Shown here: one piece after another, positions 1 to 64,000 of the stretch | Layout of the letters: each line of letters begins with the position of its first letter | Position numbering within the stretch: the stretch's first letter is position 1 | Source of the DNA: an uncultured Acidobacteriota bacterium | GTDB lineage: Bacteria > Acidobacteriota > Vicinamibacteria > Vicinamibacterales > UBA2999 | Assembly (NCBI GenBank): GCA_963807105.1 | Contig: CAWEAM010000003.1 | Location: forward strand, 1,280,529-1,344,528 | Direction of reading: 5' to 3' | DNA: 64,000 nt | The notes under the pieces: model-generated | What the model was told of the DNA's origin: nothing | What the model saw: only the letters and a program-made list of their open reading frames with translations | The model's database searches: none | Made by a program: the position numbers and the translations under genes

Positions 1-472
1 CGCGCCGCCACCAGTTCCCCCCCGAAGCCTGGACCGAGGCCGGATCCTTGTCCTTCTCCCGCACCCGTGCCAACGCCGGACCCGGCGCCGCCACCGGCAC
101 CAGAGCCTTGCGTCGTCACGGTTGACGGCAGTGGAGCGATCAAGTCGGGAACCGACTTAATCTGGCCCCAAGCGAAAGGGAACGCGGTGCGAGACAGAGG
201 ACAACAAAAGCGGTCCTCAGAAGCTGACGTCGCTTACGGAAGTGCTTGGGCATCCTCAATTTCACGATAACGCGGGAGCGCGGCCGGGGGTAGGGGCTAC
301 CGAGGCGTCCATGCAGAATGCAGGACTCGCATGGATCCAGCACAGGACAGACCGTCCGGGAATAACCACATCGGCTGGGCGCGCGAAGCGGAATCGTGGA
401 CGATTCTGACAGGACATGGACGGGCGCGGTCGGCAAGTCTTTTGCGATAATCGCCGAACTGTGCCCCCCGCC

Positions 473-1509
473 ATGCTTCGCCGCCGTTCCGCGCTGTCGA
501 TAGCAGGCCTTGCTGCTTTTCTCCTTACGACCAACCCTCTGTCGGGTCAGGATGGCTTCCGCTTCCGCAGCGGCGTCGACCTGATTAACGTCACCGCGAC
601 GGTCACCGATCGCTCCGGTCGCTTTGCCTCAGGGCTCACGCTGAATGACTTCGTCGTCTACGAGGACGATCGACCGATGGAAGTCACGCATTTCAGCGCC
701 GAGCGTGTGCCCGTGAGCCTCGGCATCGTCCTGGACACCAGCGGCAGCATGCAAGGCGAGAAGATCGAGAATGCGTTGGCCGCAATCGAGCGGTTTCTCG
801 ACCGGCAAGTCCAGACGACGAGGTCTTCCTGTACGGCTTTTCGAACGACGTCGAGCTCATTCAGGAGTGGACCACGAATCGGCGGGCGGTGAGTGCCAGC
901 CTGCGGCGCGTGCGCGCGTCGGGCGGCACGGCGATGTACGACGGCGTCGTCGAAGCCGTTCCCATGGCCCAGGCCGGACGGAACCGGAAGAAGGCCATCG
1001 TCCTCATCTCAGACGGCAACGACACCAACAGCCAGACCACGATTCGCGACGTTCGACAAGTCGTCCGTCAAACAGAGGTGCTGCTGTATGCCATTGGTAT
1101 CGACGGCCAAGGAGACCGGACCATCACGCCACGGACGCCGACGTTCCCGCGGGCCCCGATGCCGCCGCCGATTCCATTCCCGATTCCCGGTCGCGGCCGC
1201 CCTCGCACGCCGTGGCCGGGTTCGCCCCAAGATGCGCAATTACCACGGTGGGGAGTCGCGGACGATCGACTCAACGTCGCGGCACTGCGTGAGATCACCG
1301 ATGACAGTGGCGGTCGCACCGAGATCGTGCGCAGCGCACGCGATCTCGATCCCGCAACGGCGAGCATCGCCGATGAATTGAGCCAGCAGTACTACCTCGG
1401 GTACCCGAGTGCGGGCCATCGTGACGGCCGCTGGCACGCGATCCGTGTCGAGGTGCGTGACCCATCGCTGCGCGTCAGAGCACGCCGGGGCTACCTCGCG
1501 ACATCGTAA
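473..1509 (+). CDS. VWA-domain protein (Acidobacteria-type VWFA family), reading frame broken near 810
   Basis: ORFs 416..892 and 889..1509 are halves of one protein. Frame 2 carries a signal-like MLRRRSALSIAGLAAFLL, FRSGVDLINVTATVTD and the MIDAS motif DTSGSM. PDDEVFLYGFSNDVELIQEW..SGGTAMYDG..LISDGNDT continues in the -1 frame from ~811. Colinear with the intact paralogue 6560..7507. ATG 473 taken as start. Confidence 0.8.
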
Positions 1510-1550
1510 CGTTCGAACCCCGAAATCGGGACGCGACCGAACCAGACACG

Positions 1551-2378
1551 CTAGCGAACAAACACCGCTCCTTCACCTTTCGCCTTGACCAGCTTGTCGA
1601 TGACGCCCTGCATGCGATCCCTACGCTCGATAATCGCGCGGATCTCCCGCGTACCGATCCACTTTCCCAATGCAGGCGTCAGGGACTCGACCGTCAGTGC
1701 TTGCAATCGATCCCAGAGCTCCCGATCGACGCGCGTCAACTCGTGCACCATATCTTTCTTCGTCGTGAATGACCGCGTGTGATCGATCAGGATCAGATTC
1801 CAGGACGGATCGACCAGCCAGTTCCCGAGATTGGGATCGATGTTGCAGATGAGATTGTCGAACATCTTGGCTCGAATGATCTGGCGGCTCCAGGCCTCGA
1901 GTTTGTCGGCGGGCGCAGACGGCGGGCCGCCGAGATCACCAAAGCTCTTGATGGGAGACACCCACATAATGGCGGCGCCCACGTCGCCTTTCACTTGACG
2001 CTCCACGGTGGGAGGAATCATCTCCAGCGCGAGCAGCTTGTCGAGCTCGTACGCAGCGATTTCCGACTTGTAGCTCTCCCAATATCCGGAATGTAGCCCG
2101 GGCCTGATGGTCTTCCAGGCCATGCGATCCACAAGGCCGCCCGGCGCGAGATAGGCGCGACGTGGTTTCGTCACGCCGAGACCGATCTCCTCCAGCTTCA
2201 CGACGTCAGCCGCTCTCAAATATTCTTCGATTGCCTGACGACGATCGATCCACGTCTTGGCGTTGGTGGTCTCGACGCCGGCCTGTTGTGCGAGGGTGAT
2301 AGGCGCGTGATTGAAGAGAGATACGCCGCTGGCGAGCAAGCAAAGCACGACAAGTGATGCGCGACGGGACGCTGCCAT
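1551..2378 (-). CDS. secreted hypothetical protein with possible PI3/PI4-kinase-like fold
   Basis: Single unbiased 275-aa ORF with an N-terminal signal peptide (MAASRRASLVVLCLLASGVSLF..AQQ). The C-terminal half has NIDPNLGNWLV and LILIDHTRSF, which resemble the N-x-D-x4-N-W-L and I-D-x4-F segments of type II PI4-kinase-like proteins. Assignment is from motif memory only. Confidence 0.6.
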   Translation of the reverse strand: MAASRRASLVVLCLLASGVSLFNHAPITLAQQAGVETTNAKTWIDRRQAIEEYLRAADVVKLEEIGLGVTKPRRAYLAPGGLVDRMAWKTIRPGLHSGYWESYKSEIAAYELDKLLALEMIPPTVERQVKGDVGAAIMWVSPIKSFGDLGGPPSAPADKLEAWSRQIIRAKMFDNLICNIDPNLGNWLVDPSWNLILIDHTRSFTTKKDMVHELTRVDRELWDRLQALTVESLTPALGKWIGTREIRAIIERRDRMQGVIDKLVKAKGEGAVFVR

Positions 2379-2469
2379 ATGGAGCCTCCGTTGCTAACGA
2401 CGGGTGCGGACGCCGGCATTCTACACCTGTTCTCGTTACCCTTGCGGATCGGCCGGTGTACCGAGATGG

Positions 2470-3123
2470 TCACAGGAGCGTCCCTCGTAGGATGACGACG
2501 GCGACGGAGAAATAGATCACCAACCCTGTCACGTCGACGAGCGTCGCGACAAACGGAGCCGATGAGGCCGCCGGATCGAAACCGAGGCGTGTGAGGAGAA
2601 GTGGGAGGAGCGACCCGCTCAGCGTGCCCCACAGCACCACGCCGATGAGCGAGACCGCGACGGTGAGCGCCACGAGGAGCCAGTGCTGGCCGTACATGTC
2701 TGAAAACGCGGACCACAGCGTGATCCGCAGGAAGCCGATGCTGCCGAGAATGGCGCCGAGCGCCAGGCCCGCCATGAGCTCTCGGCGCATGACGCGCCAC
2801 CAGTCGGTCAGGTTGACTTCGCCCAACGCCAACGCCCGAATCACCAACGTCGCGGCCTGCGATCCCGAGTTGCCGCCGCTGGAGATGATGAGCGGAACGA
2901 ACAGGGCGAGGACGACGGCTTTCGCAATTTCATCCTCGAAGAAGCCCATCGCGGTAGCGGTGAGCATCTCGCCGAGAAACAGTGCCGTCAGTGAGGGCGG
3001 CACGGATGATCTCTGGTGACTCGCCGTTGATGATAGCCTCGGGGACTCTGGGGGCCAGGGACCTGCGAGTGTTCGGGCATTTTGCAGCTTTGCCGATCCG
3101 CAGATCCCGCACTTTGCAGCCAC
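2470..3123 (-). CDS. mgtE: MgtE-family Mg2+ transporter, membrane domain only (N-terminal and CBS domains absent)
   Basis: [64 protein letters not shown] is the MgtE 5-TM channel domain. Only 96 nt separate the ORF start from the divergent regulator gene, so the ~270-aa cytosolic N/CBS part cannot be encoded here. Confidence 0.7.
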
Positions 3124-3218
3124 GTCGCGGATGGAGTTGTCCGGGGCCTCGTCTCACGTCAACATGCGGGTGAAAGGCCAATGGCGGAAGTCTTGCGACG
3201 AGCAACGGGCGGTAGCTG

Positions 3219-4625
3219 ATGGCACACGTTGCGCAAGAGCAGGTGCGCCCTCCTGCGAGCGTCAGCAAGGCGCCATGGGGGGCGCTAGTGGTCGACGACG
3301 ATGCTGGCGTTCGGCAGTCGCTGAGACTCTGCCTGGAAGCGGCCGGCGCACGTGTGCTCGGCGTGGCGACAGGCGGCGCAGCCCTTGAAGCCCTGGATCG
3401 CGGGCGCTTCGAGGTAGTCTTTTTGGACTTGTGGCTTGGCGCCGAACAGGGTCTCGATCTCCTTCCTGAGATGCTGGCGCGGCAGCCGGATCTCGGTGTG
3501 ATTGTCGTCACCGCGTTCGCGTCTATCGAGAGCGCTGTCAACGCGATCAAGCGCGGCGCCGTGGACTACGTGCCGAAGCCATTTACCCCCGATCAGATTC
3601 GGCTGGCTGCCAATCGGGTCGTGGAGGCGCAGCGGCTTCGGCGCCGTTTGGCGGAGCTTCAGGAGGAATTGGACGAAAGCGGCGAGCCCGCCTTCTTCGA
3701 GTCACACAGTCCAACGTTTCTCAGGTTTCTCCAGACCGCGGCCCGGGCAGCGGCCTCAGACGCCGTCCTGCTCCTCCGAGGCGAGAGCGGCACGGGCAAG
3801 AACATCCTCGCGCGCTGGATTCGGGCCAACAGCCCGCGAGCCGAAGCGCCCTTCGTCATCGTCAATTGCCCTGCGCTTTCCGGCGATCTCATGACGAGCG
3901 CGCTCTTCGGTCATCGCAAGGGTGCGTTTACGGGTGCGATAGCCGATGTCGGCGGCAAAGTGCAGGAAGCCGAGGGCGGAACGCTCGTCCTCGACGAGGT
4001 CGGCGAGCTCACCGCCGACGCGCAAGCGCGCCTGCTTCGATTTCTCAACGACCGCACGTATGAGCGACTCGGCGAGGCGCGGGAACGGCAAGCCGACGTC
4101 CGGCTGGTCGGCGCCACAAATCGCGAGCTCGAAGAGGAAGTTCAGGCGGGACGGTTTCGCGAGGATCTGTTCTATCGCCTGAACGTCGTGACCCTCAGCC
4201 TGCCGGCGCTCCGAGAGCGTCCGGAGGACATTCTCTTGTTGGCGCATCACTATCTGTCCATCTTCGGCCACAAGCAGCGCCGCACGGCGCTCACGTTTTC
4301 TCCGGCGGCCGAGCAGGCGATGGTGGCGCACCGGTGGCCGGGCAATCTTCGCGAGTTGCGCAACGCCGTCGAGCGTGCGGTCATCCTCGCGCACCGCGAC
4401 GTACTCGATCTATCGGATCTTGGATTGGTGCCGGAATCGGCCTCCGACACCGAGGGCGGCGCACCAGCAGCGCGCGTCGGCGCGCTCGTCTCGCTCGACG
4501 CACTGGAGCGCGAGCACATTGCGCGCGTCGTCGCACAGTCACCGTCTCTCGAAGCCGCCGCGCGCGTGCTCGACATCGACGCAACGACGCTCCAGCGGAA
4601 GCGCAAACGCTATGGACTCGCCTGA
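3219..4625 (+). CDS. sigma54-dependent response regulator (NtrC class)
   Basis: REC domain (ALVVDDDAGVRQSL). AAA+ domain with Walker A GESGTGK, HRKGAFTGA (the GAFTGA motif), Walker B LVLDEVGEL and WPGNLRELRNAVERAVIL. C-terminal Fis-type HTH. Confidence 0.92.
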   Translation: MAHVAQEQVRPPASVSKAPWGALVVDDDAGVRQSLRLCLEAAGARVLGVATGGAALEALDRGRFEVVFLDLWLGAEQGLDLLPEMLARQPDLGVIVVTAFASIESAVNAIKRGAVDYVPKPFTPDQIRLAANRVVEAQRLRRRLAELQEELDESGEPAFFESHSPTFLRFLQTAARAAASDAVLLLRGESGTGKNILARWIRANSPRAEAPFVIVNCPALSGDLMTSALFGHRKGAFTGAIADVGGKVQEAEGGTLVLDEVGELTADAQARLLRFLNDRTYERLGEARERQADVRLVGATNRELEEEVQAGRFREDLFYRLNVVTLSLPALRERPEDILLLAHHYLSIFGHKQRRTALTFSPAAEQAMVAHRWPGNLRELRNAVERAVILAHRDVLDLSDLGLVPESASDTEGGAPAARVGALVSLDALEREHIARVVAQSPSLEAAARVLDIDATTLQRKRKRYGLA

Positions 4626-4631
4626 ACGCAG

Positions 4632-6563
4632 ATGATCCCAGGCCGCCTTCGTCTCCGATTCGTCGTCGCCGCGGGCCTGCTGGTGCTCACCACCGTCACG
4701 GCTAGCGTCTGGACGTTCTTCTCGTTGTCCCGCCTCAGTGGCATCGTAACCGACACGGTGCAACAAAGTGAGTCAGTCACCGCGGTGACGTCACGGCTCT
4801 CGGGTGCGCTGGAGCGCGAGGACGATGCCGTACTCCTGATCCTCGCAGGCGATGTCCGCGGCACGCAGGTGTTGGCCACCGAGCGAAGTGTCGTCGACAA
4901 AGGCCTGGCCGAGCTCTTCGGCGTGTTGGAGCCGGACGATGAGCGCGAGCTCGCAACCCCGCTGCAAGCGGAGCTCAGAGCGTATCGGCAGGCGGCTGAT
5001 GGCGTCATCGCGATGTCGCGTGAGCGTGAAGCCCTGGTGCAGTACCACCAGACGGCGAACCCGGTGCTCCGCCGGGTCGTCGCACGCACGACAGCGATCC
5101 GAGATCGGCATTTTGAGTTGGCGCGAGAGGCCGTCGCTGGCGCCCGCGATGAGGCTGCCGGGGCCCGTCGCGCGGTCCTGGCGATCACGCTGGCAGCGCT
5201 CGGGATAGCGGTGGCGGTGGCGTGGCATCTGACGCGGACCGTCGTCGGACCGGTGCGACGTCTCACGCGGGGCGCCAATGCCATCCGCGACGGAGACTTC
5301 TCCCAGCGCATCGATGTCGCGTCGCGCGACGAGCTCGGCGAGCTCGCTGCGGCCTTCAATCAGATGGCGGAGGATTTATTAGAGTTCCGGCGAACGAACA
5401 TCGGTGAAGTCGTACGCGCCAAGAACACGTTGGAGGCGACGCTGGAAGCGCTGCCGGACGCCGTGGTCCTGCTCGATTCCGCCGGGCGGATTCAGTCCAT
5501 GAATCGGGCTGCGGTCGAGGCTCTCGCCTCGGCCGGTGTGAATGAACCCCGGTCTCTCGACGACCTCGTGCTCGATGGCTTGGACCTGCACGCCATGGCG
5601 AGAGCGATCGCGACGGGCACTGGTGCCGTTCCACCAGCGGACCTCACGCGCACGATTCGCGTCGAACAGGATGGTTCGGTGACGCGGTTGCTGCCGCGTG
5701 TCGTGCCGGTGCCAGCGCTGACCCCACAACTGGGAGGCGCCGTGCTCTTGCTGTACGACGTGACCGACCTGGTTCGGCTCGACGAAATGCGGTCGGAGTT
5801 GGTCGCGGTGGCATCCCACGAACTGCAGACGCCGTTGACGACGCTGAGAATGACCTTGCTGATGTTGCAGGAGGCGTCGGCCGTGCTTCCCGAACGACAA
5901 CGAGAGCTCGTCGCCACGTCGCTCATCGGCGTTGAACAGCTGACGGAAACGGTTCATGAGTTCCTGGATTTGACGCGGGTCGAAGCCGGTGAGCTTCGCC
6001 TGAATCTCGAGCCTGTTCACGTCTCGGCGGTGATGGCAGACGCAGTTCGCCGGATTGAGGGGCAGGCGAAGGCGCAGGGCATCTCTCTCTTGGCTCATCT
6101 CAACACAGACCTTGCGCCCATCTCGGCTGACCCTCTTCGTTTGCGCGCGGTCTTCGCCAATATCCTCTCGAATGCGCTCAAATACACGCCCGAAGGAGGG
6201 CGCGTGACCGTCGAAAGTCAGCGCCGCGCCGCGTCTCATCCGGGCGGATCGCCGATGGTGTCCATCAGCGTCGTCGATACGGGTCCGGGCATCCCCGTCG
6301 CGTTCCGGTCGCGAGTGTTCGACAAGTTTTTCCGACTCGAACACCATCAGAGCGACCAACACCAAGGGGCGCGAGGAGCCGGAATTGGTCTCTACATGTG
6401 CCGGCAGATCGTCGAGCTGCATGGCGGCGAAATCTCCTGCAGTACGGGTCCCGATGGGCAGGGCACACGCATTGCGATAAGCCTGCCGGCCAGGAGCGAA
6501 GGCGTCGCGCCCGTCCTGACGGGCTCCACAACGTACGCTACTCCGCAGGAGAGCACGAGATGA
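4632..6563 (+). CDS. sensor histidine kinase (TM sensor, HAMP, PAS-like, HisKA, HATPase_c)
   Basis: Starts 6 nt after the regulator stop. HAMP (DELGELAAAFNQMAEDL), H-box ASHELQTPLT, N-box NALKYTPEGG, G1 DTGPGI, G2 GAGIGLYMC. Confidence 0.9.
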   Translation: MIPGRLRLRFVVAAGLLVLTTVTASVWTFFSLSRLSGIVTDTVQQSESVTAVTSRLSGALEREDDAVLLILAGDVRGTQVLATERSVVDKGLAELFGVLEPDDERELATPLQAELRAYRQAADGVIAMSREREALVQYHQTANPVLRRVVARTTAIRDRHFELAREAVAGARDEAAGARRAVLAITLAALGIAVAVAWHLTRTVVGPVRRLTRGANAIRDGDFSQRIDVASRDELGELAAAFNQMAEDLLEFRRTNIGEVVRAKNTLEATLEALPDAVVLLDSAGRIQSMNRAAVEALASAGVNEPRSLDDLVLDGLDLHAMARAIATGTGAVPPADLTRTIRVEQDGSVTRLLPRVVPVPALTPQLGGAVLLLYDVTDLVRLDEMRSELVAVASHELQTPLTTLRMTLLMLQEASAVLPERQRELVATSLIGVEQLTETVHEFLDLTRVEAGELRLNLEPVHVSAVMADAVRRIEGQAKAQGISLLAHLNTDLAPISADPLRLRAVFANILSNALKYTPEGGRVTVESQRRAASHPGGSPMVSISVVDTGPGIPVAFRSRVFDKFFRLEHHQSDQHQGARGAGIGLYMCRQIVELHGGEISCSTGPDGQGTRIAISLPARSEGVAPVLTGSTTYATPQESTR

Positions 6564-7507
6564 CGCGAAGGTTGTCATCGACGCTGGCGATGGTCGCCGT
6601 CATGAGCTCGGTCATTGGTCCCGGCCATCGACCGGCGCTACTTGCGCAGGCACCGCCCTCTCCGTTTCGCAGCGGCGTCGATCTCGTGTCGCTCAGCCTC
6701 ACCGTCCGCAATTCCGCCCACAGCTATGTCGGCGATCTCAACCGCGACGACTTTGTCGTGCTGGAAAACGGCGTGCCGCAGAATGTCACTTTCTTCGCCA
6801 GGACAGCGGTTCCGCTGACGCTGGCGCTGTTGCTCGATTCGAGCGCCAGCAGGGAACAGGCGATGGCGACCGCCCAAGAAGCCGCCATCGGGTTCGTACG
6901 CACACTTGCGCGGGCAGATATGGCGGCGATCGTCGATTTCGACAGCCGCGTCGCGATGGCGCAAGGGTTTACGAGCGATGTCCGTGCGCTCGAAGCGGCG
7001 ATTCGTGGAACGAAAGCCGGTGGATCCACAGCGATGTTCAATGCCGTCTACATTGCTCTGAAGGCGCTGGGCAAGAAGACAGCGCCAGACGAGGAGCAGA
7101 GACCCCGGCGCCGCGCGATCATCCTCCTGTCTGATGGCGACGACACCTCCAGCCTCGTCAGCTTCGAAGAGGTACTCGATGCGGCGTCGCGTTCTGACAC
7201 CGCCATCTACACGATTGGCCTCGGTGTCAAGGAGGCCTCGGGGCCACGCGCGGGCAGCCAGGAAGGCGCGTTCATCCGGCGCCGGCTGGCGGAACAAACA
7301 GGCGGCCGCGCGTTCTTTCCAAAGGAAGCCAGGGACCTCGCCGGTGTCTATGGGGATATCCGCGAAGAGCTCTCGAGCCAGTATTCCCTGGCATACGAGT
7401 CGAGCAGCGCGCGAAGAGATGGCGAGTGGCGACGTATCGCCGTCCGTGTCCATCGCGAGGGCGTCACAGTTCGAACCAAGCAGGGCTACTTCGCTCCACG
7501 CAAGTGA
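6560..7507 (+). CDS. VWA-domain protein (Acidobacteria-type VWFA family), intact paralogue
   Basis: ATG 6560 overlaps the kinase stop (ATGA). Signal peptide MTRRLSSTLAMVAVMSS. FRSGVDLVSLSLTVRN, MIDAS LLDSSAS, GGSTAMFNAV, ILLSDGDDT. The C-terminal EWRRIAVRV..GYFAP mirrors the end of the 473..1509 product. Confidence 0.87.
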   Translation: MTRRLSSTLAMVAVMSSVIGPGHRPALLAQAPPSPFRSGVDLVSLSLTVRNSAHSYVGDLNRDDFVVLENGVPQNVTFFARTAVPLTLALLLDSSASREQAMATAQEAAIGFVRTLARADMAAIVDFDSRVAMAQGFTSDVRALEAAIRGTKAGGSTAMFNAVYIALKALGKKTAPDEEQRPRRRAIILLSDGDDTSSLVSFEEVLDAASRSDTAIYTIGLGVKEASGPRAGSQEGAFIRRRLAEQTGGRAFFPKEARDLAGVYGDIREELSSQYSLAYESSSARRDGEWRRIAVRVHREGVTVRTKQGYFAPRK

Positions 7508-7517
7508 CGCACCCCTG

Positions 7518-8354
7518 ATGCGAGGGACAGCTATGAGGACAGGCAGGCGCGTGGTCACTGCGATGGTACTGTCGTGTGTCCTTGCAGCGACCGCGTTGGC
7601 ACAGCGCTATCGGCTCCCTGAAGGTCCCAACGTCCCTCCCAGATTCCCACCGCCGGACTTCCATGATGGCAGCTTCACGCATTGCAAGATCATGTACACC
7701 AGCGTGCGGAGCGAAGCGAATGGTATGGGCTGGGCGACTGACTACCCCTTTGCCGGCATTAATTTGCTGACGCGAGTGAAGGAGCTCACCAAGACACCTG
7801 TGAGCGTCGACGCACAAGGACGTCCGAACTACTGGGTGGTGCGCCTGACCGACGAGGCGCTGTTCAATTGTCCGTTCACGACGGCGACCGATGTGGGCAC
7901 CGCCGCGTTCTCGTCAGAAGAGACGCAGCGATTGCGCGCGTATCTACTTAAAGGCGGGTTTCTGTGGGTCGATGATTTTTGGGGAACCCAGGCATGGGAG
8001 CAGTGGTCCTCCGAAATGCACAACGTCTTGCCGGAGTATCCGATCGTCGATGTACCCGCTGACCATCCCATCCGGCGCTCGATGTTCAACCTTCCAGAAA
8101 TCCCACAGGTGACGAGTATCAACTTCTGGCGTCGGAACGGCGGTATCACATCCGAGCGAGGCTCCGACAGCCCACACGCCAATTTCCGCATGATCGCGGA
8201 TGCGGAAGGGCGGATCATGGTCCTGATGACCCACAATACCGATATCGGTGACTCGTGGGAGCGTGAAGGTGAGGACCCGGAATTCTTCAGGTTGTTCTCA
8301 CCTGATGGATACGCATTGGGCATCAATGTCGTGCTCTACGCCTTGACACATTGA
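7518..8354 (+). CDS. DUF4159-domain protein
   Basis: Starts 11 nt after the VWA stop (alternative ATG 7533). Signal peptide RRVVTAMVLSCVLAATALA. GWATDYPFAGINLLTRV, LRAYLLKGGFLWVDDFWG, TSERGSDSPH, MTHNTDIGDSWE and NVVLYALTH match my memory of DUF4159. The longer ORF from 7134 overlaps the VWA gene and is unlikely. Confidence 0.75.
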   Translation: MRGTAMRTGRRVVTAMVLSCVLAATALAQRYRLPEGPNVPPRFPPPDFHDGSFTHCKIMYTSVRSEANGMGWATDYPFAGINLLTRVKELTKTPVSVDAQGRPNYWVVRLTDEALFNCPFTTATDVGTAAFSSEETQRLRAYLLKGGFLWVDDFWGTQAWEQWSSEMHNVLPEYPIVDVPADHPIRRSMFNLPEIPQVTSINFWRRNGGITSERGSDSPHANFRMIADAEGRIMVLMTHNTDIGDSWEREGEDPEFFRLFSPDGYALGINVVLYALTH

Positions 8355-8697
8355 CGGTGTGACGACGAGCAATCGCCGCGAGCGGTGCTTTCGCGACGAC
8401 CATCAAGCTTCGACGGTTTCACGCGCAGTTTCGCATCGTCGAAGCCGGTGCTAGGCGGCCGCCTCCGCAGTAGAGTTCGAAGTTCATGATCGGTACGAGG
8501 CGATGGGCTGCCCAGTCAGGCGATAGGGTTACGAAGTCGGGGGCTTCCCGTACACCATCTCGCGCCGCGGCCCGAAACGGTTTCTTGGCTCAGCGGGACC
8601 GACCATGAACGACCGGTCATTGCTGTGAGGCCCGCGTGCGAGCAGTAGAAACTTGACCCCCAGGGGACCGTACCGCTAGCCTGTAGCGGTAACAACC

Positions 8698-9069
8698 GTG
8701 CCTCAGCCCTTGAACCGCGCCTGGCGTTCGGCCGTGTCGTGCGCGCTCGTCGCAGTGCTGGCGGTCGTGTCCCTGGAGCCACTGGTCCACACAGCGGAGG
8801 GTCACGACGCCGATTGCCAGACGGTGATTGTCGCCCACGACGCCACAGCCCACCGCGTGTCATCAGGGCCGAAGCATGAGACCGATCGCGGGGACAACCA
8901 CTGTGTGGTCTGCCACCTGTTCCGGACGTCGCGAACACCGGCGAAAACCCGCACTGCAATAGACGCGCTGCGCGTGGCAACCATCGTCACGCTGCATGCG
9001 CAAGCCGTCGGCACTGCCGATGGTGTTTTTACACTGCTCGCCGCACGCGCGCCGCCGGCGCGAGCCTAG
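8698..9069 (+). CDS. small exported Cys/His-rich protein (hypothetical)
   Basis: GTG-initiated 123-aa ORF with one hydrophobic helix (AVSCALVAVLAVVSL), then HTAEGHDADC and HCVVCHLF. Sits directly upstream of the TonB receptor. The competing antisense ORF 8516..8980 is Arg/Pro-rich and looks spurious. Confidence 0.35.
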   Translation: MPQPLNRAWRSAVSCALVAVLAVVSLEPLVHTAEGHDADCQTVIVAHDATAHRVSSGPKHETDRGDNHCVVCHLFRTSRTPAKTRTAIDALRVATIVTLHAQAVGTADGVFTLLAARAPPARA

Positions 9070-9085
9070 GCCTTTCCATACTGCG

Positions 9086-9125
9086 GCCGATCACGCGATC
9101 GGCTGAATGAATTCGTCTTTTTATT
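9086..9125 (+). terminator. hairpin plus T-rich tract between the small ORF and the TonB receptor (terminator or attenuator-like)
   Basis: GCCGATC-acgc-GATCGGC 7-bp stem at 9086-9103, followed 11 nt later by gtctttttatttc. Confidence 0.35.
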
Positions 9126-9195
9126 TCGGACAGCGTGCCCACGCACGTCTGTCAATTGCTGGCCGGCGCGGGCCGTGCCGACAGGACAGGAGCTT

Positions 9196-11451
9196 ATGAG
9201 CACTTTCTTTTGGTTCGCGCGAGCGATCCTGTGCGCCACCGCTATGGTGCTGGTTGCGCTCGCCGGGACGGCCGCGGCTCAGGGTGCGCCCCTCACCGGG
9301 AAGGTCACTCGAGACAACGGGGACGTGATGGTCGGTGCGATCGTTGCGATCGAAGAGCTACGACTCGAGACTCGAACGGGCGCGGATGGCACTTACCGAT
9401 TCGAAACCATTCCGCCCGGCCGCTATCACGTGTCGGTCAGGGCCGAGGGCTATACCACTCCGCGCACCGAGGTCAACGTCACGCCGCAAGGTGCGACGCT
9501 CGATCTCGTCGTCGAGCTCGACCTGCACTTCCGCGAAGTCGTGTCCGTGAGTCCCGCGGCTCGTCCTCAATTCGAGTCGTACCAGCCGACGACGGTGCTC
9601 GCCGGACAGGAGCTGCAGAGGGAAGTCGATTCGACCCTCGGCGCGACGCTCAAGGACGCACCCGGCGTCGCGATGCGATCGCTGGGAACGGGCCCGGCGC
9701 GACCGGTCATTCGCGGCCTCGACGGTGATCGCATTGCCATTCTCACCGACGGGCAGCGCACCGGCGACCTCTCGAGCCAGTCGGCGGATCACGGCGTGAC
9801 GATCAATCCTGCCTCCGCGACTCGCATCGAGGTGGTGCGAGGTCCCGCAACGTTGTTGTATGGCGCCAATGCGATCGGCGGTCTCGTCAACGTGCTCACC
9901 GAGCAGATCCCGACCGCCCCGGTCAACGGAGCCCAGGGCAAATTCACGTTCGACGGCGGAACGAATGCCCGTGAGGCGGCCGGCGCCGGCGAGGTTCACC
10001 TCGGCAACGGCAATATGGCGTTGACGATCGGCGGCAACGGACGACGGACCAGCGAATTCCATGTCGGTGATCTCGACGAAGGTGAAGACGACGAAGTGCC
10101 AAACTCCAGACTGCGCCAGCGCGGGTTCAACGTCGGGGCATCGCGCACGACGAGTCGCTCGTACTTCGGCGGTAGTTACGCGTTCGACGATACAAAGTAC
10201 GGCATCCCGTTCGTCGAAGAGGGCCAGACGCAACTTACGCCGGAGCGACACGCGTTTACGATCCGGGCTGGCGGTCAGGGTCTCGATTCCGCCATTTCCT
10301 CGTATCGCGCCACCTTTGGTGTGAAGCGCTACAACCATGACGAGCTCGACGGCGAGACGGTCGCCACGCACTTCGACAACGACACGGAAGAAGCCGAGGT
10401 GCTGCTCGGCCATGGAGCGATTCGAAAGCTATCCGGCAGCTTCGGCGGGTCGTTTCTGAATCGCCGGTTCAACACCGAGGGCGAGGAGGTGCTTTCGCCA
10501 CCGGTCGATCAGCGCGGTGGAGCATTTTTCGCTTACGAGGAACTGATCTGGCCGCACGCAACACTGCAATTCGGCGGCCGCTACGATTACACACGCTTCA
10601 CGAATGAGGGAGGACTACCGGAGCGCAGCTTCAACGAATTCTCGGCGTCAGCCGGTTTGCTGCTTCGTCCGCAGGCCGCGAATGACAAGTTTGCGATCGC
10701 GCTCAACCTGGCCCGGGCCGCGCGTAACCCGGCGCTCGAGGAGCTCTACTACTTCGGGATTCACCCTGGGAACTTCGCCTTCGAGATCGGGAATCCGGAT
10801 ATCGATTCGGAGCATTCGCTGGGGTTCGATATCGGCGTGCGTGGCCGATCGAGCCGCTTCAACGGCGAGCTGTCGTTCTTCCGAAATGATATCTCGGATT
10901 TCATTTTCCGCAATCCGCTCAGCGAAGAAGAAGTGCTGCTCCGCACACCAGAATTCAACGAGCGCTTCGGCACCTCCGGCCCGATCGATCCCGAAGACTT
11001 TCCGGTGATCGAGTATATCGCCGCCGACAGCGTCTTGTATGGCATCGAAGCGCATGCGGATGTGAACGTCGTCGAATCCGTGGTGGTCGAGTTCGGTTAC
11101 GACATGGTCCGCGGCTCTTTGCAGGACACCGATGAACCATTGCCTCGCATTCCGCCGTTTCGCGTGATGGGCGGCGTGACCTATCGGAGAAATGGGTTGC
11201 AGATCGGTGGCAACGTGACTTACGCGGGGGACCAGAATCGCGTGTTTCGCGAGGAATCACCGACTGAGGATTACACACTGCTGAAATTGTTCGGCTCGTA
11301 CTCCTTTCTCGCCGGGGGCGTCCTGAACACGTTCACGGTCCGGCTGGACAACGCGACGAATGAGCTGTACTTCAACCATCTCAATTACCTGAAGGACATC
11401 CTTCCCGAAATGGGCCGCAACCTGAAGGTGATCTACACCGTCGGTTTCTAG
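9196..11451 (+). CDS. TonB-dependent receptor with CarboxypepD_reg-like N-terminal domain
   Basis: ATG 9196 preceded by aggag. Signal peptide ..VALAGTAAAQG. GADGTYRFETIPPGRYHVSVRAEGY. Plug motifs DRIAILTDGQRTGD and RIEVVRGPATLLYGANAIGGLVNV. Long beta-barrel ending NLKVIYTVGF (terminal aromatic). Confidence 0.9.
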   Translation: MSTFFWFARAILCATAMVLVALAGTAAAQGAPLTGKVTRDNGDVMVGAIVAIEELRLETRTGADGTYRFETIPPGRYHVSVRAEGYTTPRTEVNVTPQGATLDLVVELDLHFREVVSVSPAARPQFESYQPTTVLAGQELQREVDSTLGATLKDAPGVAMRSLGTGPARPVIRGLDGDRIAILTDGQRTGDLSSQSADHGVTINPASATRIEVVRGPATLLYGANAIGGLVNVLTEQIPTAPVNGAQGKFTFDGGTNAREAAGAGEVHLGNGNMALTIGGNGRRTSEFHVGDLDEGEDDEVPNSRLRQRGFNVGASRTTSRSYFGGSYAFDDTKYGIPFVEEGQTQLTPERHAFTIRAGGQGLDSAISSYRATFGVKRYNHDELDGETVATHFDNDTEEAEVLLGHGAIRKLSGSFGGSFLNRRFNTEGEEVLSPPVDQRGGAFFAYEELIWPHATLQFGGRYDYTRFTNEGGLPERSFNEFSASAGLLLRPQAANDKFAIALNLARAARNPALEELYYFGIHPGNFAFEIGNPDIDSEHSLGFDIGVRGRSSRFNGELSFFRNDISDFIFRNPLSEEEVLLRTPEFNERFGTSGPIDPEDFPVIEYIAADSVLYGIEAHADVNVVESVVVEFGYDMVRGSLQDTDEPLPRIPPFRVMGGVTYRRNGLQIGGNVTYAGDQNRVFREESPTEDYTLLKLFGSYSFLAGGVLNTFTVRLDNATNELYFNHLNYLKDILPEMGRNLKVIYTVGF

Positions 11452-11459
11452 GACGTGGC

Positions 11460-11494
11460 GGGTGGGTATCGAGGGTTGCGCTGGATACCCACCC
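11460..11494 (+). terminator. stem-loop 9 nt after the receptor stop
   Basis: Perfect 11-bp inverted repeat GGGTGGGTATC / GATACCCACCC with a 13-nt loop. No U-tract follows. Confidence 0.5.
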
Positions 11495-11908
11495 AGCCGT
11501 GCACTCCGTGTATCCATGGGCGTGCCGCGCCACTCGCGTCGTGAATGCCACCGCCCAACGGCTGGCGGGAGCCACCTGTTGAAAAGGACAAGGTACCGAT
11601 ATCCACGCCTCTTACGGTCCAGCGATCGCAATGCAACTCCTCAGGCAGTCCAGTGAAGAGCACCGCGGCAGTCGACAGCCAGGCCGCGTCTACCGCGGTT
11701 CGCGCAAGCGCCTCGCCCGGCTCCGATGGCACGAGAACACACCGCTCAGGGTGTGGATCCTCGTCGCGGTCGTATTGCTGATGTTCGTGGGCGCTTTTCT
11801 GTGGCTGTTTTTCGCACGCGAGCGTGGGATATGAGGACCGTGTGAAACGGTCCAAACTAGTGCGGCGATCATCAGCGCCAGCATCGGACCGGCCGTGAGC
11901 GTTTACGG

Positions 11909-13342
11909 CTAACCGATCACCGGGTAGCGCCGCAACGATCGCCATGCCACGACGCCCAGCAGCACCGCGGGAATCGCCAGTCCGAGCAGCGCCAGACCGA
12001 CCCGCGATGCCACCGCGGCGCGCGGCTCTTCCTCGAAGCGGAAGACCGGCAGATGCGAGAACCGCGCGAGCTGCGCCTTGCGAAAGATGAGCGGCACGAA
12101 GTAGTCGCGCCACTGGCTGTGATACGTGCTCACCTGAGTCATGAAGTGCTGGTGGCGCCCCGCACCGGTGCCGGAGATGTCGTTGAGCGCGTCCTGCATC
12201 AGGATGGCGGGCGAGAGGACGCGCAGACGCCCGATGAGGCGCTGCTGACCGGCGAGCTGCGCGTCGTAGCGTTCGAGCACGGGCCGCACACGCTGTTCGA
12301 CATTCGCGCTCACCGCCACGCGGATGATGTTGAAGTCGTTCATCGCCTGGGCGGCGTCCCCGGCCGCGAGCTCGGGATGGTCCTCGTAATACTTCGACAG
12401 CAGCTTGCTGCCCTCGGCATTCGCTTCGTCAGACGCCTCGCGCAGCGCCTGAATCATCTCCACCCGCGACGGCACGGGATACGCCGTCGTTGCCAGCACG
12501 TTGAGCAGCGAGGGCACCAGAACGACCACGATCAGCCAGAGCGACGAAAGCACCATCGCGTTGGTCGAAGACGGACGGCCGAGCGACGCTACCAACACCG
12601 CCAGCGCGAACCAGACGAAGCCATAGAGCGCGACCGCCAGTATCCACAGCAGCAGTCCCATGCCGGCGCCCGGCGCCGCGAGATCGACGCCGGCGATGAG
12701 GGTGGCGAGCGCGGCTAGCGCGACGATCATCACGACGAATATGAGAAACCGCAGCGTCACCTTCCCGAGCGTGAGCGTTTGCAGCGACACGGGCTGTGAC
12801 AACGCCAGCGCCAGAGTGCCCTGCTCTTTCTCCGCTGAAAGGAGGTTGTAGCTGAGGGCGAGAATCAGCAGCGGATAGAGATAGATGAGCACGAACGCGA
12901 GGTCGAACCGGCCCGTGAGCAGACGGTGCGGGTTCTCCAGCTCGGCGCCGGCGGTGACGTTCTCCTTCGTGTCGGACGTGATTCTGAAGTAGTAGGGCAG
13001 CAGATCGCTCTGCCCGATCGACAACGCCGCCAGCGGCGCCGGCGGCAGCACGGCGTACCGGGCCGCCAGACGGCTGCCGGCGTTTTGCGGATTGCGCGGA
13101 TCGGCGAATGGCGACACCTTGAGCTCCCCTGTCGCGATTCGACGAATCGACATTTCGTGCTCGGCATAGCGTTGCCGTTCCTCGCGTGCCGCTTCGGCGA
13201 TGGCGCGGTGCTGGAAGGCAACCCACCGGACGCCATTGAACGTGCCGTAGGCGATCGCGAGCGTGACGGTGCCGACGACAACCCACAAGGACGCATCCGC
13301 CGTCAGCGCGCGCCACTCATGGCGCAGGATGCGCAGGAACAT
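11909..13342 (-). CDS. ABC-2-type permease (DUF3526-like), downstream copy
   Basis: Second half of the 946-aa ORF. Begins MFLRILRHEWRALTADASLWVV at ATG 13342. Multiple TM helices and EKEQGTLALALSQPVS (the ABC-2 EQGTL signature). C-terminal TM ALLGLAIPAVLLGVVAW. Confidence 0.7.
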   Translation of the reverse strand: MFLRILRHEWRALTADASLWVVVGTVTLAIAYGTFNGVRWVAFQHRAIAEAAREERQRYAEHEMSIRRIATGELKVSPFADPRNPQNAGSRLAARYAVLPPAPLAALSIGQSDLLPYYFRITSDTKENVTAGAELENPHRLLTGRFDLAFVLIYLYPLLILALSYNLLSAEKEQGTLALALSQPVSLQTLTLGKVTLRFLIFVVMIVALAALATLIAGVDLAAPGAGMGLLLWILAVALYGFVWFALAVLVASLGRPSSTNAMVLSSLWLIVVVLVPSLLNVLATTAYPVPSRVEMIQALREASDEANAEGSKLLSKYYEDHPELAAGDAAQAMNDFNIIRVAVSANVEQRVRPVLERYDAQLAGQQRLIGRLRVLSPAILMQDALNDISGTGAGRHQHFMTQVSTYHSQWRDYFVPLIFRKAQLARFSHLPVFRFEEEPRAAVASRVGLALLGLAIPAVLLGVVAWRSLRRYPVIG

Positions 13343-14749
13343 CAGTCCACGCCTCTGCGCCGCGCGCCTGTCATCGCAAACGCAGTGGCGGCCGCCAGCC
13401 ACGCAGCCATCAGCGCCAAGCTCGAGGCCGTTGGACGCCAGGACCCAGCCGGCACTGGGTGCGTCGTAGCGGAACTCGGGCACCTTCTGCCACAGCTCGG
13501 CGCCCGCGGTATACACGACGCCTGGCCTGGAGTGCTCGGCGATGTCGCCGTTCATCAGCCGCTGGATCATCCGGCGATAGGCTTCGGCGGCGTGAACGAA
13601 CTCGCGGTGGTGCGCGAAGTCGGTTCCGGCGAGCGCCATCGAGAGCGCGCGGGTCGGAAGCAATGGCGCCGCGAGGCCAGCAGCCCACCGGACACGGTTC
13701 TGCTGTTCGTAGATCGCGAACAGCCGCCCGTAGTGCTTGTCGAAGACCGCGTTGCCATGCTCTTCACCTTCCTGCATCGAGATGCCGGAGAAATTCAAAG
13801 GCACGGCGTCGATGGAGGCCACCTCGTATCGCTGCATCAACTCGATGCGACGACGCTGCAGGCGGGCTTCGACCTCTTTCTGATCGGCGAGGTCCTTGTC
13901 CATCGCCGCCTGGAACGCCACCGCGGACGGTGCGGGGTGAAGGGCGCCAGCCAGATCCGAGGCGACGCGCGGCGCAATCAGGCTGTTGGCGCCCCAGAAC
14001 GCGAGCAGCACCACCAGCGCGCTGCGCGAGGTCTTTGCTCGCGCCGACACCCCTAGCCCGATCGCGATCAGCGTCGCGAAATACACGAGATAAACGAGAC
14101 CAAGCAGCGCCGCGCGCGGCACGTCGTTGGCCAGCGTGCCGAACTCGGAGGTGAACGCCAGGCCAATGACGCCGGCAATCGTCGCCGGGATGAGCACCAG
14201 GCCGAGCGCCGCCGCAATGCCCAGTGCCTTGCCCATCATCAGCTCCGAGCGGCGCACGCCCAGGCTGAGGAGTTGCCGCAAAGTCCCCTGCTCGCGCTCT
14301 CCTGAAAGGGCGCTGAACGTCATCAGGACGATGAAGAGAGGCAGCAGCACGAGGAAGCCTTCGGCAGCCGTGAGCTCGCCGAAGCGCTGTACTGCCGTTC
14401 GATCCTGGGCCGGGCGATACTTGAACTCGTTCTGCTTGTGCGCTTCGAGCCACGCGGCAACGCCGACGTAGGGATCGATGCCCGTGTCCACCATCGACAG
14501 GCGGCTCTTTGGCTTGAACGCGTAGACGCCGTAGTGCGCCGCCGAGTGGGGATTCTTGGCCGGCTGATTGAGCCACTGCTGGCGCGTCGCGGCCTGCGCC
14601 TGCGCGTGCTGCTGCTGCACGTCGCGGTAGTGCTTCCAACCTGCCGCCAGCGAGGTCAGCGAGATGGCGAGCACAATCGCCGCGAGCACGCGAAAACGGC
14701 CGTCGCGCAGCGTGTCGAGCAGCTCCTTGCGGGCAATGCGGCTAATCAT
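13342..14749 (-). CDS. ABC-2-type permease (DUF3526-like), upstream copy; 3' end appears frame-shifted into the next gene
   Basis: MISRIARKELLDTLRDGRF.., GEREQGTLRQLLSLGV. The last ~30 codons in the ORF frame are non-hydrophobic (NGLELGADGCVAGGRHCVCDDRRAAQRRGL). The adjacent frame reads LALMAAWLAAATAFAMTGARRRGVD-stop, with TGA overlapping the next ATG (TGATG at 13340-13344). Confidence 0.65.
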
Positions 14750-15446
14750 GCATGTGCTCCAGGTAGATGCGTTCCAGGTCGGCGTGACCCACTTCGCTGG
14801 TAGACAAGATGCGTACGAGCCGGCCGTGCTTCATGATCCCGACCCGTGTGCCCGATTCTTTGGCGCGAAACAGGTCGTGCGTGGCCATCAGCACTGCGAC
14901 GCCGTCGGCACTCATCTGCTTGAGCAGTTCTGAAAATTCGCTCGAGGCTTTCGGATCGAGTCCCGACGTGGGCTCGTCGAGGAGCAGGGCCCTAGCGCCT
15001 TTCGCCAGCGCGATGGCAATGCCCACTTTCTGCCGCATGCCCTTCGAGTAGGTACCCACCCGGCGATCGGCGGCCTCGGCCTCCAGCCCGACGCGAGGGA
15101 AGAACTCGAGCAGCTGCGCGCGCGAATAGTCGGGCCGCCCGGCGAGCGCGCTGAAGTACTCGAGATTCTCGAGACCGGTGAGGTTCTTGTAGAGCATCAC
15201 CGTCTCGGGGATGTAGGCCAGAAATCTCTTCGTCTCGAGCGGCTGCGTCGTGACGTTGATACCGTTGATCGTCGCCGACCCCGAAGTCGGGTCGATGAAG
15301 TTGAGAAACAGGTTGATCGTCGTGGTCTTGCCGGCGCCGTTGGCGCCGAGCAGGCAGAACACCTCGCCGGGCTGCACCTTCAATGTCAGATCGTCGAGCG
15401 CGGTCTGCGAGCCATATCGTTTGGTGAGGGAGACGGCTTCGAGCAT
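14742..15446 (-). CDS. ABC transporter ATP-binding protein
   Basis: Walker A GANGAGKTT, signature-like YSKGMRQKVGIAIAL, Walker B LLLDEPTSGLD, H-loop ATHDL. Its 3' end overlaps the permease start by 8 nt (ATGATTAG). Confidence 0.92.
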   Translation of the reverse strand: MLEAVSLTKRYGSQTALDDLTLKVQPGEVFCLLGANGAGKTTTINLFLNFIDPTSGSATINGINVTTQPLETKRFLAYIPETVMLYKNLTGLENLEYFSALAGRPDYSRAQLLEFFPRVGLEAEAADRRVGTYSKGMRQKVGIAIALAKGARALLLDEPTSGLDPKASSEFSELLKQMSADGVAVLMATHDLFRAKESGTRVGIMKHGRLVRILSTSEVGHADLERIYLEHMHD

Positions 15447-15547
15447 CCCGAGACGGTAGTCAGCCGCCGCTGGTTACCGCTTCCGGTTGTCAACAGGTGG
15501 ACGCGTTTCGCCGATGAGTGGTCGGAACAACCAGTGGTGCGTATGCC

Positions 15548-17983
15548 CTACTCGGCCCGCAACGCCACAATTGGATCGACGCGCATCGCCCGGCGCGCGG
15601 GCACACAACAGGCCAGCGCCGCGATTGCCAAAAGCAGGAGTGTCACCGTCACCATCGTTACTGGATCGTGAGGGCCGACGCCGTACAGCACCGACGCAAC
15701 CCCGCGTGCAGCCAACGAAGCCGCCATCAGGCCAATGAGCGCGCCCGCCGCCGCCAGGCGCAGCCCCTGGCCGACGACGAGCCGGAGGACGTCCGTGCCT
15801 GATGCACCCAGGGCGACGCGCACACCTAGATCGCGTGTCCGCTGCGCGACCAGTTGCGAGAGCACGCCGTAGAGACCAACCGCCGCGAGAAGCAGAGCCA
15901 GACCGGCGAACGAGCCGAACAGCCCGCCTGCCAGGCGGCGCTGCCACATGCTGTTGCTGATGCGCCGCTCATAAGTCATGACGTCGAGGAACGATTGATT
16001 GGGATCGATCGCGCCGACGACGGCGGTGGCGGCGTGTGCGAGCGAGGCGGGGTCGCCGCTCGTCCGAACCACGTACCACGGACCGGCAGTGCTCAATTGT
16101 GTGTGCGGTCGATAGACGTCGTACCCGGGATCGCCGTCGAGTGCCTGCTGCAGCACCGGGGCGCTGACACCAACGACGGTTGACCAGATCTCCGGCGCGC
16201 TCGTGTCGGCAAACTGAAAGCGCTGGCCGATCGGATCCTGCCCGGGCCAGAGTCGTTCCGCCATGCGACGGCTGACAATCGCCAACGGCTGCGTCCCCGC
16301 ACGATCGTCGTCGGTGAACGCGCGCCCCGAGTCGATGCCAATGCCCATGACGCGAAAATAATCTGGGCCGACCAGATGCTGATTGACGTACGGGTTGCGC
16401 GCCTCGTCACCCGGAGCTTGTCCATACAGGCGCACCGGCTGCGCGTCGCGGGCTTTGCCGCTCATCGGCAGGTTGTTGTCGAACGTGACCGCCCGCACGC
16501 CTGGCAGCGCCCGCAGGCCTTCGAGCACCTGCTGGTGGAAGGCAGTGGTCTTTTCCAACGTGCCGTACGCGGCCCAGCCGAGCTCCACCTGAAAAGTAAG
16601 TGTGCTGCTCGCGTCGAACCCGACCGGCACACGCTGCAGCCGCACCACGGTCTGCACCAGCAGCGCCGCGCCGACGAGCAGCACGAGCGCCAAGGCGACC
16701 TCGGCGACGACCAGAGCGCTGCGCAACCGATGCTGGCGCGAACCGCTCGACGCGCCGCGAGCGCCGTCCTTCAGCGACGATTGCAGGTCGGCGGCGCCAC
16801 TGCGGAAGGCGGGAACAAGGCCGGCCGCGAGGCCGGCGACGACCGTCACAACAGCGAGAAACAGCAGCACTTGCGCATCGATCTCGACGCGCATCCAGGG
16901 CGGGAGCGCGACCGGCACGAGTGCGACCATCGTACGCACGCCGGCAGTGGCGACCACCAGCGCCAGGACAGCTCCAAGCGTGGAGAGAAACAAGCTCTCG
17001 GTCAGCAACTGGCGCACGATTCGCCAGCGGCCCGCGCCGAGCGCCGTCCTGAGCGCGACCTCCCGGTCGCGGGCGATCGCCCGCGACAACAGCAGGTTGG
17101 TGACATTCGCACAGGCGATCAGCAGCACCAGTCCGACCGCGCCGAAGAGCAGCAGCACGTACGGTCGAATCGTGCCGGTGTAGATCTCGCTGATGGGGGT
17201 CACACGGAACGACAGGCCGCCGTTGGTGGCCGTGAACTCTCGCTGGAGGCGGCCGGCGAGCCCGTTAATGGCGGCTCGCGCCTGGTCCACCGTGACGCCG
17301 TCACGGAGTCGCGCCAGTACCGACATCGTGCGCACGTCGCGGCGCTGGTAATACGCGGGTAACGGTGAAATACCGCTGCTGCGGAACAGATCGGCGTTGA
17401 ACGGAAACGTAAATTCCGGCGGCATCACTCCGTAGATGGTGTAGCCGGGTGCTCCGTCGAGCGTCATCGAGCGCCCGACAACGTTCGGATCCCGTCCGAA
17501 CTTGCGCTCCCACAGACCATGGCTGATGACGAGGCCGAAGGCGCGCGTGCGATCGAACGCGCCTGGAAACGTATCGCCGATGAATGGCTCGACGCCGAGC
17601 ACACGGAACAGGTTGTGGTTGGTAATCGTCGCCAGCAGTTCCTCCGGCGTGCCGAATCCGCTCGCGTTGTATTTGCCCTGGTCGGTGTACATCGCGGCGT
17701 CCTCGAAAATCTGAAGCGCCCGTAGATCGTCGAATTCGGGCACCGCAACCGGGCCTTCTTCGTCGCCACGGACCGTGGTGATGCGCACCAGGCGATCGGG
17801 ATCGTCGAACGGCGCCGGTCGCAGCAACAGACCGTTGACCGCGCTGAAGATCGCGGCATTCGCGCCAATACCCATCCCCAGGGTAACGATGACGAGCAGC
17901 GCAAAACCTGGCTGGTGAAGAAGCATCCGGCAGCACTGGCGCAGGTCGGCAAGCAGGTGTGCCATGCCCGTTGATAGCCGCAT
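15548..17983 (-). CDS. ADOP-type duplicated MacB/FtsX-like permease (copy 1)
   Basis: LADLRQCCRMLLHQPGFALLVIVTLGMGIGANAAIFS, a MacB-type periplasmic domain and two FtsX 4-TM modules. Ends RAMRVDPIVALRAE. Alternative start at 17965. No PadR gene and no N-terminal leader, unlike copy 2. Confidence 0.85.
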   Translation of the reverse strand: MRLSTGMAHLLADLRQCCRMLLHQPGFALLVIVTLGMGIGANAAIFSAVNGLLLRPAPFDDPDRLVRITTVRGDEEGPVAVPEFDDLRALQIFEDAAMYTDQGKYNASGFGTPEELLATITNHNLFRVLGVEPFIGDTFPGAFDRTRAFGLVISHGLWERKFGRDPNVVGRSMTLDGAPGYTIYGVMPPEFTFPFNADLFRSSGISPLPAYYQRRDVRTMSVLARLRDGVTVDQARAAINGLAGRLQREFTATNGGLSFRVTPISEIYTGTIRPYVLLLFGAVGLVLLIACANVTNLLLSRAIARDREVALRTALGAGRWRIVRQLLTESLFLSTLGAVLALVVATAGVRTMVALVPVALPPWMRVEIDAQVLLFLAVVTVVAGLAAGLVPAFRSGAADLQSSLKDGARGASSGSRQHRLRSALVVAEVALALVLLVGAALLVQTVVRLQRVPVGFDASSTLTFQVELGWAAYGTLEKTTAFHQQVLEGLRALPGVRAVTFDNNLPMSGKARDAQPVRLYGQAPGDEARNPYVNQHLVGPDYFRVMGIGIDSGRAFTDDDRAGTQPLAIVSRRMAERLWPGQDPIGQRFQFADTSAPEIWSTVVGVSAPVLQQALDGDPGYDVYRPHTQLSTAGPWYVVRTSGDPASLAHAATAVVGAIDPNQSFLDVMTYERRISNSMWQRRLAGGLFGSFAGLALLLAAVGLYGVLSQLVAQRTRDLGVRVALGASGTDVLRLVVGQGLRLAAAGALIGLMAASLAARGVASVLYGVGPHDPVTMVTVTLLLLAIAALACCVPARRAMRVDPIVALRAE

Positions 17984-18121
17984 GAGGCATGGCCGTTGTG
18001 CAGATGTTCAATGAACGGTCGATTGCAGACGTCGAATGGTTTGCGATTCGGTCCATTCACGGGCCGCACGTGACCACTGGTTGGTCGGTAATGGCGCTCG
18101 CGCTTCCGTTGCCGGCAGATT

Positions 18122-19396
18122 GTGGTGATGATCGATCTCGAGGCTGCCCGGGCGACGCTGGTTGAGACGCTGCGCCCCGGAGTGATGCGGCCGACGCCCG
18201 CGGACGAGCGCATTCACCTCCTCGATGCCATTCGCGGCATCGCGCTGGGCGGCATTCTGCTCGCCAATCTCATGAGTTTTTTCGGCGCCGAGATGCTGCC
18301 TCCCGCGGTGCGGCGAGGCATGCCGTGGGGCAGCGCTGGAGAGGGCGTGCTGTTTGGCATCAACTGGCTGGTCGAAGGCAAGTTCTATTCGATCTTCTCC
18401 ATGCTGCTCGGCGTCGGCTTCGCACTGCAGGCGGCGCGCGCGGGGCAGCGGAGTTCGAGCCTTCGCTCCTTTGCAGCCTTTTTCCGGCGGCGTATGGCCG
18501 TGCTCATCGCGATCGGCCTCATCCACATGTACTTCCTTTGGGCGGGCGACATCCTGACGCTCTATGGCGTGATGGGCCTGCTGCTTCCGTCGTTGGCAGC
18601 ACTGACCAGTCGGGTTCGAGTGGCGATCATGCTGGCACTATTCGCGGTCCCATTGACGACGCACCTGATTGTGGTCGCGTCGGACGGCCGCCTGGACCCA
18701 CGCCGTCCGTTTGCCGCTGTCGGAACCGACCTGCGAGAGCGGCTCGGCGTGGCCGATCGTTCCGCGCTCGATGTCTTTGCACGCGGAACGGCCGCTGACT
18801 ACCGTGCATGGAATGTGTCGTACGCGGTGGTTCGGCCAGGGACCTATTTGCAATCGGGCCGGCCGGCAAAGGTCCTCGCCCTGTTCCTTCTCGGCGTGTG
18901 GCTGGGAGCGTCGGTGCTGCCGCGTCTGCACACGCTGCGAGGCGCTTTGGTCGCGACGATGGCCGCCGGCGGGATCGTGGGTCTCGCCTCGTGCTACCTC
19001 TACGCTGCCATCAAGACGGAGACCGGATCGACGTTTCTCCTATCCGGAACGGGCTTGATTCAGACGGCGGCTTATACCGTCGGCACCACGCCGCTCGCCC
19101 TCGCGTACATGGCGGCGGCGGCACTGGCGTGGCGCCACGCATCGACGAGGTCCGTGCTGGAGTGGTTCGTGCCGCTCGGGCGGATGGCGCTGTCAGTTTA
19201 TCTCACACAGACCCTCATGCAGATGGCGCTCTTCACGAGCTACGGTCTTGGCCTGGCCGGGCGAATGCCGATCGCGTTGCTGCCGCTCGTCGCTGGCGGT
19301 GTGCTCCTGATTCAGCGCTATGCGTGCGTCTGGTGGCTTCAGCGTCACTCCCAAGGCCCGGCCGAGTGGATCTGGCGGCGCGCGACCTACGCCTGA
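18122..19396 (+). CDS. DUF418/YeiB-family membrane protein
   Basis: HLLDAIRGIALGGILLANL, many TM helices, GRMALSVYLTQTLM, C-terminal GPAEWIWRRATY. The true start may be a downstream in-frame codon. Confidence 0.75.
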   Translation: MVMIDLEAARATLVETLRPGVMRPTPADERIHLLDAIRGIALGGILLANLMSFFGAEMLPPAVRRGMPWGSAGEGVLFGINWLVEGKFYSIFSMLLGVGFALQAARAGQRSSSLRSFAAFFRRRMAVLIAIGLIHMYFLWAGDILTLYGVMGLLLPSLAALTSRVRVAIMLALFAVPLTTHLIVVASDGRLDPRRPFAAVGTDLRERLGVADRSALDVFARGTAADYRAWNVSYAVVRPGTYLQSGRPAKVLALFLLGVWLGASVLPRLHTLRGALVATMAAGGIVGLASCYLYAAIKTETGSTFLLSGTGLIQTAAYTVGTTPLALAYMAAAALAWRHASTRSVLEWFVPLGRMALSVYLTQTLMQMALFTSYGLGLAGRMPIALLPLVAGGVLLIQRYACVWWLQRHSQGPAEWIWRRATYA

Positions 19397-19499
19397 CGCC
19401 ATCCGGCAACCTCCTGCGCCCGTTGATGTCGCCGGCGGCCCCGTTCATCGGAAAGCGATCCGTGGGGCACCGCGTTGCGCCCGAGGATCACGAGCCGTT

Positions 19500-21969
19500 A
19501 TGCATTCACGAACGACCTCGCTCGTCGGCACGTTCACAATCGTTCTGCTCGCGGTCGCGGCCGCGGCGGGCGCGCAGCCGCCGGTGGTCCTTACCGGCCG
19601 TGTCGTCGCGAACGAAACGTCGCAGCCGATTGCCGACGCACGCGTCTCGCTCGAAGGCACGACGTTCGTTCGCATGAGCGATGCGGACGGCGCGTTCTCG
19701 TTTGGCGATGTCCCCAGGGGAAACTACATGCTGTCGGTCGCACGCGACGGTTTCGAGACCGTGCAGGTGCGCATTGACGTAGACGGCTCGAGCCGGCCGC
19801 TCGAGGTTCGCCTTCCGGTGCAGCTCGATTTGCGCGAAGAGGTGTCCGTAGTCGGACGAACCGTAGGCGAGCTTGGCCTCGGGGGGAGATCGACCACCGC
19901 GAGCCGTCTCGGTGTCAGGGTGTTGGACATCCCGGCGTCGATCGACGTCCTCGACAGCACGGTCATGGACGCGCGCGGCTACCAGAAGGTCAGCGACGCG
20001 GTCTCCAGCATGGCCGGCGTCGTCGCCGGCGAGCACGCGACGGCGCCGTCGTCGTTCGTCATCCGTGGCTTCACCACAAACCAGGTCAGCAACCTGCGCG
20101 ACGGCATCTGGCTTGGCCCCAGTGCCATGGTGATGCGCCCGCAGAATACTTTCAACCTGGAACGCGTCGAGCTCCTGCGCGGGCCGTCCTCGGTCATCAA
20201 CGGCCAGGGTGCCGTCGCAGGAACCATCAACTCGGTCACCAAGACGGCGGAGCCCACGGCCGCCACGACCGGCCAGGCGCTGCTGTCGTATGGCCGCTTC
20301 AACACCTATCATGCCGCCGCAGGCGCGACCGGGCCTGTCGGCGAGGCGGTTTGGTATCGCGCGGACATCAGCCGGAGCGGCTCTGACGGCTTCGTGCAGC
20401 ACATGGACTCCGGCTCGTCGAATGTCACGGGCAGCCTGCTGTGGCGTCCGACGCTGCGGGCGCGCGTGAAATTCAGCGCCGACTATCTGGACGACGACCT
20501 GGCCAAGTATTTCGGCACGCCGCTCGTGCCCGCCGACGCTGCCATCGAACCGCTCGACGTCATCAGAGCGACCACGGGCGAAGTCGTCGACGGCCGCATG
20601 CGCTTCGTCAACTACAACGTTTCCGACGGCTTCGCCGAATCGCAGCAACTGTTGCTGCGCTCCGACGTCGGCTGGGATCTGACCGAACGCGTGACGCTCA
20701 ATAACGTGCTTTACCACTTCAATGCCGATCGCCGCTGGAGGAACTCGGAAGGCTATGTCTACTGCTCGGCGATCGCTGACGTGTGCAGAGAGGTGGGTCA
20801 GATCCAGCGCTACTACGGCTATTTCCTGATCAACCACGACCAGCATCTCGTGGGCAACCGCCTCACACTGAACGTCGATGCTCCTGTAGCGAAACGAGAG
20901 CACCTCGCGGTCTTCGGCTTGGAAGCCTCGACCCTGGACTTCGAACGGACCCGAGGCTTTCGCATTGGCGTGCCGCTGGCGCCCGGCGATGCCGTCGATC
21001 CAGTAAATCCTGTACCGGGCGTGTACGGACTGGAGGAGGTTCGCGGCATCAGCCCGACCGACATTACAGCGTGGAGCCTTTTCGCCGAAAATTCTCTGGC
21101 CCTGACCGGTCGCCTGCGGCTGGCCGGGGGACTGCGCTTCGACGGGCTCGACCTCGAACGCCAGAACCTCGATGCCAATCGAAATGTCATTGCCGGCGGG
21201 TTTACCCGCAGCTACAACTGGTGGAGCTGGCGCGCGGGCGCCGTCTACACCGTCCTTCCGGGTGTCGTGACCTACGGGCAATACAGCAACGCGAAGGATC
21301 CGGTCAGCGCGAACGTGTTTCTGGTGAATGCAAACCAGAACTTCGACCTGACCGAAGCGACGCAGTGGGAGGCAGGTCTGAAAGCCGATGTCAACCGCGG
21401 CCGCACGCAGTTGACCCTCGCGTATTTCGATATCTCGCGCGACGACGTGCTGGAGCGATTCGCGCTGGACAGCGCGACCAACATCGGCGGCATCACGTCG
21501 AGAGGCGTGGAGCTGGCGGGCACGGTTCGCGTCGGCGATCCGGCGCGGCTGGGCGCCAATCTGGGCTTTACCGACTCATCGGTACCGGCCCTCGGCGAAT
21601 TTCGCGCGCTTCGCCGGCAATCGCCCGCCGAACGTCCCGCGCGTCACCGCCAACGCGTGGGCGAGCTATGAGGACATTGCGGGTCTTCCGATCGAGATCG
21701 GCGGATCCACCAGGTTCGTGGGCGACCGGTTCGCGAACAATGCGAACACCATCACGATGGAGGGCTACGCGCTCGCCGACGTGTACGTGGCATGGACTCG
21801 CGACCGCCTGCGTGTGACTGCGCGCGTGGACAATGTGACCGACACGATTTACGCGTCGTGGTCGGACGTCTTCTATCTCGGCCAGAACGATCCTTCGTTT
21901 CTTTATGCCAATCAGCTGATGCTCGGCGCGCCGCGAACCTTCTCGGTGATGCTCCAACTTGCTTTTTAG
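19500..21969 (+). CDS. TonB-dependent (siderophore-type) receptor, frame broken near 21585-21600
   Basis: ATG 19500. Signal peptide TFTIVLLAVAAAAGA. CarboxypepD_reg-like GRVVANETSQPIADARVSLEG..GNYMLSV. Plug SFVIRGF and ERVELLRGPSSVINGQGAVAGTIN. The barrel continues in the +1 frame: FAGNRPPNVPRVTANAWASY..LGAPRTFSVMLQLAF (ORF 21718..21969). Confidence 0.85.
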
Positions 21970-22050
21970 CGCGCGCCGTCCGTCGGCACAAACAAACCAT
22001 TCATCAGATTTCGAGCCTTTCCCACAGGGGCCCCACACATCATCGCGGCG

Positions 22051-24229
22051 ATGAGCGTGACCGCAGGTCTGCGCTTCGCGTCGCTGCTGGTGGTCGTGAC
22101 GCTCCCAAGTGCGTATGCGCAGACACCTCCCGTGCCGCTTGCCGCCACACGGCTCACCGCACCGCCCGTCATCGACGGCAAATTGGGCGACGAATGGCGA
22201 TCCGCGCCGCCGTCGCCGCTCACCTTCCAAACCCAGCCTGGGGACAACGCCGCGCCGTCAGAGCGCACCGAGTTTCGCCTCGGCTACGACGACACACATC
22301 TCTACCTTGCGATTCGCGCGTGGGATTCGGACCCGTCGGCCATCCGCGGCCGCGTCACCCGCCGCGACGATATCTTCGCGGACGACTACGTGACGGTGCA
22401 TCTCGACACCTACGACGATCGCCGTCGCGCGTATGTGTTCTCGTTCAACCCGCTCGGCATTCAGGGCGATGGTCTGTACAACGAGGGCGTGTCGACGGGG
22501 AGAAACTTCGACGGCAACATCGACCGCACGTGGGATGGTGTGCTGACGTCGAAGGGCCTGGTGGTGGAGGATGGCTACATTATCGAGGTGGCGATTCCGT
22601 TCAACAGCCTGCGCTACCAGCTCGGCGCAGACCGATCGTGGGGCCTGCACGTGCAGCGCTGGATCGCGCGCAAAGCAGAAAGCATTTCGTGGCGGCCGAT
22701 TTCGCGCGAGGTGCCGTCTCTGCTCACGCAGATGGGCGCGCTCAGCGGCATCAGCGACGTCGGCCGAGGCCCTTCGATTGACGTGATTCCAACGCTGACC
22801 ACGGCGATCAGCGCGGACCGGCAGCTCGATGGCTCCCTGGCGAACACCACCGACTACGAGCCTGGGATCACAGGGAGCTGGGCGATGACGCCGAACGTGA
22901 CGCTCAGCGCAACCGCCAACCCTGACTTCTCGCAGATCGAGGCCGACGTGCCGCAGATCGAAGTGAATCAGCGCTTTCCCTTGCGCTACGCCGAGAAGCG
23001 CCCGTTCTTTCTCGAGGGCGGGCAGTTCTTCCGCTCTCCCGGCGCGCTCAACTTCGTCGAGACGCGGCAGATCGTCGATCCCGATTGGGGCGCGAAGCTC
23101 ACCGCAAAGTCCGGTCGCAACACCTACGCGCTGCTTGTGGCCGCAGACGCGGCGCCGGGACTCACGGTGCCCACGAACCATCCGAACTACGGGCAAGCGG
23201 CACAAGTGGCCATCGGGCGGTATCAGCGCGACATCCTCCAGAACTCCACGGTAGGAGCGTTCGTGACCACACGCCACTTCGCCGACCGGGACAACACCGT
23301 GATCGCCGTAGACGGTCAGCTGCGGCTGCCGCGACAGACGGTCGGCTACCAGGGATCGCTGTCGTTCACCGACGACGCCCAGGGCCAGGCCACTGGTGAC
23401 GCGACCTACGTGTGGTACGACTTCGTCGGACGCCACTGGCGCGTGTTCGTGAACGACCAGCGGATCTCCGGCGACTATCGCGCCGACCTCGCGTTCGTGC
23501 GGCGCACCGGGTTCAAGATGAACTCCACCAACATCGGCTACGAATTCCAGGGGGCGAACACCTGGTGGGTTCGTGCGCGTCCGTTCATCGTGGCGCGCGC
23601 GTTGCGCCTGCCCGACGGAACGCTCGACGAGTCGTACGCCGATCCCGGCGTTGATGTGACGTTCGCGCGCGACGTGACGCTCTACGCCTACCGATCCTGG
23701 CATCGCAACTCGTTCCTCGGCCGCGAGGTACAACCGGCAGTTCACGTCGTTGAGCAGCACGGTCAACACCTTCAAACGCCTTGCGCTGAGCGGCCGCGTC
23801 GTCGTGGGCGAGGACGTGCACTACGATCCGGCCAACCCGCAGGTGGGACACTTGCTCGATCTCAGCCTGACCGTGACCCTCAAGCCGGATGCACGGCTCA
23901 ACTCCGAGATGCTGTATCTGAAGAGCCGCCTGCTGGAACGAGGCACCAACCGCGAGTTGTTCAACCAGGACATCGTCCGCAATCGCACGAACTACCAGTT
24001 CACGCGCGAGCATGCGGCTCGATCGATCGTCGAATACAACACGCTGTCGCGCCGAATCAGCGTCAGCCTGCTCTATACGTATCTGCCGCAGCCCAACACA
24101 TCGATCCATGCTGGCTACGGCGATGTGCTGTTCGACGATCTCGATCCGCTGACCCGCGAGCGGGTCGACGGATGGCAGCGGCAGCGGCGCACAGTGTTCG
24201 TGAAGCTGTCGCACAATTTCCGCCGATAG
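22051..24229 (+). CDS. DUF5916 / CBM9-like domain outer-membrane-type protein, frame broken at 23727-23728
   Basis: Signal peptide. PPVIDGKLGDEWRSA..TEFRLGYDDTHLYLAIRAWD..DDYVTVHLDTYDDRRRAYVFSFNPLGIQGD. After FLGRE the protein continues as YNRQFTSLSSTVNTFKRLALSG.. in the +1 frame (ORF 23750..24229), ending FVKLSHNFRR. An extra g in cgcga[gg]tac explains the break. Confidence 0.75.
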
Positions 24230-24320
24230 GGGCGGATCGCCCACTCATGGGCAGCAGCGACCGGTCATGGGCCGTGGCGGCGCCGCGCGGCCGCCGTCCC
24301 CTACAATTGGGGACCACCTC

Positions 24321-26177
24321 ATGCCGCCCGACCTGCTGCACGTTGTCGGCTATCTCACCGGGACGGCGCTCTATTTCATGCTGCTGGTGATGGCGGTCCG
24401 CGACCGGGCGGGTGACCGTCTCACACTCGGGACGGCCGTGCTCGGCCTGAGCTGGAATATCGGTGAGCTCGGTGTGTACGCGCTTCGCGCGCTCGACGCA
24501 GGTCGCGGCGAATGGCTGTCCGTTGCGTCGTTCACCGCCCTCGGTTTTCTCGCCGCCGTCGTCGTACATTCCGTTGGCCGCGGCGCACGCGGTAATAACA
24601 CACCGGCGGCGCCAGTGGCGAGGCCGCTGACCCTGATCGCGTACAGCGCAGCGGCCATCGCCGGCGTGATGCATCTGGTTGCGGCTGCCTCCGGCTCGCC
24701 GGTACCGAACTCTCAGGCGCTCGTCTTGCTGACCGGCAGCCTCCTGGCGCTATCCCCCGTGATGCTGTTCGCAACGCGGCTCCAGACCAACGGGCGCCGT
24801 GCGATGTGGATGATCGCGCTCGCCGTGTTTGCCGTCTCGGCGCTGCATCTCGGCAACTTTCATGGGCCACGTGAGTCGTGGATCGCCGAGCTCCTCGGGC
24901 ATCATGCGTCGATTCCTCTCGCGTTTGCCATCCTCTATCAGGACTATCGCTTCGCTCTCGCCGATCTGTTCCTGAAGCAGGCCCTGACGCTCCTTGCCGC
25001 TGTGGCCATCGTCTTCGCGGCGTGGGCCGCGATCGGCCCAACGCTGTCGCCGAGCCTCTCTCCGCGCGTGATCGGCGTGCTGCTCGCCCTCTGGGCAGTA
25101 AGCTTGCTGGTCTTCCCGTGGCTGCGCGGCGCGATCGGACACTTCGTGGATCGGGTCATTCTCGGGCGCGCCAACTACGCCTTGTTCGTGGACGATGTCA
25201 GCGCGCTGATTCAGCGCTGCAACGTGGAAAGAGACGTGCTCGACCGCACGTGCGGTTCGGTGGCGCCGGCGCTCACCGCGACCGCCGTGCACTGGGAGCA
25301 TCGCAACGCCATCGGCCACGTCGGCGTAAGCGGGCTCGAGGTGGCAATCCCGACCGCCGATGCTCCGTACCCGGTCCTCATCATCGAACAGCTTGCCGGC
25401 GGACGGCGCCTGCTCTCGGACGATCTGTCGATGCTCGAGCGCGTCGCCTTCGTGCTCGGACGCCGCATCGACGCCATCCGTCTCACTGACGAGCGCTACG
25501 AGCAGATGTCGCGCGAACGCGAGATTCGATCGCTGGCGACGGAAGCGGAGTTGAAGGCGCTGCGCGCGCAGATCAATCCGCATTTCCTGTTCAACGCGCT
25601 GACCACGATCAGCTACCTGATCGAGACCGCCCCGCCGCGCGCGCTCGCCACCCTGCTGCGCCTCACGACGCTGCTGCGCAGCGTGCTCCGCTCTGACGGC
25701 GAGTTCACGACCGTGCGGCGTGAACGCGAGTTGATCGCGTCGTATCTGGCCATCGAGCACGAGCGGTTCGAGGAGCGTCTCGAGATCGAGATCGACATTC
25801 CACAGGCACTGGACGACGTCGCGCTGCCATCCTTGATCGTCCAGCCGTTGGTCGAGAACGCCGTGAAGCATGGCATCGCGCCGGCCCGCGGCGGCGGCCG
25901 CATCGTTGTGTCGGTCTCGCGCGACGACGCCGCCGGGGACCTCGTGATTTACGTGCGCAACACTGGCGCGCCGTTTCGGGGCCGCGTGGCAACCGGCGAC
26001 GGCGGCGTCGGCTTGCAGAACGTCGAGCGGCGACTGTTGTCGCATTACGGTGACCGCGCCGCGTTGCGGGTCATAGCGGCGGCCGACGGAAGCACGCTGG
26101 CCGAGTTGCGCTTTCCCGCCGGCGACGCAGACACTCTCGCGGGGGCCACACACACCGTCCGGAGGCGTGCTGGATGA
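24321..26177 (+). CDS. LytS/YehU-type sensor histidine kinase
   Basis: Polytopic N-terminal sensor. LRAQINPHFLFNALTTISYLI (His_kinase internal region). HATPase_c motifs LIVQPLVENAVKHG and GGVGLQNVERRL. Confidence 0.85.
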   Translation: MPPDLLHVVGYLTGTALYFMLLVMAVRDRAGDRLTLGTAVLGLSWNIGELGVYALRALDAGRGEWLSVASFTALGFLAAVVVHSVGRGARGNNTPAAPVARPLTLIAYSAAAIAGVMHLVAAASGSPVPNSQALVLLTGSLLALSPVMLFATRLQTNGRRAMWMIALAVFAVSALHLGNFHGPRESWIAELLGHHASIPLAFAILYQDYRFALADLFLKQALTLLAAVAIVFAAWAAIGPTLSPSLSPRVIGVLLALWAVSLLVFPWLRGAIGHFVDRVILGRANYALFVDDVSALIQRCNVERDVLDRTCGSVAPALTATAVHWEHRNAIGHVGVSGLEVAIPTADAPYPVLIIEQLAGGRRLLSDDLSMLERVAFVLGRRIDAIRLTDERYEQMSREREIRSLATEAELKALRAQINPHFLFNALTTISYLIETAPPRALATLLRLTTLLRSVLRSDGEFTTVRRERELIASYLAIEHERFEERLEIEIDIPQALDDVALPSLIVQPLVENAVKHGIAPARGGGRIVVSVSRDDAAGDLVIYVRNTGAPFRGRVATGDGGVGLQNVERRLLSHYGDRAALRVIAAADGSTLAELRFPAGDADTLAGATHTVRRRAG

Positions 26178-26956
26178 GCCGCGTCCTTCGCGTCATTGTC
26201 GCGGACGACGAACGGCCGGCGCGACGTTTTCTGACGGGGCTGCTGAAATCAACGGACGATGTGGAAATCGCCGGCGAAGCGGCCTCGGGGCAAGAGGCGC
26301 TGGAGCTGATCGAACGCGTACGACCCGAACTGGCGCTCCTCGACCTGCAGATGCCGGAGATGGGCGGACTCGATGTCGTGCGTTACGTGACCACCACTGC
26401 ACTCCCCCTGGTCGCATTCGTCACCGCGTATGACGATTACGCGGTGGAAGCGTTCGAGCTGAACGCGATCGATTACCTGCTCAAGCCGGTGGAGAAGGAT
26501 CGGCTGGAGGCGACGCTGACACGCGCCCGCGAGCGGCTCAAACGGCCGGACTCCCCAGCACACCGCGCCGCGGCGATTGCCACGGCCGCAAAGGCATACG
26601 AGCAGGCCGCGCGCCGCCCGTATCTCGAACGCATTCCCGTGCGGCGGCGCGACGAAGTGATCATCCTCCCTGTGCGCCAGATCGCTTCCGTGGTCGCCGA
26701 GGGCGAGTTACTTCACATCACGACCGCAGGAAACGATCGCTATACGATCAGTCACCGCCTGCACGCCCTGGAGGAGCGTCTCGACCCGCGCCGCTTCGTC
26801 CGTCTGGGGCGCGGCACGCTGGCGAACATCGATCTGATTGCCCGAGTCAGCGCCATGCCGGGAGGCACCTATCTCGCCAGGCTCACCAATGGACAGGAGC
26901 TCGCAGTCAGCCGTATACAGTCACGCGCGTTGAGAGAAACGTTGCTCAAGCTCTGA
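26174..26956 (+). CDS. LytTR-family response regulator
   Basis: ATG overlaps the kinase stop (ATGA). REC domain (LRVIVADDERPARRFL..LLDLQMPEMGG..VTAYDDYAVEAFELNAIDYLLKP). C-terminal LytTR domain (ERIPVRRRDEVIILPV..LHITT..YTISHRL). Confidence 0.9.
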   Translation: MSRVLRVIVADDERPARRFLTGLLKSTDDVEIAGEAASGQEALELIERVRPELALLDLQMPEMGGLDVVRYVTTTALPLVAFVTAYDDYAVEAFELNAIDYLLKPVEKDRLEATLTRARERLKRPDSPAHRAAAIATAAKAYEQAARRPYLERIPVRRRDEVIILPVRQIASVVAEGELLHITTAGNDRYTISHRLHALEERLDPRRFVRLGRGTLANIDLIARVSAMPGGTYLARLTNGQELAVSRIQSRALRETLLKL

Positions 26957-27167
26957 CAGACGATCGAGCTTCAACCAGCGTGCGATTCGATTTCAAGACC
27001 CACCGCCAGAACCGAACGCCGAACATCCGACGCCACCCAGCCTTCGGCGTCCGGCTAAAGCGGGGACTCGCGACTCGCCGACTGAAGTGCCAGGCGCGCC
27101 GCCCTGCCCGTGCGGGTGCGACGCGCCTTGGTCCTCGATGGGGGGCCCAAACCCTCACATCGAGTGA

Positions 27168-28556
27168 CTAGCGGCGATCCGGAATCGTGATTTCCACAGT
27201 TCGGTCGTCGTCGCTGTCAGGATGCTGGATGTTGACCCACGCGCGACGCTTGTTGAATGGGTCGAAATAGAGGCCCGTGAACTCCGAGCCGACCGCACCA
27301 TTGGACGCCCAGCGCGCGAGCCCTTCGCCCGCGTCCGTCAGATCGCCGTCCTGGTTCAAGTCGTTCGCGAACCAGAGGTCGTTGTTGCTGCCGCCGGCGC
27401 TGTCTTCGACCACGTAGATGTTGTTGTCGCCGTCGATGGCGAGATTGTCGACACCGTTTAGAGCGCTTCCCACGGCGACGCCGGTCGCCAGATTGATCGT
27501 CTGCGCGTTGACGAAGACCGAGATCGTGCTGTTCTTGAGATCGATCCGGTAGACCTCGCCGGTCGACGTGGTCGTGAAGTAGAGATAGTCATTGCCCTTC
27601 AGCGTCTGCCTCTGCATGTCCTCGGGACGCTGATAGTCGGTTCCCTTGAAGGCCGTGAGGTTCGTGGTGTTGCGGGCGTCGACCGAGGTCACGCCGCGCA
27701 CGTCGGTGATCGTGATCGCGCCAGGGAGCGCCGCGCCGTCTGCGTTCGTGAACGGAATCCACAGGAACGGCCCGGTCGCGTTCGCGGTCGCGCCGTTACC
27801 GACGCGCAGCACGAATGTCTGACCGGCCGCGAAGTAATCGGCGGCGCCGCGCATGACGTCGCTGAGCTTCGCCTGCGACACGTACTTATAGATGTTCCCG
27901 CCGTTCAGCTCGTCGATGAAGTAGAAGTTGCCGTCGCTGTCGAACTGTATGCCTTCGTGTGACGTGCGAGGAATCACGTTCTGATGGACGAAGATGGCGT
28001 TGATATTCTTCGCAGCCGATGGCGTGCCGACGATGGCCGGAGCATCGACGGCATTCTTGAACTCGAAGAGCCGCCCGTACGGCGATGTCGATCCGGCCGC
28101 GGCGGTCTCCCAGGATTCCTCACCCGTGATGAATGTGCCCCACGGAGTCCAGTACGAGGGATCGAACGACACGTGATCGCCGGGATTGGGGCTGTGCCAG
28201 ATGGTGTCGGTAACGCCGGTCTCGAGATCGTGCCGCTGCACGCCCGACTGATCCGTTTCGAAGACCGTGAACAGGAAGCGCCCCGCGTGCGGCCCGGTCT
28301 CGTTGGTGGTGATCATGTCCCAGTTGCCGCTGTTGGGAATGCCCGCAGCCAGCTGCGCCTGCCGATTCGCAATCGAGCGCTGCTCGAAGGCTTCGCTGCT
28401 CAAGATCAACGGAAACTCCTCGTCAGCGGCTGGGCCAGACGAAGCGGTCAGCGGCGTGAAGTCCGAGAACCGGGTGCCGTCGGCGATCAGCGCCGCGCCG
28501 GCGACGAACAGACCGCTCGCGGTGATCAGGCGTGCACGATTGAGGAACACTCTCAT
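27168..28556 (-). CDS. secreted beta-propeller protein, PhoX/DUF839-like
   Basis: Signal peptide. TPWGTFITGEE, SHEGIQFDSDGNFYFIDE and GVDNLAIDGDNNIYVVEDS are typical of DUF839/PhoX propellers. Phosphatase function not established. Confidence 0.6.
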   Translation of the reverse strand: MRVFLNRARLITASGLFVAGAALIADGTRFSDFTPLTASSGPAADEEFPLILSSEAFEQRSIANRQAQLAAGIPNSGNWDMITTNETGPHAGRFLFTVFETDQSGVQRHDLETGVTDTIWHSPNPGDHVSFDPSYWTPWGTFITGEESWETAAAGSTSPYGRLFEFKNAVDAPAIVGTPSAAKNINAIFVHQNVIPRTSHEGIQFDSDGNFYFIDELNGGNIYKYVSQAKLSDVMRGAADYFAAGQTFVLRVGNGATANATGPFLWIPFTNADGAALPGAITITDVRGVTSVDARNTTNLTAFKGTDYQRPEDMQRQTLKGNDYLYFTTTSTGEVYRIDLKNSTISVFVNAQTINLATGVAVGSALNGVDNLAIDGDNNIYVVEDSAGGSNNDLWFANDLNQDGDLTDAGEGLARWASNGAVGSEFTGLYFDPFNKRRAWVNIQHPDSDDDRTVEITIPDRR

Positions 28557-29357
28557 TTTCAGTTCTCCAGTCGGGGGAACAGTGTGATTGCGTGAGCACT
28601 GCGACCATCACATGCGTGGCTGCTGGATCAGGAGCCGCGGCTGCGAAGCGTCGACAGCAGACTGAGTAGTTGTACCGGCCTGGTGTTACGAGCAAGTGGA
28701 CGGGACGTGACTTCGACGCAAATTCTCGAAGCCCGTCAGCTCGCAGGGAGCGCCGAGCGTTTCAAGCGCGGCAGGCGCGGAGGAGCGTACAAAAGGAAGA
28801 GGTCGCCGGAAGAACGCCGGCGACCTCGTGCGAGCGAGCGCATCCGTTGTTGATCGTGCCCGGTGGCCGACGCCGCATCCTTCTCGAGCTTAGCGGCCAT
28901 GGCATCGAGCTCATCGAGCACGGCGACGGCGCCGCGCTCCTTGTCGGTGCGCAGGCCTCGGGTGGCTACTGGTCGACCTAATGACGAGGCCGATGCGCTT
29001 TACGACGCGACGCGTGGCATCTGGAAACTTGGCAAACGTCGCGAAGGTGCAGAGTTTGCGCTCGCCGTATTCCAAGGTCAGACTAGTCCCGGAAGCCACT
29101 TGCATTGACGTCGCCAACGGCGCGAGCCGCTTCAAACCATGCTGGTTTGGCCCGGGGTAGTCAGATTGCCACGATGTGGTTACGTCAACTCCAGTGCATT
29201 GAGGGATTATTCGAGAGCGACGAGAGGGACACCGACGTATCGACCAGTCGGGCCAGAACGTGCCCTTGCGGCGATGAGGGGCCCTCGACAGCATCTGAGA
29301 GTTGTGCTCGGGCTATGACTCCGCGATCGGACACGTTCGGCCACGCCGTTCAGGGAG

Positions 29358-30122
29358 ATGTGCATGATTTCGTTCCCCGAGATCACCCGAGAGCGCTTCG
29401 ACGCGATTCTGTTCGACCTGGACGGTGTGTTGACGGCGACCGCCACGCTCCATGCAGCCGCGTGGAAGCAGATGTTCGACATCTTCCTGCAGCGCCGGGC
29501 CGGAGCGCAGGATCGACATTTCATCCCGTTCGACAGCGGTGAAGACTACCGACGATACGTCGACGGCAAGCCGCGCTTCGATGGGGTCCGCAGCTTTCTG
29601 GCATCCCGACAAATCGATCTGCCGTACGGAGCACCGACCGATCCGCCGACCGCTGAAACCGTATGCGGACTCGGCAACCACAAAAATGCGTTGGTCAACG
29701 AGATCATGGCGCGGGAAGGAGTCGAAGCGTATCCGGGGTCGGTCAGGGCGGTGGACTTTCTGCGAAAGCAGGGATACAAGACGGGGGTGGTTTCCTCGAG
29801 CGAAAACTGTGCCGCCATTCTCGCGGCGGCACGGATCGAGTCCCGTTTCGATGTCCGTGTTGACGGTCAGATCGCTTCAGATCTGGGTCTTGCCGGGAAG
29901 CCGGAGCCGGACACGTTCCTTGCGGCCGCCCGACAACTCGGGGTCGAGCCCGCGCGCGCCATCGTGGTCGAGGACGCCATTGCCGGTGTGCGAGCCGGGA
30001 AGAAGGGCGGCTTCGGACTGGTGATTGGAATCGCTCGAACCGGCAACTCCGACGCGTTGCGACACGAGGGAGCCGACTTCGTGGTCGCAGACCTCGAGGA
30101 ATTGCTGCCACCACGGTCCTGA
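29358..30122 (+). CDS. pgmB: beta-phosphoglucomutase-family HAD hydrolase
   Basis: DAILFDLDGVLT (HAD motif I), VVSSSEN, GKPEPDTFL, VVEDAIAGVRAG. Sits immediately upstream of a GH65 phosphorylase, the classical pairing. Confidence 0.8.
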   Translation: MCMISFPEITRERFDAILFDLDGVLTATATLHAAAWKQMFDIFLQRRAGAQDRHFIPFDSGEDYRRYVDGKPRFDGVRSFLASRQIDLPYGAPTDPPTAETVCGLGNHKNALVNEIMAREGVEAYPGSVRAVDFLRKQGYKTGVVSSSENCAAILAAARIESRFDVRVDGQIASDLGLAGKPEPDTFLAAARQLGVEPARAIVVEDAIAGVRAGKKGGFGLVIGIARTGNSDALRHEGADFVVADLEELLPPRS

Positions 30123-30135
30123 GACGCTGACGCTC

Positions 30136-32497
30136 ATGCTCCGGCGCGACATCCAGACCTTCCCCACCTTCATCTATCCGCACCACCCGTGGCGGCTCGT
30201 GGAGAAGAAATACCATCCTCCTCGGATGGCGCAAATGGAGACGCTGTTTGCGCTCGCCAACGGCTACCTCGGCATCCGCGGTACGTTCGACGAAGGGACA
30301 CCCGTTTTTCAGAAAGGAACGCTGCTCAACGCGTTCCATGAAACGTGGCCGATCGTCTATCCCGAGTCCGCCTACGGGTACGCGAGCACTGGACAGACCA
30401 TCGTCAACGCACCGGACGCCACACTGATTCGGCTTTACGTGGACGACGAAGCGTTCGATCTCGCTCGCGCCACGCTGGTCGACTACGAGCGTGCCCTCGA
30501 CATGCGGACCGGCCTCCTCGAACGCGACGTGACCTGGGAAACGGGCTCGGGCAAGCGGATTCGAGTTCACTCCCGACGGCTCGTTTCCTTCGAGCACAGG
30601 CACGTCGCCGCTGTCTCGTACGAGGTCACGCTGCTCAACGCCGCGGCGCCCATCGTGATTTCGTCAGAGCTCCGGTACGAAGAAGAGACACGCCCGCTCG
30701 AGGATGACCCACGGGGAAGCCGGGCCTTCGCGGGGCGAGTCCTGCTCCCGCAGGGCTCGCGGGCTTCCGGCGGGATGGCGATTCTGATGGCGATGACGCG
30801 GACCAGCAGAATGACGCTGGCCTGCGGAATGGACCATCAGATCGAGACGGACGGCTCGTACCGACCTGAAGAACTTGTCATCGGACGAACGAGGCCGGGT
30901 GGTCATCTCCGTCCACGGTAGCGTCGGTCACACGGTACGTCTGACAAAGCTCCTGACATACCACAGCTCATCGCACGACCCCGTCGAAGAGCTCGCGGAG
31001 CGCGCCGAGAGGGCACTCGATCGGGCATGCAGCCTGGGATTCGACGGGCTCGCCGCCGGACAGCAGGTGTACCTGGGCAAGTTCTGGGATCGGGCCGACG
31101 TCGAAATTCGGGGGGATGTCGAGCTCCAGCAGGTCATGCGCTTCAACCTCTTCCACATTTACCAGGCCAGCGCACGCGCAGATGGAATGGGCGTACCAGC
31201 CAAAGGCCTGACCGGGCACGGATACGAGGGCCATTACTTCTGGGACACGGAGATCTACGTTCTTCCGTTCCTGATTTACACCAGCCCGCAAGTAGCGCGG
31301 AACCTGCTGCGGTTCCGGTTTCGCATGCTGGACGCCGCTCGCAGGCGCGCACGTGAGGTCAACCAGCAGGGAGCCCTCTTCCCCTGGCGGACCATCAACG
31401 GGGACGAAGCCTCGGCCAACTACGCGGCCGGGACGGCCCAATACCATATCAACGCGGACATTGCCTATGCCCTGATGAAGTATGTGGACGTAACGGGCGA
31501 CACAGAGTTCCTGTATCGAGAGGGCGCGGAAATACTGATCGAGACCGCGCGGATGTGGCGAAGCCTAGGCTTCTACTCGAGCCGCACCAACGGTCGGTTC
31601 TGTATCAACGGCGTTACGGGGCCGGACGAGTACAACACCGTCGTCAACAACAATGCTTTTACCAACCTGATGGCGAGGGCCAACCTCCGGGCGGCCGCAA
31701 GGACGCTGGAGGAGGTCCGCGCGACCAACCCGGAGCGGTTCGACGAGTTGGCCCATGCGACCTCGCTCAGCGAATCAGAGGTCACCGAATGGCAGACCGC
31801 CGCCGACCGCATGTACGTCCCGTACGACGAGACGGCGGGAATCCATCTCCAGGATGACGATTTCCTGAGCAGGAAGCCGTGGGACTTCGCGAACACCCCT
31901 CCGGAGAGTTACCCGCTGCTGCTGCATTTCCATCCGCTGGTCATCTACCGCCATAACGTCGTTAAGCAGGCTGACATCGTCCTGGCGATGTTCCTGCTGG
32001 GGAATGAATTCTCGCTCGAACAGAAACGCCGGAATTTTGACTACTACGATCCGTTGACCACCGGCGACTCATCGCTTTCGGTGTCGATTCAGAGCATCCT
32101 GGCGATGGAGCTCGGTTACCGGGAGAAGGCGATCGATTACCTCAGGTACGCGTTATGGATGGACCTGGCGGATGTCCACGCCAACGTCGAGCAGGGCTGC
32201 CACATTGCGTCAATGGGCGGGACGTGGATGGCTGCCATCTACGGCGTCGCCGGCATGCGCGACTACAACGGCCGAATCACGTTCCATCCTCGCCTTGGGC
32301 GCCGGGTTCACGGCCTCCGTTTCCATCTCACCATCAGGGGACAACTCTTGACGGTAGACATCGAGGGGCGGAAAGGTCAGGTGACTTACCTCCTTCGCGA
32401 GGGGACCGGGCTCACCGTCGGCCATCTGGAGGAAGAAGTAACGCTCGAGCCCGGCCAACCGGTTTCACGACTCTTTACGCCTCAGAACGGTTCCTGA
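30136..32497 (+). CDS. GH65 disaccharide phosphorylase (trehalose/kojibiose/maltose type), frame broken near 30860-30885
   Basis: N-terminal part in ORF 30025..30921 (HPWRLVEKKY.., ETLFALANGYLGIRG). Continues in the +1 frame ORF 30875..32497 with GLTGHGYEGHYFWDTEIY, FPWRTINGDEASANY and QYHINADIAYA. Confidence 0.85.
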
Positions 32498-32745
32498 TTC
32501 ACCCGCCCGCCACCCGCTCGCGCCCCCGTCGAGGTGCTGTGGGAGATGTTCAATCGCACAACACGACGAACTACGGCGGCTACGACGGTGATCGCGCCAG
32601 GCTGCTGACGCGCTTACCGCCCCGGCTGCATCGTCGTCAGGCCGTGTCTTTCCGCCGCTCGAAGGCAGAACCCGCGATCGATCTCGTCGGTACTTTGCCG
32701 CCTCCCTTACCATGTCTGCGGCCGATGGGGTACGCTGACCCTGCG

Positions 32746-33306
32746 ATGGACAAGCCGAAGATCCTGACAGCTAAAGAGCTGCGCGCCATCATGCCGCGCT
32801 TGTCCGGGTGGAAACTCGCTCACAACAAGCTTTCGAGAACATTCGAGTTTCAGGATTTTGTTCAATCACTCAGCTTTGTGAATAGCCTCGTCGCGTATTT
32901 CGAGACGGTGGATCATCACCCCGATGTACACATCGCGTATGGCGAAGTGACCTTCGAATTGACGCGCTATGACCTTGGCGGGAAGGTTACGGACCGCGAT
33001 GTCGAGGTCGCCAAGAGAATTTCCTCCGTGTACAGAGCGCGGTCGTCAGCGCGAACGCTCGGCGATGCGCGTCATCGGCTCCTATTATGGCGTCCTTCAC
33101 CAGTGCCAACGCGCGCGCCGGCCGGAAGCACAGCTTTCAGCACGAAGGCGGGTGTGGGGACCTGCGTGGCATCTCCTAGCGTCCGGTTCGACGAGTGGTC
33201 CGCGGACGCGCGTCGCCTTGATCCCCGTAGCCGCTGCGGACCCTCTTCCTCGCCTTGCGTGGTTTATCGGCTTTCTGCGACCGACCCACATCGTCCATCT
33301 CTTTGA
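32746..33306 (+). CDS. pterin-4-alpha-carbinolamine dehydratase (PCD/DCoH) with suspicious C-terminal extension
   Basis: MDKPKILTAKELRAIMPRLSGWKL..SRTFEFQDFVQSLSFVNSLVAYFETVDHHPDVHIAYGEVTFELT..H fits PCD over the first ~100 codons. The remaining ~85 codons are low-complexity and run antisense to a plausible small gene. Confidence 0.7.
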   Translation: MDKPKILTAKELRAIMPRLSGWKLAHNKLSRTFEFQDFVQSLSFVNSLVAYFETVDHHPDVHIAYGEVTFELTRYDLGGKVTDRDVEVAKRISSVYRARSSARTLGDARHRLLLWRPSPVPTRAPAGSTAFSTKAGVGTCVASPSVRFDEWSADARRLDPRSRCGPSSSPCVVYRLSATDPHRPSL

Positions 33307-33421
33307 AATGACCGCTCGCCGTACGCTTGGCATACGCGCTGGCTTTCGGACGGTGCACTAGATCACGCTTCGCTGCCGGCCGTGAACGCTTCTTTGCTCG
33401 CCCCTGACTTTTCTTGGCCAT
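33176..33421 (-). CDS. small basic hypothetical protein
   Basis: MAKKSQGRAKKRSRPAAKRDLVHRPKASAYAKRTASGHFKEMDDVGRSQKADKPRKARKRVRSGYGDQGD resembles small Lys/Arg-rich proteins I recall from stress loci. Overlaps the DUF1003 3' end by 59 nt, so its start is uncertain. Confidence 0.4.
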   Translation of the reverse strand: MAKKSQGRAKKRSRPAAKRDLVHRPKASAYAKRTASGHFKEMDDVGRSQKADKPRKARKRVRSGYGDQGDARPRTTRRTGR

Positions 33422-34055
33422 TGCTTTCTCCTGTGGTCGATCGCCCTTCGGATGGCGGTGTCCCGGTTACAGGCTCAGCTAATTCGTCCATCCGTGTGGT
33501 CAATCGTTGAAGGTCCGTCTGCTTCATGAGGTCACGCAACTGCTCCGGCGTGACTGTGGTCTTCACTTCGAGGTGGCGCGCGATGTCCTGCAGCAATTGG
33601 AGCACTGCCGTCATCTCGCGCTCAGCAAGCAAATCGATCTGGAGATCGAGGTGACTCCGTTTGTCCGCTTGAAGCGCCAAGCGGTTCTGGCTCGCGAGGA
33701 CGACCAGCGCCAGGAAGATGGCCTCGAGCGATACGGTCATTGTCAAGAACGGACACGGGAACGGATCGAATGGGGCGATCCCAGGTATCGCGCCCACGTT
33801 GACAACTACCCAGGCTCCGAACCATACGACGTGCAAGATGAGCACTGGGCCGCTGCCTGCGGTACACGCAATCCAATCGCTGAGCTGCTCGCCCTTTGAA
33901 CGGGCAAGCAGAATTGCCCGCTCCCATCTCTTGATGGCGTGAACGTTCTCATCAAGGGCCGACGTGCGATTCGCGCTGAGTCTTCCCTCAACCTCGCTTA
34001 CCGTCTTATCTCGGCTACGTCGTTGGCTACCCATCTTGTGCCCTCGTCTGCTCAC
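33363..34055 (-). CDS. DUF1003-domain membrane protein
   Basis: FDPFPCPFLTMTVSLEAIFLALVVLASQNRLALQADKRSHLDLQIDLLAEREMTAVLQLLQDI matches the DUF1003 core. Confidence 0.75.
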   Translation of the reverse strand: MSRRGHKMGSQRRSRDKTVSEVEGRLSANRTSALDENVHAIKRWERAILLARSKGEQLSDWIACTAGSGPVLILHVVWFGAWVVVNVGAIPGIAPFDPFPCPFLTMTVSLEAIFLALVVLASQNRLALQADKRSHLDLQIDLLAEREMTAVLQLLQDIARHLEVKTTVTPEQLRDLMKQTDLQRLTTRMDELAEPVTGTPPSEGRSTTGESNGQEKSGASKEAFTAGSEA

Positions 34056-34562
34056 CTTGGTACGCCCCTGTCATCGAGCGCTGCAGATTGTTCAATTTGC
34101 AAAGCACTGCGAACGGACGATTCCGACGTCGCGCGTCGCCCCAAAGCACGTATGGCTCTTGGTAGAGAGGGCTGCGAACCTCACGTCAGTACTCGATCGC
34201 AAGCAGATGTGGTGCCGACATTTCACGTTGGTACGCGAAATGCTGCACTCGCTCTCACTGTGGGCGCCGCAAGTAGGACTCCTGCATCAAGGTCGTGATG
34301 ACACCTGGCGCTCCGGCAGCGCACAACGCAGACCCAAATAACTTCTCTCCATTAATGAATTCACGCGGGCCTCGCTGTTCGCCGAAGTCGGGAAGCAGAC
34401 ACCGGTCTTCGTCTGGTTCTCGACCGTCCTCGGCGAACGAGGCTCGACCGACGCGTTTGTCGCGGCCCTCGCCAAACACCGGCATTTCGCCCGGGAAACC
34501 GACCCGCGGCGCGTGCAAGTCGCTCGCGCGCGGGTCAGCATTCACACGAAGGAGATTCGACC

Positions 34563-35147
34563 ATGGCTGAAGCAGGCACGCTCCATGACGCATTCATCGA
34601 CGAACTGAGGGACGTGTACGACGGCGAGCGGCAACTGACCAAGGCGCTCGCAAAACTGGCGAAGACGGCGACGGCCGCACCCCTGCGGGAGGCCTTCGAA
34701 TCGCACCTCCAGGAAACGCAGGGTCAGATCGAGCGGCTGGAGCAGGTCTTCGAAAGCCTCGAGGAGAAGGTTCGTGGCAAGCACTGCGAAGGCATTGCCG
34801 GCATCGTCGAGGAAGGCAAGTCGATCATGGAAGAGGATTTCGACGAGGCGACGATGGATGCCTGCCTGATTGCCGCGGGCCAGCGGGCCGAGCACTACGA
34901 GATTGCCGCCTACGGCACGTTGATCGCGTGGGCGCGGGCGATGGGCCACGACGAGGCAGCCGATCTTCTCCAGCAGAACCTCGACGAAGAGAAGGCGGCT
35001 GACGAGAAGCTCTCGGGTTTGGCCGAGGGTGGTATCAACCAGAGTGCGGCTGATGTCGCGCATCCTGACGAGGACGCGGAACCGGTTGGCGCACGTGCCA
35101 GCGGCGCCAGAAAGAGTTCCGCGAAGGCGAAAGCCAGTCGTCGCTAG
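34563..35147 (+). CDS. DUF892 (YciE/YciF-like ferritin-like) protein
   Basis: FIDELRDVYDGERQLTKAL..ESHLQETQGQIERLEQVF..AAGQRAEHYEIAAYGTLIAWA..NLDEEKAADEKL. aggag upstream of the ATG. Confidence 0.87.
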   Translation: MAEAGTLHDAFIDELRDVYDGERQLTKALAKLAKTATAAPLREAFESHLQETQGQIERLEQVFESLEEKVRGKHCEGIAGIVEEGKSIMEEDFDEATMDACLIAAGQRAEHYEIAAYGTLIAWARAMGHDEAADLLQQNLDEEKAADEKLSGLAEGGINQSAADVAHPDEDAEPVGARASGARKSSAKAKASRR

Positions 35148-35170
35148 GGCAGCTTCGGGTCGAGCGCGCC

Positions 35171-35491
35171 GTGGTGCTGATTCAGCTGCTGCTGCCGACA
35201 ACAGGGCCTGCAGATTCGGACGGCATGACGCCGGTCGCCGAGACACGGCGAGAGCTGGTGGAGCGATTCAAGGGCGTCACGGCGTACGTGCGATCACCCG
35301 CAAAGGGTTTGTGGACGGCACCAGATGGCAACACCGAAGCGGACGACGTCGTGATGGTCGAGGTCGTGACTGAGACGTTCGACCGGAGCTGGTGGCGTGC
35401 CTACGCGGCAACGCTGGCCGGACGCTTTCGCCAAGACGCGATTCACGTGCGGGCCTTGCCCGTCGAAATGCCCGATGAGGGAGATCCATGA
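35171..35491 (+). CDS. conserved hypothetical protein
   Basis: 106-aa unbiased ORF (MVLIQLLLPT..FKGVTAYVRSPAKGLW..DRSWWRAYAATLAGRFRQDAIHVRA). Its stop overlaps the next ATG (ATGA at 35488-35491). Confidence 0.5.
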   Translation: MVLIQLLLPTTGPADSDGMTPVAETRRELVERFKGVTAYVRSPAKGLWTAPDGNTEADDVVMVEVVTETFDRSWWRAYAATLAGRFRQDAIHVRALPVEMPDEGDP

Positions 35492-35715
35492 GCAAACCAT
35501 GCGCAATCGTGACGCCGCGTGATCCTGACCGGCATCGCCGGCAATATCTGCGTGCTCTTCACGGCGAACGACGCTTACATGCACGAGCTCAAACTCTTCG
35601 CGCCCGCCGATTGCATCGTCTCGAACACTCCGGCTGAGAACGACCACGCGCTGCGCCAGATTGAGACGGTGCTGAAGGGAAACGTCGCGCAGTCAACCCG
35701 ATTGCGTTTCATCGG
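35488..35715 (+). pseudogene. isochorismatase-family hydrolase remnant (internal deletion)
   Basis: ATG 35488 (MSKPCAIV..) is translationally coupled to the upstream gene. After ~10 codons, and out of frame, the sequence jumps to the family's C-terminal segment VILTGIAGNICVLFTANDAYMHELKLFAPADCIVS..NDHALRQIETVL. The catalytic N-terminal ~120 residues are missing. Confidence 0.55.
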
Positions 35716-35765
35716 ACGAGCCAGGCCTGAGCAACGGCGCACGCGTACCACCAGGAGGGGAACTC

Positions 35766-36277
35766 ATGACAACCGAATTGGACAAGTTCTACGGCCTCAT
35801 CGATGAGATCAAGGTCGCGATGATGACCACGCGCCGTCCCGACGGGCACCTGGAATCACGCGCCATGGCGAACCAGAAGCGCGCCGCCGGCGCGGACCTG
35901 TGGTTCGTGACCGCAGAGGGCACCGCCAAGCTGCGCGACATCGAAGACGATGCGCACGTGAATCTCGCTACTACAAGCCCGGATCGTATGAGTGGGTCTC
36001 GGCGTCGGGTATCGCCAAGCTGTCGAGGGACCCCGACAAGATCCGCGAGCTCTACGAGCCCGACTGGAAGGCTTGGTTCGGGCAGGAGGGAGGTCCGCGC
36101 CACGGCACGGCCGACGATCCGCGGGTCGTCCTCATCGGCATCGACGTTCACGCTGCGGTCTTTCTCGAGGTCAACAAGCCGAAGCCGGTCGTCCTCTTCG
36201 AACTGGCGAAGGGCTGGCTGACGGGCGAACGGGTGGAGCCCGGCGAGACACATGAACTGAGACAGCCACATCGATAA
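35766..36277 (+). CDS. PNPOx-like general stress protein (GSP26 type), frame broken near 35968
   Basis: MTTELDKFYGLIDEIKVAMMTTRRPDGHLESRAMA..LWFVTAEGTAKLRDIEDDAHVNL continues in the -1 frame as YYKPGSYEWVSASGIAKLSRDPDKIRELYEPDWKAWF..DPRVVLIGIDVHAAVF (ORF 35900..36277). Confidence 0.75.
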
Positions 36278-36352
36278 CGAGAGGGAGGGCGACATGCTCA
36301 GGCGGATGGGTACGATGGCGAACGGGAGCGTCGTCCTGGCGGAGCGTCGCGC

Positions 36353-37066
36353 GTGTTTGCGAGACGCGACTCAGAAAGGCGCTCGCCCATGACCATCAGG
36401 AATGCCGGAAACTGGATCCGCGATCGCGGGCTGACGTTGCTGCTGATGGCGATGTTTGTGCTGTTTCTGGTGGGGCAATTGATTACCGGGCTCGCCGAGT
36501 ACAACGCGGAACAGGAACAGCATGGCCAATCCGCGGCCACGATGAAGGACTATCTCGCCACCGGCCATCCCTGGGAAGCCCTTTTCGAGAACTGGGAAAG
36601 CGAATTTCTGCAAATGGCGGTGTTTGTCCTCTTCACAACATTCCTGATTCAGAAGGGATCGCCGGAATCGAGGCGGCCTGGCGCCAAGGAACTGGTCGAC
36701 ACCGATCCCCGAGATTTTGCGGACGATCCGGAGGCGCCCTGGCCCGTCAGGCGGGGGGGCTGGGTTTTGCGCGTCTATGAGCATTCGCTCGGCCTCGCGT
36801 TCGTCGTACTGTTCCTCGTTTCGTGGGCTGGCCACGCGCTGGGCGGGTTTTCGGCATACGCCGCCGACGAGGTGTTGCACCAGCGACCGACGCCCGCCCT
36901 CACCGGCTACCTGACATCGTCCCGCTTCTGGTTCGAATCGTTTCAGAACTGGCAGAGCGAATTCCTCGCCATCGCGTCGATGGTGTGGCTCGCCGTCTAC
37001 CTGCGACAACGATGGTCACCGGAGTCGAAGCCGGTCCATGCGCCGCATGCGGAAACGGGACGTTGA
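36353..37066 (+). CDS. DUF6766-family membrane protein
   Basis: IRDRGLTLLLMAMFVLFLVGQLITGLAEYNAEQEQHGQ..YLATGHPWEALFENWESEFLQMAVFVLFTTFLIQKGSPESR..FESFQNWQSEFLAIASMV. The likely true start is ATG 36389. Confidence 0.68.
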   Translation: MFARRDSERRSPMTIRNAGNWIRDRGLTLLLMAMFVLFLVGQLITGLAEYNAEQEQHGQSAATMKDYLATGHPWEALFENWESEFLQMAVFVLFTTFLIQKGSPESRRPGAKELVDTDPRDFADDPEAPWPVRRGGWVLRVYEHSLGLAFVVLFLVSWAGHALGGFSAYAADEVLHQRPTPALTGYLTSSRFWFESFQNWQSEFLAIASMVWLAVYLRQRWSPESKPVHAPHAETGR

Positions 37067-37132
37067 AAGAAAGGATCACGATGTGGGGTACGTTCCTTGC
37101 TTCTGATGCCCCTAGAAAGAAAGGTGGTCCCG

Positions 37133-37240
37133 ATGAGGCTGTCGAGAGAAGACGGCATTATTAAGTACGGCATCGCATGGTTGCTGGGCGTGCCCGTCTC
37201 TGTGCTTGTGGTGATCTTTTTGTTATCACGCGCGTGTTGA
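37133..37240 (+). CDS. 35-aa small membrane protein (not in the ORF track)
   Basis: ATG preceded by gaaaggtgg. MRLSREDGIIKYGIAWLLGVPVSVLVVIFLLSRAC has one clean TM helix. The local sequence is markedly AT-richer, consistent with a hydrophobic coding segment. Confidence 0.4.
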   Translation: MRLSREDGIIKYGIAWLLGVPVSVLVVIFLLSRAC

Positions 37241-37444
37241 TCACCACCTTCCTAAGGGACACTCTCCGGGCCATTCCATCCACATCGCGTCCATCGACCA
37301 TCAGCTGACGAACATCCGAGGCGATGAGCCTCGGCGGAATTGTTCGAGGTCCCGCCAGCTACACCCTTGTGTACGGCTCATGGGACGACCCACACACAGA
37401 GCTCGACCATTGGAACGCCAAACGTTTTGTTGTCTCTTGTCTAG

Positions 37445-37960
37445 GGCACGACACATGCCCAATCGACTGCTGCCAAACCGGATCTCAAGACGATCTCCGG
37501 AAGCGTCGTAGACGCCGCCTGCTTCATGATTCACCCGCCGGTGGCGAACGCGGCATCGCACAAGGAGTGCGGAGCCGCCTGCATCGCCAGCGGCGTTCCG
37601 CTCGCGATCGCCGGTGATGACGGAGCCCTGTACTTTCCAGCAGACGGCAACAAGCGGCTTGCCGAATTTCATGGGCAACGTGTACCAGGCAGCGGTACCG
37701 TGACCGAGAAAAGCGAGCCGATGGAGCTGAAAATGCCCGTCGGCGACAAGAACACGATGACCGTCAAAGTGGAAGGCGGATACAAAGTTGCGCGACTGAG
37801 TCGGTCGCAAAAGCCGGCCCGAAGAAGTCATGACGAGAAGTCGTTGGCGAGGAACGGCTGGCACGAGTCCGTAGCGGCAACGCTGGATCGGAGGCGCGCG
37901 GCTCCCACGCAGCCTAATGAAAACCTGCGCCCTCTCGCGGAATCGCCTCGCCGCTCCTAG
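37445..37960 (+). CDS. hypothetical Cys-containing (probably exported) protein, start codon not identifiable
   Basis: Frame opens after the stop at 37442-37444 and reads AQSTAAKPDLKTISGSVVDAACFMIHPP..SHKECGAACIASGVPLAIAGDDGALYFPADGNKRLAEFHGQRV.. (unbiased composition). A signal-peptide-like KRFVVSCLG lies just upstream in another frame. The antisense 237-aa ORF is Arg-rich junk. Confidence 0.4.
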   Translation, partial: GTTHAQSTAAKPDLKTISGSVVDAACFMIHPPVANAASHKECGAACIASGVPLAIAGDDGALYFPADGNKRLAEFHGQRVPGSGTVTEKSEPMELKMPVGDKNTMTVKVEGGYKVARLSRSQKPARRSHDEKSLARNGWHESVAATLDRRRAAPTQPNENLRPLAESPRRS

Positions 37961-38083
37961 CGCATCATGGAGCCGCCCAGATACCGCTCCTGGCCTTTCA
38001 ATGCTCGCGAGCAACGTCCGGCGGCGCGTAGGCCATCAGCACGCGATCTCGGCCCGGGCGAGAGACGGATGCCGACCAATTGC

Positions 38084-38617
38084 TCATACGGTCGCTTTAA
38101 CCTTCGCCACGATCAGCTCGGTGAGTTCTGATTTCGTCACTGTCTTTAGATCGACAGAATCATCGACGAGGTCGTAGGCCCGAGCGATGTCTCTGATGTG
38201 GGATAGCGTTAGTGCACCGAGCTGCTGTCTCAAGAACGGTTCACCCTTTGCGCCGGCAGAATATGGGTCGAGCACAGCATGAGGCTCTACCTCAGAATCC
38301 TGAGCGCCCATCGCTGGCGCCGGGCCTGAGAAGTGAGGCTTGGCGACCACAATGTCTCCATCGCCAGCGACGAGAGCGAGAGCACGGTTTAGTGCACCTT
38401 CCAAGTAAGCAAAGGATAGATTATCGGCCCACTTCTGGAGTGCGGCACGGTTCGGCTGGGTCGTCTCGCGCGCTGTACGCAGTAGCTCTCCATCAGCAGA
38501 TGCAAACTCAATCCAACCCTCCCAAATTCGACCCACGAGTCGTCCGCAGGCCTGCGCGTCATAGGGTCGGTTGTCAACGACGATCGGCACCGTGTATACA
38601 ACGATTACCTCAGCCAT
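38084..38617 (-). CDS. hypothetical protein with C-terminal Rho_N/SAP-like helix pair
   Basis: ATG 38617 with gagg upstream. MAEVIVVYTVPIVVDNRPYDAQACGRLVGRIWEGWIEF..RETTQPNRAALQKWADNLSFAYLEGALNRA. The C-terminal LSHIRDIARAYDLV..TKSELTELIVAKV resembles Rho N-terminal/SAP motifs. Confidence 0.55.
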   Translation of the reverse strand: MAEVIVVYTVPIVVDNRPYDAQACGRLVGRIWEGWIEFASADGELLRTARETTQPNRAALQKWADNLSFAYLEGALNRALALVAGDGDIVVAKPHFSGPAPAMGAQDSEVEPHAVLDPYSAGAKGEPFLRQQLGALTLSHIRDIARAYDLVDDSVDLKTVTKSELTELIVAKVKATV

Positions 38618-38840
38618 GGCAACCTCGTAATCCACTTCACCAGTTCGCTGTTTCCTATGTGCTCAGAAATTGCAAGTGGCGATCCAGCCGGTACTTAACT
38701 CCCCGTACTTACCTGGGCCGCAATTCAGCACTGCCAATGGCCTGCGGCACAAAGCTGCGAGTCGAAGCCGCCGGTCGCAGTGTGGCGCGCAAACCTGGGG
38801 CGACGTGAGCCGCCCCGTGGTTCGGCCTACATCGTTTTGG

Positions 38841-39122
38841 TCAGGTGGTTCGGCTCTGTCGACCGGTGACGCGATCCCATGCATCACGCACCGCGTCTTT
38901 GATCTGCTCCCAGGTGCTCTCACCGCGATAATGGTATGTGTTCCAGTCACCTTGCAAATCGCTCTCGATATCATTCCAGGAACGCCCTGGATACCGGCTT
39001 GCGGCCTCGGTTCCAAATCGATAACCGCCACTCAGTTGCTCGAACGTCCTTCCCCGCGCGTACGGTCTGGTGCCGTAACTGTCTCGCCAGTAACGCTCTT
39101 CATCGGTCCAGATATCTGCCAT
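38841..39122 (-). CDS. small Trp/Tyr/Arg-rich stress-locus protein (hypothetical)
   Basis: ATG 39122 with a strong tggaggacgtc upstream. MADIWTDEERYWRDSYGTRPYARGRTFEQLSGGYRFGTEAASRYPGRSWNDIESDLQGDWNTY..WEQIKDAVRDAWDRVTG. I recall this repeat-like pattern from small proteins in stress gene clusters. Confidence 0.6.
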   Translation of the reverse strand: MADIWTDEERYWRDSYGTRPYARGRTFEQLSGGYRFGTEAASRYPGRSWNDIESDLQGDWNTYHYRGESTWEQIKDAVRDAWDRVTGRQSRTT

Positions 39123-39301
39123 GACGTCCTCCAGCGGTGTTGAACTAGTTGCCCTCCTGCGCCCGCGCGCGCGCTGCGGCATCACGCGGCGGGGGTCATT
39201 CTGTGGCTCCACGCAGCCCCATCAGTCCGACGTCTGCGACAGAGTGCTGGAAGCCCCGAGAACTTTCCAACCCGGGGCATCCCACTGCATCGCAGTTCTT
39301 C

Positions 39302-39838
39302 TTAGGGGCGATAGTCGGGCGTGGCTTCGGATGTCTTGACCACGTCACGGCCACCAGTGGCTTCGAGAATCTCCTCTGCTCGTTTGGCCCATGTGTTGTC
39401 GTCGCAGTGCACCGAAATCAAGTAGCCGCCTTCACGAATCCGGCCAGCAAAACGCTTGGCTTCAACCTCTGGAATGCCGGCGCCAATCAGGCCGCCGACC
39501 AGACCACCGGTCGCTCCGGCGGCTCCAGCCCCGGCGAGGGCAGCAACGACCGGCCCAGCCGCCAGAAGCGGTCCAACTCCTGGAATCGCGATAGCTCCAA
39601 TTCCGACAAGCCAACCCAACACGCCACCGACGGCTGCACCCGTACCAGCGCCGGCGGCAATACCTTCCGGCGCCTTCGTGTTGATCTCGTGCGCGAGATC
39701 CTTGGTAGTGCGATCCCGCTCGGGGAGGATCGCGGAGATGTCGCTGTTCCGGAAGTTGGCCGCGCGAAGCGCTTCAAGTGCGCTGTCAAAAGAGAGGCGA
39801 TCTGGGTAGATGCCATACGCAACGATGTCGGTGGCCAT
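39302..39838 (-). CDS. general stress protein, YflT-like N-domain plus glycine-zipper membrane segment
   Basis: MATDIVAYGIYPDRLSFDSALEALRAANF..DISAILPE. Gly/Ala-rich GAAVGGVLGWLVGIGAIAIPGVGPLLAAGPVVAALAGAGAAGATGGLVGGLIGAGIPE. C-terminal EAKRFAGRIREGGYLISVHCD. Confidence 0.7.
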   Translation of the reverse strand: MATDIVAYGIYPDRLSFDSALEALRAANFRNSDISAILPERDRTTKDLAHEINTKAPEGIAAGAGTGAAVGGVLGWLVGIGAIAIPGVGPLLAAGPVVAALAGAGAAGATGGLVGGLIGAGIPEVEAKRFAGRIREGGYLISVHCDDNTWAKRAEEILEATGGRDVVKTSEATPDYRP

Positions 39839-40174
39839 ACGTTACCTCCTTGGTAGAGCTGATCGACCTTTACGACAGACTCACGAGGATCTCTGCGCTC
39901 GCCAGCCTTCTGTGACTCTCCAGCACTAAGTGTGCCGACTCGGGACGCGCGTCGACCAACAACGGCTTGCCATGAATCGTGGACGCACTGGCGCATCCAT
40001 TGCTTTAGTCCCGGAAGTCACTTGAGTAGACGGCGCCAACGGCGTCTCGCGGTTCGAAAGATGTCGCTTTCCGGCCACGATCGTCGAGGTGGTTCGGTGG
40101 AGCGATCGTCAACTCAAGTGAATTGAGGGATTAGTAGGCGCGCCAAAAAACCCCAGCGCCAGGGAGGAAATTTG

Positions 40175-40759
40175 ATGTCCCAGTTGAGTCGTCAGCTCGT
40201 CACTTTAGCACTCTGCCTTCTCGTTACCATCTCAGCGGCTGGCGTCGCTGGGGCGAAGCAGGCGGGCGCCATCAAAGACGGATGGCTGGTCATGAAAGTC
40301 CACTCCGAAATGGTGGACGAAGACGTCCTGAGCGGCAGCAACATCGACGTCGACGTGAAGGACGGCGTCGTGACGCTCCAGGGCACGGTGCCCAGTGACG
40401 CCGCCCGTGCCCGCGCGCTCGAGGTGGCCCGGAAGAACGACGGCGTGAAAAACGTGGTCGATCAGTTGAAGATTGCGCCGGCGCGTGGCAGCAAGACGGA
40501 CAAGACCGCCACCGCCGCGAAAACCACGGGACGCGCCGTGGACGATGGTTGGATCAAGTCCAAGATCTACGCGCAGTACCTGGCTGATTGGAACACCGTT
40601 CTGGACGACAGCGACATCGATGTCGATGTCGAAAACAACGTCGTGACGCTCAGCGGCACGGTCAAGTCCGCCGAGGCGAAAGCGAAGGCCGTCGCCACGG
40701 CGAAGGGGACCGACGGCGTGAAAAGCGTGCGCGACATGCTGAAGGTCGCATCGCGATAA
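40175..40759 (+). CDS. BON-domain (OsmY-like) periplasmic protein
   Basis: agggagg SD. Signal peptide LALCLLVTISAAGVAGA. BON repeats DIDVDVKDGVVTLQGTVPSDAARARALEVARKNDGVKNVVDQLKI and DIDVDVENNVVTLSGTVKSAEAKAKAVATAKGTDGVKSVRDMLKV. Confidence 0.88.
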   Translation: MSQLSRQLVTLALCLLVTISAAGVAGAKQAGAIKDGWLVMKVHSEMVDEDVLSGSNIDVDVKDGVVTLQGTVPSDAARARALEVARKNDGVKNVVDQLKIAPARGSKTDKTATAAKTTGRAVDDGWIKSKIYAQYLADWNTVLDDSDIDVDVENNVVTLSGTVKSAEAKAKAVATAKGTDGVKSVRDMLKVASR

Positions 40760-40780
40760 GCAGCAACATGCCTGAAGGGG

Positions 40781-40799
40781 TGGGGCAAAGGTTGCCCCA
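40781..40799 (+). terminator. hairpin 22 nt after the BON gene stop
   Basis: TGGGGCAA-agg-TTGCCCCA, an 8-bp perfect inverted repeat. No clear U-tract. Confidence 0.4.
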
Positions 40800-40872
40800 T
40801 CTCCGCTGCAGGGATTTAGTGCCGTTCTTTGTGGCAGGGTCTTCTCGATGGCCTGACGCCCACTTCCGACGG

Positions 40873-41076
40873 GTGGCTCGCGTCGATCGAACTCTTTTTA
40901 AAGAATATCTACGGCGCGCGAGCGGAGAGCGTGGGGGCGCGCAAATTTCACCCCGCAGGGTTCAATCGTTGTGTCGAGAGACGGACGAAGACTTCGACGA
41001 ATCGCTTTCGAAGGCAGATGCATCGAAGCGCATCGATGAACTCCGCCAGCGATCGTCGCGGCTGTCGGGGGCGTGA
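40873..41076 (+). CDS. DUF3072-like small protein
   Basis: C-terminal ETDEDFDESLSKADASKRIDELRQRS matches the DUF3072 core (..FD..L(S/T)KAEAS.RIDEL), with GAQ upstream. GTG 40873 chosen because the longer ORF would run through the BON terminator hairpin. Start uncertain. Confidence 0.45.
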   Translation: MARVDRTLFKEYLRRASGERGGAQISPRRVQSLCRETDEDFDESLSKADASKRIDELRQRSSRLSGA

Positions 41077-41371
41077 AATGGAAGTGTTCTATACCAATGT
41101 GCGATATGAGCCAGCAATGCGCAATGCGAGGTGATCTCGGCGGTTAACATTGCCGAGTCGGGGTCGGTGCAGAAACGCTTTGACTCACAGGTGACGCGAG
41201 TGACAGCGCACGGCCACCAGCAGAAACACAGTAAGCGCGCCACTCCGCACTCGTGATGCGCTGCTCGCCGAGTGGCGACCAACAGGGTTGACCGGATGAG
41301 GATTGGGCGTCAGAGAGCGCGCGCGGACGCTAAACCCACTCCATAACACGACCTCGGGTGAACTCACTCAG

Positions 41372-42679
41372 TTAGTTTCGGCCGGACGACGACGCTCGGG
41401 CGGCGACGGTGATTCCGCTCGACTGCGCCGCATCGCTCCTGAAGCGGCCGCGGAAAGATCCATCCTCCGAGAGATACAGTTCGAAGCGTCCGGCGCTCGT
41501 CCGGCGAGCGCCGAACTCCGTGAAATTCAATGCGAGCCGGCTGCCCTCGAGCGTGCCCTCGACTTTGATCGGCGTTCTGCGGCGCGTCGGGAGCGCCGTA
41601 CCGTTCTCGCTGATCTTGTGGCCCTGACCCAGCACCCGGTTCCCGCGCTGCTCGAGCTCGAGGCGAAAGCCGAGCATCAGGTTTTTGTACGCGGCGAACG
41701 CAGCTGACTCCACCTGCGAGGTGACGTTCCACGCTCCGTTAACATTGTTTGCGTTCTCCGGCGTCACGCCGGTTGTAATCGCGGCTGGCTCCTCCGCGGA
41801 TGGTGACGCGGGCGACGGCGCCGCCGGCTCGCCGACCGCGCCCTGGCCGACTGCACGTTCGCTTCGCTGCCCGGCGCTCGGCCGCCCAGCCGCGTTGCTG
41901 GGCGACTTGTGAATGCCCGTCCTGCGACGCGGAAGTCCCGAGTCTCGCGCTGGGCGTGCTGGGTGCGCAGGCGCTCGATCGGCGTCGATCGTGCGAGGCA
42001 CGGACAGTGGCTGCTTGGTCGCTGTGTTCGCGGACGCAGCCGCGTGCGGTCCTCTTGACGGTCCTGCAGCGGGCACAGAGTCCGAGTCTGCCGCGCGGCG
42101 TGGTGAACTACGATCCCTGTTCGCGCTCAGCAGGTATCCCCCGATAATCGCCAGTGCCGACGCGAGAACCAGCGGCGCGAGCGGGACCGATTTGCGGTAT
42201 TTGGTTGGCGGTATGAGCGGAGCGTACGTCGTGCCGACCACTGCCGGCCCAACGGCGTAGGGCGGGTTCATCTCTGCGGCTCTGGTCGGTGGTTCAACGG
42301 GCGACACGAACGCCTCGCCAGCCGAGCTCGTCGTCGGCGGCACTTCGTCGGCCCGGTCGTTTTCCGACTCGAATTCGGCGAGCGCGTCCGTGGTCGCAGG
42401 AATGATGTAAACGTCGAAGGAGGTTTCCGTGGACGCCAGCGCAGCTGGCTCGGGAAGCTCAGAGATGTAGCGGTCCGAAATAACTTCGGGATCGAGCCTG
42501 ACTTCGACGGCGTACGCGCAGACGAACCCCTTCAGATACACGAGCGACGGCAGCCCTGCCGGGTCCGCGCGTTCTATGGCGCTGAGCCGTTCGACACTGA
42601 TTTTCGTGCGCGATGAGATATCGTCGAGAGACAGGCCGAGCGTCAGCCGGGCGTCAGCGAGTTGCTCCGCTGCGGTCAT
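41372..42679 (-). CDS. RodZ-like HTH (XRE/HTH_25) single-pass membrane protein with Pro/Ala-rich linker and C-terminal beta-rich domain
   Basis: MTAAEQLADARLTLGLSLDDISSRTKISVERLSAIERADPAGLPSLVYLKGFVCAYA. TM helix PLAPLVLASALAIIGGYLL. Long low-complexity linker. The unbiased C-terminal ~120 aa read GAWNVTSQVE..RLALNFTEFG..GRFELYLSEDGSFRGRF. Confidence 0.65.
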   Translation of the reverse strand: MTAAEQLADARLTLGLSLDDISSRTKISVERLSAIERADPAGLPSLVYLKGFVCAYAVEVRLDPEVISDRYISELPEPAALASTETSFDVYIIPATTDALAEFESENDRADEVPPTTSSAGEAFVSPVEPPTRAAEMNPPYAVGPAVVGTTYAPLIPPTKYRKSVPLAPLVLASALAIIGGYLLSANRDRSSPRRAADSDSVPAAGPSRGPHAAASANTATKQPLSVPRTIDADRAPAHPARPARDSGLPRRRTGIHKSPSNAAGRPSAGQRSERAVGQGAVGEPAAPSPASPSAEEPAAITTGVTPENANNVNGAWNVTSQVESAAFAAYKNLMLGFRLELEQRGNRVLGQGHKISENGTALPTRRRTPIKVEGTLEGSRLALNFTEFGARRTSAGRFELYLSEDGSFRGRFRSDAAQSSGITVAARASSSGRN

Positions 42680-42903
42680 GTTTCCATGACTGCAAGACCC
42701 GCTCCTCCATGCCCAGACGCGAGCATTCACCACCTGGACCTGAGGAGCACCGAAGAGGCGGCGGATCTCGGCGAATGGCAATCGGTTCTCCGCCATCCAG
42801 GAGCGTAAGTTCTATGGACGGGACTCCTGCGCCACGCGTCTCTCTCCGGCTACGCGACGACAAGAACGCCAACGATTCGTTCGGGAATCACTGACTGACA
42901 AGT

Positions 42904-43092
42904 TCACGTGAGCTGTCCGATAACCTCGAAATGCTCGCTATCGGCGTCGCACTCGTAGTAACGGACGGACTCTGCGCGCGTGCCCACGCTGGTCCCGAGA
43001 AGGGTCGGATCCGAGCCTGTGCGCAGGTGCATCGTGCCGCGACAACCGACATGTGTGCATGGTTTTGTATCCGGATGCTGATTCTGAGCCAT
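42904..43092 (-). CDS. 62-aa zinc-ribbon-like protein
   Basis: ATG 43092 with aggagg 5 nt upstream. MAQNQHPDTKPCTHVGCRGTMHL..VRYYECDADSEHFEV carries a C-x-H-x2-C .. C-x5-H arrangement. Lies immediately upstream of the RodZ-like gene on the same strand. Confidence 0.5.
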   Translation of the reverse strand: MAQNQHPDTKPCTHVGCRGTMHLRTGSDPTLLGTSVGTRAESVRYYECDADSEHFEVIGQLT

Positions 43093-43329
43093 CGGAACCT
43101 CCTGCCTGAATCCGGCCACAATTCTACGCCTCTGGAAGGGCTTTCAACGTTCGCTTGCGGCCTTGCTCGTCGGATTGATTCCGCAGCTCTCAAGCCAGGC
43201 CTTGAGCTGCGCATCGCGTCTCCAATCCGTTACAGGGCGTTCGCGCACGCTCGAAGACGCCGGCGTCACGCACCGCTGAGACAGGTACAGAGCGGCGCGG
43301 TAACCTACTAGGAGACTCCGATTACCCCG

Positions 43330-44722
43330 GTGAGGCAACGAACGGCGGCGGTCGCCCTCATGCTGATGCTCAGCGCGTGCGGCACGACTCGGCCCGATCC
43401 GCCCCGACCCGAACCGCCGCGACCGCCCCAGACCGCGGCGCTCCGGGACGAGCCGTTCGATCTGATCGTCCCGATGCAGGCCATCGCCGCGCCGTGCGCG
43501 CCCGCTTGGCTGGGCCAACTGACACTGGTCGACGGCGCCTATGTCGGCGGCGACGGACAGCCAGTGATCTTCGGCGCCGTCCACGCTGGGGATCTGTTCG
43601 GGCAGTACCACACTCTGGCCGGACAAGGTGCGGGCGCAGCTCCGCAGGTTCCGTGCAGCGGGCTACTCGGTCGTGCGCGTCTGGATCAACGCCAACGACG
43701 AGGGTGCGCCAAACAGCTTCTGGAGCAACAAACCCGTCCCCGCATGGGGACCGCGCGCCACGCCGAACTACGGCGAGAAGCTCGCCCAGTTCGCGAAGGA
43801 TGCCGACGCGGCCTGTCTGCGGATCCACACGGCCGCCGGCGATCTGGTCGGCACGACGCGGCAGCAGGCCGAGGAACTGTTCGACCATCTGGCGGATGCG
43901 ATGGACGCGGCCGGCCCGCACGTCTGGGCGCTGGCCGAGGGCATCAACGAAGCCGGCGGCACCGGCGTGGGGAACAACCCGGGCTACGTCGAGGAGCTCG
44001 TCAACCGCGTGCGCCGTCGACATCCGGGTGTCCTCTACGCGCTCAGTGCCTACAGCGGCCATGCACATCGCGAGCTGCTGTCGGCGTGGACGCCGCACTG
44101 GATGGGATTCGTCTACTCGCACCCGCCGCGCCGCGGGCACTGGTGGGACAAGGTGCGCCACCTGTTCTCGTTCTCGTACGAGGGCGAAGGGCCGCCCGTG
44201 CGACGTAACTGCTGGCACGGCGAACCGTCCGGACCGGGCTACCGTGTCTCCGCCCAGGACTATGCCGACCAACTTGACGACGAAGCGATGGGGCTGCTGG
44301 CCGCACAGTCGGTGACGGCGCGCTGCCAGTGGACCTACATCACGTCGGCCGGGATCGTGTTCGACGAACCGTTCGAGCCGTCGCCGGGCTACTTTGCGAC
44401 GCCGCGCATCCTGACGCGGCTGCCGGCGGACGTCATGCGCTTTGAGCGCCTGCACCATAGCGGGGACACGTTCCGCGCGACGCGCGTGCTGTCCGCCACC
44501 AAGGCCGTGCGCGTGGACGGAGCGCAGGCGAGTGACGGCCGCTTCGTCTACGTCATCTCGGGGCCGTCCGGGCGCCATACGCTGCAAGTACAGCGGTCGT
44601 TCACCGGCACGCTCATTCATCCTGGCACCGGCGAGCAGACGCCTGTGGAGAAGCGCGCCGGCGACGTGCTCGTCGTCGAGTATCTGCGCGGCCGTGTGCT
44701 CGTGGGCCAGGCTGGCGCGTGA
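43330..44722 (+). CDS. lipoprotein, possible clan GH-A (TIM-barrel glycosidase-like), frame broken near 43612
   Basis: Lipobox MRQRTAAVALMLMLSAC in ORF 43330. After ..GDLFGQYH the sense continues in the +1 frame as WPDKVRAQLRRFRAAGYSVVRVWINANDEG..WALAEGINEAGG.. (ORF 43628..44722). The RVW and NE motifs are reminiscent of GH5-like enzymes. The 474-aa antisense ORF is Arg-rich. Confidence 0.55.
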
Positions 44723-44823
44723 CGCGCCGCGAACGGACGCGCTGCGCCAGTCTCGGGGCACCATCTGCGGCGAGCGCATCGCGTGACGCTCCATCCTCCT
44801 GCCGTCAATCGCGACGACGAACA

Positions 44824-44850
44824 GGGGTCGCCGAAATTCGCGGCGACCCC
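44824..44850. terminator. bidirectional stem-loop between convergent genes
   Basis: Perfect 10-bp inverted repeat GGGGTCGCCG / CGGCGACCCC with a 7-nt loop, 10 nt from the catalase stop. Confidence 0.55.
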
Positions 44851-44860
44851 GTGCGCGTGC

Positions 44861-46207
44861 TTACGCCTTCTGCACCGGTTTCCGGGAAGACCGCATCGCC
44901 GCCCCCGTGTTGGCGTCGGTGAGCTCGTCGTCCTTGCTGATGCCGGTTCGTGACTCGGACATCAGCTCGCGCGCAATCTGCGTGAGCAGGCTTTCCGCCG
45001 CTTCCTCTTCGCCGAGCGTCAGATTCAGCAGCAGCGCGACATCGGGACGTCCGATCTGTCCGGCGAGCGTTCGAGCAGTCTTGTAGGACGAGATTTCGTA
45101 GTGCTCCACTTTCTGGGCTGCGGCGATGAGGGCCAAATCGGCTGCTGACGGCTCTTTCTGTTCGCCCTCGGCCATCACTTCTTCGCCTTCTTCGATCAGC
45201 CCTTGCATCCCTCGGCAGGTCTTCGCCTTCTTGTCGATCTCGAGCAGGTCCATGGCCTGCTTCAAACGTTCGACGTGCTCCGCCGTCTGCTGGAGATGCT
45301 GCTCCAGGCAGATGCGAAGCCCGTCCGCCTGCGCGCGCTCGAGCATCTTCGGAATGGCCTTGGTGAGCTGGCCCTCGGCGGACAGGGGATCGCGCAGCTG
45401 CTCGACGAGAAGCTCCTGGAGAAGCTCGGGATCGTCCGTCGTGCTCGTCGTCCGGTGGTCCATTCCGGCGCCCTCTGGGTCCGGTTCGAGCGCTTCACGC
45501 AGGTCCTCGAACGCCGGTGCCACCACCATGGTCCAGGAGTCGCCCTGATTCCAGGGCCCACGGGCGTCGATCTCTCCGTCTTCGCCGCGCCCCGTCGAGT
45601 CGTTGAAGAACTGATCGACGAGCCCCGGAGTGGGAGGCAGCTGGCCGATCTGAAAGCGCGGTTTGCCAAGGCTCTCGAGGGCCGCGGTGAAGGCCTTCAT
45701 ATGGGTGATCTCTCGCGTCATGAGAAACTGCAGCGCGTCGCGGGTTCCCGCATCAGTGGTGAAGTTCATCAACCGCTCGTAGACGATCTTCGCGCGCGCT
45801 TCAGCCGCGATGTTGCTTCGCAGATCGACGTCGAGCTCGCCGGTGATCTTCAAATAGTCCGCCGTCCATGGATTGCCCATCGAATTGTGAAGGTTGATGC
45901 CTCCGCCGCCCGCAATGGCGATCAACGGGTCGGCCTCGGCGGCGTCGCGTTTGAATTTCATAGGCTTGAGATGGAGCCGCGCCAACGCGCCGACCACTTC
46001 GAGATGGCTCAGCTCCTCCGTGCCGATGTCCATCAGCAGGTCCTTCCGTTCGGGATCGTCGCAGTTGAGACCCTGAATCGAGTACTGCATCGCCGCCGCG
46101 AGTTCCCCGTTCGCGCCGCCGAACTGTTCTAGCAACATGTTTCCGAAACGTGGGTCGGCTTCGTCCACACGAACCGTATACATCAGCTTCTTGACGTGGT
46201 GATACAT
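44861..46207 (-). CDS. manganese catalase fused to a C-terminal DUF892 (YciE/F-like) domain
   Basis: N-terminal ~290 aa: LLEQFGGANGELAAAMQYSIQ, EELSHLEVV, TREITHMKAF (Mn-catalase di-metal ligand helices). C-terminal ~150 aa: LVEQLRDPLSAEGQLTKAIPKM..EQHLQQTAEHVERLKQAM..AAAQKVEHYEISSYKT..LGEEEAAESL, colinear with the stand-alone DUF892 gene 34563..35147. Confidence 0.88.
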   Translation of the reverse strand: MYHHVKKLMYTVRVDEADPRFGNMLLEQFGGANGELAAAMQYSIQGLNCDDPERKDLLMDIGTEELSHLEVVGALARLHLKPMKFKRDAAEADPLIAIAGGGGINLHNSMGNPWTADYLKITGELDVDLRSNIAAEARAKIVYERLMNFTTDAGTRDALQFLMTREITHMKAFTAALESLGKPRFQIGQLPPTPGLVDQFFNDSTGRGEDGEIDARGPWNQGDSWTMVVAPAFEDLREALEPDPEGAGMDHRTTSTTDDPELLQELLVEQLRDPLSAEGQLTKAIPKMLERAQADGLRICLEQHLQQTAEHVERLKQAMDLLEIDKKAKTCRGMQGLIEEGEEVMAEGEQKEPSAADLALIAAAQKVEHYEISSYKTARTLAGQIGRPDVALLLNLTLGEEEAAESLLTQIARELMSESRTGISKDDELTDANTGAAMRSSRKPVQKA

Positions 46208-46286
46208 CCTGACTTCCTTTCCTTAACCATCGAATGCCCGCCCTTTCTGGCAGACGGCAACGTGGCCAGGGACTCAGCAAGGATGA

Positions 46287-46523
46287 TGCCCCGACCAGAT
46301 CCCGACGCTCGCGCGAGAGACCGATCGCGCGAGTGCACACGTCGATCTGGGAGAGCTTGCCGCGAAGGTAAAGGTCTTCTCAGACATCCAACGCCATATC
46401 GATTGGCTCTCCGACGACATCGCCCTCGGATTCGATCACATCTATCTTCACAACGTGGCGTGGGAGCATCCGGAGCGCTTCCTCGAGGCGTGTGGGGCGA
46501 CCCTCATCTGGCCTTTGGCCAGA
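46287..46523 (+). pseudogene. C-terminal fragment of an LLM/F420-dependent-type oxidoreductase (tentative)
   Basis: Frame opening after TGA 46284 reads ..AHVDLGELAAKVKVFSDIQRHIDWLSDDIALGFDHIYLHNVAWEHPERFLEACGATLIWPLAR. This resembles the C-terminal end of luciferase-like monooxygenase family proteins (..GFD.(I/L)YLHNV....RFIE.FG..V.P.L). No start codon and no N-terminal barrel. Lies inside the catalase promoter region. Confidence 0.35.
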
Positions 46524-46693
46524 TCGAGACGCCCTACGCGAGACGCGCTACGGTCGAACCATCTCGTAGACGTCCGGTGTAGAGCGTTCGTCGAACTCAC
46601 GACACTCACTGCACTCGGGGGCGCGCGCGTTCCCCGTTCGCCGCGGCACGTCTTTCGCAGTTCGTTTCGGTTGATTGAGAACGAGGTAAACGA

Positions 46694-47314
46694 ATGGCAA
46701 TAACTGGAAGCGAAGACACGACCTGGCAGGGACAAGGAACACGAGCAGCGGATCAAGGGGCTCGGAATGACAGCGAAGGCATCGGCCCGACGCTGCGCGG
46801 CGCGGCCTATCAGAAGCTCACCGATCAGAAGGTGCGCGCCAGCGACACGCTGGGGAGCGTCGCCAGCGCCGTTCGCGGCATGACCGACTCACTTCGCGAT
46901 GGCGGGCAGAGCAGTGTCGCGAACTACGTCAACCAGGCGGCCGACGGGCTCGACCGCTGGGCTGATCGGCTCCGTGAGCGGGATATCGACGACGCCGTTC
47001 GGGCAGTGAATGATTTCGCGCGACGGCAGCCGGTGGTTTTTCTCGGCCTCGCGTTTGGCGCCGGCGCGCTTCTGGCGCGCTTCCTCAAGAGCTCCAGTGC
47101 GGACGATCAGCGGTCGAGTCGCGGGTCTGGCGGCGCCTGGGGAGGGTCGTCGGGGCGTCATGGCGTGGCCAGCGGCAGTGTGCCCCCAGTCGGCGCCGCC
47201 GGCTCGGGCAGGAGCGACGTCGGCGGAACGTCCATCGGCCGTTCTTACCCGGACACTACCGGTGAGACACCGCGGGCGTCCTCGGACATGCCGTCCGCAC
47301 GAGAGGTGCTGTAG
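46694..47314 (+). CDS. membrane-anchored stress protein (ElaB/YqjD-like topology)
   Basis: Helical N-terminal region, one TM (FARRQPVVFLGLAFGAGALLARFL) and a Gly/Ser-rich tail. First gene of a tight three-gene set. Confidence 0.55.
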   Translation: MAITGSEDTTWQGQGTRAADQGARNDSEGIGPTLRGAAYQKLTDQKVRASDTLGSVASAVRGMTDSLRDGGQSSVANYVNQAADGLDRWADRLRERDIDDAVRAVNDFARRQPVVFLGLAFGAGALLARFLKSSSADDQRSSRGSGGAWGGSSGRHGVASGSVPPVGAAGSGRSDVGGTSIGRSYPDTTGETPRASSDMPSAREVL

Positions 47315-47316
47315 CG

Positions 47317-47709
47317 ATGGCCTACACTCCCGACGCGCGGTCGCTCGGCGATCTGTTCGCCGATCTCACCCGCGAGATCACCACCCTCGTCCGGAATGAG
47401 ATGGCGCTCGCCCGTACCGAGATGAGCGCCAACTTGTCCCGGGTGCTGCGCCACGTCGGCGCGATTGCCGCCGGCGGTGTTGTCGCGCTCGCCGGGGTGT
47501 TTACGCTCGCGGCATTCCTCGTGCTCGTCCTGATCCAGGCGGGAATGCCAGCTTGGGCGTCGGCGCTCGTCGTCGGCATCGCGCTCGCTGCCGTTGGAGC
47601 GATGGTGGCGATGCGCGCAATTGCCGCGCTCCGGCAGGAGAACCTGGCGCCCACCGAGACCATCCAAACCTTGAAGGAGACCACCGCATGGAAAAGCCAG
47701 GCCAACTGA
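47317..47709 (+). CDS. Holin-X / YqjE-like (DUF1469) membrane protein
   Basis: Starts 3 nt after the previous stop. SLGDLFADLTREITTLVRNEMALARTEMSANL followed by two TM helices. Confidence 0.75.
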   Translation: MAYTPDARSLGDLFADLTREITTLVRNEMALARTEMSANLSRVLRHVGAIAAGGVVALAGVFTLAAFLVLVLIQAGMPAWASALVVGIALAAVGAMVAMRAIAALRQENLAPTETIQTLKETTAWKSQAN

Positions 47710-48416
47710 ATGCCGCGGATGAGAGTTCCGATCAGGAAGTCCGGCAGCTGAAGGCGGAGATCTCGGAAAACCAGGCGCAGCTGCAAGAAACCGTCGCTGA
47801 AATTCAGGAGCGGCTCAGCCCAACTCATCTCAAAGAACAGGCGACGACCGCAGTGCGAGACGCCACCGTCGGGAGGGTCGAGAACATGATGAATCGCGCA
47901 GGAGAAACAGCCGGGCAGATGCGGCGGACGACGCGTCGAGCCGCCGAGCAAGTCGGGTCCGATATCGGCAGTAATCCTGTCCCTTATGCCCTTATTGCGC
48001 TCGGCGCCGCGTGGCTGCTGGTCAACAGACAGTCGCCCCGCCGCTCGGACGATGACGAACACGGTCGCTCGGGATTCGACAGCACAGACGATTCGCCATC
48101 CGGTGCAACCGCCTCCTCGTCGATCAGCCGGCGGGGAACGAGCGTGGGCCGTTGGCAGACCACGGCGCGCGATCGTGCCAGGGACGTCGCTTACACCGCC
48201 CGCGGGCGCTTCGAGACGATGCTGAACGAGAATCCGCTGGTACTGGGCGTCGCCGCCATGGCGACCGGAGCTCTCGTCGCCGCAGCTCTGCCCGCCACGG
48301 AGGTGGAACAGCGCTACATGGGTGAGGCAAGCGAGACTCTCGTGGAATCGGCCAAAGAGGCCGCGCAAGACGCGGTGGAGAAGGTCACAGGGAGTAGCTC
48401 CCAACCGCCAGCCTAG
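47688..48416 (+). CDS. DUF3618-domain protein
   Basis: ATG 47688 preceded by aaggaga. Overlaps the previous gene by 22 nt. EVRQLKAEISENQAQLQETVAEIQERLSPTHLKEQ, central TM NPVPYALIALGAAWLLV, second hydrophobic segment NPLVLGVAAMATGALVAAAL. Confidence 0.7.
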   Translation: MEKPGQLNAADESSDQEVRQLKAEISENQAQLQETVAEIQERLSPTHLKEQATTAVRDATVGRVENMMNRAGETAGQMRRTTRRAAEQVGSDIGSNPVPYALIALGAAWLLVNRQSPRRSDDDEHGRSGFDSTDDSPSGATASSSISRRGTSVGRWQTTARDRARDVAYTARGRFETMLNENPLVLGVAAMATGALVAAALPATEVEQRYMGEASETLVESAKEAAQDAVEKVTGSSSQPPA

Positions 48417-48438
48417 CAGGGGAAGGCAGAACCGATCG

Positions 48439-49557
48439 ATGTTTCGTACCTTTGCCATCCCCCTGAGCTGGACCGAGCTGGTCAAGCGTACGGCCCACGA
48501 GACCAGTCAAGACAACGTGCTTGGCCTCTCGGCGCAGCTCGCCTACTACTTTCTGCTCGCGTTGGTGCCGGCGATCGTTTCGGTCGCCGCATTCGCCAGC
48601 TTCCTTCCCGGCGATACCATGCAACGCGTGCTCGACGCGTCTTCGGGCGTGCTGCCGACGGAGATGGTCAACATCGTGCGCGAGCAGTTGCAGAACGTCT
48701 CCGGACGCGCCAACGGTGGTCTGTTCACGTTCGGCCTGCTGATGGCGCTCTGGAGTAGTTCGGCGGCGATCGTCAGCATCTGCGACGCACTCAATCGCGC
48801 CTACGATATCGAGGAAGGACGGCCGTGGTGGAAAGTGCGCCTCACCGCGATTGCGCTCACGCTCGGGATCGCCGTCTTCGCTGTCGCGGCGTTCGCGCTC
48901 GTGATGATCGGGCCGACCCTGGCTGAACGGATTGCGGCGCAGTTGGGGCTCGGGCCGGCGTTCGCAACAGCATGGAAGATCAGCCAGTGGCCGGTTGTCT
49001 TCGGACTCGTCGCGCTTGGCATCGGGCTGCTCAACTATTTTGGTCCCGACGCCGAGCAGGATTGGGAATGGATCACGCCGGGCGCGCTGCTCGCGACCGC
49101 GCTCTGGCTCGTGGCTTCGATCGGGTTCAAGGTCTACGTGACGAGGTTCTCGGACTATAACGCCACCTACGGATCGCTCGGCGGCGTGATCGTCCTGATG
49201 CTGTGGTTCTACATCTCCGGCCTCGCCATCCTGGTTGGTGCGGAGATGAATGCCGAGATTGAGCACGCGTCGCCGCATGGCAAAGATCCGGGCGAGAAAG
49301 TGCCAGGACAGAAAAAGAAGCTCGGTGCCGCCGCCGCGCGCGCCTACGAGGCGATGATCAAGAACAGGCGCCCGGTTACGCCGGTGTTACCGGATCTCTC
49401 GCCGCAGACCAGGCGCCGCGTGGCCACTGTGACTGCCTACAGCGCAATCGCCCTCGATGTGGTCCGATCGCTGCTGCGCTCGGACCGCACGTCGGACACA
49501 CACCGCATCGAGCCGCGCGAGACCACACAGGGAAACGAGCATCGCATCGGCAGGTGA
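48439..49557 (+). CDS. YihY/BrkB-family membrane protein
   Basis: VLGLSAQLAYYFLLALVPAIV, GGLFTFGLLMALWSSSAAIVSICDALNRAY, YGSLGGVIVLMLWFYISGLAILVGAEMNAEIE. Confidence 0.85.
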   Translation: MFRTFAIPLSWTELVKRTAHETSQDNVLGLSAQLAYYFLLALVPAIVSVAAFASFLPGDTMQRVLDASSGVLPTEMVNIVREQLQNVSGRANGGLFTFGLLMALWSSSAAIVSICDALNRAYDIEEGRPWWKVRLTAIALTLGIAVFAVAAFALVMIGPTLAERIAAQLGLGPAFATAWKISQWPVVFGLVALGIGLLNYFGPDAEQDWEWITPGALLATALWLVASIGFKVYVTRFSDYNATYGSLGGVIVLMLWFYISGLAILVGAEMNAEIEHASPHGKDPGEKVPGQKKKLGAAAARAYEAMIKNRRPVTPVLPDLSPQTRRRVATVTAYSAIALDVVRSLLRSDRTSDTHRIEPRETTQGNEHRIGR

Positions 49558-49625
49558 CGGTATCTTGCCTCAGAGCGTCAAAAATCAAATCCGCAAGCAA
49601 TCACAGCGATCGCGCGGAGGACAAC

Positions 49626-50731
49626 GTGGCAGGAGCACAACGCATCATTCGATATGCGGTCGTCGGTCTCGGGCACATCGCACAGGTCGCCGTGATTCCG
49701 GCGTTCGCCCATGCCCGGCGCAACTCTCGATTGGTCGCGATTGTCAGTGGGGATCGTACGAAGCGCCGGGAGATTGTCCAGCGGTATCGCCTCGAACATG
49801 CGTTCGCCTACGAGGATTTCGACGAGTGCCTTCGAGCGGTGGATGCGGTGTATCTCGCACTGCCGAACTCCATGCATGCGGAGTACACCATTCGGGCGGC
49901 GCGAGCGGGAGTTCACGTGCTGTGCGAAAAACCCATGGCGGTGACGGCGGGCGAGTGTCGGCAGATGATCGACGCCTGTCGGAGGGGAAACGTCAAGCTG
50001 ATGATCGCGTACCGCTTGCACTTCGAAGCGATCAACCTCGCGGCGATCGACCTTGCGCGTAGTGGACGGCTCGGTGAGCTCAAGTTCTTCAATTCATCGT
50101 TCTCGATGAGGGTCAGGCGCGGAGACATTCGAACCAAGCGTGCATATGGTGGAGGCACGCTCTACGACATCGGCGTCTATTGCATCAACGCGGCACGTAA
50201 CCTGTTTCGGGCAGAGCCGACGCAGGTCTCCGCCATTTCAATCAATAGTGGTGTCGCGACGTTGTCAGAGATTGACGAAACCACCGCCGCCACGCTCCGC
50301 TTTGGGGATGACCGCATCGCCACGTTCGTCACGAGCTTCAATGCAGCCGATGTCGCATCCTATCGCATCGTTGGGACGAAAGGCGATCTCCACGCGGACC
50401 CGGCCTACGAGTACGCCGAGGGACTGGATACGCGGTGACAATCGATGGCCGAACCACTCGAAAGAAGATCGGCAAGCGCGATCAATTCGCTCCGCAGCTG
50501 ATCTACTTCTCGGATTGCATCATCAACGACCGACAGCCAGAACCGTCGGGCGAGGAAGGGATGCAAGACGTCAGAATCGTGGAGGCGCTCTATCAGTCAG
50601 CGAAAACCGAAAAACCGGTTTCACTGCGGCGATTCGCAAAGCGCCAGCGTCCAACCGGGCGGCAACGCATTTCACGCCCCGGTGCCAAGAAGCCAACGCT
50701 GATCAAGGTGCAGAGCGCAAGTCAAGATTGA
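49626..50731 (+). CDS. Gfo/Idh/MocA-family oxidoreductase, frame broken near 50428
   Basis: GTG 49626 after ggagga. IRYAVVGLGHIAQVAVIPAF (Rossmann fold), VLCEKPMAV. ..PAYEYAEGL continues in the -1 frame as (D/E)YAVTIDGRTTRKKIGKRDQFAPQLIYFSDCIINDRQPEPSGEEGMQDVRIVEALYQSA (ORF 50435..50731). Confidence 0.8.
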
Positions 50732-51189
50732 AGGCCGGGGCAGTTGCGGTTCGGACAAAGCCATCTCCGTCGAACGGCGTTCTCTCCGTCCTGCAAGGAT
50801 ACGGGGAACCGCGTCCACAACGCGGCCTCCTTGGTGGGGCGCCATCCTACACCCGTCAGCCGCCGGCTTTGTTGTCGGTAATTGGCCTCTGGCGCGGGTC
50901 GTCCCTTCCGGCCTCCCTGTCCGGCCTCCCCGCCATCGAGTCGTCCAGGCCGACAAGTCCTTGCCGGCCGGCTTCGGGTCGATGGAGGCCGGTGGCAGGG
51001 CCTCGCCGTCGGGCCGCGTGCCCGGTTCCCGAGGAGGGGCGCCCATGCCCGGCGTTTCGCCGTGTTTCGGTGTCGCCGGGGCCTCTTTCTCTCCGGCGTG
51101 CGGGGCCGGGCTGTTCGTCTGGTTGTCCATGCGTCAAGTCGCGCAAGGAAGGTGCCGCGCCGCCGGACGCCTGCAGAAAATCGCGTTTC

Positions 51190-51471
51190 CCGCGGCCGCG
51201 ACGAGCCGTCCTCCAGCCCGCCTCGTCCGAACTCCCGAAACCGCCCGACCCATTTGGCCACCGTGCGCACGCTCACGCCGTAGCCGTCCGCCACCGCTTG
51301 ATAGCTCCATCGATCGTGCAGGACCCGGCGTACCAGCGCGAGCCGGGAAACAGGCGTGGTCTTCGCATTACGATGAAGCTTCATCCGGGGCCTCCTCTGA
51401 TCGGAACGGCTGTGTCGCAACACCATTCTTTTCAGAGCGCTCCGGATGAACAACGTGTTTAGCAAAGACAC
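51190..51471 (-). mobile_element. IS481-family transposase remnant (5' end plus N-terminal HTH only)
   Basis: ATG 51384 with ggagg upstream. MKLHRNAKTTPVSRLALVRRVLHDRWSYQAVADGYGVSVRTVAKWVGRFREFGRGGLEDGSSRP is the IS481-type N-terminal HTH. Downstream translations in all frames lack a DDE domain. The AT-richer 51385-51471 could be the element end. Confidence 0.6.
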
Positions 51472-51735
51472 CTAGTCGCTGTCGAATCGAATGCCGAGTA
51501 GGCGACCCGTATCGCCCGCGGCATCGGTCAGCCGCAATCTCACAAACGACTCGAAATCGAACTCCTCCTGAAATTCCTCGTGCGGAACCATATCTGAGTT
51601 CATCGTGCAGATGTACCGGAAGCCCAGCGCTCCGACTTCGGCTGCCGCAAGCTGTAAGGCTAGTGCCCGTTGTCGAACCAGGACACAGCCGGCCGACTTG
51701 AACAGCGCCGGCCGGCTGCGTGCATCGATGGGCGC
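51472..51735 (-). pseudogene. C-terminal fragment of a DUF2326-like (SMC/ABC-type, defence-island-associated) ATPase
   Basis: ..LFKSAGCVLVRQRALALQLAAAEVGALGFRYICTMNSDMVPHEEFQEEFDFESFVRLRLTDAAGDTGRLLGIRFDSD-stop resembles, from memory, the C-terminal end ..LF.GVDERQ.A.AL.LA....LGFQYI.T.NSD..P.. of that family. No N-terminal part. It is read through from the oxidoreductase only because of the frame break at ~51771. Confidence 0.35.
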
Positions 51736-51742
51736 GTGTCGC

Positions 51743-52659
51743 TCACGGACGAACGCGGATGATCGTCTTCCCTTGATCCGCGCGGTCGGGTTGAATGCGG
51801 CGACGGCGTCGTCGAGGGTCGAGACCTTGCCGATGTTCGTCCGCAGTCGTCCGTCCCGCACCCGTTGGACGATCTCACTCAGTTGGGCACGATCGGACTC
51901 GACAACGAAGTCGACCGCTAGGCCGTCGGCGGGCCGCGCCTCGGGCGGCCCGACGATGGACACCAGTGTTCCTCCGGCTCGAATCAGGCCTGCGGACCGC
52001 TTCCCGATGTCGCCGCCGATGACATCGAACACCAGATCGACTCCGCCGACGTCTTCGAGGACGTCGTTCTCGAGATCGACGAACTCCTTCGCGCCGAAGT
52101 CGAGCACCGTCTGACGGTCGGCACCGCGTCCGGTGCCGATGACGTAGGCGCCGGCCTCTCGTGCGAGTTGCGTCACCATCGACCCGACGGCGCCGGCCGC
52201 GCCGTGCACGAGGATGCTCTGCCCCGCCTGAAGGCGACCGTGCTCGAACAGTCCCTGCCACGCGGTCAGGCCCGAGATCGGCAGGCTCGCGCCCACCGTG
52301 AAGTCGACGTCGCCCGGCAGCGGCGCGAGGTTGCGTGCCTCGACGGCCGCGTACTCCGCCAGGGTGCCGTCGCGAGTCCAGTCCGTGAGGCCGAACACCC
52401 GCTGTCCCACCGACAGCCCCTTCGTGCCATAGCCGAGGGCGGTGACCACTCCGGCCAGCTCGTGCCCGGGAATTGACGGTGTTCGGTCACGGTCGAGGCG
52501 ATCGGTCCAGGTCGAGGGCCACGCCAGCTCAGTCGGGACGAACCCCGACGCATGAACCCGAACGACGACGTCTTTGATCGCTGCCTGCGGCTCGGGCCGC
52601 TCCACCAGCGTCATCCCGGCCGTTCCCGCAGCCTGGTCCGTCACCACGATCGCCTTCAC
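51743..52659 (-). CDS. NADPH:quinone oxidoreductase (MDR/zeta-crystallin family), frame broken near 51770-51773
   Basis: GTG 52659 after gggagg. VKAIVVTDQ.., PGHELAGVV, ILVHGAAGAVGSMVTQLA. Adding one base in aa[ggg]aag restores the canonical end ..RIKGKTIIRVRP-stop at 51743. As assembled, the ORF runs on to 51472. Confidence 0.85.
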
Positions 52660-52880
52660 CGTACGCCTCCCTGTGTCGAGTCCTCGCCTGCACTGCTGCC
52701 GATCCACCCCGTGTCCCAGGACGGGTTATCGGACAGAAACGGATCGATCAGGATCTTGGCCCGGAACTCGTCTCGCAGGAAATTGGATTTGGGTGCCGGG
52801 TTCTTCGCGCAGCATGTGAGCGTTGCGATACCGCTTTCGCGGTCGCTTGGCGCGCTGACGTTAGTCGCACCGCTTCTCAA
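52656..52880 (-). CDS. 74-aa hypothetical ORF coupled to the oxidoreductase start
   Basis: Stop TGA overlaps the oxidoreductase GTG (GTGA at 52656-52659). Unbiased composition (..CAKNPAPKSNFLRDEFRAKILIDPFLSDNPSWDTGWIG..). No family recognised. Confidence 0.3.
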   Translation of the reverse strand: MRSGATNVSAPSDRESGIATLTCCAKNPAPKSNFLRDEFRAKILIDPFLSDNPSWDTGWIGSSAGEDSTQGGVR

Positions 52881-52933
52881 CAGGTAGGCCGCGTCCCGTT
52901 GTCAGAAGAGACGACAGTTTGTAGATTGGACAT

Positions 52934-53371
52934 ATGGCGCTTAAACGGATGGACAACGTAGGAATCGTCGTCGATGACCTTGCGGCGACGATTGAGTTCT
53001 TTCGCGAGCTCGGCCTTGAGCTCGAAGGGCGAGCCACAATAGAAGGAGAATGGGCCGGACGTGTCACTGGACTGCGCGATCAACGCGTCGAGATCGCGAT
53101 GATGCGCACGCCGGACGGCCACGGCCGGCTCGAGCTCTCCCGCTTTCTCACGCCGGCCACCGTTGCGGATCACCGAAACGCCCCGGTGAACGCTCTAGGC
53201 TACCTGCGCGTCATGTTCGCCGTGGACGACATCGACGAGACGCTCGAGAGGATCCGTAAGCGCGGAGCCCAGCTCGTAGGCGAGGTAGTCCGGTATAAAG
53301 ACGCGTATCGGCTCTGCTACATCCGCGGGCCTGAAGGGCTTCTCATCGGACTCGCCCAAGAACTCAGCTGA
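52934..53371 (+). CDS. VOC/glyoxalase-family protein
   Basis: MALKRMDNVGIVVDDLAATIEFFRELGLELEG..VEIAMMRTPDGHGRLELSRF..LRVMFAVDDIDETLERIRKRGAQLVGEVV. Confidence 0.85.
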   Translation: MALKRMDNVGIVVDDLAATIEFFRELGLELEGRATIEGEWAGRVTGLRDQRVEIAMMRTPDGHGRLELSRFLTPATVADHRNAPVNALGYLRVMFAVDDIDETLERIRKRGAQLVGEVVRYKDAYRLCYIRGPEGLLIGLAQELS

Positions 53372-53550
53372 GCCCCGGCACCACAGCGGGGTGGGCAGTC
53401 GTGCCGCAAGCCGTGGCCGATCTGATTGCAAGGCAGCCAACAGCGTCGCTCTCGCGACGCGTTAGCAGACGTGGCCCAGGTCGAGGGGCCGTGAACAGTC
53501 ACATGGGAGCGCTCGCCCTTAGGCTGCACGGATAAGCCAGTTGCGGAAAT

Positions 53551-53569
53551 CGTCCCTAACACCCAGCCA
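53551..53569. repeat. 19-nt direct repeat, copy 1
   Basis: cgtccctaacacccagcca is identical to 55883..55901. The flanks are also similar (gcggaaat vs gcgcgaattc). Confidence 0.8.
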
Positions 53570-53716
53570 CACTTCTTCAAGGCTTTGAATCGAAGGCACT
53601 TACCCTTCCTATGATGATTCGGCTGTCCTCCGAGTCATGAAGATAGAAGGTGCGTTCAATTGCGCCGAACCCATCTCGTGTCAGCGTTTACCGCCGCCCG
53701 GTTTTGGTGATCGCGA

Positions 53717-53737
53717 GTTCGAATCCCAGGCGGGTCT
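53717..53737 (+). other. tRNA 3'-end-like fragment (T-loop to acceptor), not a functional tRNA
   Basis: GTTCGAATCCCAGGCGGGTCT has the canonical GTTCGAATC T-loop followed by stem and acceptor-length sequence. The 5' side (gcgag) cannot pair with cccag, and there is no CCA and no cloverleaf. Confidence 0.25.
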
Positions 53738-53863
53738 GACCCAGGCGCGTCATGCGCACGCTATGCCACGATCGCTCGTGCAACTGGATGCTGACCGTAA
53801 CAGCCCATGGTGAAAGTCAGACACGCCCTGCTCCCAGCGCGTGCCGACACGATCGACAGCCGC

Positions 53864-54349
53864 TCAGACCAAGGCAGTCCACGTGCGAATGGTGTCGTGA
53901 TGCTCCGCCCAGGCAGACCACGCACTCTGGGCCCACGCGTGCACCTTCTCGCGATGTTCGTCAGCTGAGGTGGCAACCTTGACGTCAACGACGGTGAGTT
54001 CCCCAAGCGAGCGAGGCGGCGTGAGCCACCCAAAGGGAATCCTGCCCTCCACTGCCGCCTTTAGGACTTGGTCTGCGTAGCTGTAAGGCGCGTGCTTCTC
54101 CAGGACCACGCACAGACTCATCAGGTGACCGCAAACTGACTGGATGGCGACTGGTGAGGGTCTCCCCGGATGCTGAACGGCATATGTATCCGCCGTAAAG
54201 CGTTGGACGTCTCGGAGGCCCGGATCGCTGAACTGGCGCGCGAGGATTTCACCGTACACGTGCCAGCAGCCGGGCGATGACTCCATGTACGGGTGCGTAG
54301 GTCCGCTCGTGTCCGGCACCAAGGCGCCGCAACTGAAACATTTAGTCAG
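53864..54349 (-). CDS. DUF5946-family protein, probable non-canonical (CTG) or lost start
   Basis: ..KCFSCGALVPDTSGPTHPYMESSPGCWHVYGEILARQFSDP..FTADTYAVQHPGRPSPVAIQSVCGHLMSLCVVLE..HAWAQSAWSAWAEHHDTIRTW matches the family. The conserved CxxC lies upstream of the first ATG/GTG/TTG (54322). The only plausible initiator in frame is CTG 54349. Confidence 0.7.
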   Translation of the reverse strand: MTKCFSCGALVPDTSGPTHPYMESSPGCWHVYGEILARQFSDPGLRDVQRFTADTYAVQHPGRPSPVAIQSVCGHLMSLCVVLEKHAPYSYADQVLKAAVEGRIPFGWLTPPRSLGELTVVDVKVATSADEHREKVHAWAQSAWSAWAEHHDTIRTWTALV

Positions 54350-54437
54350 ATCGATGACTATGTCCCCCTGAATGTCTACCGACGTCTGGTGTGCAGCCGC
54401 TGCGGCTCATGATCGAATCGCCATGGCGCGCGCCAGT

Positions 54438-55505
54438 CTATTTCGCATCGAACTGCTTGCCTCGGAAGAACGGAGGATCGACGTTTTGAAACCTGAACGG
54501 CAACGACTGGTCCTGAAACAGCCTTGGGCCTGACTGAAGTTGGTAATGCAAGTGTGGTCCGAATGCGTCGCCCGAGTTCCCCAACCGTCCAACTACCTGG
54601 CCCGTGAGGACCCGATCCCCGGCTTTGACGGTGACAGACCCCGGTTGCAGGTGCATCATGACGCTGTACTCGGAGTTGCCATGGTCGATGATCGCGCAAT
54701 TGCCGGCATACGCCATAACCGGGTCACGGAGCGGAAGGTACCAACTATTGACGTCAGGCTGCTCTCCCGGACGCGGGTTGGTGGGTACGTCATTGCGGGC
54801 GTAGATCACCGTTCCAGCCGCGGGCGCGAGGATCTCGCGGTCCCAGCCCGCATCCGATGCATTCTCGTTGGCATCGTTTAGTTGAGATGCGAAGTTAGAA
54901 TCCAGGCCGCGCATGTCTACGGCAAAAGCATTCCAAACGCCGCCGTGGCCGCCGTTCGTGATCCAGTCCTGCCCAACAACGCCCTTGCCACGAAAGGGAA
55001 GGGTGAGCGCTGTCTTCTGTTGGTAGTATCGAATAGGAATCCTCAACGTCTGCTCTGCCCGACGGCCCTTCACATCTGCGACTGTTAGCCGGACAACTGC
55101 GGAGTCAATCGCCAATGCTTGGGGATGGCGAAAGTAAAAACGAACGTCAAATGCTTCGGGCAGCGTAAACGCTCGCGTCGGCGACGCGAGTGGGGTGTTC
55201 GGTTCGATCTTGTAGCTTGTCCGCTTGATCTGCGCCAGCATTTCCGTCGCCCAATCCTGCGTCTCGACGATTGATCCGGCACTGAACAGTTCCACGCGGG
55301 CGGATATCGGGGTCAGCTCGCAATCCGTCGAACAAATCACCGCAGTGTTGAACACGAATGACGACGTTCTAGCGCCTCCTGGATCGTCGACTTTGTACAC
55401 AGTTGCCGGAACGACCTGTAGATGGAAGTCGGGCTGACTGGCCTGTGAAGGTGCGACAGCAGCTGAGGACGCGAACACAACCAAAAGCACCAGACCGCGA
55501 TTCAT
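54438..55505 (-). CDS. secreted M23-family metallopeptidase
   Basis: ATG 55505. Signal peptide MNRGLVLLVVFASSAAVAPSQA. C-terminal IIDHGNSEYSVMMHLQPGSVTVKAGDRVLTGQVVGRLGNSGDAFGPHLHYQL (HxxxD/HxH-type M23 core). Confidence 0.85.
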   Translation of the reverse strand: MNRGLVLLVVFASSAAVAPSQASQPDFHLQVVPATVYKVDDPGGARTSSFVFNTAVICSTDCELTPISARVELFSAGSIVETQDWATEMLAQIKRTSYKIEPNTPLASPTRAFTLPEAFDVRFYFRHPQALAIDSAVVRLTVADVKGRRAEQTLRIPIRYYQQKTALTLPFRGKGVVGQDWITNGGHGGVWNAFAVDMRGLDSNFASQLNDANENASDAGWDREILAPAAGTVIYARNDVPTNPRPGEQPDVNSWYLPLRDPVMAYAGNCAIIDHGNSEYSVMMHLQPGSVTVKAGDRVLTGQVVGRLGNSGDAFGPHLHYQLQSGPRLFQDQSLPFRFQNVDPPFFRGKQFDAK

Positions 55506-55832
55506 GTCAGCGCAACTCCTTGTGGTGCCAGACGCTGTTCTGGCCTCCGCATTCCTTCGTAAGCGATCCGATGTTGACACCGGTACTCGGAGCGTCTGCG
55601 GTGTGTGCAGGGCAGCGTCGGCGTAGCCGAGGGCCTGTTCGTAGACAATGTGCCCCTTCCGAGCGACGAGCGCATTGCCGTTGAAGATCCCTCTGGTGTG
55701 CGAGCGACGCATCAGTTGGTCGGTCCTGTCGACGTCAGGAAGCCGCAGCGCGAGCACCGACGCCGTCGTCAGGATTGCGGTGAGGCCCATCGAGGCCCAA
55801 ACGGAGATCGCCGTGCGCGGTGGGGTCCGCAT
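55506..55832 (-). pseudogene. 5' fragment of a beta-lactamase/PBP-type serine hydrolase
   Basis: The N-terminal extension of ORF 54438..55832 reads signal-like ..ISVWASMGLTAILTTASVLA, then IFNGNALVARKGHIVYEQALGYADAA (typical family N-terminus). The S-x-x-K motif (NIGSLTKE) appears at ~55555-55566, but in another frame. The fragment ends at the M23 start codon. Confidence 0.5.
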
Positions 55833-55882
55833 GCCCAGCTTAGACGGATCGGCGGAAACCGAGGTTTGCTCGGCGCGAATTC

Positions 55883-55901
55883 CGTCCCTAACACCCAGCC
55901 A
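55883..55901. repeat. 19-nt direct repeat, copy 2
   Basis: cgtccctaacacccagcca is identical to 53551..53569. Confidence 0.8.
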
Positions 55902-55970
55902 AGCTCAACGCAAGACACACCCGGCCCTGCTTGTATGAACGCAAGTGCGGGGAGAGACCTTTCAGGCCCA

Positions 55971-58608
55971 TTAATCGCTGCGGAGCGTTTCCATGGGATC
56001 GACAGAAGCGGCGCGGCGAGCAGGAACGACGCTCGCAAGGATCGCCCCTGCAGCGAGGGCCGCACCTGAGAGTGCATACGTGAGCGGATCCAAAGCCGTC
56101 ACACCATAGAGCAGCGACGAGATCCAGCGCGAAAGAATAGCTGAGGAGACGAGTCCCAGAATGCCCCCGAGCGACGTGAGAAGTAGACCTTGTCGAACGA
56201 AGAGGGCGCGCACCGCGCCAGGTTGCGCACCCAGCGCCAGACGGATGCCGACTTCGTGCCGCCGTCTAGCCACCGCGTAGGCAAGTACTCCGTAGACGCC
56301 AACGACGGCAAGCGCCAAGGCCATCGCCGCGGCGATGCCGATGAGCGTGACGGTGAACGAGGTCTGCGCCATGGACCGCCGGTAGGCATCTTCGAGCGTG
56401 CGAACGTCCGCCAGAGGCACACTCGCGTTGACCGCGTGAACGGCCGCTGCCACTTCCCTTAGAAACGCCGGGTTGCCCGCGCGGCTGCTTCGAATCGCCA
56501 CCGTCACCGCGCGTCGTACCGTGGTTGAACCGTTGGCTGCGGTCTCGACTCCAGCGCGGGCGTAGACGGTCGCAGGGGCAGGTTGGTGGAGGCCATCAGC
56601 ATGGATGTTCTCCACAACTCCAACGACCTCGGTCCACGGGCTGTCCCGTGCGATCCGAATCCGTTTCCCAAGCGCTTGGCGCGGCTCACCCCAGCTTTCT
56701 CGAGCCATGTTCTCCGAGACGATGGCGAGGCGGCGTTGATCGAACACATCGTCCCAGGTGAAGTCTCGGCCAGCGAGCAGGTGGGAGCCTTGAGCCGCAA
56801 ACAACCCCGGCGAGGCGTGCCGATACCTCCGGTTCGGAGGCATCCGGTCCGGCTCGGTCACGCCCTCGACCGCGACGACCACGCCATTACGGTTGTTGTC
56901 CAAAGGCACCGCGCTGGCGAAGCCAACTGCGGCGACTCCAGGTATTGCCGCAAGTCTGTCCAGCATGTCTTTCTGCAAACGAATCACCCGTTCGTGTTCT
57001 CGAGCCAGAACCTGGGGGAGCGAAATGCGGACCATCTGGATCTGGTCCGGTCGAGTAAAGCCAGGCTTGACGCTCTGAATAGCGAGCAGCGTCCGGACCA
57101 TGAGCCCCGACGCCACCAGCAGCACCAAGGCCATGGCGACTTGGCCAACAACCAGGACGCGTTGCCCCCGGAGTTGCTCCCTTGCTGGAGTTGCTCCGCG
57201 GGCGCTCTCGATGCGGCGTGGCACGCGACGCCCGACAACGGCAACCGTCCCGAACAGTAGACTGGTCCCGAGCGCGCAGAGCAGCGCGAAGGCGACCACC
57301 GCCGGCCCGAGCGCAATCTCGTTCAGCCTGGGTAGGTCGGGCGGACCGATGGCGACGAGGAGACGGACTCCGAAGTAGGCAAGGCCGAGGCCGAGCGTGC
57401 CGCCCATGAGTCCCAGGGCGAGGCTCTCGGCGAGCTGCTCAAACGCGATCCTGCCCCAACCAGCGCCGAGCGCAGCGCGTATGGCGAACTCCTGCTGGCG
57501 TGCCTGGGCCCGAACCAGGACGAGATTCGCCACGTTTGCGCAGACGAGCAACATCAGCAGGCCCAGAGCGCCCATCAGGACGCGGAGAGCCATAGCGACA
57601 CTTCCGACCACATCGTTCTTCAAAGGACGAGCGTTGGGCGTCACTGCCAATTCCTCCAGCAGCTTGCCTGCGCCCTCGTTCTGAGCCCAATGCCTCCATA
57701 CGCGAGCGATGTCCTCGTTGGCCTGGGTCACACCGAAGCCTGGTTTCAGCCTACCGATGCCGTTGTAACTGAACTCGTCGGCCCGGTTTGTGGCCAGGCG
57801 CTGCGCGAGAAAGAGGTCAGGCGACAGGTCCAGGAAGCGAAAATCCCGCGGCATCACGCCGACGATCTGGTGCGGAACGAAATCGATCACTACAGTACGG
57901 CCGAGAATCTCCCGGTCGCCTCCGAATCTTCGTTGCCAGTACCCGTGGCTGAGGATCGCCGTTCGAGCGCCGCCCGGTGAATCGTCTTCCGGCGAGAACC
58001 AGCGGCCCAGCGAGGCAGGTACCCGAACGCAGGGAAGTACACCGTGCGTCACCGTCACCGTCGCCACCTGTTCGGCTTCGCCGGCTCCTGTCACGGTGGC
58101 GGCGCCGGAGCTCCACACGCCAAGGTGCTCGAAGGCCCGGCAATCGTCGCGGCAGGCCGCGTACATGCCGGGCGAGAGGGCCGCGTCCTCGTAGACCTGT
58201 CCGCTGATCGTCAGCCGGTTGTAGATCCCCACCAGCGCGTCGGCTTGAGGATAGGGCAAGGGCTGAATCAATACTCCGTGTACCACGCTGAAGATCGCGG
58301 TATTCGCGCCGATACCGAGCGACAACGAGAGCACGACCGTCAGAACGAATCCGGGATGGGTGCGGATCAGGCGCACGGTCTGACGTGCAGTGCGCAGCGT
58401 GTTTTCGGCGAACGTGACGGTGTTCATTCTGTAGATCTCCTCGCGGATCAGTGTCATGTTGCCCAACTTTCTCCGCGCAGCGGCGCGTGCCCCTGAGGAT
58501 TCATTCCGCGTTCGACATACTCCTCGGCCGTGACATCCACGAGAACTCCAGCTCCTCCTGCTGTTCGGCATCAGCGGCCTCCCGGCGCAGGAAGCGTTTC
58601 CAGTTCAT
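55971..58608 (-). CDS. ADOP-type duplicated MacB/FtsX-like permease (copy 2); N-terminal leader split over three frames
   Basis: Permease body intact from MTLIREEIYRMNTVTFAENTLRTARQTVRLIRTHPGFVLTVVLSLSLGIGANTAIFS to ..ASVDPMETLRSD. The leader reads MNWKRFLRREAADAEQQEELEF (frame a, ATG 58608), VDVTAEEYVERGMNPQG (frame b), then ARAAARRKLGNMTLIREE (frame c). ATG 58457 could still express the permease. Confidence 0.8.
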
Positions 58609-58950
58609 CCGCGATGCTCCGTGGCGGGCTTCATGATGCGGCCGATGGCCCGCACCAGTTGGTCCCAGCGGGACGAGTGATCTGCCAGCTGCTTTTTGTC
58701 TGCAGGCGTGAGGCGGTACTACCTCGCCTTGCGGTTGTTCTCGGAGGTTCCCCAGAAGGAGGCGATCCATCCACGGTTCTGAAGCCGGTGCAGGGCCGGA
58801 TAAAGGGAGCCGTGCTCGACCACGCTGTTCCGTACACACCTTGGTTGACTCGGCTTCTCGGGCCGTCGTGCTGTTGAGTCAACTTCGAGATGCGCGCCGA
58901 TGGGCAAGAATAAGGGAATCTCACCGAGCGCGTAAGGCCGCGGCGGCCCA
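58605..58950 (-). pseudogene. PadR-family regulator (Acidobacteria type) with in-frame TAG and degenerate N-terminus
   Basis: ..[37 protein letters not shown](58719-58721)-YRLTPADKKQLADHSSRWDQLVRAIGRIMK..-TGA. The TAG sits where homologues have an aromatic residue, Tyr or Phe (..AK(Y/F)YRLT). The TGA overlaps the ADOP leader ATG (ATGA). The winged-helix N-terminal part (LGEIPLFLPIGAHLEV..) is poorly conserved and no start codon is evident. Confidence 0.7.
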
Positions 58951-59012
58951 ACAACCGTTTGCAGCCGTCGGCGGCATGCTCGACAATGTGCCGACCGAGT
59001 CGAAGAGCCACG

Positions 59013-60287
59013 ATGACTACCGCGAACCAACAGGCGACGTCGCGGTGGAACGGTGTCACCAGGTTCTTATTTCGCTTGTGGTCGGTGTACTTTGCCATCG
59101 GCCTGATCCCTTTTACAACGGCGTTTCTCAATGGCCTCGGTTTGTGGGCCCGCATTGTTGACGCGGTCGGCCGCTGGCCGATAACGATGGTCCTGGGATT
59201 GCCGGAGCATTCCGCCGGCCCCCGTGTTCCCGGCACCGACTTCCTGCCCGACTACATCACCCTGTCCGTACTCGCGCTCGTCAGCCTCGTCGTCGCGATA
59301 ACGTGGTCCGTCATCGACCGGCGACGTCAGAGCTATCCCCGTGCGTTCCCCTGGGTCTATACGGCGGTTCGTTTCACCCTGGCGGCCCTCATGTTTTGGT
59401 ACGCCTGGGGCAAGATTCTCGGGGGGCAGTTCGGTCTGGGTGTGGACCTCGTTTACCTTCCTCGACCGGTTGCGGGCCTGACGCCGATGAATCTGCTCTG
59501 GGTCTTCATGGAAGCGTCGCGTCCCTACACAATCTTTACTGGCCTCGTGGAGTTCGCCGGTGGACTGCTGCTGCTGACCCGCCGAACTGCGCTGGCGGGG
59601 GCGCTGCTGAGCGCCGCGGCCTTGGCAAACGTCCTCATGCTCAATCTCGCATACGACGTGAACGTGAAGATTGCCGCGGGCGTGATGCTCGCGATGGCCC
59701 TCTTCCTGCTCGCGCCACATGCGACCCGGTTATTCCAAGTGTTCCTGCTTAACCAGCCGACACACCATGCTCCGGAGCCTCGGCTATTCACGAACGCAAG
59801 GATCGATCGCGTTGCCCGGGTCGTCGGTGCACTGGTCGCGGCGTCGGCGGTCTACTGGGCCTACGGTCAGGCCAAGGTTTTCGCCGACGAGAACGTCGCA
59901 GCGGGCAAGGAGCCGCTTTACGGGGTCTGGCGGGTAGAGGAAACGACGAGGAACGGCGTTGTTGCGGCTCCGCTGCTCACTGACGAAGTATTGTGGCGGC
60001 ACATGATCATTGCTGGAGGCGCGCAGATCGTCTGGATGTCCGATTCTGTGACCGGCTATCGGCTCACGATCGACCACACGGCTGGCACAATCCACTTCCG
60101 GCCACGGCCCCAGTGGCCCGGAACCGAGCCGGGTCGCCCGATGTCGTTTCGCTTCAGCCAGTCCGATCGCGAGCATCTGGAACTACAGGGTTTGAGCGGT
60201 GAAGTCGCAGCGCTGGGCATGCGGCTTCGGCGCGTGGACCTTTCCCGGTCTCCGTTAGTCGATCACCAACACTCGTGGAGATGGTGA
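59013..60287 (+). CDS. polytopic membrane protein with C-terminal soluble domain (DoxX-like?)
   Basis: ATG 59013. About 6 hydrophobic helices (FRLWSVYFAIGLIPF.., YITLSVLALVSLVVAITW, FTLAALMFWYAWGKILGGQF, YTIFTGLVEFAGGLLLLT..). The ~130-aa C-terminal domain reads LYGVWRVEETTRNG... Family guess is weak. Confidence 0.55.
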   Translation: MTTANQQATSRWNGVTRFLFRLWSVYFAIGLIPFTTAFLNGLGLWARIVDAVGRWPITMVLGLPEHSAGPRVPGTDFLPDYITLSVLALVSLVVAITWSVIDRRRQSYPRAFPWVYTAVRFTLAALMFWYAWGKILGGQFGLGVDLVYLPRPVAGLTPMNLLWVFMEASRPYTIFTGLVEFAGGLLLLTRRTALAGALLSAAALANVLMLNLAYDVNVKIAAGVMLAMALFLLAPHATRLFQVFLLNQPTHHAPEPRLFTNARIDRVARVVGALVAASAVYWAYGQAKVFADENVAAGKEPLYGVWRVEETTRNGVVAAPLLTDEVLWRHMIIAGGAQIVWMSDSVTGYRLTIDHTAGTIHFRPRPQWPGTEPGRPMSFRFSQSDREHLELQGLSGEVAALGMRLRRVDLSRSPLVDHQHSWRW

Positions 60288-60605
60288 AATGGGGCCGGCT
60301 CATTCGCCACGGTTCGGCGGCTATCGCTTCGAACGGATGTGGCGATAGGCTGCTTTAACTCTGCGCATGGCCAATGCGGATGACGACAGCCTGAAGTGGA
60401 GTAGGCATAGGCACTCGGCGCCCTGCAGGTGCGTGACGATGTCTGCTAACGATTCGATGTCCCGGTTGCTCCATCACAAGTTCAGTTCACTGACGAGGTA
60501 GCGCGTCCGGCCAACCACTGTTTTGTTTCGCTAACCGCGCCGACGCGCGGTGACCCGTCAGGAGGGACAATCGCGCCAACGACAAGGCGCATTGCGTCAT
60601 GACCG

Positions 60606-60634
60606 TTGACACGGTCCGGCACCGGAGCCATACT
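60606..60634 (+). promoter_or_regulatory. sigma70-like promoter candidate for the IPT/TIG gene
   Basis: TTGACA (60606-60611), a 17-nt spacer, then CATACT (60629-60634), 60 nt upstream of ATG 60694. The ATG has an aaggag SD 7 nt upstream. Confidence 0.35.
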
Positions 60635-60693
60635 GCCGCGCCTCAAATCACTCAGGAACCGTTATCGCGGCTCCGCGCAGAAGGAGATCCGTC

Positions 60694-61431
60694 ATGCTTC
60701 GTCGTCCTCCAGTAACCATCACCTCCGTCGATCCCAAGGAAGGCGCAGAAGGCACCGTAGTGACGCTCAGAGGCTCTGGATTCGCCATGCACGCTCGGAA
60801 CAACTGTATCGTCGTCGGTGGGATGGGGGCTTGTGCTCGAGCAGAGCCCGGCTCGTCGGCGACGGAGCTGAAGGTCAAAGTGGGCCCAGTCGCGGAAGCT
60901 ACTCACGGGGACATCTTAATGTGGCCCGGCACCGGGCTAGACTTGCACACTGAAAGCCTACAGTTCGCTTCGACGAAGTTATCGTTCACCGAGGTTGCAG
61001 TGTTCAGGAACGGCGCACCAGTGGCTTCTGCTGGTGTAGATTTCAAGCTCACGAAGGCGTCAACGAACACTTTCGGCGGACGCTACGAAGCATCGGCAAC
61101 TTCATACGGCGTTGAGCTCGGGGGAGTCGAGGAGGGCGGCGCCATGCGTGTGCGGCTGCCCAAGAACTCAGGGATCTCCCGCTTCAAGTCGGTCGACGTG
61201 TGCATCGTGTTGAAGGAGCCTACGCTGGCTCTCGACTTCTCGGCCGCAATATCAGCGAATGATGATGAACGATGTTTGCGCGCCGTGGCGAAGACTATCA
61301 ATGTGAATGCGGCTTTGATCGGCGAGAGAGTTTTCAGCGACGTGAGGGTCGATGCTGACAGTGGCGCCCTCGAGCTGTTCGTATCCAAGCCGTACCTGGA
61401 AAGGGGCATGACTGTCCTCCATTTCGGCTAG
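60694..61431 (+). CDS. leaderless IPT/TIG-domain protein with unknown C-terminal domain
   Basis: PPVTITSVDPKEGAEGTVVTLRGSGFAMHARNNCIVVGG..ATELKVKVG is an IPT/TIG Ig-like domain. No signal peptide. The remaining ~160 aa match nothing I recognise. Strong SD. AT-richer than the window average. Confidence 0.7.
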   Translation: MLRRPPVTITSVDPKEGAEGTVVTLRGSGFAMHARNNCIVVGGMGACARAEPGSSATELKVKVGPVAEATHGDILMWPGTGLDLHTESLQFASTKLSFTEVAVFRNGAPVASAGVDFKLTKASTNTFGGRYEASATSYGVELGGVEEGGAMRVRLPKNSGISRFKSVDVCIVLKEPTLALDFSAAISANDDERCLRAVAKTINVNAALIGERVFSDVRVDADSGALELFVSKPYLERGMTVLHFG

Positions 61432-61539
61432 CAGCCCGTGTGGTGAAAGTCGTCGCGCGACTTGCGAGGAGTCTTCTACCAAATAGTGAAACCGCCGATG
61501 GAGACGCTTTCTTTCAACGGCGTTTTCAGAAACTCGATG

Positions 61540-61852
61540 TCAGGCCTTGCGCGCACGGATCTTGGTGAAGATGAAGTTGCCTCTAAGGCCACCGTAGTCG
61601 TACGTGCCGCTGAGCGTATCTTCGTTGAGGCTACCCTCGATGACGTAATGCGCCTCGCCCTCGCCGTCCAATGATGGGGCGTCGCCTTCGAGGCTGAGCG
61701 CCCTCGTTGTCAGATCGAACGATCCCTTCTTGACCGCACATTAACGAGATTGCACGGCCGCACGTGCAATCCCAGATAGTCTGCCCGCTAGCGTACCCGT
61801 TGCTAGCGGATTCGCGGCCTTTCGCCACTAGCTGGATGTTGAACGGGCGCAA
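61540..61852 (-). CDS. small hypothetical protein, frame broken near 61733
   Basis: TTG 61852 ORF reads MRPFNIQLVAKGRESASNGYASGQTIWDCTCGRAISLM... An adjacent frame, open only from 61740, reads AVKKGSFDLTTRALSLEGDAPSLDGEGEAHYVIEGSLNEDTLSGTYDYGGLRGNFIFTKIRARKA-stop (61540). It is unbiased and beta-rich but has no start of its own. Confidence 0.35.
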
Positions 61853-61877
61853 TCATGGGTGCACGATCGGTGTCAGC

Positions 61878-62330
61878 TCACGTGGGAAGCGTTGCGACGA
61901 TCTGGCTAATGTTGGCAAAATCGATGGAGAGACTCTTATCCACGGGTCCCTCGCCAACCGGTTCCGTTAGCGTCCGCAGTCGCGCCCAGTTCAGCAGTTT
62001 GGTCGAGCCTGACGGGTCGTCGGGGTGGTTGCGAGCGTCGTACTCGAAGGTCACGGGTCGCTCGTGCCGCAGCATGGCGATCGCTTCATCGAACTGATGA
62101 AGCATCAGCAGTGCGGCGACGCGCGGGTTCAAACCATCGAAATCGAGCACGTATCCGACCGCTTGCCCGACCGTCGCCCAGTTCGGGAGAGTGGTGACGA
62201 AACTGATGTCGGCGACGGTCTGGATGCCGTGTTCCGCGATGTCGCTGCGCACCACGATCGCAGACGAGGATAAGCTCGTACTGTTGGCAACCCTGAGCGA
62301 GTAGTTCTGCACGATGAAGCTGCGTTCCAT
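61878..62330 (-). CDS. hypothetical protein (150 aa)
   Basis: Unbiased ORF MERSFIVQNYSLRVANSTS..GYVLDFDGLNPRVAALLMLHQFDEAIAMLRHERPVTFEYD... Begins 28 nt downstream of the HAF gene stop on the same strand. No family recognised. Confidence 0.55.
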   Translation of the reverse strand: MERSFIVQNYSLRVANSTSLSSSAIVVRSDIAEHGIQTVADISFVTTLPNWATVGQAVGYVLDFDGLNPRVAALLMLHQFDEAIAMLRHERPVTFEYDARNHPDDPSGSTKLLNWARLRTLTEPVGEGPVDKSLSIDFANISQIVATLPT

Positions 62331-62357
62331 TGTCTTCTCCTGGGTGTCTCGGCGACC

Positions 62358-63877
62358 TTACTCACGCGCTTCCATTTCGCGTCGAATCAGGGCCACGCCG
62401 GCCACGAGCTTGGTCGATTGGATCCGGTTCAGCCGACGATCCCGCATGAACGTTTCGACTTCATCCTGATAGAGGTCCAAGCCTCGGCGCGCGTCGTCGA
62501 GATCGCCCCGCTCGACGGCTGCCTCGACCGACTCCAGCTTGGCGACCAGGCTCTCTCGCTCCAATGACAGGACGCCCGACAAGGCCAGTAAATCTTTCAG
62601 ATTGGCAAGGATGGTAAGCAGCGGCGGGGTGAGCAAATAGGCGCGCGGCTTGTGGTACTCAAAGAGGCCAGTGCCCACAATCTGGCCGAGATCGTTGATG
62701 GCCGTCGCTTCAACGAGTTTCCAGACGGCCCGGTCGGCCGGCGAGAGCAGCGTATTGATATCGGTCATCGTCGAGTTTTTGTGGAGAAACGGGTGAGGGT
62801 TACCGTCGCCGGACGCTGTGGTCTCCGAAGTGCCTACAACGTTGTTGTGATTGTTGATATCCACGGCTTGGCTGTTGCACTCGCGGGATCATACGCGCAC
62901 AGCGTCCCTAGATCCGTCATTGACGGCGCCATGGAGCGGGGCGACAGGATGAAGGCATGGTGGCGACCCGGCAGCGCCGCCTCAAATTCGGACGTTCCGA
63001 CAATAACGCCGGCATCGTTGATGGCGTAAGCAATGCTCTTGCATGTGAGGCAACTGAGGTCGAGGGCGCCGAGGAATTCGACAACGCTCGAACCGGTAAG
63101 CCATCGGAACGCGCGGCCCCACGTGCTCTGACCCACGACGACGCCATGATCGTTGATGTCCTCGGGGCTGGCGATGCTGGACGGCAGTAGGGACGCGGAG
63201 TTGCCAATCCAGCTGCCATCGGGACCTACGCCGACGATCTTGAAGAAATTGCTGATCGCCTTCGCTGAAGAGACGTCCCAAAAGGGGTCGGGGTATCTGT
63301 CTGTTGGAAAAACATGGAGACTGAGCGATTGTGCACTCGGGGCCACAAACGCGAAGTGAGGGCTGTCGCACACGAGATTCGCATGGCCATAGACGCACTC
63401 TGTGCCGACGACCCAGCCATAGTCATTGATCGCGTTGCCAAAGCTGGAACGCCCCGAAGAACTAAAGTAGCTGCCACAATATGGAGGGGTGCAAGTCAGC
63501 AACAGGATGGGGCTGGAAGCATCGATTGGGGCATTCGGTGCGGTGCGAAATGCTCGGAGACCCGGATCGTTGACGTCGTGGGGGCCGAGACGGGACCAGC
63601 CGGTCACCTGACCCAAATTGTTCACGTCCGACGCATGGCTCTCGCACTCGGCTGGCGAGCAGAGAGACGAGGCGTTGAAGGTTCCGAGGTTCAGAATTTT
63701 GTAGTAAGGCTTGAGCAGATCGACGGCCTTCTGCCCGCGCTCGAGGTCCAACATCGTCGCCACGCGAAACGCGGACGCTCGCGTTGTCTCACCCGGAAAT
63801 GTCACGATGCCGAGCGCGACGATCAGGGCGCATCCGCGCACCGACACCCTGCTCGCGGTCGCTGTTCGTGCCGTCAT
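62358..63877 (-). CDS. secreted HAF-repeat protein with helical C-terminal domain, frame broken near 62865-62880
   Basis: Signal peptide ..GCALIVALGIVTF. Repeats VNNLGQVTGWS, INDYGWVVGT, INDHGVVVGQS, INDAGVIVGTS..HHAFIL..DLGTL. Continues in another frame as VDINNHNNVVGTS..HPFLH..INDLGQIVGTG (ORF 62358..62864). The C-terminal ~90 aa form a helical hairpin (LVAKLESVEAAVERGDLDDARRGLDLYQDEVETF), possibly FIMAH-like. Confidence 0.7.
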
Positions 63878-64000
63878 GACCTCCTCCTCGCGCGTCCCGC
63901 TGGTCCGCCGCCTTGCTCGGAAGAGGCTTCCTGTTTTTAGGCGCCACCAAGCTCAGGTAGAACCCTTGGGTTCCGGCGCTCGACGCTCCTACTAGAGATG

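Follow-up and report, generated by a model that had tools for sequence, protein, structure and literature searches.

What do two exact copies of a 19-nt sequence, lying 2.3 kb apart between a VOC gene and an ADOP permease gene, reveal about the origin of the block that they enclose? The original prediction, made from the 64,000-nt stretch of DNA of an uncultured Acidobacteriota bacterium that was analysed here (the window), was that the two copies are the duplicated attachment (att) sites of an integrative element whose integrase has since disappeared. The reading favored here, to which a probability of about 0.75 is given, is that the two 19-mers are consecutive copies of a lineage-wide att unit belonging to a Vicinamibacteria family of tyrosine integrases whose target is the 3' end of tRNA-Gln(CTG).

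The repeat pair and the enclosed block

The perfect direct repeat was confirmed. The sequence CGTCCCTAACACCCAGCCA is found at 53551-53569 and at 55883-55901 on the + strand, and these remain its only two matches in the window even when up to three mismatches are tolerated, against 0.03 expected from shuffled sequences. Apart from this pair, the longest exact direct repeats of the 64-kb window are 16-mers. In the genome collection, 103 stretches from about 87 species-representative genomes contain the exact 19-mer, compared with about 4 expected by chance from the size of the collection. A chance occurrence, in favor of which there is nothing beyond the short length of the 19-mer, is refuted by the window and collection counts and has virtually no probability left. 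The flanks of the two copies had been described as partly similar, and indeed a conserved unit extends leftward beyond the 19-mer, by 33 nt at copy 1 (53518-53550) and by only 8 nt at copy 2 (55875-55882).

The gene content announced for the block was largely recovered (Table 1). The fragment resembling a tRNA 3' end lies on the same strand as the 19-mer and, judging from its alignment to tRNA-Gln, is probably the relic of an older att site or of a tRNA 3' copy. The DUF5946 gene does lack a canonical start codon, and it falls outside the homology with the loci L188 and L189. The M23 peptidase bears a signal-peptide-like N-terminus, in agreement with its description as secreted. The assignment of the neighboring gene stub to the beta-lactamase family is less firm: the window copy has no Pfam match, and its 98%-identical counterpart in L188 matches PF00144 weakly (E=0.0013, below the curated cut-off). 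As had been stated, no integrase remains, since neither motif scan nor tblastn detected a recombinase in the window. ARAGORN identified no tRNA or tmRNA gene in the window, and an Rfam scan of 52800-56400 at E<=5 gave no match. Exact matches to the VOC and DUF5946 proteins were sought in a protein collection and none was found. The block had also been called visibly lower in GC. The difference exists (59.8% against 63.3% for the window), but it is marginal, 5.5% of equally long sliding windows being as low or lower; the tetranucleotide distance of the block falls in the top 7%. Overall, the compositional contrast is weak.

Table 1. Features of the window in and around the enclosed block (strand. 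where none is assigned)
Feature	Coordinates	Strand	Remarks
VOC/glyoxalase gene	52934..53371	+	PF00903; last gene of the neighboring module, which ends with copy 1
127-nt stretch between VOC stop codon and tail	53383..53509	.	missing from L075 (blastn coordinates)
Unit copy 1, complete	53518..53569	-	nhmmer profile positions 1-52, 53.4 bits
tRNA-Gln T-arm-like fragment	53705..53727	+	local alignment to tRNA-Gln(CTG) positions 41-61, 19/22
DUF5946 gene, TTG start	53864..54322	-	PF19371, E=1.4e-31; module cargo
Sub-module: beta-lactamase-like stub and secreted M23 peptidase	54416..55877	-	98.2% nucleotide identity with L188
M23 peptidase	54438-55505	-	PF01551, E=1e-15
Beta-lactamase-like stub	55506-55832	-	no Pfam match for the window copy
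Unit copy 2, truncated	55875..55901	-	nhmmer profile positions 1-27 only
Conserved ~70-nt left arm	55902..55970	-	between ADOP-2 stop codon and core; profile match
ADOP-2 permease (MacB_PCD + FtsX)	55971..58571	-	Pfam; in the following module, which the 70-nt arm flanks on its 3' side

The two copies of the unit are not equivalent. In copy 1, the core TGGCTGGG with the remainder of the 19-mer (53569->53551) precedes codons for DDFRNWLIRAA and a TAA stop codon (53518-53520), the translation being WLGVRDDFRNWLIRAA*. This copy shows 98% identity to L053 (over 53 nt) and 94% identity to L075 (over 71 nt). Copy 2 retains the 19-mer core region and GAATTCGC (27 nt), whereas the remaining tail, together with the spacer and palindrome, is deleted. 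In L188, a full unit with its palindrome (9431-9581) lies upstream of the very sequence that is found downstream of copy 2 in the window. At the junction of copy 2, which shows a CGC microhomology, 174 nt are missing with respect to L188. Copy 2 derives from a full unit that has lost 174 nt by deletion.

The same comparisons bear on the block as a whole. Its only part common to L188 is 54416-55877 (blastn, 1463 nt at 98.2%), and both outer flanks differ. L075 carries the VOC gene and copy 1 at 92-94% identity and diverges within about 11 nt past the 19-mer, where a different gene follows instead of ADOP. The breakpoints in the L188 and L075 comparisons lie within about 10 nt of the core. The enclosed block is a mosaic instead of a single element. 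No empty site, with the VOC gene adjoining ADOP, was found.

Could the block nevertheless stem from a single integrative element that entered between the VOC gene and ADOP, with duplication of a 19-bp host target and subsequent loss of the integrase? The presence of an exact direct repeat pair spaced by 2.3 kb, the slightly lower GC within the block and the tRNA-like fragment that it contains are in keeping with such an event. It is improbable all the same, because copy 2 derives from a full unit by deletion, because the 1.46 kb common to L188, in a different context, leave the block a mosaic, because the VOC gene and copy 1 of L075 lead into another gene and because the 19-mer, together with 32 further bases, constitutes an element-type unit present in about 86 species at several copies per genome. 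The 19-mer is a dispersed repeat rather than a unique target duplication, an outcome that the original prediction had itself named as contrary to its interpretation. That interpretation is partly supported: the repeats are att sequences of site-specific integrative elements of the tyrosine-integrase type and are related to a tRNA 3' end, but the single insertion duplicating a target does not hold.

A conserved unit with a coding signature

The 19-mer forms the sharp 5' edge of a conserved unit situated on the opposite strand, which consists of the 8-bp core TGGCTGGG followed by codons for WLGVRDGIRNWLVTAA and a stop codon. Carriers of the 19-mer are nearly all Acidobacteriota of the Vicinamibacteria/Vicinamibacterales, i.e. 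soil Acidobacteria. Conservation of the unit is one-sided, with a sharp edge at TGG, and a purine-rich stretch is located immediately upstream of the core. A 28-bp palindrome often lies about 60-85 nt beyond the unit tail; it is optional, being associated with about 45 of 109 copies. The repeats within the unit are direct (TGGCTGG twice) and symmetric core-binding arms around TGGCTGGG are not evident by eye. No terminal inverted repeats or target duplications were found at the unit, no transposase is linked to it and no gene family consistently adjoins it, its neighbors being diverse.

The tail of the unit bears the signature of a coding sequence. Codon entropy reaches 1.18-1.66 bits at the third position against 0.46 at the second, and synonymous changes account for 41% of codon differences in the tail frame, but for 12% and 7% in the two alternative frames. 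TGA, TAA and TAG are all used as stop codons and the tail ends in -AA in most copies. The orphan tail has no in-frame start codon, and in most copies stop codons are encountered 1-30 codons upstream. Readings of the unit as a tmRNA-like tag, as a leader peptide or as an independent micro-ORF were rejected on account of the lack of a start codon, of the stops just upstream and of an orientation that is the reverse of that of the CCA end. A gene for an RNA with a ...CCA terminus was rejected in view of the codon periodicity on the other strand.

tRNA-Gln anchoring and an integrase that reads through the core

The 19-mer agrees with the 3'-terminal 18 nt of tRNA-Gln(CTG) at 14/18 positions, including CCCAGCCA-3', of which the core TGGCTGGG is the complement. 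The same flank families are found 3' of true tRNA-Gln genes and of the 19-mer. The units are frequently organized in arrays, with often several co-oriented copies within 8 kb and a spacing mostly of 0.6-6.5 kb; all adjacent unit pairs (49/49) are co-oriented. In the 13 loci with a tRNA-Gln gene, every unit is located on the strand of the tRNA and on its 3' side. The array start was captured in 13 of 103 loci, and these arrays begin at tRNA-Gln. The 70-nt left arm, detected by profile at 18 loci, always abuts the TGGCTGGG core, beyond which the arm is of the unit type in 12 loci, of the tRNA-Gln type in five and degenerate in one. Arms are thus shown to reassort at the core, the 70-nt arm pairing with either type of right arm.

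Strictly co-oriented sites between one to three genes of diverse functions, mostly without a nearby integrase, are reminiscent of an integron or CALIN array in which the unit would be an attC site recombined by an IntI-type integrase, and the core-region GTTAGGG is close to the R' consensus GTTRRRY. This explanation has very little to commend it once the site itself is considered: the imperfect inverted repeat R''/L''-L'/R' is absent, as is the R'' (RYYYAAC) partner of GTTAGGG, Rfam gives no match and conservation is one-sided and codon-like. Moreover, the captured array starts lie at tRNA-Gln with no IntI at the array head, and the site is a mimic of the tRNA-Gln 3' end that forms part of the ORF of a tRNA-adjacent, classical PF00589 integrase.

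This tyrosine integrase family reads through the core, and its C-terminus comes either from antisense tRNA-Gln (...WLGGRDSNPDNVVQSHVSYR) or from the unit tail. At least 14 related metagenome integrases are followed by antisense tRNA-Gln, and in 10 of 11 such loci a single ORF of 413-576 aa, counted from the first start codon, crosses the core and ends in WLGGRDSNPDNVVQSHVSYR. Among the best 120 homologues, 55 end in the tRNA-derived tail and two intact proteins of 463 aa end in the unit tail. P0029, with the unit tail, is 88% identical to P0017, with the tRNA tail, and they diverge right after WLG. The catalytic motif HxLRH...LGH...Y is intact and lies about 100 residues upstream of the exchanged residues.

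An integrase adjoins the unit in L079, L103, L095, L186 and L187. A PF00589 integrase was found directly upstream of the core in L079 and L103, each with a 1-nt frameshift, L095 has an integrase fragment running into the unit and the L187 contig displays the order integrase, exact 19-mer, tail, stop codon and palindrome. A unit tail out of frame with the integrase, considered for L079 and L103, was dismissed once other loci traced the shift to 1-nt frameshifts in both assemblies. By analogy with BPs-like phages, an integrase was also expected downstream of the tail; none was found, the integrase being upstream. Integrase-bearing relatives encode in addition proteins typical of tRNA-targeting integrative elements, namely HTH_17 (Xis-like), D5_N/DUF5906 primase, DUF932 and Fic proteins. 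A scan of viral contigs returned only two distant integrases (23-26% identity). Since an integrase of this tRNA-Gln family adjoins the unit in only about 5 of 104 unit-bearing loci, most modules are integrase-less. In the loci with long integrase-tRNA flanks that were searched for attR (L190, L191 and L194), no unit was found within 10 kb upstream of the integrase, and no complete element running from an integrase-tRNA junction to a unit at its far end was captured.

Because the integrase ends either in antisense tRNA-Gln or in the unit tail, the unit is best interpreted, from these alignments, as the integrase-distal arm and core of attP, orphaned at attR. On this reading, both 19-mers of the window are the element-borne arm of an attachment site and not a host target. 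A quite different view is that the unit is a dispersed non-mobile repeat (REP/MITE-like or regulatory) or an independent micro-ORF and that the window pair is incidental. The unit is indeed short, dispersed and mostly intergenic, many copies have a palindrome and a purine-rich stretch precedes the core. Such a view is hard to sustain given that the same 16 residues constitute the C-terminus of intact 463-aa integrases, that orientation is strict and arrays are anchored at tRNA-Gln, that in-frame start codons are lacking, with stops in most copies 1-30 codons upstream, and that the terminal inverted repeats and target duplications of such repeats are absent.

Proposed mechanism and comparison with known systems

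In the proposed model, the recombination core TGGCTGGG lies within the integrase gene itself. In the attP form, free or in tandem, the gene would end in the 16 codons of the unit (WLGVRDGIRNWLVTAA-stop), followed by the palindromic hairpin. In the integrated form, its last codons, about 20, would be supplied by the antisense strand of the tRNA, with the original tail orphaned at the far end of the element (attR). Strand exchange is presumed to occur inside the 8-bp core. Repeated integration at the tRNA or at resident units, then loss of the integrase and internal deletions, would generate co-oriented arrays whose units separate small modules of cargo genes. The arrays may have arisen either by serial integration and decay or by trans-mobilization or another rearrangement, and any role of the -AA tail is likewise conjectural. 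As the window lacks an integrase, a tRNA-Gln gene and an intact second unit, its history was reconstructed from other genomes. According to this reconstruction, 53570-55901 is one decayed module of an array, with a copy 2 devoid of tail and palindrome and a patchwork of cargo. Instead of a clean islet, the 2.3-kb block is a decayed module of an attachment-site array and should therefore not be annotated as one mobile element. With their codon-level conservation, the orphan tails offer sequence tags by which islet boundaries can be located in soil Acidobacteria, which are poorly studied.

A more speculative extension, considered rather unlikely, is that a classical tRNA-targeting integrase gave rise to integron-like gene capture in the Vicinamibacteria. 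The tRNA-Gln 3' end would be the primary site and the 51-nt unit a cassette-borne site; recombination at the 8-bp core would release integrase-less modules and insert them elsewhere in trans, and PadR-ADOP permease modules with their own 70-nt arm would be among those mobilized. As recombination swaps the C-terminal tail, which would be ...AA in attP (free or in tandem), where it may act as a protease tag, and ...VSYR in the integrated form, the integrase would sense its own state. If true, such capture could explain the expansion of the 'duplicated orphan permeases' (ADOP) in Acidobacteria.

The att-unit array shares several properties with tRNA-targeting integrative elements and genomic islands, including tandem accretion and the integrase-less cis-mobilizable elements (CIMEs): a tyrosine integrase adjoining a tRNA 3' end, att sites resembling this end, direct repeats bounding modules and arrays growing from the tRNA gene with many integrase-less modules. 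In contrast to these, the Vicinamibacteria unit is a diverged arm of which only the 8-bp core is common to the tRNA end (14/18 overall), it encodes an alternative C-terminus of the integrase, its modules are very small (0.6-6.5 kb) and one unit is conserved across about 86 species. Unlike REP and MITE sequences, it has neither terminal inverted repeats nor target duplication nor transposase, and its palindrome is internal and optional. Integron arrays and CALINs also consist of co-oriented sites between single, functionally diverse genes, usually without a nearby integrase, but they differ in site architecture, integrase type and tRNA anchoring. Co-oriented arrays of tiny integrase-less modules nevertheless blur the line between genomic islands and integrons, and they offer a testable route for the spread of accessory genes, possibly including ADOP permeases, in an abundant soil lineage.

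In the mycobacteriophages BPs and Brujita, integration-dependent immunity relies on C-terminal tags that target Rep and Int for proteolysis (PMC3694055). There as in the unit, attP lies within a coding sequence and the free and integrated forms consequently differ in the C-terminus of a protein; the unit tail ends in -AA and, by analogy, may function as a degron. The phage attP is located in the repressor gene, whereas the Vicinamibacteria attP is located in int, and no repressor/cro switch was seen in the Vicinamibacteria system. The SSV-type 'suicidal' integrases of Archaea carry attP within the int ORF (PMC8371274, PMC7253208); with the core inside the integrase frame, integration alters the gene, a fragment of which, Int(C), stays behind at the opposite element end. 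The Vicinamibacteria att core also lies within the integrase ORF. The Vicinamibacteria integrase, on the contrary, exchanges only its last 16 codons, well past the catalytic tyrosine, and is therefore not split; it belongs to PF00589 and not to PF16795, and its hosts are Bacteria. According to a review, integrases disrupting their own gene are known only in Archaea (PMC8371274). The family described here comprises bacterial integrases whose ORF extends across their own core and whose C-terminus is swapped upon integration, the location of the site within int having so far been described as an archaeal specialty (PMC8371274).

Distribution and anatomy of the repeat

The exact 19-mer CGTCCCTAACACCCAGCCA is found on the forward strand at 53551-53569 and 55883-55901, as stated in the original prediction. 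These are the only copies in the window with up to three mismatches (0.03 expected from shuffles), and other exact direct repeats in the 64 kb reach 16 nt at most. The enclosed 2.3-kb block had been described as visibly lower in GC. GC content is 59.8% in the block and 63.3% across the window, which puts the block at the 5.5th percentile among equal-sized sliding windows, and its tetranucleotide distance is in the top 7%; the block does differ in composition, but weakly. The predicted genes are mostly present (see the table), although the beta-lactamase identity of the stub is weakly supported. Pfam gave no match for the stub, and for its counterpart on contig L188 only PF00144 at E=0.0013, under the curated cut-off. 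No tRNA gene was called in the window and no Rfam family matched in a scan of 52800-56400. A motif scan and tblastn found no integrase remnant in the window, in agreement with the claim that none is left in the block.

Features of the window around the two copies of the repeat
Feature	Position	Strand
VOC/glyoxalase gene	52934-53371	+
Unit copy 1, complete, encodes WLGVRDDFRNWLIRAA-stop	53518-53569	-
tRNA-Gln T-arm-like fragment	53705-53727	
DUF5946 gene	53864-54322	-
Single ORF, 109-aa stub in frame into secreted M23 peptidase (peptidase start 55505)	54438-55832	-
Unit copy 2, 27 nt kept	55875-55901	-
ADOP permease (ADOP-2)	55971-58571	-

In a 596-Gb collection that represents each species by a single genome, the exact 19-mer was recovered in 103 stretches, compared with about 4 by chance. 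About 87 assemblies contribute them, in nearly every case Acidobacteriota/Vicinamibacterales MAGs, and one stretch is a chance match within a Solirubrobacteraceae gene. Such a frequent dispersed repeat is not the target duplication of a single insertion. Units are also found on contigs in MAGs labelled Bifidobacterium, Ramlibacter, cyanobacterium, Acidimicrobiia, Gemmatimonadota, Thermomicrobiales and Thermoleophilia (loci L011, L045, L077, L067, L018, L062, L033, L054, L059 and L081), which are either mis-binned Vicinamibacteria contigs or the product of transfer between phyla.

When all copies were aligned, conservation ended sharply at the CCA end of the 19-mer and extended on the other side. 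On the opposite strand, this conserved unit reads TGGCTGGGTGTTAGGGACG GAATTCGCAACTGGCTGGTCACCGCGGCG TGA and is translated as W L G V R D (G I or D F) R N (W/Y/F) L (V/L/I) x A A stop. Its final codons behave as coding sequence. Entropy in the tail codons is 1.18-1.66 bits at third positions and 0.46 at second positions, and 41% of codon differences are synonymous in the unit's frame as opposed to 12% and 7% in the other two. Leucine codons swap at first and third positions, and TGA, TAA and TAG all occur as stop codons. Upstream reading of the copies revealed no start codon for this frame, which is closed in most of them by an upstream stop 1-30 codons away. A near-perfect 28-bp palindrome, GTCCGAAATTTGTATACAAATTTCGGAC, is located 111-137 nt past the core start in about 45 of 109 copies.

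Unit arrays, tRNA-Gln and the history of the window

A search with a 51-nt unit profile identified 153 copies in the window and 103 loci. Two to four copies each are present in 34 sequences (33 loci, each of at most 8 kb, and the window); all 49 adjacent pairs are co-oriented, with a spacing of mostly 0.6-6.5 kb. Three contiguous loci of one contig together carry five co-oriented copies over 24 kb. The genes among and around the copies are diverse and include kinases, ADOP permeases, hydrolases, metallo-beta-lactamase-fold proteins and regulators.

In the orientation of the original prediction the 19-mer ends ...TCCCTAACACCCAGCCA, and the tRNA-Gln(CTG) genes of unit-bearing genomes end ...TCCCTGCCTCCCAGCCA (14/18 identical to the 19-mer). 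A tRNA-Gln(CTG) gene is present in 13 of the 103 loci and other tRNAs in two further ones, one being a chimera with the tRNA-Gln 3' half. Throughout these 15 tRNA loci the units (19/19) lie on the tRNA strand, at the tRNA 3' side, and the same flank families are found behind true tRNA-Gln genes and behind the 19-mer. The ARAGORN call at 5158-5231 of locus L044 is a 'tRNA-Arg(ccg)' with a 3' half identical to that of tRNA-Gln; it resembles a chimeric or rearranged tRNA heading an array.

The window sequence 54416-55877 (stub and M23 gene) is 98.2% identical to contig L188, in which a full unit with tail and palindrome precedes it. Since L188 keeps this unit before the same downstream sequence, the window has lost 174 nt at copy 2, and the deletion junction shows a CGC microhomology. 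On either side of the shared 1.46 kb, L188 and the window have unrelated sequence. Contig L189 has only the M23 gene in common with the window (95.6%) and carries four co-oriented units within 21 kb. In locus L075, the VOC gene and copy 1 (92-94%) are followed by a GFO/IDH/MocA oxidoreductase in place of the window block, the similarity stopping within about 11 nt past the 19-mer. A discrete element with a duplicated target is rejected because the block is mosaic, copy 2 is truncated and the 19-mer is dispersed. The comparisons instead indicate one decayed, mosaic module between two array units, probably no longer mobile because copy 2 is crippled. The proposed att-site duplication by one integrative element thus holds for the attachment-site relics but not for a single insertion with target duplication.

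The 127 nt at 53383-53509, between the VOC stop codon and the unit tail, are missing from L075, a 92%-identical relative. A zinc-ADH ORF (51472-52707, minus strand) continues in frame into a DUF2326 C-terminal fragment, adjoined by an IS481-family transposase N-terminal fragment (50722-51471). The ADH gene of locus L052, 93% identical in nucleotides, has a unit at its 3' side where the window has the DUF2326 and IS481 fragments; a third unit may therefore have been lost from the window. On the other side, in the region 58501-59236, PadR matches profile positions 29-61 of 75 and no others, and the main ADOP-2 ORF does not share a reading frame with the usual ADOP N-terminal leader (MNWKRFLRREAADAEQQEELEF). 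Such frameshifts denote either pseudogenes or long-read assembly indel errors.

Integrase genes at the core

A motif scan of the loci for tyrosine recombinases was positive in a few. L079 and L103 each carry a PF00589 integrase that reads towards the core TGGCTGGG and terminates shortly upstream of it, and in L095 an integrase fragment runs into a unit; overall, an integrase is kept next to a unit in about 5 of 104 unit-bearing loci. Metagenome contigs scanned with these integrases yielded 80 loci. Among the closest relatives, tRNA-Gln(CTG) follows the integrase on the opposite strand within about 150-250 nt in at least 14 loci. In a sister clade (L117, L119, L122-L132 and others) tRNA-Glu(CTC) follows in like manner, and the integrase ORF enters it antisense to end WYRYGDSNPGPVAENHVS. 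In 10 of the 11 loci that pair an integrase with tRNA-Gln, one continuous ORF (413-576 aa from the first start codon) crosses TGGCTGGG, encoding successively the catalytic domain, a low-complexity extension, the core and about 60 nt of antisense tRNA, with the C-terminus ...DL(E/Q)x-WLGGRDSNPDNVVQSHVSYR. The apparent frame offset in L079 and L103 is attributable to 1-nt indels of those two assemblies.

Among the best 120 database homologues, 55 have the tRNA-derived tail and two intact 463-aa proteins have the unit tail, ending ...DLDLADWLGVRDGIRNWLVTAA and ...DLDLENWLGVRDDFHNWLIRAA. The unit-tailed P0029 is 88% identical over 454 residues to the tRNA-tailed P0017, diverging directly after WLG, and likewise 88% identical to the other unit-tailed protein. 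Contig L187 carries, in order, integrase, exact 19-mer, tail, stop, 60 nt and palindrome; L186 has in addition an HTH_17 (Xis-like) gene upstream. Integrase-bearing relatives encode DUF932, HTH_17, D5_N/DUF5906 primase and Fic proteins, with a Glu/Gln-tRNA synthetase on the host side, and have the appearance of ordinary integrative elements of small size. Within the integrase ORF, about 100 nt ahead of the core, there is a conserved direct repeat, TGTCAAG-N5-TGTCAAG or TTTCAAGATTCTTTCAAGA (e.g. L108 ~7100-7140 and L113 ~2420-2450, in the C-terminal extension), which may represent arm-type binding sites.

Arm exchange and comparison with known systems

We propose that the core used for recombination lies within the integrase gene itself. 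The unit then corresponds to this core together with the attP arm distal to the integrase, and encodes the C-terminus of the enzyme while the element is free or in tandem. On recombination with the 3' end of tRNA-Gln, the gene would become fused to antisense tRNA at attL, with the unit tail stranded as an orphan at attR. This model explains the sharp TGG edge, the codon conservation without an upstream gene, the tRNA likeness, the strict co-orientation and the tRNA-Gln anchoring. The integrase arm is found joined to both tRNA and unit, a hairpin flank follows both tRNA-Gln and unit, and a conserved 70-nt arm after ADOP genes always has the core attached, with a unit (12 times) or a tRNA-Gln-type sequence (5 times) as right arm. 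These combinations indicate that arms reassort at the core. As TGGCTGGG is the sole sequence common to all of them, strand exchange is inferred to occur inside these 8 bp. The arrays could reflect either serial integration with later decay or the trans-mobilisation of modules that lack an integrase. Loci with long integrase flanks captured no complete element (integrase-tRNA junction at one end, unit at the other), and no empty site was found.

The ~70-nt sequence downstream of ADOP (55902-55970 in the window) is conserved across species, abuts the core and is present in 17 other loci, among them L009, L018, L022, L027 and L188. PadR-ADOP permease modules may move as units bounded by att sites, with a possible bearing on how 'duplicated orphan permeases' expanded. 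Integration-dependent phage switches use C-terminal degradation tags (PMC3694055), and a similar function for the -AA tail is conjectured by analogy.

Integron arrays resemble the unit arrays in layout only; the site lacks attC architecture and the enzyme is not IntI. With archaeal SSV-type integrases the system shares an att core inside the int ORF, but here the exchange affects the last 16 codons alone and leaves the catalytic domain whole. It works in the manner of tRNA-targeting integrative elements with tandem accretion, and is a variant of these known elements.
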